A stretch of DNA of 32,000 nt. It comes from Desulfocapsa sulfexigens DSM 10523 (lineage in GTDB: Bacteria > Desulfobacterota > Desulfobulbia > Desulfobulbales > Desulfocapsaceae). This document shows positions 1 to 32,000 of this stretch, piece by piece. The notes beneath the pieces were generated by a model. It made no database searches. It worked only from the letters and a program-made list of their open reading frames with translations, and was not told the DNA's origin. Every line of letters starts with the position of its first letter. Position 1 is the first letter of the stretch. The translations under genes were made by a program, and so were the position numbers. The stretch covers positions 660,001 through 692,000 of the forward strand of contig NC_020304.1 in the NCBI RefSeq assembly GCF_000341395.1. The letters are read 5' to 3'.

Positions 1-1401
1 GAAAACATACGCGACAATTTCCATTTCACCTCGCGGCATCAAAATAACAGAAGCAGCACATCTTTCAGTTCCACCTACAGTGACGACAGGAGAAGCACCG
101 AAGACAGTGATACTAAAATCACTACGTTCAACAACAGTCTCACGAACAACTATCAAATAACCAGTGACAATACAATCAAACTCAACTCATTCCTGACGTA
201 CAGAACCCAGGATAGTGATGTGTTTGATACAGCGAACCTCCGACTGCGAGAACAGCTGAACTGGCGGCATCGTGCAAATCTGCGATCAAACTATTCATTT
301 ACCCACACCCTGCAGGAAACCGACAACACACAGTCCGAAAGAACAGCACTCGATGCCCGCTTAACACATCTTTTATATGAAAACCTCACCACAAACGTCG
401 GAAGCAAAGGCAGTCTCTATGATTACTCAGGGGGACGGGAGAATGCGTTCAATACTTTTCTTAATTTCACATACACCCGTCCCATCTCCTGGGGTACCCT
501 GAATCTAAACAGCGGTTGGGACTACCTCTATACAGACCGCAGCGGATTCACCAGTTCAATTGCTCAGGTAACCAATGAACCACACACCCTGAGCCCTGCC
601 ACCGAAACCTACCTGGCCAACTATGGCGTACGAACTGAGTCCATCGTTGTAACCAATACTCCCGGAACAATCATCTATATTGAAAACATAGACTACAGCG
701 TCGACACCATCGGTGATTACACCAGAATAAATTTTCTCTCCTTTGGCTCCATAGCAGCCGGACAATCTGTCATGGTCAGCTACAGCTACACCCGAGATGC
801 AGAGTATGATGACGGTATAGCCACCGAGAACTATGGTATGAACATACATTTGTTTAATAGCTTGGATTTTTCCTACAATTACCTGCACACCAAACAACAC
901 ATTCTTTCTGGCCTGGAACCAAAGAACAAAATTGATGATACCATCCACAGATTCAAAATTCGTCATTACACAAACTGGGCTGATACCACCTTCCACTATG
1001 AAGACAACGACCGTGTTTCCAACCGTCCCTTTACCAGATGGGAACTCCAGGAGACATTAAGCTACAGGCCTGCATGGCAAGTACACTTTTCACTCAAGGG
1101 ATATTTTGGCCAAACCTCCTATACAGATGATAATGAAACAAAAGACTTTTATGGAGGAGTCACTACCTTTGACTGGCTCCTCAACCGCTGGTGCAGGTTT
1201 CGGTTGGAAGGGTATTATGACAATATCAATGGGGATGTGGAACAGACAGAAAATATCGGTGTCAAGGCAGGACTGGAATTCCGCTACCGTATCTGGACAG
1301 CACGACTAACCTATGAACTCACTGACCAGAACAATATAATAACGGATTATGAGCGAACGAAACAACTCCTTCGTTTTGAAATTATCCGCATCATGTGGTG
1401 A
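1..1401 (+). CDS. Outer-membrane beta-barrel protein (family not recognised), 5' end truncated by window edge
   Basis: Frame 1 is open from base 1 with no stop in 1-219, so the track's GTG at 220 is internal. Stop is TGA at 1399-1401. The protein is polar/aromatic-rich with alternating beta-strand patterns (e.g. LEFRYRIWTARLTYELT). The C-terminus ...LLRFEIIRIMW ends in an aromatic residue, as in an OMP beta-signal. There is a 3-nt gap to the next gene. Confidence 0.6.
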   Translation, partial: ENIRDNFHFTSRHQNNRSSTSFSSTYSDDRRSTEDSDTKITTFNNSLTNNYQITSDNTIKLNSFLTYRTQDSDVFDTANLRLREQLNWRHRANLRSNYSFTHTLQETDNTQSERTALDARLTHLLYENLTTNVGSKGSLYDYSGGRENAFNTFLNFTYTRPISWGTLNLNSGWDYLYTDRSGFTSSIAQVTNEPHTLSPATETYLANYGVRTESIVVTNTPGTIIYIENIDYSVDTIGDYTRINFLSFGSIAAGQSVMVSYSYTRDAEYDDGIATENYGMNIHLFNSLDFSYNYLHTKQHILSGLEPKNKIDDTIHRFKIRHYTNWADTTFHYEDNDRVSNRPFTRWELQETLSYRPAWQVHFSLKGYFGQTSYTDDNETKDFYGGVTTFDWLLNRWCRFRLEGYYDNINGDVEQTENIGVKAGLEFRYRIWTARLTYELTDQNNIITDYERTKQLLRFEIIRIMW

Positions 1402-1404
1402 ACC

Positions 1405-2499
1405 ATGTCTCTTCAACAAAGACAGAACATACATAAAATGATACAGAAAAAGTCCCACTTCAGCGGCATAGCCATTCTCCTGCTCCTCTTTTCCATTCTT
1501 TCTCTGCATGGCTGCACATCCAAACCCCTTGATCCACCTCCCCCACCTGTTGATCTGGTGTGGCCCGGAGGAGAAGAAATTTCACGGATCCGCTTTCTTG
1601 GCAGTATCTCAAAACCCGAAGATTTTCAGATAACAGAATCCTTCCTGGTCCGTTTTTGGGGCTATATCGTTGGTCACCAGGACAGGAGTCTGGTGGCCCC
1701 CTATGCAATAACCGGTGACAGGAAGGGCAGACTCTTTGTTGTTGACACCTTTTTACAAAAAGTTCAGTGCTTCGACGCTGCCGCCAAAAAATTCCACGCT
1801 TTCCCCGCTGAAGACAAACCCATGACATCTCCCATAGCCATCGCTGTAAACAACAGTACTAGCTTGATCTATGTTGCAGACTCCAAAGATGGCATAATCA
1901 AGGTTTTCAAGGGAGTAGATGATACCAATCCACAAAGCATTGGCAAAAATATCCTGCAACGTCCCACTGGCCTTGCTGTTCACCTGGAAAGGAACGAACT
2001 CTTTGTTGTAGACACCAAACTTTCACAAATTTTCAGGTTTGATCTGCAAACCCATGGCTTATTGGGTACGTTTGGTGCCAAGGGGAAACAAACAGGGCAA
2101 TTTAATCACCCCACCAATATCAGTATTGCGAGAGACGGCACCCTCCTTATCACGGATGCACTAAACTTCAGAATTCAGCGATACTCTGCCAGCGGTCAGT
2201 TTCTCCATACATTTGGATCTGCCGGGGACAGTCCCGGACATTTTTCCCGGCCCCGGGGCGTGGCCACTGACAGTGACAACAACATCTATGTGGTAGACGC
2301 CCTCTTTGACAACATCCAGATTTTTGATAATCAAGGTCGCCTGCTCATGGATTTTGGTAAATCAGGCAAAGAATATGGTGAATTCTGGTTACCTGCCGGC
2401 ATATATATCGACCCAAACGACAGGATCTACGTGGCTGATTCGTACAATAAGCGTATTCAGATTTTTCAGTATCTTAAACAGGATGGTTCGTTGCAATGA
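1405..2499 (+). CDS. NHL-repeat beta-propeller lipoprotein
   Basis: Signal peptide with a lipobox-like LSLHG|C. Repeated NHL-type units include FNHPTNISIARDGTLLITDALNFRIQRY, FSRPRGVATDSDNNIYVVDALFDNIQIF and FWLPAGIYIDPNDRIYVADSYNKRIQIF. The stop overlaps the next start (ATGA 2496-2499). Confidence 0.85.
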   Translation: MSLQQRQNIHKMIQKKSHFSGIAILLLLFSILSLHGCTSKPLDPPPPPVDLVWPGGEEISRIRFLGSISKPEDFQITESFLVRFWGYIVGHQDRSLVAPYAITGDRKGRLFVVDTFLQKVQCFDAAAKKFHAFPAEDKPMTSPIAIAVNNSTSLIYVADSKDGIIKVFKGVDDTNPQSIGKNILQRPTGLAVHLERNELFVVDTKLSQIFRFDLQTHGLLGTFGAKGKQTGQFNHPTNISIARDGTLLITDALNFRIQRYSASGQFLHTFGSAGDSPGHFSRPRGVATDSDNNIYVVDALFDNIQIFDNQGRLLMDFGKSGKEYGEFWLPAGIYIDPNDRIYVADSYNKRIQIFQYLKQDGSLQ

Positions 2500-4211
2500 A
2501 GAAAATTCATATCTGCGTATTAATTACTGGCCTGTTGCTCGGTTACGAAACAACAAGCCAGTCAGCCAGTATCGTTATCAGTAAACATAATCTTTCTATT
2601 AGCGGGCCCGGAGAGGTCAAATCGACAACGGAATCCAGAATCTGTGTCTTTTGCCACACCCCCCATAATGCACACCGGGATATTCCCTACCTGTGGAACC
2701 GTTCGGATCAGACAACCAACTATACACCCTATCAAAGTTCCACCATGTATGCAGCAATCGGTCAGCCCACCGGTGCATCAAAGCTCTGCCTCAGTTGTCA
2801 CGACGGAACCATCGCTCTAGGAGCGGTCCTTTCCCAGGCAACAGAAATACCATTTGCCGGTGGATTTCGTACCCTGCCCAATACCAGACCCTCATACCTT
2901 GGTACAGATCTTTCCGATGATCATCCAATTTCCTTTAGTTATCAAACCAGTATTGACCAGGGAAACTCCGAACTCGCTGTCACCAATGCCCTGCCGACAG
3001 AAATCAGTCTCGATGATGGCGGCCAGCTCCAGTGCACGGCATGCCATGACCCTCATGACAATACCTGGGGAAACTTTCTGGTGATGTCCAACCAGTTCTC
3101 GGCTCTCTGCACAGGGTGCCACATAAAAAATGGTTGGGTCAACAGTACCCATGCCGTCTCCACAGCCCAATGGAACGGTCAGGATGTCGATCCGTGGCCA
3201 AACACAGAATACACTTCGGTTGCACAGAATGGGTGTGAGAACTGTCACCGGCCTCACAGTGCAGGCAGACATCAACGGCTCCTGAAACGTGAATTTGAAG
3301 AGGACAACTGCCTTGTCTGCCACAACAGCAATGTTGCTCCTTTGAGCATTGAAGCTGAGCTGGTCAAAAGTTACACCCACCCCGTGGGCAATTACACGGG
3401 CATACACGATGCAGCAGAAGACTTTTCCACCAACAGCGTGGCCAATCATGTGGAGTGTGAGGATTGTCACAATCCGCACACCGTAACTGGTACCAGCGCA
3501 GTTGCCCCCTCCGTTTCCGGAAGAAACAGTGGTGTGCTTGGAGTTGACTCAGGGGGACAACAAATCACCTCCGCCGACAACCTCTATGAAATCTGTTTCA
3601 AATGTCATGCTGACAACAATGTAATCACGACACCGGCCATCACCCGCCAGATTGATCAGCTGAACACCCGCCTTGAATTCAGTCTGGGCAATCCCTCATT
3701 TCATCCGGTCATGCAGGCCACAGGCAGCACAGATGTCCCGAGTCTCCTGCCCCCATATACCAGCAGCAGCATTATCTACTGCACAGATTGTCATGGATCT
3801 GACAATCCCGATGGAGCACAGGGCCCCCATGGCTCCAACAATGAACATCTCCTGGTGGCAAATTACACCACCGTTGACAACACCATAGAAAGCCCTGATG
3901 CCTATGCCCTCTGCTATAGATGTCACGATCGGGATATCATCCTGGCACCTCTGCAAAGTGCCTTCAGACTGCATTTCAAGCATATACAACAGGAAAATGC
4001 GCCCTGCTCGGTTTGTCATGATGCACATGGGATCAATGCAAGCCAGGGAAGTGCTTCCCAAAACAGAGCGCTGATCAATTTTGACACCACAGTGGTTACA
4101 CCCAACTCTGCAGGCGATCTCTATTTTTCAGGGGATGACCTTACTCAGAATAAATGTGCCCTGACCTGTCATGGAGTCGACCATGAGCCAAGAGCATACT
4201 CAAGAAATTAG
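2496..4211 (+). CDS. Secreted multihaem c-type cytochrome (11 CXXCH + 1 CX3CH)
   Basis: N-terminal signal peptide (MKKIHICVLITGLLLG...SQSAS). Eleven CXXCH motifs: CVFCH, CLSCH, CTACH, CTGCH, CENCH, CLVCH, CEDCH, CFKCH, CTDCH, CYRCH, CSVCH. A C-terminal CALTCH sits at 4155-4172. Many motifs are CH-x-PH type, as in Geobacter-style paired-CXXCH cytochromes. Confidence 0.9.
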   Translation: MKKIHICVLITGLLLGYETTSQSASIVISKHNLSISGPGEVKSTTESRICVFCHTPHNAHRDIPYLWNRSDQTTNYTPYQSSTMYAAIGQPTGASKLCLSCHDGTIALGAVLSQATEIPFAGGFRTLPNTRPSYLGTDLSDDHPISFSYQTSIDQGNSELAVTNALPTEISLDDGGQLQCTACHDPHDNTWGNFLVMSNQFSALCTGCHIKNGWVNSTHAVSTAQWNGQDVDPWPNTEYTSVAQNGCENCHRPHSAGRHQRLLKREFEEDNCLVCHNSNVAPLSIEAELVKSYTHPVGNYTGIHDAAEDFSTNSVANHVECEDCHNPHTVTGTSAVAPSVSGRNSGVLGVDSGGQQITSADNLYEICFKCHADNNVITTPAITRQIDQLNTRLEFSLGNPSFHPVMQATGSTDVPSLLPPYTSSSIIYCTDCHGSDNPDGAQGPHGSNNEHLLVANYTTVDNTIESPDAYALCYRCHDRDIILAPLQSAFRLHFKHIQQENAPCSVCHDAHGINASQGSASQNRALINFDTTVVTPNSAGDLYFSGDDLTQNKCALTCHGVDHEPRAYSRN

Positions 4212-4296
4212 TGGAACACCCGTTATCACAAAGAGATACGATCACAAAACATAAGCAACAGCAGTCTTTTAAACCCCTGGGAAGAGGAGAAACAGT

Positions 4297-5679
4297 ATGA
4301 ACAGCAGTAAAAAAACAAAAAGATATCAATCATCAACATGGATTAAACTTTGTCCAATAGTCTTTATTGCAGGCATGTTTGTGCTGGAAGCCTGCGCTGC
4401 GAAGGATACGGCCGCCAATGTCAACATAAAGGCCGGCCAATCCTGTTCCACATCAGACTGCCACCCAAAAATGGGAAAAGATGCCTATGTGCATGGACCT
4501 GTGGCAACCGGCGACTGCTCCTTCTGTCACAAACAGGAAAACAAGGACAAACATATCTTTCAACCAATAAAAAATGTTGAAGCCCTCTGTTATGAATGCC
4601 ACGACAAGCTCGACATGGGTTCTGTGGTTCATCAGCCTGTGGCAGACGGCAACTGCACCGGTTGTCACAGCCCACATCAGTCCGCCAACCAGTTCCAGCT
4701 CAAGGGGGACGGACCAGGACTCTGTTACGAATGCCATGACAAGAGTATTGGTGGCGGAAAATTTGTCCACGGTCCTGTTGCTGCAGACGGATGTGTTGTC
4801 TGTCATGCCCCCCATTCGTCAGATTCACCCAAAATGCTGATGGCAGAGGGAAACGATATCTGTTTTTCATGCCATTCTGACAAACAGGATGAATTTGCCG
4901 GAAAGGAATTTGTTCACGGCCCCGTCTCTGACGGCTGTATTGAGTGCCACAGCCCGCACAGCAGCGACTTTCAATTCAGCCTGTCAGGTGAAAGCACTCA
5001 GGGGGTTTGTTTTACCTGCCATGAGGATAAGAAGGATGAAATTGCCCAGGTAACTGTAAAGCACGGGGGCCTTGAAACAGACCGCGGCTGTATGGCCTGT
5101 CACAATCCACACGTTTCATCTTTTCCCCAACAGCTTGACATGGCTCCAATGGATCTTTGTCTCTCCTGCCACGACAAAGAGTATAAACATGCAGACGGTG
5201 TCTCGGTTGCTAACATGAAAATCCTGCTTGATAATAACAGCAACCACCACGGTCCCATTGCGGATAAGGATTGTTCAGGTTGTCATAACACCCATGGATC
5301 GAAAGATTTCCGTATCCTGAGAGGCTATTACCCAAAAAAGTTTTATGCTTCCTATAATCCGGACAACTTTAAACTCTGTTTTATGTGTCATAATGACACT
5401 CTGGTCAAGGATGCCAAGACAACAACCCTGACAGGCTTCCGAAACGGTGACCAGAACCTCCATTATGTCCATGTCAATAAAACCCCAAAGGGTCGTACCT
5501 GCCGTGCCTGTCATGATGCCCATGCGACAAAAAATCCGAAGCACATAACGGACACCGTCCCCTTTGGAGCCTACCAGATGCCCGTTGGATTCACTAAAAG
5601 CAACAAGGGCGGCACCTGTCTTCCAGGTTGCCATCAGGAATTCACATACGATAGAGACAACAAGGTGAAAAACAGATGA
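4297..5679 (+). CDS. Secreted (possibly lipid-anchored) multihaem c-type cytochrome (13 CXXCH + CX4CH + CX3CH), built from repeated dihaem modules
   Basis: GAGGAG RBS at 4284-4289, 7 nt before the ATG. Signal peptide has a possible lipobox VLEA|C. There are 13 CXXCH motifs plus CSTSDCH (4444-4464) and CLPGCH (5617-5634). The module (F/Y/V)VHGPV-x3-4-CxxCH-xPH...C(Y/F)xCH(D/S)K recurs and resembles c7/c3-type units. Confidence 0.9.
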   Translation: MNSSKKTKRYQSSTWIKLCPIVFIAGMFVLEACAAKDTAANVNIKAGQSCSTSDCHPKMGKDAYVHGPVATGDCSFCHKQENKDKHIFQPIKNVEALCYECHDKLDMGSVVHQPVADGNCTGCHSPHQSANQFQLKGDGPGLCYECHDKSIGGGKFVHGPVAADGCVVCHAPHSSDSPKMLMAEGNDICFSCHSDKQDEFAGKEFVHGPVSDGCIECHSPHSSDFQFSLSGESTQGVCFTCHEDKKDEIAQVTVKHGGLETDRGCMACHNPHVSSFPQQLDMAPMDLCLSCHDKEYKHADGVSVANMKILLDNNSNHHGPIADKDCSGCHNTHGSKDFRILRGYYPKKFYASYNPDNFKLCFMCHNDTLVKDAKTTTLTGFRNGDQNLHYVHVNKTPKGRTCRACHDAHATKNPKHITDTVPFGAYQMPVGFTKSNKGGTCLPGCHQEFTYDRDNKVKNR

Positions 5680-6179
5680 ATACAAAATCGGTTTTCCTCG
5701 TTCTCATGGTTTTCATATCGACAACAGGCTTACTGCAGGCCTCTTCTGCAACAGGAAAAGAAGCGCTGTGCGAAAAAACCGCCTCATCTCTTGCACGTGA
5801 GGGAAAACTTGATGAAGGGATTAATGAAATCAGACACTGTATAGAAAAAGGAAGCTCTGGAGCCAAGAGTCATGTTGTCCTTGGCTACCTTCTTCTTGAA
5901 AAAGGTGAGCCCCAGCAAGCAATGGCATCTTTTGAAAAAGCGTTGCAACTCCGTCCACGCTCCAGTGACGCTAAGACCGGAAAGGGAATAATCCTGGCAC
6001 AACAGGGGGATCTAAAAGGGGCTGAAGCAATCCTTCAGGATGCCTTAAAATTAAACCCGGATCCGGCCCGCACATACTATGAGCTTGGTATTCTCTACCA
6101 ACAGCTTGGTGATACACAACAGGCTGTTGACTTTTTTAAGCAGGGAATTGCATCCTACGAAGAGGAAAAAGGCAAATGA
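5676..6179 (+). CDS. Secreted TPR-repeat protein
   Basis: Signal peptide MNTKSVFLVLMVFISTTGLLQASSA. TPR-like units include VVLGYLLLEKGEPQQAMASFEKALQLRP, GKGIILAQQGDLKGAEAILQDALKLNP and YYELGILYQQLGDTQQAVDFFKQGI. ATGA overlaps at both ends (5676-5679, 6176-6179). Confidence 0.8.
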   Translation: MNTKSVFLVLMVFISTTGLLQASSATGKEALCEKTASSLAREGKLDEGINEIRHCIEKGSSGAKSHVVLGYLLLEKGEPQQAMASFEKALQLRPRSSDAKTGKGIILAQQGDLKGAEAILQDALKLNPDPARTYYELGILYQQLGDTQQAVDFFKQGIASYEEEKGK

Positions 6180-7309
6180 CAAGAAAACCCCACACACGAT
6201 TCTTTCCCAGGAAGAAAAATCTTCTGATTATTCTTTTTGCAACATTTGCCCTGCTCCAGAGTTCCATTTCTGTGCCTGCCCTCAAAACACTGGGAGTGGG
6301 GACAGAGGCACCTGACTTTGAGCTGGTGGATCTCAACGGTAAAAAACAGAATTTCTCGTCAATCAGGGGGGACAAACAGACCATTCTCCTCTTTTGGGCC
6401 TCCTGGAGCAGGCAGTCGGAAAAAGCTCTTAAGGAGATGGAAAAGCTTCATATAAAGTATAAGGACATGGGACTATCGGTTGTCGGTATCAATGTTGAAA
6501 GACAAACCATAGATGCCAAAGCCATGACTGACATTCAGGGGATACATGATCGTCTCCAGATCACGTTTCCCATCCTGATCGACCGTGGGCTTGTCTCTTT
6601 TCATGACTATGGAGTTATTGCAGTACCCACTACGGTCATCCTGGACAAGGACAGGCAAATAGCCTTTGAGCTTTCGGGTTTTCCTCTGGTTGGAGCACGG
6701 GATATGATCCACTTTGTTGCAGCGTCCATTGAAGGCAAAGAGGCAACCGTTGTGCTTGCTGAAAAAACAGGATACCAGCCTGACAAAAAGGCTGTTCGAT
6801 CCTGGAACATGGGAGTAAAAGCCCTGAATTCAAAACGCACCTACAAATCCGCTGAAATGTGGTTTAAAAAAGCGATTCAGGCAGATCCTAAATTCATCCA
6901 GCCATATCTCAGTCTGGGTATCTTTTACCAGGAACAGGGCAAGCCGCCACAGGCAAGAGAACAATTTCAACGGGTTCTCCAGGAACAGCCAGACAACGTG
7001 AAAGCCCTGAGTCAAATGGGTCTCTCACTTCTGGAGGAAGGTTCCCTCGCATCCGCACGGGAAATGCTGGAAAAAGCGATCAAAGCAGACGAGGCACACA
7101 CACCAAGCTTCTACTATCTGGGCTACCTCACCGGCAGGGAAGGTGACCTGAAAAAAGCGGCTGAACTGTTTACTAATGCTGAAGAAATCAATCCAATGGA
7201 TTACCGGATAAATGTGTATCGGGGCATGATGTTTGAGGAGCAGAACAATCTGAGTGAGGCGGCAAGGAGTTACAAAAATGCTCTCAAACAGCTGTTAAAT
7301 TTACAATGA
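6176..7309 (+). CDS. Thioredoxin-fold (TlpA/ResA/CcmG-like) domain lacking active-site cysteines, fused to C-terminal TPR repeats
   Basis: N-terminal hydrophobic signal or anchor. The redoxin-like core reads APDFELVDLNGKKQNFSSIRGDKQTILLFWASWSRQSEKAL...GLSVVGINVE...FPILIDRG...YGVIAVPTTVILDKDRQI. The usual W-C-x-x-C is W-S-R-Q-S (6404-6418). The C-terminal half is TPR (YLSLGIFYQEQGKPPQAREQFQRVLQEQPDN...). Confidence 0.8.
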   Translation: MTRKPHTRFFPRKKNLLIILFATFALLQSSISVPALKTLGVGTEAPDFELVDLNGKKQNFSSIRGDKQTILLFWASWSRQSEKALKEMEKLHIKYKDMGLSVVGINVERQTIDAKAMTDIQGIHDRLQITFPILIDRGLVSFHDYGVIAVPTTVILDKDRQIAFELSGFPLVGARDMIHFVAASIEGKEATVVLAEKTGYQPDKKAVRSWNMGVKALNSKRTYKSAEMWFKKAIQADPKFIQPYLSLGIFYQEQGKPPQAREQFQRVLQEQPDNVKALSQMGLSLLEEGSLASAREMLEKAIKADEAHTPSFYYLGYLTGREGDLKKAAELFTNAEEINPMDYRINVYRGMMFEEQNNLSEAARSYKNALKQLLNLQ

Positions 7310-8295
7310 AACTCCTACGTCACACTCCATATATTGTGCTGGCTGTGCTGGTCTTCTGTACCATTGACGGCAGAGCTGGCACAGGATTTTCGGTACAGTT
7401 TCCTCCACCCAACAGCTATATTGAAAATGAACATCTCAGTATCATCCTGGAGCCTGGAAACCGGGGGGTAGATCAGATACGGATTGTATCAGGGAAAAAG
7501 GCGCCCCTCAACATTCCCGTACGATCTGGCAGCACCAAGGTCTGTTTCGGAGTTTCTCTTGACAAAGGGATGAACACCATACAGATCACCGGGCTGAAAC
7601 AGGGAAAGATCGTTGCGCAGACAGATCGTACTGTTTTCTTTCGCTCCGATCTTTTTCCCAGATTCAGAGTTCCCCCAGCTGAATTCAAACGATATTATTT
7701 TCATTTTATCAACAACGAAAAGAGCTGCGCCAGCTGCCATGACATGGAACCAACCCTCAGCAGTCTCCGCCCTGAATCCCCAAAACAATCGCCCTGCTAC
7801 ACATGCCATTCGACAAAAAGTAGCGATGCATTTACCCACAATCCGGCCGCACAATGGACCTGTTTTGCCTGTCATGAGGTACTCCGAGGGGAACGAAAAT
7901 ACACCTCTCCAAAACCGGATCAGAAGGTGTGTTATCCATGCCACAATTATGAAGTGAGGGACTGGAAAAAAAAGAAACTGATGCACGGGCCAACGGCTGT
8001 TGGTCATTGTACTCTCTGCCACAATCCACATGGCTCAAAGTGGCCGGCACTGCTACGGATGCAGACCACTGACCTCTGTGTAAACTGTCACGAAGATAAG
8101 GCCTCGGGTGCCCACGTCATCGCAGGATTTTACGGCAAGGGACACCCGGTCAGGGGAGTCAAGGATCCCTTTAATCCAAAGCGGGAATTCACCTGTGCCG
8201 GCTGCCACAATCCACATGCCGGAGATTCACAAAGTCTCCTGAATCACGACAACAGCAATATGACTACGTATTGTACTCTCTGCCACAAAATGTAG
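7306..8295 (+). CDS. Secreted octahaem c-type cytochrome with N-terminal beta-sandwich-like domain
   Basis: Signal peptide present. The first ~130 aa are haem-free and beta-rich. Eight CXXCH motifs follow: CASCH, CYTCH, CFACH, CYPCH, CTLCH, CVNCH, CAGCH, CTLCH. The start overlaps the upstream stop (ATGA 7306-7309). Confidence 0.9.
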   Translation: MKLLRHTPYIVLAVLVFCTIDGRAGTGFSVQFPPPNSYIENEHLSIILEPGNRGVDQIRIVSGKKAPLNIPVRSGSTKVCFGVSLDKGMNTIQITGLKQGKIVAQTDRTVFFRSDLFPRFRVPPAEFKRYYFHFINNEKSCASCHDMEPTLSSLRPESPKQSPCYTCHSTKSSDAFTHNPAAQWTCFACHEVLRGERKYTSPKPDQKVCYPCHNYEVRDWKKKKLMHGPTAVGHCTLCHNPHGSKWPALLRMQTTDLCVNCHEDKASGAHVIAGFYGKGHPVRGVKDPFNPKREFTCAGCHNPHAGDSQSLLNHDNSNMTTYCTLCHKM

Positions 8296-8330
8296 ATACC
8301 TCCCCTCCGACCACCAGTGGATGACGACAA

Positions 8331-8346
8331 TGGCACATGGTTTGCA
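8331..8346 (+). promoter_or_regulatory. Sigma54 (RpoN) -24/-12 promoter element upstream of hsp20
   Basis: The sequence is TGGCAC-atggt-TTGCA (TGGCAC 8331-8336, TTGCA 8342-8346). It matches the consensus TGGCAC-N5-TTGCW exactly and ends 88 nt upstream of the hsp20 ATG. It lies in the 139-nt gap after the cytochrome operon. Confidence 0.55.
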
Positions 8347-8434
8347 TTTAATGGTGTTACAAGATATCCTTATTGTGTGTTGCCGACAATAACTTCGGTC
8401 AACATTTATTAACTCTCAGCATGGAGGATACATC

Positions 8435-8914
8435 ATGGCAAAGAAAAATGAACTGGCAAAGAAAGAAGAAAAGCGACCCGTTTCTTTTTTTGATGAGATG
8501 ACTAAGCTCTTCGAAAGGTTTCCCAGTCATCCCTTTTCAATGATGACTCACCCAACCATGTGGTCTGGCGGTCCTTTTTCCAAAATGGCTGACATCTCTC
8601 CCTCTGTTGATATTTTCGAGGAAGATGACACCATTGTGGTAAAAGCAGATATTCCTGGCATCAGCAAAGAGGATCTCAATGTTTCCATTAACGATAGCAT
8701 TCTGACCCTCTCCGGTGAGAAAAAGCAGGAGGAGAAAATTGAAAAGAAAAATTACCATCGGGTAGAGCGCTCATACGGCTCCTTCTCCCGTAGTTTTCAG
8801 CTTCCTGGTGCTGTGAACAGCGATCAGGTTAAAGCCTCTTTTAAAAAGGGAGTTCTGGAAATACGAATCCCCAAGACTGGTGATAACAAGAGAAAAAAAA
8901 TAAGCATCACATAA
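8435..8914 (+). CDS. Small heat-shock protein, Hsp20/alpha-crystallin family
   Basis: GGAGGA RBS at 8423-8428. Alpha-crystallin domain reads VDIFEEDDTIVVKADIPGISKEDLNVSINDSILTLSGEK...YHRVERSYGSFSRSFQLPGAVNSDQVKASFKKGVLEIRIPK. Confidence 0.92.
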   Translation: MAKKNELAKKEEKRPVSFFDEMTKLFERFPSHPFSMMTHPTMWSGGPFSKMADISPSVDIFEEDDTIVVKADIPGISKEDLNVSINDSILTLSGEKKQEEKIEKKNYHRVERSYGSFSRSFQLPGAVNSDQVKASFKKGVLEIRIPKTGDNKRKKISIT

Positions 8915-8957
8915 CTCAATATGATATAACCCCATTCTGCAAAGCTCTATTCTTGTT

Positions 8958-9020
8958 TCTCTGCTCCTGGTTTGATCCGGAAATAATATAATCTTTTTCG
9001 CAGTCGACCAGGAGCAGAGA
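8958..9020. repeat. 14-bp perfect inverted repeat with 35-nt spacer downstream of hsp20
   Basis: TCTCTGCTCCTGGT (8958-8971) is the exact reverse complement of ACCAGGAGCAGAGA (9007-9020). No U-tract follows on either strand, so this is not a canonical intrinsic terminator. Confidence 0.6.
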
Positions 9021-9193
9021 CCACGAATCATTCCCAGAATCATCCAAACAACAGACAATTATTCAACAGCTAATATTTTATGGTGCAGTAAGGTTGTTAA
9101 AAATGTATGAAGTTCTGCCTCAAAGGCTTTACCTTACAGAATGTACAGGAATACCAAAACAACTCTATCGGCAGGGCAAAGGATCACATCATT

Positions 9194-10228
9194 ATGAAAA
9201 TTTGTTTTATTATGTATCCATGGGAACGGGTAACCCCAGAAACAGATACCACGCTCAGACTGATTCATGAGTGCGTCAACAGAGGATATCTGGTCGCCAT
9301 CACGACACCAAATAAGCTGACCATCCGGGAAAGCATTACCAGTGCTTTCTGCAATGTGGCAGTAAAAGGTAAAACCTCACAAAATATCCCCTCGTTTTAC
9401 CGAAATGTGGAGTTTAAAAAACTTCTGCTCCCCCTGGCCGGTTTCGATGCGATCTTTATGCGTGCCAACCCACCGCTGGACACCCTGGCTCTGAACTTTC
9501 TTGACTCTGTACGTGATCACACATTTATCATAAACGATATCGACGGATTGAGAATCGCCAACAATAAAGTCTACACAGCCTCTTTTCAGGAGGAGGCCCA
9601 GGAATATATTCCCAGAACCTTTGTTTCAAAAAATCGAGATTACCTTATACGGATACTGAACGAATCGGAAGACGAACGGATGATCATGAAGCCACTGGAC
9701 GGTTACGGTGGCCGCGGTGTAATCATTCTCGAGAAATCAGCAAAACGCAATGTCTCCTCCCTCCTTGATTTCTATATCGGGGAAGGAGCGGACACCAACT
9801 ATGTGATCCTCCAGGAATATGCCCATGGAGCTGAAGACGGTGACGTGAGGATAATGATGCTCAATGGAGAACCCATAGGAGCAATGCGCCGTATACCGGC
9901 CCAGGATGACATCCGTTCAAACGTACATGCAGGAGGGAGTGTTGTCAAACACACGCTCAGCAACAGGGAAAGGCTGCTGTGCAAGGCGGTGGGGCCGAAA
10001 CTGGTTCGTGACGGTCTTTATTTTGCTGGTCTTGATGTCATTGGTGAAAAACTGATCGAGGTGAATGTACTCAGTCCCGGCGGTGTAGCCAGGATTAACA
10101 AACTCAACCGAACAAAACTTCAACAGAAGGTAATCGACTTTGTGGAGCGTGTTGTCGCAACCAAAGAGATCTCTATCAGTCGCAAACATTCATTTCGCAA
10201 GAGTATTGAAGATGCAGACCTTGTCTGA
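9194..10228 (+). CDS. Glutathione-synthetase (GshB)-family ATP-grasp ligase, possibly a paralogue with a different substrate
   Basis: Colinear similarity to E. coli GshB as I recall it: MKICFIMYP.., IMKPLDGYGG, DGDVRIMMLNGEPIGAMRRIP..IRSNVHAGG, GLYFAGLDVIGEKLIEVNVLSPGG. I prefer the ATG at 9194 (AAGGA at 9179-9183; homology starts there) over the track's 9107. No gshA is present in the window. Confidence 0.85.
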   Translation: MKICFIMYPWERVTPETDTTLRLIHECVNRGYLVAITTPNKLTIRESITSAFCNVAVKGKTSQNIPSFYRNVEFKKLLLPLAGFDAIFMRANPPLDTLALNFLDSVRDHTFIINDIDGLRIANNKVYTASFQEEAQEYIPRTFVSKNRDYLIRILNESEDERMIMKPLDGYGGRGVIILEKSAKRNVSSLLDFYIGEGADTNYVILQEYAHGAEDGDVRIMMLNGEPIGAMRRIPAQDDIRSNVHAGGSVVKHTLSNRERLLCKAVGPKLVRDGLYFAGLDVIGEKLIEVNVLSPGGVARINKLNRTKLQQKVIDFVERVVATKEISISRKHSFRKSIEDADLV

Positions 10229-12203
10229 AAAAGAGATCATTCGCAACATACGGCGTCAGGAACCCTTCGCAGCAGTTATTACCAGCGGAGCCTTCAGTAT
10301 CAGGGTTGATCGTTATACCCCTGCAGTCTGTACCGCCATTCATGCAGGACATGCAGTGCAGGAGGAGCTTCACGACAAACTGCTCCTGAGTGAAACCGAA
10401 AGACGCTATGAGGAAGATCCTTTTACCGGTGACATGCTGGCTTCTCTACCCATCGTCATGGAGGCGCTTGACTCACGTTACCAGTATGATCTGAACAGAT
10501 TGCCAGAGGAAGCCATCTATGATGAAGCCTGGGGTAAAAAGGTCTGGAAAGAGCCCCTCACAGAAAAGGAGAAACAGGCAAGCATTGCCAGGCATGACAG
10601 TTACTACAGGGTGCTTCATAGCCTTTTGACTGTTCTGGAAAAACTGTTTGCCCGCTGCATCATCTATGACCTGCACTCCTACAACCACAAACGCCTGACA
10701 GCTGCTACCCCGCTCTTCAACATAGGCACCCATTTCATAAATATGGATGAGTACCAACCGGTTGTGAATCATTTAAAGGGATTGCTCCTGAAAACAGAAT
10801 TTCCAAATATCGAAAACCGGCTGGCCCTCGATGATGTTTTTTTGGGAAAGGGCTATCAGGCGGCCTTTATCCATGAGCAGCACAACAAGAGCCTCTGTAT
10901 TCCCCTTGAAATCAAAAAAGTCTATATGGATGAGACCACGGGAGAGTCATACCCGCTTATCCTTGAAGCAGTTACTGAAACCCTGAAGCAGGCATTCAGC
11001 TACAATGCAGCCTATTTCAGCAGAAAATTTACCGGAAAAAAAATCCAGCGTGCCCTCTTCTTTGCCGAGGAAAGCAGCCGTGTAGTAAAAAAAGTTGATA
11101 CGGCTCTCTATCGGGTGGCCAAGGGGATTGATACACTGCGTTACATTAATCCTGTAAATCTTAGCCAGGAACGGAAACGTTTTTTTGCTAAACAGTGTAG
11201 TTACACTCCACAATTTCGCTATCGACAACTGAAAATTGACCCCTTTGCTTTTCGCAAGAAGCTTTACGCCATTGGTGTGGATACTATTCAGGATGTCAGC
11301 ATCCGCCAGCTCTATAGGAGCACTATCGACATGCTGGCCCAGAAAGTTGATCTTCTGACCACCATTGGAACAGACAGTTTCCTCTATAACTCTCTGCGGT
11401 TTCACGGAGAACCATCCGAGGCAGATATAGAACTGGCCCGTTTTCTTATTGCCGCCCCCCCTATCGAAAAAGAAAAAAATCCTAAACTGCTGAGCGCCAG
11501 AGAATGTGCAAATGTATTTAAGCGAGCTGAAAACGATTACGGCTTTAGCTTTCAGGTGGAACTGAGTAGTCGCATCGTGGCCAGAGCGATGGTTTCCAGT
11601 GGCCGCCGTAAAGTTATGATCAATCGCAACGCCCAGTTCACAGAAGTTGAGATTCAGGCGCTTATTCACCATGAATTAGGGGTACATATGGTGACCACCA
11701 GCAACGCCAGGCAACAGTATTTGAAAATCTTCAGGATGGGCCTGCCAGGGAACACCGAGACACAGGAGGGTCTGGCACTCCTCAGCGAATATCTGTCAGG
11801 CAACCTGACTCTTGCCCGTTTACAATCACTGGCCCACCGGGTAATGGCGGTGCACATGATGGTCAAAAACTATGATTTCCCAAGAACTTTTAAGGCCCTC
11901 AGCGATGACTACGGTCTCTCCCGGGAGGATGCCTTTAATCTGACGGTACGGGTATATCGTGGAGGGGGATTTACCAAGGATTATCTCTACCTCACAGGTC
12001 TGCGTAAGGCTCTGCAGCTCTATCGCTCCGGAACGGACCTACAACCCATGTTTGTGGGGAAGACTTCCATTGCCTTCCTCGACACCTTAAAAGAAATGCT
12101 TGGCCGGGATGTGGTATCCAACCCCCTGCATCTCCCCAGGGCCTGGCAGATGAAAGTACAGAGCAGTCCGATTCTGGACTATCTGCTAAGTTCTTTTGGA
12201 TAA
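10212..12203 (+). CDS. Fusion protein: N-terminal N-formylglutamate-amidohydrolase-like domain + C-terminal DUF1704 / QEGLA-motif (MATCAP-like) zinc metallopeptidase domain
   Basis: The C-terminal half carries HELGVH (HExxxH, 11670-11687) and TQEGLALLSEY (QEGLA, 11763-11777) about 30 residues later, the signature of the DUF1704/'QEGLA motif protein' family. The N-terminal half has an FGase-like IIYDLHSY motif. The ATG at 10212 overlaps the upstream stop by 17 nt; the track's TTG at 10140 is less likely. Confidence 0.8.
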   Translation: MQTLSEKEIIRNIRRQEPFAAVITSGAFSIRVDRYTPAVCTAIHAGHAVQEELHDKLLLSETERRYEEDPFTGDMLASLPIVMEALDSRYQYDLNRLPEEAIYDEAWGKKVWKEPLTEKEKQASIARHDSYYRVLHSLLTVLEKLFARCIIYDLHSYNHKRLTAATPLFNIGTHFINMDEYQPVVNHLKGLLLKTEFPNIENRLALDDVFLGKGYQAAFIHEQHNKSLCIPLEIKKVYMDETTGESYPLILEAVTETLKQAFSYNAAYFSRKFTGKKIQRALFFAEESSRVVKKVDTALYRVAKGIDTLRYINPVNLSQERKRFFAKQCSYTPQFRYRQLKIDPFAFRKKLYAIGVDTIQDVSIRQLYRSTIDMLAQKVDLLTTIGTDSFLYNSLRFHGEPSEADIELARFLIAAPPIEKEKNPKLLSARECANVFKRAENDYGFSFQVELSSRIVARAMVSSGRRKVMINRNAQFTEVEIQALIHHELGVHMVTTSNARQQYLKIFRMGLPGNTETQEGLALLSEYLSGNLTLARLQSLAHRVMAVHMMVKNYDFPRTFKALSDDYGLSREDAFNLTVRVYRGGGFTKDYLYLTGLRKALQLYRSGTDLQPMFVGKTSIAFLDTLKEMLGRDVVSNPLHLPRAWQMKVQSSPILDYLLSSFG

Positions 12204-12216
12204 GGAGATGATGTAT

Positions 12217-13074
12217 ATGAAATTTGCGGATATGCCCGATCAATATAGAGACTATGCTTCCTCAAAGGTGGTGATTCTGCCCATACCCTACGATGGTACT
12301 TCAACCTGGATGAAGGGTGCTGATCGCGGGCCGCAGGCCATATTGGATGCCTCCTTTCATCTGGAACTATACGATATAGAAACTGGAACGGAGGTATACC
12401 GTCATGGTATCTGTACTCTGGATCCAGTTTCCTGTCCAAAGGATCCAGGAGAAATGGTTGCAGAACTTCGGCAGCATGCCCTGCCCCTCTTCCGCGACAA
12501 CAAACTTGTGGTGGGGCTTGGCGGAGAGCATTCCATCACTGTCGGCCTGCTCCAGGCGGCACAGGCCCGCTATCCGAATTTGAGTGTCCTCCAGCTTGAT
12601 GCCCATACGGATCTGCGTGACAGTTATATGGGAAGCCCCTATAACCATGCCTGCGTTATGGCTAGAGCCAATGAAATCTGCCCGGTTGTACAGGTGGGAA
12701 TCCGCAGCATGGATATTGAGGAGATGGACAGTATCGAGCCAGACCGCCTGGTGCTTGCCCATGACCTGCATCGACACGGCATCAATGCTGCAACCAATGC
12801 TCTGGATCAGCTCACTGACACAGTTTATCTCACCATTGACCTTGATGTCCTTGATCCTTCCTGTATGCCATCCACCGGAACTCCGGAGCCAGGAGGAATT
12901 GACTGGTACATGCTGAACCAGATTATCCAGTACGTGGCCAGTGAAAAGAAAATAGTAGGCATGGATGTCGTAGAACTATTACCTCGCAAACATAATCAGG
13001 CCCCAGATTTCCTTGCTGCCAAACTTATTTACCGCTCTCTGAGTATGATCCTCACTGATTCTCTGAACCCATAG
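12217..13074 (+). CDS. speB: Agmatinase (ureohydrolase/arginase family)
   Basis: Mn-ligand motifs GGEHSIT, LDAHTDLRD and LTIDLDVLDPSCMPSTGTPEPGG. AAGGAG RBS at 12202-12207. The ATG at 12217 has the best spacing; in-frame alternatives are 12208, 12211 and TTG 12196. Confidence 0.88.
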   Translation: MKFADMPDQYRDYASSKVVILPIPYDGTSTWMKGADRGPQAILDASFHLELYDIETGTEVYRHGICTLDPVSCPKDPGEMVAELRQHALPLFRDNKLVVGLGGEHSITVGLLQAAQARYPNLSVLQLDAHTDLRDSYMGSPYNHACVMARANEICPVVQVGIRSMDIEEMDSIEPDRLVLAHDLHRHGINAATNALDQLTDTVYLTIDLDVLDPSCMPSTGTPEPGGIDWYMLNQIIQYVASEKKIVGMDVVELLPRKHNQAPDFLAAKLIYRSLSMILTDSLNP

Positions 13075-13136
13075 GCCAAAAACTGGCAGAACCTCGAAAA
13101 ACAAGAACATCCAGTTCCGTTTTTTTTAGTATTACA

Positions 13137-13159
13137 GAACTGAGAGTTCCTTTTTTTTT
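13137..13159 (+). terminator. Weak candidate intrinsic terminator after speB
   Basis: A 5-bp stem GAACT-gag-AGTTC (13137-13149) is followed by T9 (13151-13159). A second T8 run at 13120-13127 follows an even weaker 4-bp hairpin. The stems are short, so support is poor. Confidence 0.3.
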
Positions 13160-13255
13160 GAGTTGCCCCGTGTTATCCTGCCATAAAACAACCCTGCCAA
13201 AGTAATTTTCTGCAAAAACTCCCAAAAGCAGGTAAACATGATTAAGGATAAACAA

Positions 13256-13271
13256 TGGCATGCTGTTTGCT
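13256..13271 (+). promoter_or_regulatory. Sigma54 (RpoN) -24/-12 promoter element upstream of the LysW-like ORF/speA
   Basis: The sequence is TGGCAT-gctgt-TTGCT, with GG and GC at the canonical 12-nt register. It ends 62 nt upstream of the ATG at 13334 and lies in the 259-nt gap after speB. Confidence 0.5.
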
Positions 13272-13333
13272 ATGCGCAGAACGTACGGGAAAGGGGGGAA
13301 ATCAACCGGTACTTTCAATTTTAAGGTAACAGG

Positions 13334-13516
13334 ATGGGTAAAAAAAGATGTATGAGCTGTGGCGGTGATATTCGAATTTATTACGATCATGAGATTGGCG
13401 ATGAAGTATTCTGCGAAGAATGTGAACGGGAATACAGAATCTGTTCTTTACGCCCGGTTCATCTGGAACCTCTGGAAACAGGCAACGACTATCATTTTGA
13501 AGAAGATGATTATTAA
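13334..13516 (+). CDS. Small LysW-like zinc-ribbon protein (candidate amino-group carrier / acidic-tail substrate protein)
   Basis: The 60-aa product is MGKKRCMSCGGDIRIYYDHEIGDEVFCEECEREYRICSLRPVHLEPLETGNDYHFEEDDY. It has C6-x2-C9 and C27-x2-C30 (four-Cys ribbon), then an ...LRPVHLEP linker and an acidic tail. This is the same layout as Thermus LysW as I recall it (...VVCEDCGAELEV..LDPLRLEP...EDWGE). It sits 42 nt upstream of speA. There is no homology search to back this. Confidence 0.6.
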   Translation: MGKKRCMSCGGDIRIYYDHEIGDEVFCEECEREYRICSLRPVHLEPLETGNDYHFEEDDY

Positions 13517-13558
13517 CAGATATCAGCTCCCTGGAACAGAAGGGACTCGGAACATTTA

Positions 13559-15478
13559 ATGCGTAACACACAACACCAACCGTCTCAACAGAGAAGCTGT
13601 ACTCCCTATAATGTCGAATCCTGGGGCAACGGCTATTTTACTGCCAACGAGAAAGGGCACCTCTGCGTCCTTCCTGAAAAAAAGGAAATCGGTCCCAGAA
13701 TCGACTTTATGGAGGTCATCAAAGAGATACAGGAACAGGGAATTCCTTTTCCCACCGTTATACGCTTCCATGACATCCTTCGGGCTCAGGTTCAGCTCCT
13801 CAATATCACCTTTGCTAATACAATTACAGAGCATGGTTACCAGGGAAGATTTTATGGAGTGTATCCCATAAAGGTCAATCAGATGCGGGAGGTTGTTGAG
13901 GAAATCATTGATGCGGGCGGTCCCTTTGACCACGGTCTGGAGGCTGGATCAAAATCAGAGCTCCTGGCCTGTCTCGCCTATAATGACAACAGTAATTCTC
14001 TCACCATCTTAAACGGCTACAAGGACGAGGATTATATCCGACTCGCCCTGCTCGGCCGCAAGCTTGGACGAAAGATCATCATTGTTGTTGAAAGTTTTTC
14101 TGAGTTTGAGATGATTATTCGCCTTTCCAAGGAGATGCAGGCTGACCCGCTCATTGGGATCCGAACCAAGCTTTCAGTCAAAGGACGGGGACGCTGGGCC
14201 GGATCCAGCGGTGACCGTGCCAAATTCGGTCTCACCTGCAGCGAAATCGTTGAAGGAGTAGAGCTTCTGCAGCGAAACGGCATGACCAACTGTCTCAAAC
14301 TCCTCCACTTTCATGTGGGCAGCCAGATCCCCGATATTCGCATCGTAAAAGAGGCAGTCACCGAGGCAGGACGCATCTATGCCAACCTTGCCCAGAGTGG
14401 GATCATAATCGACTATTTTGATGTGGGTGGCGGACTCGGTATTGATTATGATGGCAGCAAATCAACGGGCGACTCTTCACGAAACTATACCCTGGCAGAA
14501 TACTCTGCAGATATTGTCAGCGGCCTGCAGCAGATCTGTGACGAGATGAATGTTCCCCACCCCCATATTGTCAGTGAAAGTGGCCGGTATATCACAGCCC
14601 ATCACTCCTGTGTTGTCACCAATGTGATTAACACCATCCATCAGGCCAGCAATCCGTGCAAAACAACCGTTAAAGAAGATGAACATGTCCTTCTTGGTAA
14701 TATGCGGGAATCAGCAGAGCACCTCAAGCTTGAGAACTGTCAGGAAATTTTCAATGACATTCAACAGATTAAAGAGGATACCATTGCCGCCTTCCGCCTC
14801 GGAGTCATCTGCCTGGTGGAACGGGCCAAAATAGAAACTCTCTACTGGCTGATTATTAACCGCATTGACACTATGCTTGCTGATCTCGATTTCATCCCCG
14901 AGGAAATGCAGCAGATAAAAGAACTCAAGGCCAGTCAGTACCTCTGCAACTTCTCCGTGTTCCAGTCTGCGGCTGACACCTGGGCCATCAGCCAGATCCT
15001 GCCCATTATGCCGCTGCTTCGCCTCGATGAAGAACCCAGTGAACGCTGCTCCCTTGCCGACATCACCTGTGATTCAGATGGAAAAATTACCCGCTTTATT
15101 GCCAAAGACGGGTATGATCAGAGTCTGCTCCTTCATACCCTGCAGCCAGACGAGGATTACTTTATCGGTCTTTTTCTCACCGGGGCCTATCAGGATGTTA
15201 TGGGTGATATGCATAACCTCTTTGGCCGCCTTAACGAGGTACATATCTACTGCGACGACGACGATCCCAACGACTTTTACATTGAAGAGGTGATCAGAGG
15301 AACATCGTCCCAGCAGGTTCTTGCCACCATGCAGTACAGCCCTGAAATCATGGCCAGATCTATCAAGACACAGATAGATCTGCAGATTAAACAGGGAACA
15401 GTGCTTCCACGGGAAGGTGTTGGCCTGATTGATTTTTACGAAAGCTGTCTCCAGGGTTACACATACCTGAATATTTAA
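13559..15478 (+). CDS. speA: Biosynthetic arginine decarboxylase (PLP, fold III)
   Basis: YNVESWGNGYFTANEKGHLCV, GVYPIKVNQ (PLP-Lys) and GLEAGSKSELLA match the E. coli SpeA landmarks YNIAWWGNNYY..., VYPIKVNQ and GLEAGSKAEL. Length is 639 aa. Confidence 0.93.
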   Translation: MRNTQHQPSQQRSCTPYNVESWGNGYFTANEKGHLCVLPEKKEIGPRIDFMEVIKEIQEQGIPFPTVIRFHDILRAQVQLLNITFANTITEHGYQGRFYGVYPIKVNQMREVVEEIIDAGGPFDHGLEAGSKSELLACLAYNDNSNSLTILNGYKDEDYIRLALLGRKLGRKIIIVVESFSEFEMIIRLSKEMQADPLIGIRTKLSVKGRGRWAGSSGDRAKFGLTCSEIVEGVELLQRNGMTNCLKLLHFHVGSQIPDIRIVKEAVTEAGRIYANLAQSGIIIDYFDVGGGLGIDYDGSKSTGDSSRNYTLAEYSADIVSGLQQICDEMNVPHPHIVSESGRYITAHHSCVVTNVINTIHQASNPCKTTVKEDEHVLLGNMRESAEHLKLENCQEIFNDIQQIKEDTIAAFRLGVICLVERAKIETLYWLIINRIDTMLADLDFIPEEMQQIKELKASQYLCNFSVFQSAADTWAISQILPIMPLLRLDEEPSERCSLADITCDSDGKITRFIAKDGYDQSLLLHTLQPDEDYFIGLFLTGAYQDVMGDMHNLFGRLNEVHIYCDDDDPNDFYIEEVIRGTSSQQVLATMQYSPEIMARSIKTQIDLQIKQGTVLPREGVGLIDFYESCLQGYTYLNI

Positions 15479-15497
15479 TAATTAAAGGATATTACTT

Positions 15498-16676
15498 ATG
15501 TCACGAGTACTTATTATCGGGGCCGGCGGAGTCGGTTCGGTTGTTGTCCACAAATGCTGCCAGGTGCCTGAGATATTCTCTGAAATCATGCTGGCTTCCC
15601 GTACCAGAGAAAAGTGCGACGCCATCGCGGCCCAGCTGCCCATAGCCATCCAGACCGCCAGGGTAGATGCGGATCAGGTAGAAGAGCTGGTAGCCCTGAT
15701 GCAGAGCTTCAAACCGGATTTATGTATAAATGTTGCTCTCCCCTACCAGGATCTTACCATCATGGATGCCTGCCTGGAGTGTGGTGTCAATTACCTTGAT
15801 ACGGCCAACTACGAACCACGCGATGAAGCAAAATTCGAATATCACTGGCAGTGGGCCTACCAGGAGCGTTTCAAGGAGGCTGGACTCATGGCTCTGCTTG
15901 GTTCCGGATTTGATCCCGGTGTCACCAATGTATTTACCGCCTGGGCCCTGAAAACCCAGTTTGATGAAATCCGGGAACTTGACATCATTGACTGTAATGC
16001 CGGAGATCATGGCCAGCCCTTCGCTACCAATTTTAATCCCGAGATCAATATCCGTGAGGTCACAGCCCCGGCCCGGCACTGGGAAGATGAGCAATGGGTG
16101 GAAACTCCTGCCCTGTCAACGAGCAAAGATTTTGACTTTCCCGAAGGGATCGGTCCGCGGAAGATCTACCTAATGTACCACGAAGAACTGGAGTCCCTGA
16201 CCAGACATATTCCCGGTCTGGAAAAAGCACGTTTCTGGATGACCTTTTCCGACAACTACCTCCGTCATCTTGAAGTGCTTCAGAACATTGGAATGACCAG
16301 TATAGAACCCGTGGAATACAATGGACAGCAGATCATCCCTCTGCAATTTCTGAAAGCACTCCTGCCCGATCCCGGCTCTCTTGGCCCCCTCACCCATGGA
16401 CGCACCTGCATAGGCTGTCTGATCAAAGGAATAAAGGATGGACGGGAAAAGGAGTACTATGTCTACAACATCTGCGACCATCAGCAGTGCTATGAAGAGG
16501 TTGGAGCACAGGCTGTTTCCTATACCACCGGCGTCCCGGCCATGATTGGGGCCATGCTTATGCTCAGCGGAGTCTGGAGCGGACACGGGGTTTTTAACAT
16601 GGAACAACTCGACCCTGCACCTTTTATGGAGAAGTTGAACCTGCATGGTCTGCCATGGAAAGAAGTTATCTCCTGA
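15498..16676 (+). CDS. Carboxy(nor)spermidine dehydrogenase (saccharopine-dehydrogenase family)
   Basis: N-terminal Rossmann motif VLIIGAGGVGSVVVHK...IMLASRT. At ~390 aa it matches CANSDH/CASDH, and it sits immediately upstream of nspC, overlapping it. Confidence 0.85.
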   Translation: MSRVLIIGAGGVGSVVVHKCCQVPEIFSEIMLASRTREKCDAIAAQLPIAIQTARVDADQVEELVALMQSFKPDLCINVALPYQDLTIMDACLECGVNYLDTANYEPRDEAKFEYHWQWAYQERFKEAGLMALLGSGFDPGVTNVFTAWALKTQFDEIRELDIIDCNAGDHGQPFATNFNPEINIREVTAPARHWEDEQWVETPALSTSKDFDFPEGIGPRKIYLMYHEELESLTRHIPGLEKARFWMTFSDNYLRHLEVLQNIGMTSIEPVEYNGQQIIPLQFLKALLPDPGSLGPLTHGRTCIGCLIKGIKDGREKEYYVYNICDHQQCYEEVGAQAVSYTTGVPAMIGAMLMLSGVWSGHGVFNMEQLDPAPFMEKLNLHGLPWKEVIS

Positions 16677-17812
16677 ATTTCGACCCGGAGCAGGTGAATA
16701 CCCCCTGCTTTGTGGTCGATGAATCGGCACTCCTTCGCAATCTCAAAATCCTGGATGAGGTGCAGCAGCAAACAGAGTGCCGGATCCTCCTGGCTCTTAA
16801 GGGATTTGCCATGCCCGGCGTTTTCCCTCTTGTTCGTAAATATCTGCACGGGGTCTGTGCCAGTTCTCCCCACGAAGCAAGACTTGGAAGAGAGGATTTT
16901 CAGCGGGAAGTACACAGTCACGGTCCTGCCTTCAGCGACAGGGATCTGACCGAGCATCTGCTCTACTGTGATCATCTGGTCTTTAACAGCTTTCAGCAGT
17001 GGCACCGTTTCCAGAAACAGGTCAGGGAATGTCCGAGAGATATCTCCTGCGGTCTGCGGGTTAACCCCGCTCACTCCGAAACTGCGGTCGCCCTGTATGA
17101 TCCCTGCCGCCCTGGCTCCCGCCTCGGTATTTTGCGGGAACAGTTTAGTGGAAAGGATCTTACTGGAATCAGTGGTCTCCACCTCCACACTCTCTGTGAA
17201 AAGGGAGCAGACGCACTGGCTCGAACGGCAGAGGTCTTTGAAGAGCAATTCGGGGAATTTTTACCTCGCATGCAGTGGCTCAATCTGGGAGGCGGTCATC
17301 TTATCACGGCTCCTGGCTATGACACTGGTCTCCTTTGTGAAGTCATCAACCATTTCCGCTCCCGCCATGATCTGACCATTTATCTGGAACCAGGTGAGGC
17401 CATAGCCATCAACACCGGAGCACTTATCACTACTGTCCTTGATATAATTGACAATGATGGTCCCATAGCTATCCTTGACACCTCGGTCTCCTGTCATATG
17501 CCAGATGTCCTGGAAATGCCCTACCGGCCTGATATCAGGGGGGCCTCCCTGCCCGATACTCTGGCCCACAACTACCGTTTGGGAGGAGTCTCCTGTCTGG
17601 CTGGAGATATGCTTGGAGATTACTCCTTTGCTGCCCCATTGCAGGTTGGTGACCGCCTTATCATCGAAGACATGAGCCACTACACCATGGTCAAGACCAA
17701 CACCTTTAACGGAGTTCGCCTGCCGGATATCGCACTGTACAGGCCAGAAAGGAAGGCAGTAGAGACCCTCCGCAGCTTTACTTATGAAGACTACCGGAAT
17801 CGTCTTGGGTAA
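16655..17812 (+). CDS. nspC: Carboxy(nor)spermidine decarboxylase
   Basis: Fold-III decarboxylase with the NspC-type N-terminus TPCFVVDESALLRNLKILD...ILLALKGF. It overlaps the dehydrogenase gene by 22 nt, which is the canonical pairing. Confidence 0.88.
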   Translation: MERSYLLNFDPEQVNTPCFVVDESALLRNLKILDEVQQQTECRILLALKGFAMPGVFPLVRKYLHGVCASSPHEARLGREDFQREVHSHGPAFSDRDLTEHLLYCDHLVFNSFQQWHRFQKQVRECPRDISCGLRVNPAHSETAVALYDPCRPGSRLGILREQFSGKDLTGISGLHLHTLCEKGADALARTAEVFEEQFGEFLPRMQWLNLGGGHLITAPGYDTGLLCEVINHFRSRHDLTIYLEPGEAIAINTGALITTVLDIIDNDGPIAILDTSVSCHMPDVLEMPYRPDIRGASLPDTLAHNYRLGGVSCLAGDMLGDYSFAAPLQVGDRLIIEDMSHYTMVKTNTFNGVRLPDIALYRPERKAVETLRSFTYEDYRNRLG

Positions 17813-17880
17813 AATTTAAGAAAGCAGAAACCGTATTTTGACAGAATAGCAGCAACCGTCTCATTGAGGATAACACACAA

Positions 17881-19035
17881 ATGAAAAAAACATGCTCACC
17901 CCCAGAGTCAAAACCCACCGACGCAGGACTTGCCGACACGGTCGCCTGCGATTCAGATATCTGTTTTATTGATGGAAAGGAAGGACGACTTGTCTACCGT
18001 GGATATGACGCCCTGGAGCTTGCAGAGAAGAGCAGCTTTGAAGAGGTTGCCTATCTACTCTGGTATGGTTGCCTGCCAAGAGAGACTGAATTTAATGCCT
18101 TTCTCGACGGCCTTCGTGCTTCCATGGCATTACCCACGGAAACCGTCATGATCCTGCGAATGTTTCCCAAAACAGCGACCCCCATGGAGGTCATCCGCAC
18201 AGCAGTATCTTCCCTCGGCCACTGGGATCCGGACAGCGGCAATACGGGACTGTCCGCTTCTCTTCGCAAGGCACAGCGTCTCACCCTCCGTATCCCTCTG
18301 CTTATTGCTGCCCATCAACGGCTGCGGGAAGGACTGGAGCCAATCCAGCCCATACCGGGGCATGGTATCGCCTACAATTTCCTCTATACTCTACAGGGGA
18401 AAGCTCCGGATCCACTGGTAGAACAAGCCTTTGATACTGCCCTTATTCTTCACGCCGACCACGAACTGAACGCATCAACCTTTGCCGCCCGGGTGACAGC
18501 GGCAACACTCTCGGACATCTACTCATCGGTAACCTCCGCCATCGGTGCCCTCAAAGGACCGCTCCATGGTGGTGCCAATATGGAGGTAATGCAGCTTATT
18601 GAAGAAATCGGCAGACCTGAACTGGCTGAAAAAATCATCCTTGAAAAACTTGCAAACAAGATCAAGATTCCTGGATTTGGTCACAGGGTATACCGTTGCG
18701 AAGATCCACGAGTGAACATGATCAGAGAGCTGGTACGCAGCCTGAGCAGTGCCATGGGCGATAGCAACAACTTTGCCATAACACAGGAAATAGAAAGGGT
18801 AGTCCTTGAACAGACCAAAGTGTTCCCCAATGTGGATCTTTACACCGCCTCACTTTACAGTGCCATGGGCCTGCCTCCTGAACTCTTCACTCCGATTTTC
18901 GCCATCAGCAGAACCGTTGGCTGGACATCACACATCATGGAACAGTGGGGAAACAACCGCCTTATTCGACCACGGGCAGAATACATCGGCCCCACGGATC
19001 TTCACTACGTAAGTATAGAAGAACGCTCCAGATAG
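17881..19035 (+). CDS. gltA: Citrate synthase (short, ~380-aa type; could also be 2-methylcitrate synthase)
   Basis: GLADTVACDSDICFIDGKEGRLVYRGYDALELA, LILHADHELNASTF and GFGHRVYRCEDPR are the catalytic His/His/Asp region motifs of the citrate synthase family. GAGGA RBS is present. Confidence 0.88.
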   Translation: MKKTCSPPESKPTDAGLADTVACDSDICFIDGKEGRLVYRGYDALELAEKSSFEEVAYLLWYGCLPRETEFNAFLDGLRASMALPTETVMILRMFPKTATPMEVIRTAVSSLGHWDPDSGNTGLSASLRKAQRLTLRIPLLIAAHQRLREGLEPIQPIPGHGIAYNFLYTLQGKAPDPLVEQAFDTALILHADHELNASTFAARVTAATLSDIYSSVTSAIGALKGPLHGGANMEVMQLIEEIGRPELAEKIILEKLANKIKIPGFGHRVYRCEDPRVNMIRELVRSLSSAMGDSNNFAITQEIERVVLEQTKVFPNVDLYTASLYSAMGLPPELFTPIFAISRTVGWTSHIMEQWGNNRLIRPRAEYIGPTDLHYVSIEERSR

Positions 19036-19132
19036 CAAAAGCAGATCCCGTACATCCTTTCCTCCATGGAGACATTCGTTTCCATGGGGGCGATATCAGG
19101 CTCTCTCATAAGAACAGCAACACGCGAAGCCC

Positions 19133-20608
19133 ATGAACTCTGTACTTATAATAATTGATTCTCTGGATCTGTGGGAGCCCTACTATCACAGCGACAGTGT
19201 TATTACAGCCATTCAGTATCTGCAACGTGAAGAATTAAGTCAGGATCCTCATCTGGTAATCAATCTCTGTTCAGATCTCTCCTATAACTCTGAGGGCTAT
19301 TACTGTTCCTTGCTGGCTCAGGCAAGAGACCATAAAGTCATCCCGAAAGTTGAAACTTTGAACAAGTTCGACAACAGCATCACCATGAAGCTCGATAGTG
19401 CAATGAGCCGCCTTCTCAGATTTGACAAGTCTGCTCTTTTTGAAAAAGAGTGTGACTGTAGTCATCATCTGGATCTGTTTTTTGGGAAGTGTGAAGATCC
19501 AAAGTACGAACGTCTTGGTCGTTTCTTCTTTGATCTATATCCCTGTCCACTTATGCGGGTAAGCTTCAGTGGACCGCAACGAGCGGAGATCTGTAATATT
19601 CGTTTGCTGTCACTCACCGAACTTGATGACCGTCAGCAGGATCTTTTTGCAGGCAGTCTGGATTTATTCAACAAAAAGGTATGGCGGCAGCCACGCAGTA
19701 AAAAACCGGCCCGCTATGATCTGGCAATCTTTTATGACCCGGAAGAACTCCTTCCACCAAGTAACAAAAGTGCCCTCAAGCTCTTTTTAAATGAAGCCAG
19801 AAAAATGAATGTGAATGCTGAGCTGCTCACCGCAGATGATGCTTCACGCCTAATGGAATTCGACGCACTCTTTATCCGCCAGACAACTGCGGTGAACCAC
19901 ATCACCTATCAACTGGCGCAAAAGGCACAGCAGGCTGACATGGTAGTCATAGATGATCCAGCCTCCATTGTCTGCTGCACCAATAAGGTCTACCTCAAAG
20001 AACTTATGGACAGATCTGCCATACCAGCACCCAGATCGATTCTCCTGTTCAGGGAAAAAATTCCATCCTATGAGGAAGTCTCTGAATACCTCGGACGGAC
20101 GATGGTCATGAAGATTCCGGATGGTTCTTTTTCCATCGGTGTTTCCCTGGTTTCTTCAGATAAGGAATACATCGCCCTGCAGGAAGCACTTTTTCAGCAC
20201 TCTTCGGTTTTACTTATACAGGAATTTATGCCCACGGAGTTTGACTGGAGAATCGGTGTATTAAATGGCGAGTGTATCTACGCCTGTAAATATTACATGG
20301 CCCGCGGCCACTGGCAGATTTATCAGCATAAGGCAAGTGGTCTCACAAAATCCGGCAAAAGTGAGACCGTTCCTGTTCACCAGGTACCATCCCAGGTCAC
20401 CCGTATTGCCAAAAAAGTGTCCGCAGCCATTGGCAAAGGATTGTACGGGGTTGACATAAAAGATGTCGATGGCCAGGCAGTGGTGATCGAGGTTAACGAT
20501 AATCCCTCCATTGATCACGGCGTCGAAGACAAGATTCTTGGCAGTGAACTGTACCGGATAATTCTGCGTGAGTTTATTGCCCGTTTGAACAAAAAAAGAA
20601 GGGCCTGA
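19133..20608 (+). CDS. RimK/LysX-family ATP-grasp ligase with ~200-aa N-terminal extension
   Basis: The C-terminal half has RimK-type motifs: MVMKIPDGSFSIGV, LLIQEFMPTEFDWRIGVLNGE and GLYGVDIKDVDGQAVVIEVNDNPS. I do not recognise the N-terminal domain. The RBS is weak, so the start is less certain. Confidence 0.8.
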   Translation: MNSVLIIIDSLDLWEPYYHSDSVITAIQYLQREELSQDPHLVINLCSDLSYNSEGYYCSLLAQARDHKVIPKVETLNKFDNSITMKLDSAMSRLLRFDKSALFEKECDCSHHLDLFFGKCEDPKYERLGRFFFDLYPCPLMRVSFSGPQRAEICNIRLLSLTELDDRQQDLFAGSLDLFNKKVWRQPRSKKPARYDLAIFYDPEELLPPSNKSALKLFLNEARKMNVNAELLTADDASRLMEFDALFIRQTTAVNHITYQLAQKAQQADMVVIDDPASIVCCTNKVYLKELMDRSAIPAPRSILLFREKIPSYEEVSEYLGRTMVMKIPDGSFSIGVSLVSSDKEYIALQEALFQHSSVLLIQEFMPTEFDWRIGVLNGECIYACKYYMARGHWQIYQHKASGLTKSGKSETVPVHQVPSQVTRIAKKVSAAIGKGLYGVDIKDVDGQAVVIEVNDNPSIDHGVEDKILGSELYRIILREFIARLNKKRRA

Positions 20609-20614
20609 TACGAG

Positions 20615-21079
20615 ATGACCAGGATTATGGCAGTTACCAAAGAAGATATCCCCGGGCTCTGCCTCCTCGAGGAACAACTTTTTACCTGTGATCGGATATC
20701 TCCCAGGCAATTCAGTTATCTGATTTCCAAAGCAAACAGTGTTGTTATCAAGGCAGTCTGTTCCGAAATATTTGCAGGGTACATGGTGCTGCTGAGGCGC
20801 AGAAATAGCCGGAGGATGCGGATCTATTCACTCGGGGTCGCCCCATCTGTGAGACGACTGGGTGTTGCAGCTGAGATGCTTGCATTTGCAGAAGATATTG
20901 CTGCAAAACATAACTGTAATTGTCTGAGTCTCGAGGTTTCCAAACATAACGATGCCGCCCTGAGATTCTACAAAAATGCTGGTTTTCTCTACTATGGTGA
21001 AAAACAGAAGTTTTACGAAGACGGAACCACTGCCCTGCTGTTAAAAAAAAACATACCTGAAAGAGAAACACAACCATGA
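20615..21079 (+). CDS. GNAT family N-acetyltransferase (RimI-like size)
   Basis: Acetyl-CoA motif region IYSLGVAPSVRRLGVAAEML...LSLEVSKHNDAALRFYKNAGF. It starts 6 nt after the RimK-like stop, and its stop overlaps the SET start. Confidence 0.85.
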   Translation: MTRIMAVTKEDIPGLCLLEEQLFTCDRISPRQFSYLISKANSVVIKAVCSEIFAGYMVLLRRRNSRRMRIYSLGVAPSVRRLGVAAEMLAFAEDIAAKHNCNCLSLEVSKHNDAALRFYKNAGFLYYGEKQKFYEDGTTALLLKKNIPERETQP

Positions 21080-21672
21080 TTCATCCTGACACCGAAGTTC
21101 GCTACATAAACGAAGAAAAAGGGAACGGACTCTTTGCCACCAGTTTTATTCCCAGAGGAACTGTCACCTGGGTACTCGATGTCCTCGACAGGGAGATCCC
21201 CCCTGAAGACATGGCAGCCTATGACCAGCAAATCCGAGAAGTTCTCCTCACCTATTCATTCCGGAACAGCAAGGGGAACTACATCTTCTGTTGGGATAAC
21301 GGTCGCTACATAAACCACAGTTTTCATGCAAACTGTTGCCTTACCCCCTATAACTTTGAGATTGCTATAAAGGATATCAATGCCGGGGAAGAATTAACAG
21401 ATGACTACGGTACTCTTAACATCATCGAACCCTTTACAGTTGATTCGGAAGGCGGCAATCGAAACACTGTCTACCCCGATGATCTTCTGCACTACAGTAA
21501 AATATGGGATGCAAAAATTGCCGCGGCTTTTCCAGAACTGTCAGTGGTAAAACAGCCTCTGTGGAAGTTTTTTTCCCCAGAAACCCAAAAGGCCGTTCAA
21601 CAGGTTCTTGAGGGAACCTCCCCACTGCCTTCCATCAAATCCTGCTATTATGATAAGAGCATTGTGGAATAA
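21076..21672 (+). CDS. SET-domain protein (putative lysine methyltransferase)
   Basis: EKGNGLFATSFIPRGT, GRYINHSFHANC (NHS/C motif) and GEELTDDYG (ELxxDY motif) are typical of the SET fold. ATGA overlap at 21076-21079. Confidence 0.8.
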   Translation: MIHPDTEVRYINEEKGNGLFATSFIPRGTVTWVLDVLDREIPPEDMAAYDQQIREVLLTYSFRNSKGNYIFCWDNGRYINHSFHANCCLTPYNFEIAIKDINAGEELTDDYGTLNIIEPFTVDSEGGNRNTVYPDDLLHYSKIWDAKIAAAFPELSVVKQPLWKFFSPETQKAVQQVLEGTSPLPSIKSCYYDKSIVE

Positions 21673-21860
21673 TTGATGAACTATTATCGTTTTGCTCTCT
21701 GAAGTTGTGTACTTACTTACACGAATTCAGCTAATCCACTTTTTCAAAAAACAACAAATTGTTACGTACAGAGAACAGTGCCCGGAAAAGGGAATTCTTT
21801 CGTAAACTCCCCCCGGACACTGTCATATTCATTTCTGGACAAAAAGTGTAATCTATATGC

Positions 21861-22202
21861 TTACCACCTTGCTCTCCCTCTGTTGTCCTGCCAATGCTTC
21901 CGATGATGCCTATGCTGCTGTCTATACGGCCTGGGTTGCGGAAGGTATACAACGGGTCTAGGCCTGAAAACAGGTGGTGGCACCATGAGCACTGGACGAG
22001 AGTAAAACCGTTGATGGGAAGGAGGTATATATTGCTGATTCGGATAGTATCGAACCTGCGAAGCGATTAAAGCCCCAACCGTAGCTCCCAATACTACTCC
22101 AGGCAGGATATTGTCAGTATTGCGGCTCATGGCAGGTTGGCTTGTGATTGTTAGAGTGAGCATGGTTAAGAGGATTGTAAAAGCTGCTGTCGTCTTCTTC
22201 AT
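21861..22202 (-). CDS. Small exported protein: glycine-zipper segment + Pro/Arg/Tyr-rich region + His-rich basic tail
   Basis: Signal-peptide-like MKKTTAAFTILLTMLTLTITSQPAMS, then GVVLGATVGALIAS, then ...PPPVFRPRPVVYLPQPRPYRQQHRHHRKHW. A GGAGA RBS lies 7 nt upstream of the ATG at 22202; the track start at 22208 is too close to the RBS. No family recognised. Confidence 0.55.
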   Translation of the reverse strand: MKKTTAAFTILLTMLTLTITSQPAMSRNTDNILPGVVLGATVGALIASQVRYYPNQQYIPPSHQRFYSRPVLMVPPPVFRPRPVVYLPQPRPYRQQHRHHRKHWQDNRGRARW

Positions 22203-22284
22203 GAGCATTTCTCCAGGTAAAGGTTTTTGTTATTCTGTTGTCATACCTTTTTTCTATATCCCGGAAATCAATTTGTCATTGGAC

Positions 22285-22317
22285 ATCGGGTGACATGTCA
22301 ACCGATATCGGGTGACA
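22285..22317. promoter_or_regulatory. Direct repeat ATCGGGTGACA x2 (22-bp register) in the upstream region of the small exported-protein gene
   Basis: ATCGGGTGACA occurs at 22285-22295 and again at 22307-22317. A TGACATGTCA palindrome lies at 22291-22300 and TTGTCAT at 22273-22279. This is a candidate transcription-factor site with no known consensus assigned. Confidence 0.25.
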
Positions 22318-22487
22318 CTGGCATCAATGATTGACACAACATACTGAAATAACTACCAAGAGAAACAAAGACAGAAACAGGGTGCATTCGATAGAATGTA
22401 CAATTTCACAAACTACAAACAAACACTATTGTTCGCACCACCAGCAGAAATGATTGCATGAAGACTTGAAAGGAGAGCCCTTATGGT

Positions 22488-24110
22488 CTATTTCATCTTC
22501 AACACATGCTCGGAAATATTGTTTGCATGATTATTTATCCGACCAATGTCCTTGAGAACATACGGGTAAAAGGCATCAATGACAGGTCGAAGTTGATCAT
22601 TTTCCTGCCTGTACAAAAATTTATTTCTGTACTCCGTTTTTAATGCATCCAGCTGATGTTCCATTTTATGAACGTCTATATCCAGGGTTTTGACTCTTTC
22701 CTTCAGACCATTTGCAGCCACCATGTAAGCTTGAACGGCATTATCAAAAAACTCTGCAAGCTCCTTTCTGGCTGCTTCTGAAAAAAACACTTTTTCCTGG
22801 CTGGCGTATCCTGCTATATTTTCCGCCAGGTCTGCAATCCGTTCCAGGTCAGTCGTGGCATGAGCCAGAGCTCTTTTCCTGGCCCTGTCTTGTTCGTTCA
22901 GCATGACGGTATTTATTTTATTCAGATAATTGCCCACCTTTTCATGAATGATGTCAACGGCCCTCTCGTTTTCCGTGAGCTGCCCGGAGCTGTTTGTATC
23001 GTTTTCAAAAAATGTTTTTCGGGCCTGGGTCAGTGATTCACCGACAACGGCTGCCATCCGATTCACCTCCTGTTCCGCCTCGTACAAGGCAAGTGCCGGG
23101 ACGGTGAGAAACTTTTCTTCCAGGAGACCGTGGGAGGAAATGACCTCTTCATTCTTTCCCGGAATAAGGATACTCAGAAAATGCATCAATATGGTGACAA
23201 AGGGCATCATAATCAGACTGACAGTGACATTGAAAACAGTATGGGCATTGGCGATAAGCCTTGGTGTATCCGATGCAGTCAGGGCGATCAGTCCTGCGAA
23301 CTGTTCAAGAAACGGGAAAAAGAGTACAGCCCCACTGATATTGATGATAAACTGGGCCATTCCTGTTCGCCTGGCCGCTATACTGGTACCTGCCGCTGCA
23401 ATGAGTTCCAGGACGCAGGTGCCTATATTAGCCCCGATGATCAGAGCTATCCCTGCATCAAGGGATATTATGCCTTCCATACTCATGGCTATCACAAGAC
23501 TTGTCGTTGCCGAACTGCTGTTGGTAACCGCGGTCAGAACAGCACCAATCACAATACCGAGCAAGGGGTACACCCCGAAGTCTGCTATGACCTTCAGGAC
23601 AAAAGGATACTCTTTTAAGGGAGAGGCACCGTCGGCCATGATCTTCATGGAAAGGAAGATCATCCCCATGTAGAGGAGTGTATCTCCAATATGATTGACC
23701 TTCTCCTTTTTCCCAAGCCGACTCATGGCAAACCCGGCTATTATCAGGGGGTAAAATATCATTTTTACCTTGAAGGCGATTATCTGGGCAGTAATGGTGG
23801 TACCAATTTCAGAACCGAGAATAACGTAGATGGACTGCCGCAAAGTCATGATTCCGGAATTGACCAGGCCGAGCAGCAGCAGAACCGTGACACTTGAGCT
23901 CTGCACCATAAAGGTGACAACAGTGCCTGTGAGAGCGCCCTTTACCGGGTTCCCCGTTGCTTTCTGGAGGATGTTTTTCAGGCGGACACTGGCGACTTTT
24001 TTTAAGGTATTGCTCAGCATATTGATACTGAACATAAACAGAGCCAGTCCTCCGCCCAATTGTAGAAGGATAAAAAAAAGGTTCATGGGCCTGTCCATAC
24101 CATTCTCCAT
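22488..24110 (-). CDS. Na+/phosphate cotransporter family protein with C-terminal PhoU-like domain
   Basis: The N-terminal ~330 aa is polytopic membrane with NaPi-II-type repeats (GTVVTFMVQSSSVTVLLLLGLV..., AVTNSSSATTSLVIAM...). The C-terminal helical region is PhoU-like (RALAHATTDLERIADLAENIA; IGRINNHANNISEHVL). The start may instead be the ATG at 24098, which has a GGAGA 5 nt upstream. Confidence 0.88.
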   Translation of the reverse strand: MENGMDRPMNLFFILLQLGGGLALFMFSINMLSNTLKKVASVRLKNILQKATGNPVKGALTGTVVTFMVQSSSVTVLLLLGLVNSGIMTLRQSIYVILGSEIGTTITAQIIAFKVKMIFYPLIIAGFAMSRLGKKEKVNHIGDTLLYMGMIFLSMKIMADGASPLKEYPFVLKVIADFGVYPLLGIVIGAVLTAVTNSSSATTSLVIAMSMEGIISLDAGIALIIGANIGTCVLELIAAAGTSIAARRTGMAQFIINISGAVLFFPFLEQFAGLIALTASDTPRLIANAHTVFNVTVSLIMMPFVTILMHFLSILIPGKNEEVISSHGLLEEKFLTVPALALYEAEQEVNRMAAVVGESLTQARKTFFENDTNSSGQLTENERAVDIIHEKVGNYLNKINTVMLNEQDRARKRALAHATTDLERIADLAENIAGYASQEKVFFSEAARKELAEFFDNAVQAYMVAANGLKERVKTLDIDVHKMEHQLDALKTEYRNKFLYRQENDQLRPVIDAFYPYVLKDIGRINNHANNISEHVLKMK

Positions 24111-24337
24111 TCATAAATGATGTTCAGTTGGCAGTGCGGCCAATAAAACTGACGTGTATATGGTAGTAGTACCTCTTCCTGAGGGAGACCGGTTGTATTT
24201 GATTTGTTACTCCAGTGTGATATAGTTCTCCACACAGGAATACAGGAAAGGTGCATGACAATGTCTTATTAATCATATCTTAAAATTGTCAGCTCTTGCA
24301 AGCCGACCAGCCAAAAAATTCTTAACAGGAATATAAA

Positions 24338-25747
24338 ATGAAAATAACTTTCCAGGGTGCAGCCAAAACAGTCACAGGATCAAAATTTCTTATCGAGGTC
24401 AACAATTCCAGATTCCTCCTCGACTGTGGCCTCTATCAGGGCAAACGTAAGGATTCCTTTGAGATGAACAGGGAAACTTCCTGCAATAGCGATACTCTTG
24501 ACGCCATCGTTCTTTCCCATGCCCATATCGATCATTCAGGAAATATCCCCTGCCATGTGAAAAATGGCTTTCAGGGTGATATTTTTTGCACCTCCGCTAC
24601 CCGTGACCTGTGTGCAGTAATGCTGCTTGACAGTGCCTTTCTCCAGGAAAAAGACGTGGAATACGTGAACCGTAAACGGGAAAGAGACGGGAAAAAACCT
24701 TTTGAGCCTCTCTACACCAAAAAAGATGCAGTTGCCTCCATGCAATATTTTGTCGGCATGAGCTACAACCGAAAACGTCAGATTCTGCCGGGTGTTGAAT
24801 TGACCCTGGTTGATGCCGGACATATGCTGGGCAGCGCCCATGTCATCCTTGACATTGAAGATATGGACAGTGGCAGGAAGACCAGGTTGGTGTTCAGCGG
24901 TGACATCGGCCGCGCCAATATCCCCATCATCCGTGACCCGCAACCGATAACACAAGGGGCTGACATCCTGATAATGGAAAGCACCTATGGCAACCGCACC
25001 CACCCCCCCTATCCCGAATCGGAAAGGGAGCTGAAAAGAATAGTCAACGAAACAGTGGCAAGGGGGGGGAGCCTGTTAATTCCCGCCTTTGCCGTGGGCC
25101 GAACCCAGCAGATTGTCTATACACTGCACAAGCTTTTTGTAAATGGAGAGATCCCCGATGTGCCAATCTATGTGGACAGTCCGCTTGCCACGAGAACAAC
25201 GGACATCTTTCGCCTCCATCCCGAAACCTACGATGAGGAGATCATGCAGTTTATGCTGGAGGACAAAAATAACAATCCCTTCGGCTTCGAGACACTCAAG
25301 TACACGTCATCTGTGGATGAATCAAAAAATCTGAGCAGTTCAGACAAGCCTGCCATTATCATCAGCGCCAGTGGTATGATGGAGGGGGGACGTATCCTGC
25401 ATCATCTCAAGAGCCGTGCCGGGAATCCGAAAAACACAATCCTTATTACCGGCTGGCAGGCACCCTTTACCCTGGGGCGACAAATTGTCGACGGGAAAAA
25501 AGAAGTTAAAATTTTTGGTGAACTGTATGACATCAGGGCTAAGGTTGAACTTGTCACCGGCTTCAGTGGACACGCTGACCGGGAGGAGCTTCTTGCATGG
25601 GCTGGAGCCATGGAGAAAAAGCCGACACAAACATTTATTGTTCATGGTGAAGAGGAATCTGCCAACGCGCTTGCCACTGCCCTTCATGACACTCTCGGTT
25701 TCAAAACGGTCCATATCCCCAATCCCAACCAGAGTTTTGATATCTGA
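24338..25747 (+). CDS. MBL-fold beta-CASP family metallo-hydrolase (RNA-metabolising nuclease type)
   Basis: HAHIDHSG motif, DAGHMLGSA, ESTYGN and the C-terminal FSGHAD (beta-CASP motif C region). Length of 469 aa is typical for the family. Confidence 0.88.
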   Translation: MKITFQGAAKTVTGSKFLIEVNNSRFLLDCGLYQGKRKDSFEMNRETSCNSDTLDAIVLSHAHIDHSGNIPCHVKNGFQGDIFCTSATRDLCAVMLLDSAFLQEKDVEYVNRKRERDGKKPFEPLYTKKDAVASMQYFVGMSYNRKRQILPGVELTLVDAGHMLGSAHVILDIEDMDSGRKTRLVFSGDIGRANIPIIRDPQPITQGADILIMESTYGNRTHPPYPESERELKRIVNETVARGGSLLIPAFAVGRTQQIVYTLHKLFVNGEIPDVPIYVDSPLATRTTDIFRLHPETYDEEIMQFMLEDKNNNPFGFETLKYTSSVDESKNLSSSDKPAIIISASGMMEGGRILHHLKSRAGNPKNTILITGWQAPFTLGRQIVDGKKEVKIFGELYDIRAKVELVTGFSGHADREELLAWAGAMEKKPTQTFIVHGEEESANALATALHDTLGFKTVHIPNPNQSFDI

Positions 25748-25776
25748 GAAAAGCAGGGGTTACATCAGAGACGATA

Positions 25777-26838
25777 ATGAAAAAAAGCTATGGTAAAATA
25801 TCTGACAAAGCGGGACTGCCACCGGGGAGCCTTGTTCACGTCGGTCAGTATAGAGAAGATCCGATACGTTTTTCCTGGATGGATTACGACGAAACCGGCT
25901 GTAAGGAAAGAGAAGGAAATACTCTAACAGAGAAAACTCAGGCACCGAGGGAAAAGAATGTTCACTGGCTTCATCTCAATGGCGTCCATCAACCTGAGCT
26001 GATCAGACAGATCGGGGAACAACACGAAATTCACAGTCTGACGCTGGAAGATATTCTAAACACCGAACATCGCCCCAAACTGGATGAAACCGACGATGGA
26101 TTCTTCCTTATTGCCAAGATGCCCACATTGGCTGCAGAAGGAACCATCTCATTTGAATCAGTTAATATTCTTCTTGGTGATTTTGGGGTTGCAACCTTTG
26201 TCACCGGTGACCAGGATCCATTCATACCGATACGCTCACGAATACGTAATGGTACCGGTAAGATCAGGAAAAGGGATCATGATTATCTGGTCTATACCCT
26301 TCTTGACTCCGTTATAGACTGCTACCTTGTCGTTATTGAGCAGCTGCAGGACAAAATTCTCGAATTTGAGGAGGAGGTCCTGTATAACGCCCAGCCTGAA
26401 TCATTATTACAGCTCCAGACTCTACAGCGTACCATCCTGCAGCTACGCCAGGTCGTTCAACCAATGAGAGACATGGTGGCAAAGCTTTGCCGTATCGACG
26501 ATCAACTTATCAATGAATCCACCAGGAAGTATTTTGAAGATGTCCTCGACCATATGAATGCCGTCTCCGCCAATACTGATCACTTCAGAGAGTTGCTGAC
26601 TTCGATCCTGGAACTCCACGTTTCCATGATGAACACAAAGATGAATCAGGTGGTTCAACTGCTGACTGTCTTTGCCGCCATTTTCATGCCTCTGACCTTT
26701 CTCGCTGGTATTTATGGAATGAACTTCAGATATATGCCCGGACTGGAAAATCAATACGGGTATTTTATCCTTCTCCTGCTTATGGTCGGGTTGGCCATAT
26801 CAATGATCTTTTTCTTCCGCAAACGGAAATGGCTATAA
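25777..26838 (+). CDS. corA: CorA-family Mg2+/Co2+ transporter
   Basis: Two C-terminal TM helices flank the signature YGMNF (…FLAGIYGMNFRYMPG…). The cytoplasmic N-terminal domain is ~290 aa. Confidence 0.9.
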   Translation: MKKSYGKISDKAGLPPGSLVHVGQYREDPIRFSWMDYDETGCKEREGNTLTEKTQAPREKNVHWLHLNGVHQPELIRQIGEQHEIHSLTLEDILNTEHRPKLDETDDGFFLIAKMPTLAAEGTISFESVNILLGDFGVATFVTGDQDPFIPIRSRIRNGTGKIRKRDHDYLVYTLLDSVIDCYLVVIEQLQDKILEFEEEVLYNAQPESLLQLQTLQRTILQLRQVVQPMRDMVAKLCRIDDQLINESTRKYFEDVLDHMNAVSANTDHFRELLTSILELHVSMMNTKMNQVVQLLTVFAAIFMPLTFLAGIYGMNFRYMPGLENQYGYFILLLLMVGLAISMIFFFRKRKWL

Positions 26839-26860
26839 AAAAAAGAGTAACATCTCATTT

Positions 26861-27841
26861 TCAGCCCTCACCACCCCTTGTCATAAGGATAATAGCAATA
26901 AGAATAGCCAGTGAAACCAGCCAGAGAACCATATAAACGGTGGTAGATTCTCTGGCCCTTTCACTGCCAAGCCAGGTTCTTGGTTTAATCCCTTTGAAAA
27001 TAAAGACAATCTTTGCTGACAGATTCACAGAGACAATATTCACGGCAAGCAGCAGGGCGGCACCTATAGCGAGGTCAAACTGTCCAGCACCAATCATAAT
27101 ACCCATGGTTGCGGCCGGCGGAAGAATAGCAACCGCCACCATCACTCCCACCAGTACACTTGAGAGTCCGGTGGTCAAGGATAGAGCTGCTGCCGCTCCG
27201 GAGGCCAGGGCAAGAGCTACGCTGTCCAGCCCTACATCCGTACGGGCCATAAGTTCATGGCTGGTGAAGGAAACAGGATAGAGATATCCTTCCACAATGG
27301 CTATGGCTGTGGCCAGAGTAAGACCGATGACGTTCGCCTTTACAGCAGCCCACAGAAGTTTGGTGTCGCCAAGGGCGGTTGAAAGGGCCAGGGCAATGTT
27401 AGGTCCAAGCAGAGGAGCAATAACCATCGCCCCTATGATAACCGCGACATTATCCTTGAGCAGGCCTATGGAGGCGACAAAAGTAGACAGGGTCACCAGC
27501 AGCAGAAAATTACTGCCATAACGTGCCCCCTTTTCCACCTCCTGATAAAGCTCCTCTCTGGTTGTTTTCTCAGCAGCAGCTTTTTTCTCTGTTTCCAGTG
27601 ATGGTACATTCTGGGGTAAAACCGCCTCGGGGGTAAACAGAACAATATTACCACCCGGACCGAGAACGCCCTGTAATGCGTCGAGAAGTTCCTGTGTTTT
27701 TTCATCTTCAACCAGAATCCGGTATACGGCCAAATCCTGTGAACCACCGGCCGGCCAGAATTTTCTAACCTCCAGCTTTGTAATTATCGCAGGAAGATTT
27801 TTGAGATTTTCCGGTAAGGCAATCACTTCAACAAGTCGCAT
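26861..27841 (-). CDS. DUF389 / TIGR00341-family membrane protein
   Basis: Soluble N-terminal domain (MRLVEVIALPENL...ELLDALQGV), then a Gly/Ala-rich multi-TM region (GAMVIAPLLGPNIALALS, VGVMVAVAILPPAATMGIMIG). GGAGGA RBS at 27849-27854 on the minus strand, 7 nt from the ATG. Confidence 0.8.
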   Translation of the reverse strand: MRLVEVIALPENLKNLPAIITKLEVRKFWPAGGSQDLAVYRILVEDEKTQELLDALQGVLGPGGNIVLFTPEAVLPQNVPSLETEKKAAAEKTTREELYQEVEKGARYGSNFLLLVTLSTFVASIGLLKDNVAVIIGAMVIAPLLGPNIALALSTALGDTKLLWAAVKANVIGLTLATAIAIVEGYLYPVSFTSHELMARTDVGLDSVALALASGAAAALSLTTGLSSVLVGVMVAVAILPPAATMGIMIGAGQFDLAIGAALLLAVNIVSVNLSAKIVFIFKGIKPRTWLGSERARESTTVYMVLWLVSLAILIAIILMTRGGEG

Positions 27842-28046
27842 TCACACATCCTCCATGGGGAGATACTTTCCTTCGCAAAGGAGAGTTATCGTTTACTCTG
27901 GGTTGACGATCCCCAAAAAAGGGTTTCAAAAATAGCCCAAAGGCAATGGAACATTCCAGGATCACTTGAATTTCAGGCTGAGAGATCATAAGAACTGTAA
28001 TAAGCATACCTGATTACCACTAATCCTCAGCCTACCCGCCTGAGGA

Positions 28047-28153
28047 GGAGTTGTTTCGTGTTGATTATATGGGCATCTGCGGCCTGGACGGCCACAGCAG
28101 AGCCCCCAGGGATGGGTTTATGGCGTCCCATATAATCGACACGAAACAACTCC
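28047..28153. repeat. 107-bp element bounded by 27-bp inverted repeats (26/27 complementary; the mismatch is a T.G wobble in + sense)
   Basis: GGAGTTGTTTCGTGTTGATTATATGGG (28047-28073) pairs with CCCATATAATCGACACGAAACAACTCC (28127-28153). The 53-nt spacer contains a nested imperfect palindrome CTGCGGCC-tggac-GGCCACAG. An adjacent 6-bp hairpin CCTCAG-N9-CTGAGG lies at 28025-28045. Confidence 0.7.
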
Positions 28154-28355
28154 GGGTTGCAAAGCTGAGTTTCGATGGCAATCAGGTAAGCATATGTGAT
28201 TGAATTAGAAAACCAACCAGTCAGTTCCCTGCAAATCGAAAAACCGAGCAATAGAAGCGACAATACCAGCAGCTGTCAAAAAGAGTCTGCCATGTAACAT
28301 GCTGCATGGTTGGCTTACCAGAACTAGAAGTCACGAATTCACCCTAATTGTAATT

Positions 28356-30704
28356 TTAATCAGCAGTATTTGGGTCTGTTCCAACAACCGCAGTGGCTAT
28401 GCTCTCATCTTTTCCTTCCAGGTGCAGTCCGCTCTTAATATGTATATCCCGCTGGGGAAAAGGAATTTCAACACCATGTTCCCGAAAAGACTTGTCTATT
28501 GCAAAATGCATATCGCTACGAACATCAATACGTTTGTCAACATCCTTCAGGTGACAGAACAACTCGAAGTCCAGAGATGACTCACCAAAAGCCTGAAAGC
28601 GGACAACCGGATGGGGGGCTGTACCGTTGGTAATCACTTCAGGGTGTGCTTCTGCCACTTCAAGAAGCAGTCTTTTTACTAACCCGGTATCACTGCCGTA
28701 GGCGACTCCCACGGCCACCTTTACCCGACCCCGTATATCCTGAAGCATCATATTGGTGACCTGGCTGGAAATCAACTCCGAGTTGGGTACAATAACATCG
28801 GATCTGTCAAAGGTCTGAATGATGGTGGAGCGGACACTGATTTTCTTCACATAGCCTTCTGTGCTGCCAACAACAACCCAGTCCCCCCGCTTTATCGGCC
28901 GCTCAAAGAGCAGGATCAGACCGGAAACAAGATTATTAACAATATTCTGAAGCCCAAAACCTATACCAACAGACAAAGCACCTGCAACTATGGCCAGTCC
29001 CGAGAAATTAATACCAGCGGTGCTAAGTCCCAGAAGAATAACAAGACTGTAGCCCACATAACCAAGCACCGTGGAAAGGGCATCCTGTACACTTGGAGCC
29101 AGCTCCGATTCAGCCAGCCATTTACGGATAATTTTATCCTTAGCAAGGGAGACAACATTCCAGCCGAGAGCTAAAATAAAAAAACCGATACCAACCCGGG
29201 ACGGAACAATTGTTACAGTACCAACGCTGAATCCTTCAACCAGCCAATCATAAAACGTTGAAGCATAAATCCTGGAGAGTCCCCACAAGCGAAGAATGCA
29301 ATAAAAAAAGACAATAACCAGTGATAATTTGAGCAGACTGCCCGTCCAGATTAATCCCTTAAAGACCTGACTCGTCTCAATTCCAAGCCTTTTTCTGAGA
29401 GTCTGCTGCCAGAGATACCTGCCCCTTCCAAACCCGCCGACAATTTCATTGATTGCAAACATGCAAAGACTTAACAGAAAAAGAAGGACTATGGTACCAG
29501 AAGTACCTGCCAGGATATGGCTGGCCAGTATTCGATAGCCACTAAGTTCGGCAAGTATGACACCACCAAGCACAAAAACAAGAAATATACGAATAGTTCT
29601 TCTCTGCACTTTAAAGCGTGAAAAGCTGCAGAAGAGCCAGAAAACCCAGAGCAGAATCCCATACCAGAGCATCACGACCAGGGCACGGACAAGAAGGAAA
29701 ACAGTATCTGGAAGAACAGTGCTGAGCGGACTTGTAAAAACAAAAAACAACAGTCCGGAAAAAATGGCAAACAGCTGGAAGCGAATTGTTTTCACTATGG
29801 AAAAATTCACTACAGAACCATTATCCTGCTCTCCGGCAAGTACTTTCCCGTAGAATTTCCCAAAACCTGAGAGGATTAAAACAAGTATAATACTGTTCAC
29901 AGCAGCTGGCAGGCAGGAAGGGGGTTGCAGATCTTTTAACACAAAATGCAGCGACAATGATACTCCTCCAAGAACCCCGAGGAGCTGAAATGTTTTTTTC
30001 CGCTGACTGAGCATACGTAGAAAATCAAAATAGAACCCTTTTTGTTCTATCTGGCTGGCTTGTTGGAAAAGCAGAGAATCAATCCGACTGCCCAGAAACA
30101 GTCCCATTCCGGCAAAGAGGAAAACGAGCAAAAAGTGGTATAGTTTGAGGAAAAAAAAGGCATTACCTGATAACAGGAAACTGGTAACTGCTGATGGCCA
30201 GTGCTCCAAATTAAGCTCCGGCCGCCTGACTAATTCAAGAAATCCTGGTCCCTGGGAAAAAAGATCCCTGGTGAAAACCTCTCGCTTAATATCATTAAGC
30301 TTCTGATCCAGATCTGTTGCTCTGAGTGTCAACAAACGACACTGAGCAAGACGAACCTCAGCCTGATTTTTCTGGGTCTGCAGGCCAGCTCTCTCCCTGG
30401 TGATCTCCCTAGACTCACCGGTCACCTTTTCACCAAGAGCAGCAAGAGTTGTATCTATTTGTTCCAGTTCCTGCCCAACTGCATGCACACAATTTTTTCC
30501 CTGAGCTAAATATCCCTGCACCTGAAGTACCAGGACATCAACCTGGGCCAGTGACGTATCCTCCAGATTAATCTGAGAAATCTTCGTGATTTCCTGCTGA
30601 GCTGCAGCAAACATATCGTCTTCCTGATCAGCGGAACGTAGGAAAGAGGGATGCATACAGAGGAAAACGAAGAGGAGAAAAGCCGCAATTAACGAATATT
30701 TCAT
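28356..30704 (-). CDS. Mechanosensitive channel, MscS superfamily (MscK/KefA-like large form)
   Basis: Signal peptide, then a ~170-aa coiled-coil periplasmic region, then many TM helices. The C-terminal MscS core reads IVNNLVSGLILLFERPIKRGDWVVVGSTEGYVKKISVRSTIIQTFDRSDVIVPNSELI. Confidence 0.88.
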   Translation of the reverse strand: MKYSLIAAFLLFVFLCMHPSFLRSADQEDDMFAAAQQEITKISQINLEDTSLAQVDVLVLQVQGYLAQGKNCVHAVGQELEQIDTTLAALGEKVTGESREITRERAGLQTQKNQAEVRLAQCRLLTLRATDLDQKLNDIKREVFTRDLFSQGPGFLELVRRPELNLEHWPSAVTSFLLSGNAFFFLKLYHFLLVFLFAGMGLFLGSRIDSLLFQQASQIEQKGFYFDFLRMLSQRKKTFQLLGVLGGVSLSLHFVLKDLQPPSCLPAAVNSIILVLILSGFGKFYGKVLAGEQDNGSVVNFSIVKTIRFQLFAIFSGLLFFVFTSPLSTVLPDTVFLLVRALVVMLWYGILLWVFWLFCSFSRFKVQRRTIRIFLVFVLGGVILAELSGYRILASHILAGTSGTIVLLFLLSLCMFAINEIVGGFGRGRYLWQQTLRKRLGIETSQVFKGLIWTGSLLKLSLVIVFFYCILRLWGLSRIYASTFYDWLVEGFSVGTVTIVPSRVGIGFFILALGWNVVSLAKDKIIRKWLAESELAPSVQDALSTVLGYVGYSLVILLGLSTAGINFSGLAIVAGALSVGIGFGLQNIVNNLVSGLILLFERPIKRGDWVVVGSTEGYVKKISVRSTIIQTFDRSDVIVPNSELISSQVTNMMLQDIRGRVKVAVGVAYGSDTGLVKRLLLEVAEAHPEVITNGTAPHPVVRFQAFGESSLDFELFCHLKDVDKRIDVRSDMHFAIDKSFREHGVEIPFPQRDIHIKSGLHLEGKDESIATAVVGTDPNTAD

Positions 30705-30903
30705 GAACGGTCACTGTGAAAATTAATAGAGAATGTTTCTGAAACAGTATAACTTAGGTACATGACAATAGCAAAAAATCATGTTAGCCATGCGCGTGAC
30801 AGGATCGGGATGGCCACAACGATCTTTGTCGTCGAACAGAGGGTATTCCCAAAATATACATTTCACCTGAAACTCTGCCCCGTACCCCCGAACAGGAGAG
30901 ACA

Positions 30904-31500
30904 ATGGCGTTTCCAACTTTCTCTGACCTCTTGTCCATTTCCGATCCTGAAGTCCTACTGACAGGCTTGGCTGTTTTCACTGCCCGTATCTTCGATGTTT
31001 CCATTGGTACCGTACGCACCATTGTAACTGTTCAGGGACGTACCATACTCTCTTTCTTTCTGGCGGTCTTTGAGGTGACCATCTGGATCACAGTTGTCAG
31101 TGCCGTAATCCTTAAGATGACCGAAATGCCCATACTTATTATTTTCTACTCCCTTGGGTACGCCATGGGAAATGTGGTGGGTATCCTGGTGGAAAGGAGG
31201 CTTGCTTTTGGTATGATCATTCTCAAGGTTTTCAGTTCCTACCATGGCCAGAGAATGGCACAGACATTTCGTGAAATGGGCCAGCCAGTAACAATTTTCC
31301 ATGGTGAGGGAATGAAAGGGCCGGTTGTAGAACTTTATCTGGCCTGCAGAAGGCGGGATCTCAGGTGGATGATTGCCAAAGTCTATGAGATAGACAGTGA
31401 TGCCTTCTATGTTGTTGAGCAGGCAAAAGATGTCAGCAAAGTGCTGAAACCGGTATACTCTCCATTGGGCGGGTGGCGGCAGCGCAACAATAGAAAATAG
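30904..31500 (+). CDS. UPF0316 family membrane protein (DUF5698 + DUF2179 architecture, YebE-like)
   Basis: GGAGAG RBS. Three N-terminal TM segments carry the motif ARIFDVSIGTVRTIVTVQGR. The C-terminal soluble domain reads ...VTIFHGEGMKGPVVELYLACRRRDL...AFYVVEQ and resembles B. subtilis YebE as recalled. Confidence 0.8.
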   Translation: MAFPTFSDLLSISDPEVLLTGLAVFTARIFDVSIGTVRTIVTVQGRTILSFFLAVFEVTIWITVVSAVILKMTEMPILIIFYSLGYAMGNVVGILVERRLAFGMIILKVFSSYHGQRMAQTFREMGQPVTIFHGEGMKGPVVELYLACRRRDLRWMIAKVYEIDSDAFYVVEQAKDVSKVLKPVYSPLGGWRQRNNRK

Positions 31501-31533
31501 CAGACGGGGAATAGTCCTGATACAGGGAAGATA

Positions 31534-31554
31534 TCTTTATTTTTGAAATAAAGA
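31534..31554. terminator. AT-rich perfect hairpin between convergent genes (possible bidirectional terminator)
   Basis: TCTTTATTT-ttg-AAATAAAGA is a 9-bp stem with only one G/C pair. It lies 34 nt after the UPF0316 stop. Its stability is doubtful. Confidence 0.25.
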
Positions 31555-31716
31555 CATAAAACGAGCGATGAAATGTAACGTCTAGGAAGGCACCCGATGG
31601 TTACGATTGGAAGATCAACTCTCCGATTACTTCGGGTTGCAATTCATCCCAATTGCAAACCAGATAAAAAATGAAAAGTGAGGGCAGGCATCGATTTTTG
31701 ACAGACTTAAACAATT

Positions 31717-32000
31717 TCATACATGATGTGGCAGCAATCCACGTTTTTCATCAAGCACTTGTCTGACAATTCTGGCCAATGTTGATCTATCAACGGGTTT
31801 CTTTGCATATTTTTTTATGCCAATTGCCAGGACACTCTCTTCTGTAGCGACAGTGCTGTAGCCAGTGCAGAGGATAATTGGCATGGTCGGCTTTATTTTC
31901 AAAACTTCCTGTGCCAATTCTATCCCGGACAGACCGGGCATGGTCTGATCTGTGATTAACAGGTCAAATTGCTCTGGTTGCAAGTAGATTTTTTCAAATG
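31717..32000 (-). CDS. Response-regulator receiver domain (C-terminal end of a protein whose N-terminus lies beyond the window)
   Basis: The reading frame stays open to base 32000 (…LKKIYLQPEQFDLLITDQTMPGLSG…). It has the phospho-acceptor motif LLITD, conserved T (ILCTGY) and K (KKP). The protein ends just after the receiver, so it may be a stand-alone regulator or the receiver of a hybrid kinase. Confidence 0.85.
   Translation of the reverse strand, partial: FEKIYLQPEQFDLLITDQTMPGLSGIELAQEVLKIKPTMPIILCTGYSTVATEESVLAIGIKKYAKKPVDRSTLARIVRQVLDEKRGLLPHHV

Follow-up and report, generated by a model that had tools for sequence, protein, structure and literature searches.

The eleven co-directional plus-strand genes at positions 9194-21672 of the window (the entire 32,000-nucleotide stretch of Desulfocapsa sulfexigens DSM 10523 DNA that was analysed) represent a supra-operonic juxtaposition of three independently conserved modules rather than a single system, and the comparative evidence suggests that the ligase-peptidase pair of the first module edits the acidic tails of proteins in coordination with the supply of polyamines. 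All coordinates were confirmed (Table 1), and profile searches bore out the family assignments that the earlier note had given to the eleven genes.

Table 1. Features of the three modules in the window, with the profile matches on which their assignment is based.
Feature	Coordinates	Strand	Module	Assignment
gshB-like ATP-grasp ligase	9194..10228	+	1	PF02951 + PF02955; NF009110, 445 bits (cutoff 408)
FGase + MATCAP/DUF1704 fusion	10215..12203	+	1	PF05013, E 7e-17; PF08014, E 3e-111; TIGR02421, 387 bits
Agmatinase, speB	12208..13074	+	1	TIGR01230, 227 bits (cutoff 174)
Sigma-54 (-24/-12) promoter consensus	13256..13271	+	2	TGGCATGCTGTTTGCT; 62 nt upstream of the mini-ORF start
Mini-protein, UWK_00575	13334..13516	+	2	60 aa; LysW-fold four-Cys zinc ribbon (Cys6/9/27/30)
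Biosynthetic arginine decarboxylase, speA	13559..15478	+	2	NF003763, 809 bits; TIGR01273, 716 bits
Carboxy(nor)spermidine dehydrogenase-type enzyme (CASDH), saccharopine-dehydrogenase-type	15498..16676	+	2	PF03435 + PF16653
Carboxy(nor)spermidine decarboxylase, nspC	16655..17812	+	2	TIGR01047, 489 bits (cutoff 409)
Citrate synthase	17881..19035	+	3	PF00285; TIGR01800, 458 bits
RLAN + RimK-type ATP-grasp ligase	19133..20608	+	3	PF14401, E 1e-41; PF08443
RimI-like GNAT acetyltransferase	20615..21079	+	3	PF00583
SET-domain protein	21076..21672	+	3	PF00856, E 4e-12

The block was divided in this way because comparative loci keep its parts separately. The closest syntenic relative (L084) retains gshB-like, FGase-MATCAP, speB, the mini-protein gene, speA, CASDH and nspC and lacks citrate synthase, RimK, GNAT and SET; the latter four genes are retained in L094 and L095, where both module 1 and the mini-protein are missing. 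The single eleven-gene system proposed in the earlier note is contradicted by these patterns: module 3 stands alone in L094, L095 and L096, the gshB-like/FGase-MATCAP pair occurs without the mini-protein in 79 of the 80 genome loci, mostly also without polyamine genes, and mini-protein homologues are found with speA or rimK in L088 and L092, with neither gene of the pair within the flanks. Citrate synthase is syntenic with module 3 and not with modules 1 or 2: it also immediately precedes RLAN-RimK in L094 and L095, and it is missing downstream of nspC in L084. RLAN-RimK has about 7,900 homologues and is followed by the GNAT gene (TIGR01575, 56 bits, under the cutoff) in L094, L095 and L096, and the SET gene accompanies this module in Desulfobulbales only (L094 and L095), being absent from the Mangrovibacterium locus L096. 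We infer that module 3 represents a protein-modification trio in its own right.

In module 1, the three genes are translationally coupled: there is a 14-nt overlap between the FGase-MATCAP start and the gshB-like stop, and the first ATG of speB lies 4 nt downstream of the FGase-MATCAP stop. The ligase belongs to a subfamily paralogous to glutathione synthetase; it matches E. coli GshB (1GSA; E 2e-33, ~30% identity) and falls under the TIGR01380 equivalog cutoff (239 vs 299 bits). The fusion protein combines an FGase-like amidohydrolase (aa 36-234) with a MATCAP/DUF1704 metallopeptidase (aa 321-659) that carries the HELGVH (11670-11687) and QEGLA (11763-11777) motifs; its AlphaFold model (pLDDT 88) matches human MATCAP (7Z6S/7Z5G) and the FGase 2Q7S. 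More than 1100 homologues of the fusion were detected, with both domains present in 120 of 120 among the matches listed. The gshB-like gene is directly upstream of FGase-MATCAP in 74 of 80 loci, and the pair spans Gammaproteobacteria, Trueperaceae, Scalinduaceae, Flavobacteriales, Nitrospirota, Sulfurimonadaceae and Desulfobacterota; the complete order gshB-like, FGase-MATCAP, speB is kept in L084, L085 and L086.

Module 2 is an operon for the route from arginine to spermidine, in which CASDH scores below the NCBIfam equivalog cutoff (NF043000, 419 vs 800 bits). The functional link between the pair and polyamine genes that had been suggested previously stands: polyamine genes of two different routes are located beside module 1 in at least five lineages (L058, L027/L029, L018, L077, L083 and L011); the Porticoccaceae locus L058 has the parallel order DUF413, gshB-like, FGase-MATCAP, speA, CASDH, nspC, speB.

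The mini-ORF, annotated as a hypothetical protein in D. sulfexigens, is a real gene, conserved in relatives with a pairwise dN/dS of about 0.1; the tail is likewise constrained (pN well below pS), in agreement with the conservation anticipated for orthologous loci. Residues 5-47 match Thermus thermophilus LysW (3WWL; E 9e-6), and the structure model superimposes on LysW chains with TM scores of 0.66-0.84, although the protein remains under the cutoffs of curated LysW models (23 vs 27 and 27 vs 53 bits). The disordered acidic tail (...GNDYHFEEDDY; pLDDT <50) conforms to the motif DYxF[ED][EDA][DG][ED][YF]-COOH, in simplified form DYxFEEDDY-COOH, which is strongly conserved within the mini-protein subfamily, whereas tail length and the last residue are highly variable in the wider family. 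The 32-kb window contains two matches to the sigma-54 consensus, where 0.12 would be expected by chance, and in 10 other loci the same element lies ahead of mini-family genes, with L101 as an exception. Paralogues are numerous (the short contigs of L001, L084 and L089 carry 2-3 each), and nearly all of them possess their own sigma-54 promoter, often along with a divergent sigma-54 activator gene, and the downstream genes vary (speA, mreB as in L001, an MgtC-like gene, FGase-MATCAP). The mini-protein gene lies within a polyamine operon in three lineages (the window, L084 and L088); it is absent from the polyamine operons of the relatives L095 and L058 and from several Desulfobulbales FGase-MATCAP loci (L004, L006, L008, L099 and L100).

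Mini-protein genes adjoin FGase-MATCAP in three architectures: that of the window and L084; sigma-54 promoter, mini, mini, FGase-MATCAP in L005 and L098; and sigma-54 activator, mini, DUF2179, gshB-like, FGase-MATCAP in L101. In 37 gammaproteobacterial loci, gshB-like is immediately preceded by a DUF413 gene, and many of the DUF413 tails end ...DLDY or ...DIDI. A third small family (52-57 aa; tails ...FDYDEY or ...EYDDSY) is encoded beside the cluster in some 20 loci of Photobacterium; in L025 and L033, its gene is relocated yet still adjacent. Module 1 adjoins three unrelated small, acidic-tailed and often aromatic-ended proteins. Of 2262 ORFs near the pair, 17 have acidic/aromatic C-termini, compared with 1 of 3205 ORFs at a distance from it, a contrast dominated by Photobacterium and reflecting few independent events. 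The tail of E. coli MaoP (DUF413) is also acidic, although no such pair adjoins it in E. coli. Other recurrent neighbours of module 1 include Mg2+ transporter and MscS channel genes, and rimK, rimB or AstE-like genes adjoin the pair in L005, L098, L099, L101, L012, L014 and L028. In Photobacterium damselae at 1% NaCl, the genes for the acidic-tailed small proteins and the pair are co-induced 9-38-fold (56-aa ORF, 18.6-fold; DUF413, 9.1-fold; gshB-like, 38-fold; QEGLA protein, 27.5-fold), together with rimK (52-fold) and speB (11-fold), whereas canonical gshB, a separate gene, is regulated in the opposite direction (-1.6-fold) (PMC10308900).

Gene context and this one transcriptome lead us to propose, at a probability of roughly 0.4, that the module 1 pair works as writer and eraser on the acidic C-terminal tails of proteins, with a tie to counter-cation homeostasis. 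The GshB-type ATP-grasp enzyme would activate the tail carboxylate and add an amino acid, either Glu or a terminal aromatic residue. The MATCAP domain, whose catalytic motifs and fold are conserved in the fusion, would trim C-terminal residues in the manner of the eukaryotic MATCAP/TMCP enzymes, which cleave Tyr and Glu off acidic tails such as ...EEY and shorten polyglutamate chains (PMC10499314), and the FGase domain, by family an N-acyl-glutamate amidase, may remove a branch-point Glu attached via its amino group. The putative clients would be lineage-specific: LysW-fold mini-proteins in Desulfocapsa and its relatives, DUF413 and the 56-aa protein in Gammaproteobacteria. Co-expression of the pair with polyamine synthesis, RimK and Mg2+/MscS functions would then be part of a response to low ionic strength. 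The acidic, aromatic-ended tail cycle considered in the earlier note gains circumstantial support from the three mini-protein architectures and from the two unrelated acidic-tailed proteins flanking the pair in Gammaproteobacteria.

A serious rival, which we consider only somewhat less probable, is small-molecule metabolism: by analogy with glutathionylspermidine synthetase/amidase, the ligase could form a small amide or peptide, such as a glutamyl conjugate or, as envisaged previously, a polyamine conjugate, that FGase-MATCAP hydrolyses. The pair would then buffer pools of polyamines or glutamate following an osmotic downshift, and the acidic-tailed proteins would be no more than co-regulated neighbours. 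Small molecules are the substrates of the GshB and FGase enzymes characterised so far, which counts against tail editing; the polyamine neighbourhoods, the induction with polyamine genes at low salt and the Mg2+/MscS neighbours fit this alternative as well. Furthermore, among the loci compared, no acidic-tailed ORF consistently flanks the pair outside Gammaproteobacteria and Desulfocapsa, so that a universal client, if there is one, would have its gene at another site, the alternative being a small-molecule substrate. Against this, the sole characterised MATCAP-family enzymes are protein-tail carboxypeptidases, the pair is flanked by acidic-tailed proteins of three unrelated families in several architectures, and the protein-tail modifiers rimK/rimB repeatedly adjoin it.

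It is doubtful that the mini-protein is simply a sigma-54-regulon protein (a protein-binding regulator or a DNA/polycation mimic) with no tie to the ligase or peptidase, and similarly doubtful that modules 1-3 are held together through Desulfobulbales synteny only. The abundance of paralogues with their own promoters and varied downstream genes, and the variable tails of the wider family, fit such co-location, but it does not readily accommodate the recurrence next to FGase-MATCAP in different architectures, the parallel gene order in L058 or the conserved terminal motif of the subfamily. Assembly of a polyamine-related amine or acid on the mini-protein tail, loaded by the gshB-like or RimK-like ligase and unloaded by FGase-MATCAP, draws on the genuine LysW homology and on the location within polyamine operons; it is highly improbable, given that the tail lacks the C-terminal Glu that is the LysW attachment point, that speA, speB, CASDH and nspC homologues match families of free-substrate enzymes, and that related polyamine operons do without the mini-protein. 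Profile searches of the block's genes detected no LysX/Z/Y/J/K-type genes, so that the earlier exclusion of a classical LysW pathway holds, and the polyamine carrier offered as a reading in that note finds no specific support. Equally remote is the modification of the mini-protein by RLAN-RimK, GNAT and SET through glutamylation, acetylation and methylation: in its favour are the co-location of trio and mini-protein, seen in D. sulfexigens only, and the protein modifiers included in all three enzyme families, but the trio is kept without a nearby mini-protein in L094, L095 and L096 and the mini-protein without the trio in L084 and L088.

Among known systems, tubulin TTL/TTLL with MATCAP/TMCP resembles the block in that a true MATCAP-family peptidase (PF08014, HExxxH, QEGLA, 7Z5G/7Z6S fold) is paired with an ATP-grasp ligase and the candidate clients have disordered acidic tails often ending in Tyr or Phe. 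The block, however, is bacterial and has no tubulin, its ligase is of the GshB rather than TTL type, its peptidase is fused to an FGase-like amidohydrolase, and its putative clients are lineage-dependent. RimK/RimB (with RimA) likewise couples an ATP-grasp ligase and a protease on an acidic C-terminus, that of ribosomal protein S6, as proposed for the block; classical rimK/rimB adjoin FGase-MATCAP in several loci, and P. damselae rimK is co-induced. Here, the ligase belongs to the GSH-S_N + GSH-S_ATP subfamily, the hydrolase is a gluzincin plus FGase rather than a retropepsin, and S6 is not implicated. With LysW/AmCP (LysW and LysX, LysZ, LysY, LysJ, LysK), the mini-protein shares the zinc-ribbon fold, sequence homology and a flexible acidic tail, but it scores below curated thresholds, ends in Tyr/Phe instead of ...EDWGE, lacks the partner genes in the block and belongs to a sigma-54-driven, multi-paralogue family. 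In glutathionylspermidine synthetase/amidase (Gss), one bifunctional, polyamine-linked protein combines an ATP-grasp-type ligase with a CHAP amidase, both acting on the same amide; the block also has a polyamine link and a candidate ligase and amidase for one amide, but these are separate proteins (ligase and FGase-MATCAP hydrolase) and the conjugate is hypothetical. Finally, glutathione synthetase GshB has the same domain pair as the block's ligase (about 30% identity to 1GSA), which nevertheless belongs to the distinct subfamily NF009110, below the TIGR01380 cutoff, is paired with the FGase-MATCAP fusion (adjacent in 74/80 loci) and, in P. damselae, is regulated oppositely to the separate canonical gshB.

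All eleven co-directional genes that the earlier note had delimited between positions 9194 and 21672 are where it placed them, and profile searches uphold each of its family assignments. Exact-sequence matches identify the product of the gshB-like gene as AGF77153, that of the 60-aa mini-ORF as AGF77156/UWK_00575 ("hypothetical protein") and the RimK-type ligase as AGF77161. The latter, a 491-aa protein of RLAN + ATP-grasp architecture (RLAN-RimK), scores below the RimK thresholds (TIGR00768, 68.9 bits vs 143.4; NF007764, 26 vs 331). In the carboxyspermidine route, speA, speB and nspC are recovered at the equivalog level and the dehydrogenase (CASDH) reaches 419 bits vs 800 (NF043000), the alternative being a carboxyaminopropylagmatine variant. 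The gshB-like gene overlaps the FGase-MATCAP (DUF1704) fusion gene by 14 nt, the fusion stop is followed after 4 nt by the speB start, and a gap of 259 bp separates speB from the mini-ORF. Further downstream the spacing is 42 nt (mini/speA), 19 nt (speA/CASDH, with CASDH and nspC overlapping), 68 nt (nspC to citrate synthase), 97 nt (citrate synthase to RLAN-RimK) and 6 nt (RLAN-RimK/GNAT), with a 4-nt GNAT/SET overlap; these distances suggest a transcription-unit-like grouping of the genes. No Rfam family of RNA elements or riboswitches was found at gathering score within the window, and scans of the window for sigma-70 promoters and intrinsic terminators are uninformative because the counts do not exceed those in shuffled sequence. 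The gshB-like gene has two annotated starts, and homology to GshB begins at the downstream one (Table).

Comparison with homologous genome loci (L001-L101) divides the block into three modules, namely the gshB-like/fusion pair with speB, the mini-ORF with speA, CASDH and nspC, and citrate synthase with RLAN-RimK, GNAT and SET; the single eleven-gene system proposed in the earlier note is not retained, since synteny breaks between L084, the closest syntenic relative, on the one hand and L094 and L095 on the other. In L084 the order is MgtE, gshB-like, fusion (76% identical to that of the window), speB, mini, speA, CASDH, nspC, followed by two further mini paralogues, an MCP gene and a sigma-54 activator; citrate synthase, RimK, GNAT and SET are all absent from this locus. 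L094 (80% identity) and the Desulfopila locus L095 have these four genes but neither module 1 nor a mini-protein, and only RLAN-RimK and GNAT are retained in Mangrovibacterium (L096). L088 carries the mini-protein together with speA, CASDH and nspC but no ligase-peptidase pair; in L092 two minis are flanked on one side by rimB/rimK/AstE-like genes and on the other by a convergent operon of nspC, CASDH and speA. The mini-protein is no regular companion of the pair: the mini-family HMM matches at only one of 80 genome loci (L005). Within 10 kb of the pair in these 80 loci there is neither RLAN-RimK nor GNAT, and a fragment in L005 is all that resembles SET. Modification of the mini-protein by RLAN-RimK, GNAT and SET is rejected, as they co-occur with it only in Desulfocapsa sulfexigens.

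Because the product of mammalian RIMKLB is beta-citrylglutamate, a RimK-type ligase that uses citrate is conceivable by analogy; equally, the citrate synthase of the third module may be a housekeeping enzyme. It is preceded by a divergent sigma-54 activator in L094 and L095. Around the block, the beta-CASP, CorA and MscS genes of the 3′ flank are found again in relatives (L005, L092, L098), near FGase-MATCAP or mini loci.

The mini-ORF is, to judge by its codon substitutions, a genuine gene under purifying selection (pairwise dN/dS ~0.1), with pN of 0.05-0.26 vs pS of 0.4-1.3 in the last 12 codons. Its product is a four-Cys zinc-ribbon with a predicted LysW fold: phmmer aligns residues 5-47 with Thermus thermophilus LysW (3WWL, E 8.6e-6), and the AlphaFold model superimposes on the LysW chains 5EIO_C, 3WWN_B and 3WWL with TM 0.66-0.84 and probability 1.00. 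The 3WWL alignment ends ahead of the tail, and disorder is predicted for residues 50-60. In LysW itself the tail is of the ...EDWGE type, and its terminal Glu is the attachment site loaded by LysX. The mini-protein ends ...DYHFEEDDY, with Tyr or Phe last throughout the subfamily, and stays below all three curated LysW cutoffs (PF21344, 23.0 bits vs 27; TIGR01206, 26.9 vs 53.2; NF041070, 25 vs 75); profile searches and neighbourhood inspection revealed no LysX/ArgX, LysZ, LysY, LysJ or LysK in the window or in related loci. A classical LysW pathway, already dismissed in the earlier note, is rejected on the missing terminal Glu, the missing partner genes and the sub-threshold scores. The tail, whose free variation that note would have counted against its proposal, is constant in the subfamily, with the C-terminus DY-x-F-[ED]-[EDA]-[DG]-[ED]-[YF]-COOH. 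Searched exhaustively with HMMER, 1.84 billion representatives yield only 54 relatives at E <= 1e-3, all zinc ribbons of 50-150 aa whose D/E/Y/F/W-rich tails differ in length and ending; a metagenome scan with a narrow mini-family alignment gives only 7 loci. Two or three paralogues share a short contig in L001, L084 and L089; tblastn detected no second one in the window. The overlapping 66-aa ORF is rejected as a second gene; most likely it stays open only because GAA/GAT-rich codons seldom give stops in that frame. Such an alternative-frame ORF is open in all homologues, and in the database entry P0132 a frameshift joins the two frames into one hybrid protein.

Two matches to the sigma-54 consensus are present in the 32-kb window, vs 0.12 expected (Table). 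In ten other loci the same element lies 5′ of mini-family genes, often beside a divergent sigma-54 activator gene; sigma-54 control of the mini-protein is predicted. The other match suggests such control of the small heat-shock protein Hsp20 as well. The inverted repeat after hsp20 could be a terminator or operator; it was missed by the terminator scan because it has no T-run. The mini-proteins define a family with the LysW fold, predicted to be controlled by sigma-54, whose members are not lysine or arginine carriers.

Table. Coordinates of features in the window and in homologous loci
Feature	Position	Strand	Remark
5′ flank	window 1405-8295		NHL-repeat protein, several multihaem cytochromes, TPR proteins
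Second sigma-54 match (TGGCACATGGTTTGCA)	window 8331-8346	+	~90 nt 5′ of the Hsp20/alpha-crystallin gene hsp20, 8435-8914
Perfect 12-bp inverted repeat CTCTGCTCCTGG...CCAGGAGCAGAG	window, about 8959-9019		loop ~36 nt; after hsp20 stop, before gshB-like
Annotated gshB-like starts	window 9107; 9194		373 aa, WP_208598481; 344 aa, AGF77153
Sigma-54 promoter, TGGCAY-N5-TTGCW	window 13256-13271	+	62 nt 5′ of mini-ORF; consensus match, predicted
Overlapping 66-aa ORF	window 13359-13559	+	other frame than mini-ORF
Alternative-frame ORFs in homologues	L003 192-386; L001 344-670, 2876-3040		over mini-ORFs
Citrate synthase	window 17881-19035; L094 6745-7899; L095 6790-7941		directly 5′ of RLAN-RimK, GNAT, SET; three Desulfobulbales genera
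3′ flank	window 22488-30704		Na/Pi cotransporter-PhoU gene, beta-CASP RNase, CorA, 782-aa MscS-family channel
~105-110-aa ORF	L005 8952-9269; L098 8786-9118		first after sigma-54 promoter; two Desulfocapsa-like MAGs
Cluster beyond MscS gene	L098 14809-20446; L099 8414-13471		conserved, at fusion
52-57-aa family	L048 7065-7235	-	also ~20 other Photobacterium loci; unannotated; pattern MAKLDQKFSKGSKSK...KKKRR...PEY.D..Y
52-57-aa gene, moved	L025, L033 ~12210-12384	-	just 3′ of fusion

The pairing of ligase and hydrolase is obligate, the gshB-like stop lying within 60 nt of the fusion start in 74 of the 80 genome loci, which span Gammaproteobacteria, Trueperaceae, Scalinduaceae, Flavobacteriales, Nitrospirota, Sulfurimonadaceae and Desulfobacterota. 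The ligase is matched best by the subfamily model NF009110; of the glutathione synthetase models, NF003573 is barely exceeded (275.7 bits vs 272) and TIGR01380 is missed (238.7 vs 299). The fusion has 1,118 matches at E <= 1e-10, with both domains in 120 of the 120 matches listed, and its HELGVH (HExxxH) and QEGLA motifs are invariant in alignment A2. The DUF1704 half scores 372 bits with PF08014 and 387 bits with TIGR02421 (threshold 339), and the FGase half 62.8 bits vs 28.9 with PF05013. By sequence, the only relatives of solved structure are human MATCAP 7Z5G, 7Z5H and 7Z6S; in the AlphaFold model (pLDDT 88) the C-terminal half resembles MATCAP 7Z6S/7Z5G (Foldseek E 5e-9, TMt 0.64-0.68) and the N-terminal half N-formylglutamate amidohydrolase 2Q7S (E 2e-8, TMt 0.70). 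No hut genes were found near the fusion. The literature covered yielded no study of the function of bacterial DUF1704/QEGLA/MATCAP or RLAN proteins; outside it, the gene contexts of ATP-grasp enzymes were reportedly surveyed by Iyer et al. 2009, where some of the pairings seen here may already be on record.

The pair shows recurrent ties to polyamine genes, rimK and cation/MscS functions. Agmatinase clusters with SpeA-like genes within 10 kb of it in six loci of at least four lineages, and by our estimate a single-copy gene would be expected near the pair by chance in ~0.4 loci. An nspC-like gene lies directly 3′ of the pair in L018, and the Porticoccaceae locus L058 reads hdfR, DUF413, gshB-like, fusion, speA, CASDH, nspC, speB; the Flavobacteriales loci L077 and L083 carry another polyamine set (short SpeA-like gene, agmatinase, deoxyhypusine-synthase-like gene). 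The pair is adjoined by rimK, rimB or a RimK-associated AstE/AspA-like gene in Desulfobulbales (L005, L098, L099, L101) and in the Thiomicrorhabdus group (L012, L014, L028). MgtE is among its neighbours in six loci of four lineages, and in L005, L098, L099 and the P0017 contig the fusion faces a convergent gene for an MscS-type channel. Beyond the MscS gene, L098 and L099 share a cluster encoding a histone-deacetylase + GNAT fusion and two D-Ala-D-Ala-ligase-like ATP-grasp enzymes, joined in L098 by a lysine-2,3-aminomutase-like radical SAM enzyme and then MgtE; the product may be a beta-lysine-containing peptide or osmolyte.

Published RNA-seq of Photobacterium damselae at 1% vs 3.5% NaCl (PMC10308900, supplementary file 3) places the pair in one low-salt stimulon with polyamine synthesis and RimK. 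At 1% NaCl the fold changes are x38.4 for the gshB-like gene (RS17020), x27.5 for the QEGLA protein (RS17025), x9.1 for DUF413 (RS17015), x18.6 for a 56-aa ORF (RS17005), x52 for rimK, x11 for speB, about x5 for carboxynorspermidine synthase/decarboxylase, x5.5 for one mechanosensitive channel and x-2.3 for hdfR. The canonical 315-aa gshB (RS03915), present alongside its paralogue RS17020 (the ortholog of the gshB-like gene), is regulated oppositely (x-1.6). Judged from P. damselae, the gshB-like ligase is therefore not the cell's glutathione synthetase, and the pair is a paralogous system apart from glutathione synthesis.

Small proteins with acidic tails adjoin the pair in several lineages, and it is these neighbours that bear on the cycle on an acidic tail offered in the earlier note as one of its readings. 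Mini-family genes do so in three architectures: that of the window and L084; sigma-54 promoter, ~105-aa ORF, mini (...NEDFDSF or ...NEGYDPY), mini2 and fusion (L005, L098); and sigma-54 activator, mini (...DDYFGDLMFED), DUF2179, gshB-like and fusion, next to rimK (L101). The 105-110-aa ORF has an N-terminal signal-like segment, an acidic body and no Pfam match. In 37 gammaproteobacterial loci of several orders, DUF413 (PF04219, MaoP/YifE family) is directly 5′ of the gshB-like gene and divergent from hdfR. Many DUF413 tails are long and acidic, most in Photobacterium ending ...DLDY or ...DIDI; acidity is a trait of the family, since the control, Escherichia coli MaoP (...EGAEDYTDSDD), has it without an adjacent pair. 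In Neptuniibacter (L071, L076, L079) the pair is bracketed by two DUF413 paralogues, the upstream one without an acidic tail and the downstream one (~450 nt) ending ...VEESV, ...LEERM or ...VEERL. A third family, of 52-57 aa with a basic centre, an acidic/aromatic C-terminus (...FDYDEY, ...YSDFDY, ...EYDDSY) and no Pfam match, stands beside the cluster in ~20 Photobacterium loci and includes RS17005 of P. damselae. Acidic/aromatic ends (at least three D/E and at least two aromatics in the last eight residues, the final one aromatic) are found in 17 of 2262 small ORFs lying no more than 3.5 kb from the pair vs 1 of 3205 farther away; because the matches come mostly from one genus, the independent events are few. 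Inspection of every small ORF near the pair in 25 non-gammaproteobacterial loci revealed no consistent adjacent client.

GshB, RimK and TTL-type ATP-grasp enzymes all add an amino acid to a carboxylate, and FGase is an N-acyl-glutamate amidase. To our knowledge, it was not until 2022-2023 that MATCAP/TMCP enzymes were characterised, as carboxypeptidases acting on tubulin tails. With these precedents, the most economical model, to which we give a probability of about 0.4, is that the pair writes and erases acidic C-terminal tails of lineage-specific clients. We infer the whole mechanism by analogy: the gshB-like ligase, as the writer, would extend the tail carboxylate with an amino acid, the FGase domain, being related to an N-acyl-glutamate amidase, could act on Glu attached through its amino group, and the MATCAP domain would be the eraser. 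Carboxypeptidase activity on acidic tails is known only for its eukaryotic relatives, which take Tyr and Glu off such tails and also trim polyglutamate chains (PMC10499314). The main rival, somewhat less probable, holds that the pair makes and recycles a small amide or peptide; it suits the many phyla in which no client is encoded nearby and agrees with the GshB and FGase precedents, both of which concern small molecules. Pure juxtaposition appears unlikely. A carrier-protein pathway would draw on the LysW fold of the mini-protein, and with the terminal Glu and the loading genes missing it is highly improbable.

The tail-modifying model can be extended to a bacterial cycle resembling tyrosination/detyrosination or glutamylation/deglutamylation, in which the GshB-type ligase and the bifunctional FGase-MATCAP protein would rewrite the C-termini of LysW-fold minis, DUF413/MaoP-like proteins and the 56-aa Photobacterium protein, the cycle being turned on at low ionic strength together with polyamine synthesis; in this full form we consider it rather doubtful. 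For the more than 1,100 bacterial MATCAP homologues found here, the hypothesis names a ligase as obligate partner, candidate clients whose C-terminal motifs are defined, low salt as the inducing condition and physiological partners in polyamines, RimK, Mg2+ transport and MscS channels, and it is testable in the tractable Photobacterium. If it is confirmed, reversible C-terminal protein modification would join bacterial osmotic and cation homeostasis, with a bearing on how a eukaryotic enzyme that modifies the cytoskeleton arose; should the substrate be a small molecule, a new metabolite linked to polyamines would still be defined by the pair. Such a cycle, if it exists, would be a prokaryotic counterpart to the MATCAP arm of the tubulin code and might also be where that arm originated.

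Follow-up and report, generated by a model that had tools for sequence, protein, structure and literature searches.

RimK and RimB provide a precedent for an operon that encodes both a writer and an eraser of protein tails, in which RimK glutamylates ribosomal protein S6 at its C-terminus and RimB, which is co-transcribed with RimK, is a polyglutamate-specific protease (PMC7343187). Human enzymes of the MATCAP family remove the terminal Tyr and polyglutamate from the acidic tails of tubulin (PMC10499314). Here we describe an ATP-grasp ligase gene and a double-hydrolase gene that partly resemble both systems and that lie in a 32-kb window (the whole stretch of DNA analyzed, 32,000 nt) of the genome of Desulfocapsa sulfexigens DSM 10523. 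Judged by its predicted domains, the pair is one conserved unit with three catalytic domains, and while databases label its ligase "glutathione synthase," its role is probably to add and remove end residues on an acidic substrate.

A conserved ligase and double-hydrolase pair

The ligase ORF (9194..10228, + strand) encodes a GshB-fold ATP-grasp protein of 344 aa belonging to the NF009110/PRK12458 subfamily. It starts at ATG 9194, the same Met at which its homologs start in an alignment, and ends at TGA 10226-10228. The next gene (10212..12203, + strand) encodes a predicted bifunctional metallohydrolase of 663 aa with FGase-like and MATCAP/DUF1704 domains, and its start, ATG 10212 (MQTLSEKEI...), is common to 61 homologs. 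Hence the two genes overlap by 17 nt (10212..10228, + strand), and direct reading bears out the first-pass annotation, which had placed the ligase stop 17 nt inside the next gene. The overlap, which is an identical 17 nt in the RefSeq coordinates of the pair in Photobacterium damselae, suggests that the two genes are translationally coupled. The annotation had also reported that gshA is lacking nearby, and indeed a glutamate-cysteine ligase is encoded by none of the 24 window ORFs, each 120 aa or longer, that were scanned.

In searches from the hydrolase, the ligase gene lies directly upstream of the fusion in 74 of 79-80 genome loci. In searches from the ligase, the FGase domain begins between −13 and +47 nt relative to the final codon of the ligase in 64 of the 75 evaluable metagenome loci, and in four further ones a rhodanese gene separates ligase and hydrolase. 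Overall, the pairing recurs in 64-69 of these 75 loci. An offset of −13, which is the 17-nt overlap of the window, is the commonest value in the metagenome loci. The loci span at least seven phyla (Desulfobacterota, Gammaproteobacteria, Deinococcota, Planctomycetota, Bacteroidota, Nitrospirota, and Campylobacterota), and in rhizobia the FGase, the QEGLA protein and an NF009110 ligase are encoded by three adjacent genes in a changed order. The pairing is far beyond chance. Whether fused or separately encoded, the three domains stay associated in different phyla, and by co-occurrence the ligase/hydrolase unit proposed from the window is real. In two loci, RimK and RimB stand in for the ligase beside the fusion and there is no GshB-like ligase: the gene order is mgtE-rimB-rimK-astE/aspA-like-fusion in L019, while in L002, from Desulfocapsa, rimB-rimK is divergent from a pair of LysW-like ORFs that immediately precede the fusion. 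In another locus (L116), a glutathione peroxidase gene adjoins a lone ligase.

The ligase contains an N-domain (nt 9194-9553, + strand; GSH-S_N, 81 bits) and an ATP-grasp domain (nt 9563-10108, + strand; GSH-S_ATP, 188 bits). Its best model is that of subfamily NF009110 (444.7, cut-off 408). It falls below the cut-off of the canonical GshB model TIGR01380 (238.7, cut-off 299.05) and is just above that of the GshB equivalog NF003573 (275.7, cut-off 272), and the rhizobial ligase that adjoins the FGase and QEGLA genes scores 478.8 with NF009110 and is below the cut-offs of both GshB models. By these scores the enzyme is probably a distinct GshB paralog rather than the canonical equivalog, in line with the earlier suggestion that the pair does not make glutathione. 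All named homologs among the matches listed are called "glutathione synthase" in public databases, and across phyla they are 57-80% identical to the window ligase. A sequence search of the PDB returned E. coli GshB (1GSA, E 1.9e-33) and RimK (E 5e-12), and Foldseek ranked the AF2 model (pLDDT 84) closest to GshB (1GSA, TMt 0.86), then RimK, including the RimK-RpsF complex (0.79-0.84), and then LysW-bound ArgX/LysX (0.68-0.76). Two of these three nearest folds (RimK and ArgX/LysX-LysW) work on acidic protein tails.

Equivalents of the E. coli residues K160, G164-G167, R210, R225, D273, E281, and N283 are all kept in alignments with 1GSA, R86, R233, and N235 are likewise conserved, and by these alignments the ligase shows a complete ATP-grasp catalytic set in a predicted GshB-type fold. 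It has an extra C-terminal helix of ∼35 residues compared with E. coli GshB, and its lid loop (DIRSNVHAGG) is closer to that of RimK (DFRSNLHRGG) than to that of GshB (ETRGNLAAGG). With a median pI of 8.57 (n = 68), the ligases are basic, in contrast to E. coli GshB (5.11). The RimK_N pre-ATP-grasp domain (Pfam) and, at E ≤ 0.01, the TTL domain PF03133 gave no match in the ligase, and both the RimK-family model TIGR00768 (77.4, cut-off 143.4) and PRK10446 (50, cut-off 331) scored below cut-off. The ligase probably does not make glutathione.

The hydrolase combines an FGase-like domain, of the N-acyl-glutamate amidohydrolase type and carboxypeptidase-type fold (10320..10916, + strand; residues 37-235), with a MATCAP/DUF1704 gluzincin domain of predicted carboxypeptidase type (11175..12191, + strand; residues 322-660). 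The fusion, already recognized in the first pass, is confirmed by PF05013 (62.8 bits, cut-off 28.9), PF08014 (372.5 bits, cut-off 27) and TIGR02421 "QEGLA" (387.4, cut-off 338.65), all above cut-off, and by an intact HExxxH...E motif, with IIYDLHSY at residues 150-157, HELGVH at 11670-11687 and QEGLA at 11763-11777. Both domains are present in all 120 homologs among the matches listed. The AF2 model (pLDDT 92.4, pTM 0.89) matches human MATCAP (7z5g; TMt 0.71, E 3e-9) and the FGase 2q7s (TMt 0.70, E 4e-9) in Foldseek. The structures closest to the FGase-like domain, 2q7s and 2odf, are deposited as N-formylglutamate amidohydrolase or uncharacterized gene product, and the domain also has weak Foldseek matches to M14 carboxypeptidases. 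FGase activity is familiar only on a small molecule. Among 62 sequences, H44, R64, E68, R89, D93, N95, D153, and K236 of the FGase-like domain are invariant and E67 and H155 nearly so, and H44, E67/E68, D153, and H155 are compatible with a putative metal site. The stand-alone rhizobial FGase is 40% identical to this domain. In the MATCAP domain (median pI 8.44), H487, E488, H492, E519 and an RGGGFTKD..Y block are invariant in the same number of sequences, and HELGVH...QEGLA aligns with HEIGTH...TEEGLA of human MATCAP. Next to nothing is found in the searchable literature on what bacterial DUF1704 proteins do, in agreement with the annotation that their function is not established.

Genomic context and response to low salt

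Context that the first-pass annotation missed now bears most of the argument, namely a polyamine operon, a LysW-like ORF ending ...EEDDY, the RimK/RimB swaps, small acidic-tailed proteins, and co-induction at low salt. Immediately upstream of the ligase, and given as context only, is a gene for an HSP20 small heat-shock protein (8435..8914, + strand; Pfam HSP20), which occupies the same position, preceded by MgtE, in the 99%-identical contig L084. Downstream of the pair, the agmatinase gene speB (12217..13074, + strand; TIGR01230, 227 bits, cut-off 174) starts 5-14 nt past the hydrolase stop, and is thus probably on the same transcript; on the + strand, the gap between the two carries no terminator-like site. 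It is followed by genes for a biosynthetic arginine decarboxylase, speA (13559..15478, + strand; NF003763, 809 bits), a saccharopine-dehydrogenase-family enzyme (15498..16676, + strand; Pfam Sacchrp_dh_NADP and Sacchrp_dh_C), and a PLP decarboxylase (16655..17812, + strand; Pfam Orn_DAP_Arg_deC). The last two are probably carboxy(nor)spermidine dehydrogenase, which has a 66%-identical homolog in a similar kind of cluster in L045, and carboxy(nor)spermidine decarboxylase, homologs of which adjoin the module in L012 and L045. The polyamine operon appears to be translationally coupled with the pair. Polyamine genes adjoin the module here and also in L007, L012, L020, L045, L063, L065, L071, L074, and L084, and genes for polyamine synthesis and MgtE are recurrent near it.

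Between speB and speA is a LysW-like zinc-ribbon ORF of 60 aa (13334..13516, + strand) with an acidic tail, ...LEPLETGNDYHFEEDDY (C-terminal ...HFEEDDY), that ends in Tyr, and its product is a candidate substrate or carrier. It matches Thermus LysW (3wwl) with an E value of 8.6e-6 and scores below the cut-offs of PF21344 (23 bits, GA 27), TIGR01206 (26.9 bits, cut-off 53.2), and NF041070 (25, cut-off 75), while a related ORF in L002 passes PF21344 (42.1 bits). The L084 copy has four synonymous and three non-synonymous changes and a markedly more diverged upstream spacer, and the pattern DY.FEE[DG][DE][YF] is kept in four public homologs. LysW-like ORFs are found in only 3 of 161 loci (the window, L084, and L002), their tails end in Tyr, Phe, or Asp and not in Glu as in LysW, and a domain search of the scanned window ORFs found no LysZ-, LysY-, or LysJ-type genes.

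Small ORFs with acidic tails, some with aromatic ends and belonging to at least five unrelated families, cluster beside the pair, and the LysW-like ORF is one of them. They number 24 of 1348 within 2.5 kb of it and 1 of 1091 elsewhere in the same loci, although these counts are not independent because much of the enrichment reflects hdfR-DUF413 synteny within Gammaproteobacteria. An acidic-tailed small gene is nearby in only 11 of 36 ligase lineages (80% identity clusters), the last residue of the tail differs between proteins (Y, I, L, D, E, and others), and some DUF413 proteins beside the pair have no acidic tail. No small-protein partner is universal among the ligase lineages. RNA-seq of P. 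damselae at 1% versus 3% NaCl showed that the ligase was up 38.4-fold, the QEGLA hydrolase 27.5-fold, the DUF413 gene 9.1-fold, RS17005 (56 aa, ...NFDYDEY) 18.6-fold, RimK 52-fold, and speB 11-fold (PMC10308900). The module seems to be tied to polycation homeostasis, that is, polyamine synthesis and Mg2+ uptake, and to be responsive to low osmolarity.

Possible functions of the module

We tentatively favor, at a little short of an even chance, a writer/eraser role for the module, in which C-terminal residues would be put on acidic tails and trimmed off again. The ligase would use ATP to form an acyl-phosphate at a terminal carboxylate and then add an amino acid, like GshB, RimK, and LysX, the MATCAP domain would remove a C-terminal residue, most likely an aromatic or hydrophobic one, and the FGase-like domain would remove an acidic one, since in chemical terms a peptide with a C-terminal Glu is an N-acyl-glutamate, the type of substrate used by FGase. 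The combined effect would be to write and erase the terminal residues of an acidic substrate that ends in a carboxylate, and for this substrate we favor the acidic C-terminal tails of small proteins. Candidates are the LysW-like protein ending ...EEDDY in the window, DUF413/MaoP-like, PA3496-family and further small acidic-tailed proteins elsewhere, and ribosomal protein S6 where RimK replaces the ligase. We count in favor of tail editing the two-way conservation, the unfused rhizobial genes, the non-canonical ligase with its RimK-like lid and folds, the RimK/RimB swaps, the acidic-tailed neighbors, the basic pI, the MATCAP and RimB precedents, and the low-salt co-induction. Against it, the full-length GshB N-domain and the R86/R233/N235 equivalents would suit a small gamma-glutamyl-type substrate equally well, the LysW-like ORF is below cut-off and separated from the pair by speB, no small partner is universal, tail termini vary, much of the enrichment is synteny-driven, and strict co-translation of writer and eraser would be futile unless regulated.

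The main rival, a real possibility though on balance doubtful, is small-molecule metabolism, in which the ligase would build an N-acyl- or gamma-glutamyl di- or tripeptide or an amino-acid/peptide-polyamine conjugate (cf. glutathionylspermidine) that would be linked, at low osmolarity, to the pools of arginine, polyamines, or glutamate. The fused hydrolase would dismantle it in two steps, MATCAP taking the C-terminal residue and FGase cleaving the remaining N-acyl or gamma-glutamyl amide, and a compound with two amide bonds would match the two hydrolytic domains. This fits the full-length GshB N-domain, the best fold match to 1GSA (TMt 0.86), the retained R86, R210, R225, R233, and N235 equivalents, the similarity to 2q7s and 2odf together with the small-molecule activity of FGase, the polyamine genes that adjoin the module in the window and nine other loci and are co-induced with it in P. 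damselae at low salt, and the one lineage with rhodanese between ligase and hydrolases, and the 57-80% ligase identity across phyla would suit a universal metabolite. However, no acceptor-making gene, whether of gshA type or another, is a conserved neighbor of the module, the basic charge of ligase and MATCAP, the RimK swaps and the acidic-tailed neighbors are left unaccounted for, and protein tails are the targets of the MATCAP-family enzymes characterized so far. A carrier-protein pathway, in which the ligase would load the tail of a LysW-like amino-group carrier, other enzymes, perhaps of the polyamine operon, would modify the cargo and FGase-MATCAP would release the product, as with LysX/LysW/LysK in lysine and ornithine synthesis, is very improbable. 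While LysW-like ORFs are present in the window, in L084 and, twice, next to the hydrolase in L002, ArgX/LysX-LysW complexes are among the closest ligase folds, and one ligase and one hydrolase per operon is the usual logic of LysW pathways, such ORFs are limited to 3 of 161 loci, have Tyr, Phe, or Asp as last residue versus the C-terminal Glu of LysW, do not reach the LysW equivalog cut-offs, and have no LysZ-, LysY-, or LysJ-type genes among the scanned window ORFs.

That the ligase is an ordinary glutathione synthetase beside an unrelated peptidase gene by chance is highly improbable, even though its catalytic residues are intact, NF003573 is just passed (275.7 versus 272), every named homolog among the matches listed is a "glutathione synthase," and the lone ligase of L116 is beside a glutathione peroxidase gene. 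TIGR01380 is not reached (238.7 versus 299) and a rhizobial member is under both GshB cut-offs (NF009110, 479), coupling to FGase and MATCAP exceeds 85% of loci from either side and is retained where the genes are separate and differently ordered, there is no gshA among the scanned window ORFs, and the charge of the ligase is opposite to that of E. coli GshB. In addition, the module is present in Desulfobacterota, Deinococcota, Planctomycetota, Bacteroidota, and Campylobacterota, lineages that to our knowledge are not known for glutathione.

The furthest extension of tail editing, which we regard as rather unlikely, is a bacterial counterpart of the tubulin "tail code," in which a GshB/RimK-clade ligase and a MATCAP detyrosinase-like and Glu-releasing polypeptide would cyclically edit the aromatic or acidic tail ends of LysW-like, DUF413/MaoP-like, PA3496-family and possibly S6 proteins. 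If so, contacts of the polyanionic tails with polyamines, Mg2+, ribosomes, or the nucleoid would be tuned as osmolarity drops, and eukaryotic MATCAP enzymes would be descendants of a bacterial tail-editing system.

Relationship to known systems

With E. coli GshB (1GSA), its best match by sequence as well as by fold, the module ligase shares the two Pfam domains, all of the ATP/Mg2+ and acyl-phosphate residues, and equal lid-loop length, but it has its own NCBIfam subfamily, is below the TIGR01380 cut-off, is basic rather than acidic, has the extra C-terminal helix (∼35 residues) and RimK-like lid motif, and has coupled peptidase genes in the majority of loci found, with no gshA nearby. The LysX/ArgX-LysW-LysK systems similarly bring together a RimK-clade ATP-grasp ligase, a small acidic-tailed zinc-ribbon protein, and a metallohydrolase in one neighborhood, although the LysW-like ORF of the window is below cut-off and ends in Tyr, not Glu, LysZ/Y/J genes are lacking among the scanned window ORFs, and few loci, all from Desulfobulbales, combine LysW-like genes with the module. 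Glutathionylspermidine synthetase/amidase (GspSA) likewise combines an ATP-dependent ligase with an opposing hydrolase in fixed stoichiometry and with a polyamine link, but its ligase and amidase (CHAP) families are unrelated to those of the module, whose own polyamine link consists only of gene neighborhood and co-expression.

In tubulin tyrosination/detyrosination and deglutamylation, TTL/TTLL ligases are opposed by MATCAP/TMCP and CCP carboxypeptidases. The module differs in its GshB-like ligase, with no TTL-family PF03133 match at E ≤ 0.01, in the absence of tubulin, in lacking the microtubule-binding extensions of MATCAP, and in having both predicted hydrolytic activities in one polypeptide. 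Nevertheless, its gluzincin shares with MATCAP the HExxxH...E and RG..F(T/S)KD..YL blocks as well as the fold (TMt 0.71), its second hydrolase domain is of carboxypeptidase-type fold, an ATP-grasp fold is predicted for the partner ligase, and the acidic tails of candidate substrates end in Tyr or Phe, comparable to the ...EEY of alpha-tubulin. As for RimK-RimB, the module ligase has a GshB-type N-domain rather than RimK_N (TIGR00768, 77 versus 143) and its putative erasers are FGase and MATCAP metalloenzymes whereas RimB is retropepsin-like. Yet in both cases a GshB/RimK-clade ATP-grasp ligase is co-transcribed with a peptidase that reverses, or in the module would reverse, its action, the substrate of RimK-RimB being an acidic protein tail, RimK is the second-best fold match to the ligase, RimK/RimB replace it in L002 and L019, and in P. 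damselae rimK rises together with the module.

The ligase and the fused hydrolase

The ligase gene extends on the forward strand from an ATG at 9194 to a TGA at 10226-10228, and the gene for the fusion protein starts at an ATG at 10212 on the same strand; both starts were read directly and agree with the N-termini of homologues. All coordinates in the first-pass annotation proved right, including the 17-nt overlap of the two genes and the positions of the HELGVH (11670-11687) and QEGLA (11763-11777) motifs on the forward strand of the fusion gene, and its observation that no glutamate-cysteine ligase is encoded nearby was borne out by a domain scan, which found none among the 24 larger ORFs of the window. 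Promoter and terminator scans of the window gave no signal above shuffled expectation, and operon structure is deduced only from gene spacing.

The ligase contains the Pfam domains GSH-S_N and GSH-S_ATP. It scores 238.7 against the GshB equivalog model TIGR01380, below the cut-off of 299, and passes a second such model, NF003573, only narrowly. Its subfamily is NF009110 (NCBIfam 'glutathione synthetase'), which also includes a rhizobial ligase that falls below both GshB models, and judged from its sequence the window ligase is probably not a canonical GshB. Alignment with E. coli GshB shows that the ATP/Mg2+ and acyl-phosphate residues are all kept (K160, the G164-G167 loop, R210, R225, D273, E281 and N283). 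The γ-Glu-Cys- and Gly-binding residues, a check proposed in the first-pass annotation, could be followed in part: equivalents of R86, R233 and N235 are likewise present. The lid loop of the ligase (DIRSNVHAGG) resembles that of RimK (DFRSNLHRGG), unlike that of GshB (ETRGNLAAGG). In a structure predicted from an alignment of database homologues (pLDDT 84), which has an additional C-terminal helix, the closest fold is E. coli GshB (TMt 0.86), followed by RimK (TMt 0.79-0.84), including the RimK-RpsF complex, and by ArgX/LysX bound to LysW (TMt 0.68-0.76). Members of the ligase subfamily have a basic median pI of 8.57 (n=68), compared with 5.11 for E. coli GshB.

The fusion protein scores above the cut-off of the NCBIfam 'QEGLA' model TIGR02421, and Pfam places an FGase domain at residues 37-235 and a MATCAP/DUF1704 domain at residues 322-660. 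Its structure is predicted confidently as a single body (pLDDT 92.4, pTM 0.89), the C-terminal half of which resembles human MATCAP (TMt 0.71) and the N-terminal half N-formylglutamate amidohydrolase 2q7s (TMt 0.70), with a weak likeness to M14 carboxypeptidases. Invariant in the MATCAP domain are H487, E488, H492, E519 and an RGGGFTKD..Y block, while the FGase domain has H44, E68 and D153 without exception and E67 and H155 almost always. Because these motif residues are conserved and the folds match, both domains look catalytically competent.

Conservation of the gene pair

The fusion alignment was used to search one genome per species, and the best 80 loci were retained. In 74 of these 80 a ligase gene, 57-80% identical to that of the window at the protein level, lies directly 5' of the fusion gene, mostly overlapping it. 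The loci represent Desulfobacterota, many orders of Gammaproteobacteria, Deinococcota (Trueperaceae), Planctomycetota (Scalinduaceae), Bacteroidota, Nitrospirota and Campylobacterota, and a cyanobacterial fusion homologue is present among the protein-search matches. A reciprocal search of metagenome contigs with the ligase as query gave 75 evaluable loci, and in 64 of them an FGase domain begins between -13 and +47 nt relative to the final ligase codon; the most frequent offset, -13, equals the 17-nt overlap of the window. In four further metagenome loci FGase and MATCAP are encoded by separate genes, with a tandem-rhodanese gene inserted between them and the ligase gene, and two metagenome loci have an extra stand-alone FGase gene. 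The rhodanese insert, seen in one metagenomic lineage (L147, 5050-5880; L160, 5035-5871; L numbers denote loci from these searches), may be a sign of sulfur or thiol chemistry.

On pSymB of Sinorhizobium meliloti and related replicons, the FGase (40% identical to the FGase domain of the window), the QEGLA protein and the NF009110 ligase (30% identical to the window ligase) are encoded by three separate adjoining genes, in that order. A layout that is fused in one lineage and split into reordered neighbours in another is typical of genes that work as a unit, and the pairing of ligase and hydrolase is real, old and reciprocal. The rhizobial QEGLA proteins (L081, 5257-7143; L083, 5257-7152) have an additional N-terminal region of ~270 aa that has no Pfam match, gives only E=0.1-1 against FGase by BLASTP and bears a faint likeness to the first part of the FGase domain; it may be a degenerate FGase copy. 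The MATCAP-domain family as a whole is large, with 2,531 clusters at 50% identity that match the domain (E<=1e-3), and not every DUF1704 protein belongs to the module, since a stand-alone 426-aa QEGLA protein of Pseudoalteromonas has neither ligase nor FGase among its neighbours.

The name 'glutathione synthase', which is carried by all named ligase homologues among the matches listed, is probably a misnomer throughout the NF009110 subfamily, given how consistently these ligases are coupled to two peptidase domains.

Gene neighbourhoods and low-salt expression

Neighbour proteins from 80 loci were clustered all-against-all, which gave only lineage-restricted partners, and an obligate three-gene system was thus rejected. 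By the record titles read, LysR/HdfR (40 loci) and DUF413 (37 loci) are all from Gammaproteobacteria, and SpeB, MgtE, a DEAD-box helicase and the remaining neighbours occur in at most 10 of the 80 loci each. DEAD-box RNA helicase genes are found within 3.5-6.2 kb of the module in six loci of several lineages (L006, L013, L025, L052, L056, L062), a proximity that may be due to chance because such helicases are multi-copy.

The GshB-like ligase is lacking 5' of the fusion in five evaluable genome loci, two of which are informative. In Thiomicrorhabdus arctica the order on one strand is mgtE-rimB-rimK-astE/aspA-like-fusion, and in a Desulfocapsa locus (L002) rimB-rimK is divergent from the fusion gene. 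RimK adds glutamate to the acidic C-terminal end of S6, and the co-transcribed RimB is a polyglutamate-specific protease (PMC7343187), so that writer and eraser can share an operon in the same enzyme clade. The gene adjoining rimK and the fusion in Thiomicrorhabdus (L019, 6445-7623) is of the succinylglutamate-desuccinylase/aspartoacylase family, which cleaves N-acyl acidic amino acids and is also found near the module in one Photobacterium (L020, 499-1521).

Downstream of the pair in the window, an agmatinase gene (speB) begins 5-14 nt past the hydrolase stop and is followed on the same strand by a 60-aa ORF and by genes for arginine decarboxylase (speA) and for carboxy(nor)spermidine-dehydrogenase-like and carboxy(nor)spermidine-decarboxylase-like proteins, with no terminator-like site between these genes. 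With the last two assigned from domain families, the set would amount to a complete arginine-to-spermidine route. Nine other loci, which span four phyla and differ in layout, also have polyamine genes no more than 8 kb from the module (L007, L012, L020, L045, L063, L065, L071, L074, L084), and MgtE is near it in seven (L001, L014, L019, L057, L059, L079, L084); these are a minority of loci, yet by our own informal estimate well above chance for one or two genes per genome. Beyond the polyamine genes and directly after a citrate synthase gene (17881-19035), a forward-strand cassette at 19133-21672 encodes a further ATP-grasp ligase, which has an RLAN domain (RimK-like ATP-grasp N-terminal), and after it a GNAT acetyltransferase and a SET-domain protein, and may be another peptide- or protein-modification cassette. 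Upstream of the pair, the forward strand at 1405-8295 encodes multihaem c-type cytochromes (doubled CXXCH), an NHL-repeat beta-propeller, TPR proteins and an AhpC/TSA-TPR fusion; the related, 99%-identical contig L084 has MgtE upstream of HSP20 in place of this cytochrome block.

The 60-aa ORF between speB and speA (13334-13516, forward strand; MGKKRCMSCGGDIRIYYDHEIGDEVFCEECEREYRICSLRPVHLEPLETGNDYHFEEDDY) encodes a LysW-like zinc ribbon with the tail ...HFEEDDY. It aligns with Thermus LysW (3wwl) across the entire globular part (E 8.6e-6) and matches Zn_ribbon_LysW and TIGR01206, both below cut-off. It is kept in L084 with four synonymous and three non-synonymous changes, the upstream spacer being markedly more diverged, and the tail DY.FEE[DG][DE][YF] is retained in four public homologues. 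In L002 two LysW-like ORFs, one of them above the Pfam cut-off, lie directly 5' of the fusion (tails ...EFNEDFDSF and ...DYFIMAED). Small acidic-tailed proteins of other families adjoin the pair elsewhere. These include DUF413/MaoP-like proteins in Gammaproteobacteria, whose gene directly precedes that of the ligase in the same orientation in 48 cases (the Photobacterium tails being ...DNDLDY or ...DTDLDI), and PA3496-family proteins (NF046101; tails such as ...DDYYDDWD), encoded just 5' of the ligase or ~100 nt 3' of fusion-less ligases. In L116, L118, L127, L128 and L131, where no FGase-MATCAP gene lies downstream of the ligase, the PA3496-family gene (...DDWDLDDDDA) is ~95-100 nt past the ligase stop. 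A fourth such family occurs in Flavobacteriales, and a fifth is the 56-aa Photobacterium protein RS17005 (tail ...NFDYDEY), which matches no Pfam family; its homologues (L037, 5074-5244, reverse strand, and ~20 other Photobacterium loci) have a KKKKRR core and adjoin hdfR.

Small non-overlapped ORFs were counted as acidic-tailed when 6 or more of the last 12 residues are acidic. Such ORFs number 24 of 1,348 within 2.5 kb of the pair versus 1 of 1,091 in the rest of these loci. Shared ancestry inflates the counts, and a neighbour of this kind is present in only 11 of 36 ligase lineages (80% identity). At non-gammaproteobacterial loci a separate, strict filter gave almost no acidic-tailed ORFs, and finding them took a relaxed, systematic scan. 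The acidic tail is absent in some DUF413 proteins adjoining the pair, and E. coli MaoP is acidic-tailed although E. coli is not known to have the module.

Regulation of the module is seen in a published comparison of Photobacterium damselae (strain RM-71) at 1% and 3% NaCl (PMC10308900). At 1% NaCl, the ligase gene A0J47_RS17020 ('glutathione synthase') is up 38.4-fold and the QEGLA gene RS17025, which overlaps it by 17 nt as in the window, 27.5-fold; together with RimK, which is up 52-fold, they rank among the genes most strongly induced at low salt (PMC10308900). Also up are speB (11-fold) and carboxynorspermidine synthase and decarboxylase (4-5-fold), and the DUF413 gene (9.1-fold) and RS17005 (18.6-fold) rise together with the pair while the intervening hdfR falls 2.3-fold (PMC10308900). 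RS17020 was treated by the authors as GshB and part of glutathione metabolism, and tied to V. cholerae colonisation data (PMC10308900); in the present analysis RS17020 is instead an NF009110 paralogue whose gene overlaps a QEGLA gene.

Candidate substrates and related systems

The only characterised relatives of bacterial DUF1704 are, to our knowledge, tubulin-tail editors. We tentatively propose, at somewhat under an even chance, that the pair is a writer/eraser unit acting at the C-terminal end of a substrate that is acidic and ends in a carboxylate, with protein tails favoured. The expected chemistry agrees with this proposal. The ligase would add an amino acid onto a terminal carboxylate, as ATP-grasp ligases of the same clade do, and the MATCAP-type domain would take the terminal residue off an acidic tail; human MATCAP relatives remove Tyr and also polyglutamate (PMC10499314). 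A Glu-ended peptide is an N-acyl-glutamate, the type of substrate used by FGase. Tail editing is in keeping with the basic nature of both the ligase and the MATCAP domain, with RimK standing in for the ligase at two loci, and with the neighbouring genes. The main rival, a peptide or amide metabolite of small size linked to the pools of polyamines, arginine or glutamate, has a substantial if lesser claim. It agrees equally well with the GshB-type N-domain, with the precedent of FGase acting on a small molecule, and with the finding that no protein partner is universal. A LysW-style carrier pathway, LysW being the protein that the zinc-ribbon ORFs resemble, appears improbable, and plain glutathione synthesis, as the current label of the ligase has it, about equally so.

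The fixed ATP-grasp partner offers a directly testable hypothesis for DUF1704 with named candidate substrates, and the module, which is widespread, consistently mislabelled and strongly regulated, is carried by genetically tractable hosts (Photobacterium, Shewanella and S. meliloti, on pSymB). Tail editing, if true, would extend bacterial physiology by a reversible C-terminal protein modification, would be tied to polyamine/Mg2+ homeostasis and would point to the origin of the eukaryotic detyrosinase; if the small-molecule reading is true, the product would be a novel osmolarity-regulated peptide or amide metabolite.

A literature search found no functional study of bacterial DUF1704/QEGLA/COG3930 proteins, PA3496 or PA3697, and no link of bacterial DUF1704/MATCAP proteins to an ATP-grasp ligase, although one ATP-grasp survey may contain such a link. 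RimK-RimB, TTL-MATCAP and LysX-LysK likewise combine a ligase with an opposing peptidase that act on a C-terminus. Hence the general kind of system is already known, and it is the combination of families, an NF009110 ligase with FGase-MATCAP, that is new.

Follow-up and report, generated by a model that had tools for sequence, protein, structure and literature searches.

In textbooks, LysW stands for proteins that bear a metabolite on their tail, a principle that had been linked only to lysine and arginine and to a handful of natural products. The LysW-like AmCPs of secondary-metabolite clusters still work by this principle and are accompanied by a LysX-type loader and by homologues of the kinase, reductase, and aminotransferase. 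Ribosomal protein S6 ends in the Glu-Glu that RimK requires, and the C-terminal tip of SSB, an acidic run ending in ...DDDIPF-COOH, is a bacterial docking peptide. In LysW, the attachment site is the C-terminal Glu (PMC12998189). Searches of the literature on LysW, AmCPs, and ATP-grasp proteins yielded no description of the family of UWK_00575, the small LysW-like protein analyzed here, or of its genomic context.

UWK_00575 lies in a 32,000-nucleotide stretch of the Desulfocapsa sulfexigens DSM 10523 genome, hereafter the window, and translates from its ATG as MGKKRCMSCGGDIRIYYDHEIGDEVFCEECEREYRICSLRPVHLEPLETGNDYHFEEDDY (60 aa). A sequence-only reading of this DNA had placed a 60-residue ATG ORF 42 nt before speA and thought it easily missed by gene callers. 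The coordinates and the 42-nt gap between its stop and the speA ATG are confirmed, but the gene is already annotated: databases list an identical sequence under AGF77156.1 / WP_015402854.1, a "hypothetical protein" of D. sulfexigens. The same reading had proposed to look for homologues, for purifying selection, and for conservation of the C6xxC9 and C27xxC30 pairs, all of which are found. Orthologues occur at 19 Desulfobulbales genome loci and diverge with a dN/dS of ~0.12; variable sites number 34, 29, and 58 at the first, second, and third codon positions, so that the third dominates; C27 and C30 show no variation, and at least 90% of sequences retain C6 and C9. The UWK_00575 frame is the only one free of stops across all 13 of the 13 orthologues compared. 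Because of the low dN/dS, this sole open frame, and the four conserved cysteines, comparative sequence evidence identifies UWK_00575 as a genuine protein-coding gene under purifying selection, and more than a leader of speA. Three overlapping antisense or alternative-frame ORFs, at 13052-13390 (-), 13302-13571 (-), and 13359-13559 (+), were rejected because orthologues have stops in those frames.

Table 1. Features around UWK_00575 in the 32-kb window, with positions counted from its first nucleotide.
Feature	Position	Strand	Description
GshB-like ATP-grasp (UWK_00572)	9107-10228	+	Upstream operon
FGase-MATCAP/QEGLA fusion (UWK_00573)	10140-12203	+	Upstream operon; ends 1.13 kb 5' of UWK_00575
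Agmatinase speB	12196-13074	+	Upstream operon
Palindrome 1, GAACATCCAGTTC (GAAC-N5-GTTC)	13105..13117	+	Putative binding site of the sigma-54 activator (EBP)
Palindrome 2, GAACTGAGAGTTC	13137..13149	+	Putative activator binding site, then a T-run; columns invariant in a 7-locus promoter alignment (GAAC....AGTTC)
Sigma-54 -24/-12 element, TGGCATgctgtTTGCT	13256..13271	+	78 nt 5' of the UWK_00575 ATG
Shine-Dalgarno-like AAGG	13323..13326	+	7 nt 5' of the ATG; GAGG or AAGG in aligned loci
UWK_00575	13334..13516	+	60-aa zinc-ribbon protein of predicted LysW fold with acidic aromatic tail; pI 4.5; 16 acidic, 7 basic residues
UWK_00575 residues 1-40	13334..13453	+	Basic N-terminus (GKKR), zinc-ribbon body C6/C9/C27/C30, GD motif at 22-23
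UWK_00575 residues 41-60	13454..13513	+	P-x-x-L-E-P linker; predicted disordered acidic/aromatic tail ...DYHFEEDDY
speA, biosynthetic arginine decarboxylase	13559..15478	+	NF003763, 809 bits
Carboxy(nor)spermidine dehydrogenase (CANSDH)	15498-16676	+	Completes the spermidine pathway with CANSDC
Carboxy(nor)spermidine decarboxylase (CANSDC)	16655-17812	+	Completes the spermidine pathway with CANSDH
UWK_00580, RLAN + RimK/LysX-type ATP-grasp	19133-20608	+	Candidate tail-modifying enzyme
RimI-like GNAT	20615-21079	+	Candidate tail-modifying enzyme
SET-domain protein	21076-21672	+	Candidate tail-modifying enzyme

Zinc-ribbon body: The AlphaFold model of UWK_00575 is predicted with a pLDDT of 82-89 over residues 1-40, which form five predicted beta-strands. 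A Foldseek search of the PDB with this model returned LysW chains as all of its best six matches (probability 0.94-1.0), the best being 5eio_C, with an rmsd of 1.2 Å over 46 residues. Sequence comparison points the same way. The Pfam and NCBIfam LysW families match the protein with E-values of 6e-5 to 3e-6, and a profile of the UWK_00575 family matches solved LysW structures (3wwl_A, E=3.5e-11; 5k2m_E, 4e-10) in an alignment that extends through the linker as far as the aromatic residue of the tail. By sequence and by predicted fold, UWK_00575 belongs to the LysW superfamily; the LysW-like order of zinc ribbon, 'LEP' linker, and acidic tail noticed earlier from the letters holds, as does the fold, for which a model had been suggested as a check.

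Tail: Beyond the linker, the tail is where this family parts from its better-known relatives. Residues 51-60 have a pLDDT below 50, and the tail has a dN/dS of 0.25. Throughout the close family, P41 and L44 of the linker and Y53 of the tail do not vary. In the alignment with LysW, Tyr53 takes the place of the Trp in the EDWGE motif; neither this motif nor a terminal Glu is found in UWK_00575, which ends in ...HFEEDDY. Among 30 family representatives less than 60% identical to each other, 19 have an aromatic C-terminus (P ~3e-14), and proteins of the family usually end in Tyr, Phe, or Trp. The ending is -DDY in UWK_00575 and -DEY in most 60-aa orthologues. The orthologues of Desulfurivibrionaceae end without an aromatic residue, in YER, YDN, YEA, YEN, or YDD, and across all orthologues the last residue is Y, F, R, N, A, or D. 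Compared at the sequence level, the aromatic C-terminus is thus a statistically strong family trait that is not universal: the earlier observation that the tail ends unlike LysW, in Tyr, stands, but the terminal Tyr is not shared by all, as the Desulfurivibrionaceae proteins show.

Promoter: The sequence TGGCAT-N5-TTGCT at 13256-13271 is one of two exact matches to TGGCAY-N5-TTGCW in the 32 kb, where 0.12 are expected. A sigma-54 motif also lies 55-78 nt 5' of the orthologue in 13 other loci, so that 14 of the 24 loci compared have one. GAAC-N5-GTTC occurs twice in the 32-kb window, both times upstream of UWK_00575, and 13 other loci have it at matching distances from the ATG (about -270, -235, and -130), again 14/24. 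The palindromes at 13105 and 13137 are placed as in those relatives in which a divergent NtrC-type activator is encoded, and a 'GAGG(T/A)A' block just 5' of the ATG is conserved in the promoter alignment. Given the exact match, its conservation across loci, and the activator-type palindromes alongside, the sigma-54 element that had been spotted 5' of the ORF is, as far as sequence can tell, real and conserved. In D. sulfexigens the gene is the first cistron before speA and the carboxyspermidine dehydrogenase and decarboxylase genes, and speA is probably co-transcribed with it; no terminator-like site was found in the 42-nt gap.

Neighborhood: We compared 24 loci, the window and 23 others. Most of them come from one order, Desulfobulbales, so that common descent, and not selection, may explain some of the synteny. 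Three features recur. First, a divergent NtrC-type sigma-54 activator adjoins the small gene in relatives: an activator gene lies within 8 kb in 15 of the 24 loci, at 1.3-2 kb upstream in 13 of those 15. Second, an 85-aa protein that we call c7 is encoded near the small gene in 15/24 loci, including a subfamily that is only 38% identical; it is non-enzymatic and the most conserved co-transcribed partner. No Pfam or NCBIfam family matches c7, and a kinship with ATG8/GABARAP, its best PDB profile matches, was dropped as not significant (E ~0.8). The pairing of divergent activator and c7 had been overlooked by the sequence-only reading. The 32-kb window has neither c7 nor an orthologous activator gene, which suggests that its arrangement is derived. 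Third, 13 of the loci have polyamine genes no more than 10 kb away, and the gene order among them takes at least four forms. This association is found in two lineages whose spermidine pathways differ, with speA, speB, CANSDH, and CANSDC in Desulfobulbales and with speD and speE in loci L024 and L049. CANSDH and/or CANSDC are syntenic with the small gene in eight other loci. Only the local adjacency to speA had been noticed before, and this wider link to polyamine genes had been missed. The position relative to speA varies: in other loci the small gene follows speB, adjoins RimK and SET genes, or stands alone with activator and c7. This context does not extend to all non-canonical LysW-like proteins: the poly-acidic-tail subfamilies at L031, L033, L035, and L040 have unrelated neighbors (e.g., PBP1A and VWA proteins) with no ATP-grasp or activator, and such an extension was rejected.

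The reading that we tentatively favor, as a possibility that falls short of an even chance, is that UWK_00575 is a sigma-54-controlled, LysW-derived small adaptor dedicated to polyamine metabolism that would act through its tail. An NtrC-type activator, whose gene would sit elsewhere in the D. sulfexigens genome although it is a divergent neighbor in relatives, would switch on the UWK_00575 promoter, and one transcript would encode both the small protein and the spermidine enzymes. Its physical action would be LysW-like: the acidic body and tail may dock on a basic surface of the partner, with the [D/E]-aromatic-COOH tip inserting into a pocket. By analogy with the tip of SSB, this docking would most likely be non-covalent, the peptide scaffolding or regulating proteins involved in polyamine synthesis. 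These partners may be the c7 of relatives, SpeA or SpeB, or the downstream RimK-type ligase. A specific recognition of the tip is suggested by the frequency of aromatic C-termini among the representatives. Counting against the adaptor are the origin of most loci in a single order, the absence of c7 and activator from the window, the Desulfurivibrionaceae tails that lack an aromatic end, and the unrelated contexts of the other LysW-like subfamilies.

As a true covalent carrier or acceptor, AmCP-like or S6-like, the protein would have an amino acid or amine ligated to its tail carboxylate by a RimK/LysX-type ATP-grasp (UWK_00580 here, ATP-grasp_4 in L024); the bound group would then be a substrate for decarboxylases, GNAT, and SET proteins until a hydrolase set it free. 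All characterized LysW-family proteins are covalent carriers loaded by a LysX-type ATP-grasp, and a RimK/LysX-family ligase is encoded in the window: UWK_00580 lies 5.8 kb downstream, and the best NCBIfam match of its ligase domain is LysX, though weak, at 71 bits against a cut-off of 275. It forms part of a downstream set of RimK/LysX-type ATP-grasp, GNAT, and SET genes that had been overlooked in the earlier reading. In 6/24 loci, family members have an ATP-grasp gene within 0.4-6 kb, which is of the RLAN-RimK type, a RimB-RimK fusion, or an ATP-grasp_4. Five of the six have a RimK-family gene (the window, L009, L011, L015, and L018); in L024, an operon joins the LysW-like gene to a FemAB-like transferase, an ATP-grasp_4, and two decarboxylases. 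SET genes are near in six loci as well: homologues of both the ATP-grasp and the SET gene lie 0.8-2.4 kb downstream in L009 and L011, and the SET gene occurs alone in L008, L010, and L017. The three ATP-grasp types imply that the tail could be covalently modified after all, and count against docking.

Several observations nevertheless make a carrier unlikely, and we prefer docking to obligate loading on four grounds. First, the most conserved partner, c7, is non-enzymatic. Second, ATP-grasp genes are near in those six loci only, and none was found in the other 18 of the 24 within the DNA covered (2-10 kb each side). Third, RLAN-RimK/GNAT modules in Bacteroidota and another lineage have no LysW-like ORF within 10 kb in a six-frame scan with the family HMM, so that RLAN-RimK was rejected as an obligate partner and the partnership is facultative at best. 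Fourth, in contrast, canonical EDWGE LysW genes have lysX directly 3'. The carrier is further disfavored by the lost C-terminal Glu and the variable terminal residue, by the up to five LysW-like paralogues clustered in one locus, which would be unusual for a carrier, and by the window itself, where no LysZYJK-type kinase, reductase, aminotransferase, or M20 hydrolase was found among ORFs of at least 150 aa outside longer annotated genes. A more specific version, which we consider decidedly unlikely, is a new type of carrier or acceptor that serves amine chemistry with its protein tail. An ATP-grasp would couple the amino acid or polyamine either to the carboxylate of the aromatic C-terminus or to a Glu/Asp side chain in the tail; once attached, the group would be processed by decarboxylases and transferases, with release or reset falling to an amidohydrolase or carboxypeptidase (e.g., the FGase-MATCAP fusion). 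Candidate ligases for such chemistry are UWK_00580 (RimK/LysX type), UWK_00572 (GshB type), and the ATP-grasp_4 of L024. If true, this would amount to a carrier-tethered polyamine pathway or to a bacterial counterpart of the tubulin cycle of tail ligation and trimming.

A quite unlikely alternative to the adaptor, suggested by analogy with PspA and PspF, is feedback: the small protein and c7 would bind the sigma-54 activator that controls their own expression and so tune the polyamine regulon. In cable bacteria (L018-L021), the minimal conserved module is free of enzymes and consists only of the small gene and c7 with their sigma-54 promoter and the divergent activator gene; the receiver domain of the activator is barely above the Pfam threshold and, as we read its sequence, does not have the conserved Lys. 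Other loci speak against feedback: in Desulfurivibrionaceae the gene sits inside a polyamine operon with no adjacent activator or sigma-54 promoter, in L049 it adjoins speD-speE without an activator, and in the window no activator is nearby.

The Tyr end had also invited a comparison with tubulin, in which UWK_00575 would be a substrate of a tyrosination cycle, the MATCAP-domain protein UWK_00573 removing the terminal Tyr and the GshB-like ATP-grasp restoring it. We judge this analogy very improbable. The -DDY and -DEY tails and the enrichment of aromatic C-termini in the family fit it, and the MATCAP/QEGLA protein, with the HELGVH motif intact in its translation, is indeed encoded 1.1 kb upstream, as the sequence-only reading had pointed out, and paired with an ATP-grasp ligase in an operon of overlapping reading frames (9107..13074, +). 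The suggested link between the two does not hold: when the window proteins were mapped on the 23 other loci, no MATCAP or GshB-like gene was found beside the small gene in any of them, so that the co-occurrence is 1/24 and a conserved association was rejected. In L003, the closest relative, LysW-like paralogues stand upstream of speB where the window has the MATCAP and GshB-like genes, and it is speB, unlike this part of the operon, that is near the small gene in other loci too. The ligases in the window are of glutathione-synthetase and RimK types, with no TTL-family domain found there, and the GshB-like/FGase/QEGLA trio is, by the TIGR02421 family description, a widespread self-contained module.

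A mere regulatory leader of speA, a speFL-type ORF whose product has no function, is extremely improbable: the gene does precede speA closely, in the same orientation and without an intervening terminator, but it encodes a conserved domain of predicted fold under purifying selection along the whole frame, zinc ligands included, and many loci have it in places other than upstream of speA; nor is there evidence for a riboswitch leader, because an Rfam search of the window found no RNA family. Finally, the idea of a canonical LysW/ArgW, with alpha-aminoadipate or glutamate as its cargo on the way to lysine or arginine, can, judged by sequence and context, be practically dismissed, since despite the homology, the fold, and the IMG label 'LysW' automatically given to some homologues, UWK_00575 scores under all curated cut-offs used to judge membership (PF21344, 23 bits against 27; TIGR01206, 26.9 against 53.2; NF041070, 25 against 75), lacks the EDWGE motif and terminal Glu, has no lysX/Z/Y/J/K set in its window, and lies in a locus unlike the canonical ones.

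The comparison defines a conserved LysW-derived branch that has lost the terminal Glu, usually ends in an aromatic residue, is predicted to be under the control of sigma-54 and an activator, and is set among the spermidine-synthesis genes of two lineages with different pathways, together with the uncharacterized partner c7. Any of the mechanisms considered, whether docking adaptor, feedback regulator, or covalent acceptor, would add an unrecognized layer to bacterial polyamine homeostasis, here in the sulfur-cycling Desulfobulbales, cable bacteria included. The automatic labels 'LysW, lysine biosynthesis' on proteins of this family are corrected by the same comparison.

Among known systems, LysW/ArgW (Thermus, Thermococcus, Sulfolobus; PDB 3WWL, 5K2M, 3VPB) is the closest. 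It shares with UWK_00575 the CxxC...CxxC zinc-ribbon fold, the acidic surface, the P-x-x-L-E-P linker, and the disordered acidic tail with its conserved aromatic. Unlike LysW/ArgW, the tail of the UWK_00575 family runs past that aromatic and ends in Tyr, Phe, or Trp rather than Gly-Glu; the genes have no lysZ/Y/J/K and only sometimes an ATP-grasp nearby; they are predicted to be sigma-54/activator-controlled, lie among genes for polyamines and not for lysine or arginine, are paired with c7, and are multi-copy in some genomes. The LysW-like AmCPs of Streptomyces and Serratia secondary-metabolite clusters and of encapsulin Family 3 clusters likewise represent a recruitment of the LysW family outside primary lysine and arginine synthesis, but their set of loader, kinase, reductase, and aminotransferase is absent at the UWK_00575 locus. 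Ribosomal protein S6 has in common with UWK_00575 an acidic C-terminal tail near RimK-family ATP-grasp genes, and the RimK of cable bacteria near the small gene is a bona fide one with a RimB-type protease domain; unlike S6, the UWK_00575 tail has an aromatic end in place of the Glu-Glu, and RimK is adjacent in a minority of loci. The tail of alpha-tubulin, with MATCAP/VASH and TTL, resembles UWK_00575 in its acidic run, its encoded Tyr end, and the MATCAP peptidase and ATP-grasps near the gene in the window, and differs in the single co-location with MATCAP, the type of ligase, and a terminal Tyr that is not universal here. The psp system (pspF-pspABCDE) has effectors unrelated to these proteins and an adjacent activator gene, which D. 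sulfexigens has not; the layout itself is shared, since in the relatives small effector genes would likewise be driven from a -24/-12 promoter with palindromes upstream and an NtrC-family activator encoded divergently. The mechanistic model that we favor is the SSB tip: SSB is not homologous, with an OB fold instead of a zinc ribbon, and the partners of UWK_00575 are candidates only, but the two proteins have in common a disordered acidic tail with an aromatic end and a free carboxylate.

The small gene UWK_00575 encodes a conserved, translated protein of the LysW fold with a specialised acidic/aromatic tail. The frame comprises 60 codons from ATG to stop, exactly as the sequence-only reading had predicted, and lies 42 nt upstream of speA and 1.13 kb downstream of the MATCAP-domain ORF. 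The product, MGKKRCMSCGGDIRIYYDHEIGDEVFCEECEREYRICSLRPVHLEPLETGNDYHFEEDDY, carries the cysteine pairs C6xxC9 and C27xxC30 and has a pI of 4.5, with 16 acidic and 7 basic residues. The suggestion that gene callers would easily miss it does not apply to the D. sulfexigens genome, because the identical 60-residue protein is already deposited as 'hypothetical protein UWK_00575' (AGF77156.1 / WP_015402854.1; chromosome of 3,986,761 bp). A word-indexed search returned four close homologues, and when 1.84 billion cluster representatives were searched exhaustively with HMMER, 32 proteins reached E ≤ 1e-3. Scanning a single genome for each species located 19 loci, all in Desulfobulbales, spanning Desulfocapsa, Desulfogranum, Desulfurivibrionaceae and the cable bacteria. 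Across 13 gap-free orthologues, dN/dS is ~0.12 (Nei-Gojobori, pairs with unsaturated dS), with 0.10 in the ribbon and 0.25 in the tail; codon positions 1, 2 and 3 hold 34, 29 and 58 variable sites, and the annotated frame is the only one free of stops in all 13. C27 and C30 never vary, and at least 90% of sequences keep C6 and C9. With homologues, purifying selection and retained cysteines all found, the ORF stands as real.

Single-sequence scans matched UWK_00575 to PF21344 (E = 6e-5, 23 bits, gathering score 27), TIGR01206 (3e-6, score 26.9, cut-off 53.2) and NF041070 (score 25, cut-off 75). A 23-member family profile matches the solved LysW structures of Thermus (3WWL, E = 3.5e-11) and Thermococcus (5K2M, 4e-10), in an alignment that spans the ribbon, the P-x-x-L-E-P linker and then the tail and places Tyr53, conserved in the family, opposite the Trp of LysW EDWGE. 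The top six Foldseek PDB matches of the AlphaFold2 model are all LysW chains (probability 0.94-1.0, TM-scores 0.57-0.84, best rmsd 1.2 Å over 46 residues), and the next match has a probability of just 0.3. On these profile and structure matches, UWK_00575 belongs to the LysW superfamily. The pLDDT of 82-89 at residues 1-40 drops below 50 at residues 51-60, which predicts a disordered tail. As a carrier, the protein falls below every curated LysW/ArgW cut-off and has no terminal Glu, the attachment site in LysW (PMC12998189). The window holds no lysZ/Y/J/K-type genes, and canonical EDWGE-ended LysW genes in metagenomes have a LysX-type ligase directly 3'. That UWK_00575 is a canonical LysW can practically be discounted.

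The tail consensus of the close family is ...L-E-x-L-E-x-x-x-D-Y-x-F-E-E-D-E-Y, and the terminal -EY is kept despite an otherwise diverged tail in Desulfogranum (RVNEY) and Electrothrix gigas (HYEY). Among 30 representatives at <60% identity, 19 have Tyr, Phe or Trp as their last residue, against ~8% expected (binomial P ~3e-14), and the mean tail composition is 44% acidic and 17% aromatic. The 67-residue orthologues of Desulfurivibrionaceae end in YER, YDN, YEA, YEN or YDD; the aromatic C-terminus is a family trait with exceptions, not a universal one. An aromatic tip with a free carboxylate behind an acidic run suggests specific recognition by a protein pocket, and mere charge effects would not explain the pattern.

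A conserved sigma-54 promoter, with sites of the activator type, precedes the gene, which in D. sulfexigens forms the first cistron before the spermidine genes; no terminator-like site lies between it and speA. The window has two exact matches to the sigma-54 consensus (0.12 expected), one of which is the promoter element of the small gene; in 13 other loci the motif recurs 55-78 nt 5' of the orthologue. When the promoter regions of seven loci were aligned, conserved GAAC-N5-GTTC palindromes emerged, of which the 32-kb window has only two copies, at positions that agree with those in the relatives. In 13 loci, a divergent NtrC-family activator gene lies 1.3-2 kb 5'; its product combines Sigma54_activat and HTH_8 domains with a receiver domain barely over the Pfam threshold. 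No such activator gene is present in the window. The closest relative, locus L003, has the order speB, activator (minus strand), small gene, c7 (a family of ~85-residue proteins), speA; compared with this order, the activator and c7 have apparently been lost or relocated in D. sulfexigens, which retains the promoter and the putative binding sites. The other exact sigma-54 match lies ~90 nt 5' of an HSP20/alpha-crystallin gene and suggests that this small heat-shock gene, which adjoins the GshB-like/MATCAP/speB operon, may be sigma-54-dependent. Further 5', three multihaem cytochromes with paired-CXXCH and MtrC/MtrF-like domains are clustered together with an NHL-repeat protein, a TPR protein and an AhpC/TSA-TPR fusion.

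Coordinates of features in the window and in related loci
Sequence	Feature	Position	Remark
Window	Multihaem cytochrome cluster	1405-8295	
Window	Sigma-54 match	8331-8346	TGGCACatggtTTGCA
Window	HSP20/alpha-crystallin gene	8435-8914	
Window	GshB-like ligase, FGase-MATCAP, speB	9107-13074	MATCAP-domain ORF ends 12203
Window	GAAC-N5-GTTC, first copy	13105	-229 from ATG
Window	GAAC-N5-GTTC, second copy	13137	-197 from ATG
Window	Sigma-54 match	13256-13271	TGGCATgctgtTTGCT
Window	UWK_00575	13334-13516	+ strand
Window	speA	13559	start
Window	RLAN-RimK ATP-grasp, GNAT, SET	19133-21672	same strand as UWK_00575
Window	Beta-CASP RNase	24338-25747	
L004	c7	10375-10644	
L009	c7	10183-10467	
L052	c7	964-1257	
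L003	LysW-like paralogues	6798-15465	five in 17 kb
L005	LysW-like paralogues	6975-11392	four
L001	LysW-like paralogues	295-3030	three
L024	Operon headed by LysW-like gene	3458-8369	
L047	RLAN-RimK, GNAT	10001-11949	
L048	RLAN-RimK, GNAT	10001-12087	

Neighbours were counted over 24 distinct loci, the window included: the sigma-54 activator and c7 each occur near the small gene in 15, polyamine genes in 13 and SET genes in 6. The association with polyamine genes recurs in two lineages and takes at least four different orders: small gene-(c7)-speB-speA-CANSDH-CANSDC, CANSDH-CANSDC-speA-speB-small gene, that of locus L005 and that of the window. A second, GC-rich lineage with another spermidine route also has polyamine genes by its LysW-like gene: speE and speD lie beyond the divergent activator in L024 and L025, and in L049 and L050 speD-speE and the LysW-like gene diverge directly from each other. 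As genes of two spermidine routes are involved, the link is to polyamines as such, not to one particular enzyme. Behind the LysW-like gene of L024 and L025 come an AdoMetDC-like gene and genes for a FemAB-like acetyltransferase, an ATP-grasp_4 ligase and a PLP decarboxylase. The operon of L024, a GC-rich metagenomic lineage (pyruvoyl AdoMetDC-like enzyme, Acetyltransf_6, Orn/DAP/Arg decarboxylase), includes a 71-residue highly charged ORF and may represent a biosynthetic cluster for an amine or peptide. In close relatives, LysW-like paralogues whose acidic/aromatic tails differ greatly from each other cluster around the polyamine genes, and some lie immediately 5' of speB, the position of the GshB-like/MATCAP genes in the window. 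Three Desulfurivibrionaceae loci (L008, L010, L014) have between speB and the LysW-like gene a short, very acidic protein, 'c12', that looks secreted, with an apparent signal peptide and then a D/E-rich region.

The c7 gene, unannotated, absent from the window and, in the loci that have it, directly 3' of the small gene, encodes the motif LVPDQW..G..ALLTDDE.KY..LLR..IE..G. Pfam and NCBIfam gave no match to it, and its best PDB profile matches, to ATG8/GABARAP, are not significant (E ~0.8). Some members end in -GG. In L052, with the order PG_binding, LysW-like gene, c7 and a lysine-2,3-aminomutase-like radical SAM enzyme, c7 follows a LysW-like gene of a subfamily just 38% identical.

We tentatively favour a reading in which the small protein serves polyamine metabolism as an adaptor or regulator that works non-covalently, through its tail. 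The docking mode of LysW would be preserved, the acidic body and tail lying against a basic surface of an enzyme and the tip fitting into a pocket, and the covalent chemistry would have been dropped. Three observations argue for this. First, the most conserved partner, c7, is a small non-enzymatic protein. Second, the terminal residue differs among orthologues. Third, a ligase is usually absent nearby: an ATP-grasp ligase was seen in 6 of the 24 loci and not found in the other 18, with 2-10 kb of DNA available on each side.

The main rival, in which a RimK/LysX-type ligase would use the protein as a true covalent acceptor or carrier, is less probable; it draws on the LysW family pedigree and the enzyme-rich L024 operon. 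Downstream in the window lie an RLAN + RimK-type ATP-grasp (UWK_00580; top NCBIfam match LysX, 71 bits), a RimI-like GNAT and a SET-domain protein, with no convincing plus-strand terminator ahead of the SET gene at 21672. The genome paper counts this ligase and the GshB-like UWK_00572 among five 'glutathione synthases' (PMC3739170). L009 and L011 have homologues of RLAN-RimK and SET 0.8-2.4 kb 3' of the small gene, SET without RLAN-RimK lies 3' in L008, L010 and L017, and in two cable-bacteria loci (L015, L018) a bona fide RimK that carries a RimB-type protease domain is close by. A six-frame family HMM scan found no LysW-like ORF within 10 kb of RLAN-RimK/GNAT pairs of Bacteroidota and another lineage. 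A small GNAT always comes after the RLAN-RimK ATP-grasp, and in Desulfobulbales a SET-domain protein follows as well; >7,900 homologues, Bacteroidota included, make this pair widespread. Beyond these genes, a beta-CASP metallo-beta-lactamase RNase gives strong, sub-threshold matches to the NCBIfam type VII CRISPR Cas14 model (432 bits, cut-off 800) and to aCPSF1.

Less probable again is PspA-like feedback on the activator, which fits the minimal cable-bacteria module of activator, small gene and c7. A MATCAP cycle on the tail, as proposed from the sequence, is chemically possible and improbable: the GshB-like ligase (PRK12458 type) and the 687-residue fusion of N-formylglutamate amidohydrolase and MATCAP/QEGLA peptidase (HELGVH and QEGLA motifs in the translation) overlap end to end with speB, probably as one operon, yet this module is coupled to speB in D. 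sulfexigens alone among the loci examined and lies near the small gene in the window only (1 of 24), so that the idea has no comparative support. That the ORF is a mere speA leader is very improbable.

Our literature search, pairing LysW, AmCP or ATP-grasp with polyamine, sigma-54, RimK/RLAN or zinc-ribbon, found neither this family nor its context; LysW-like carriers are known from lysine/arginine pathways and some natural-product clusters only. The novelty lies in the tail, in how the gene is regulated, in its partner protein and in the metabolic context; the fold is known.
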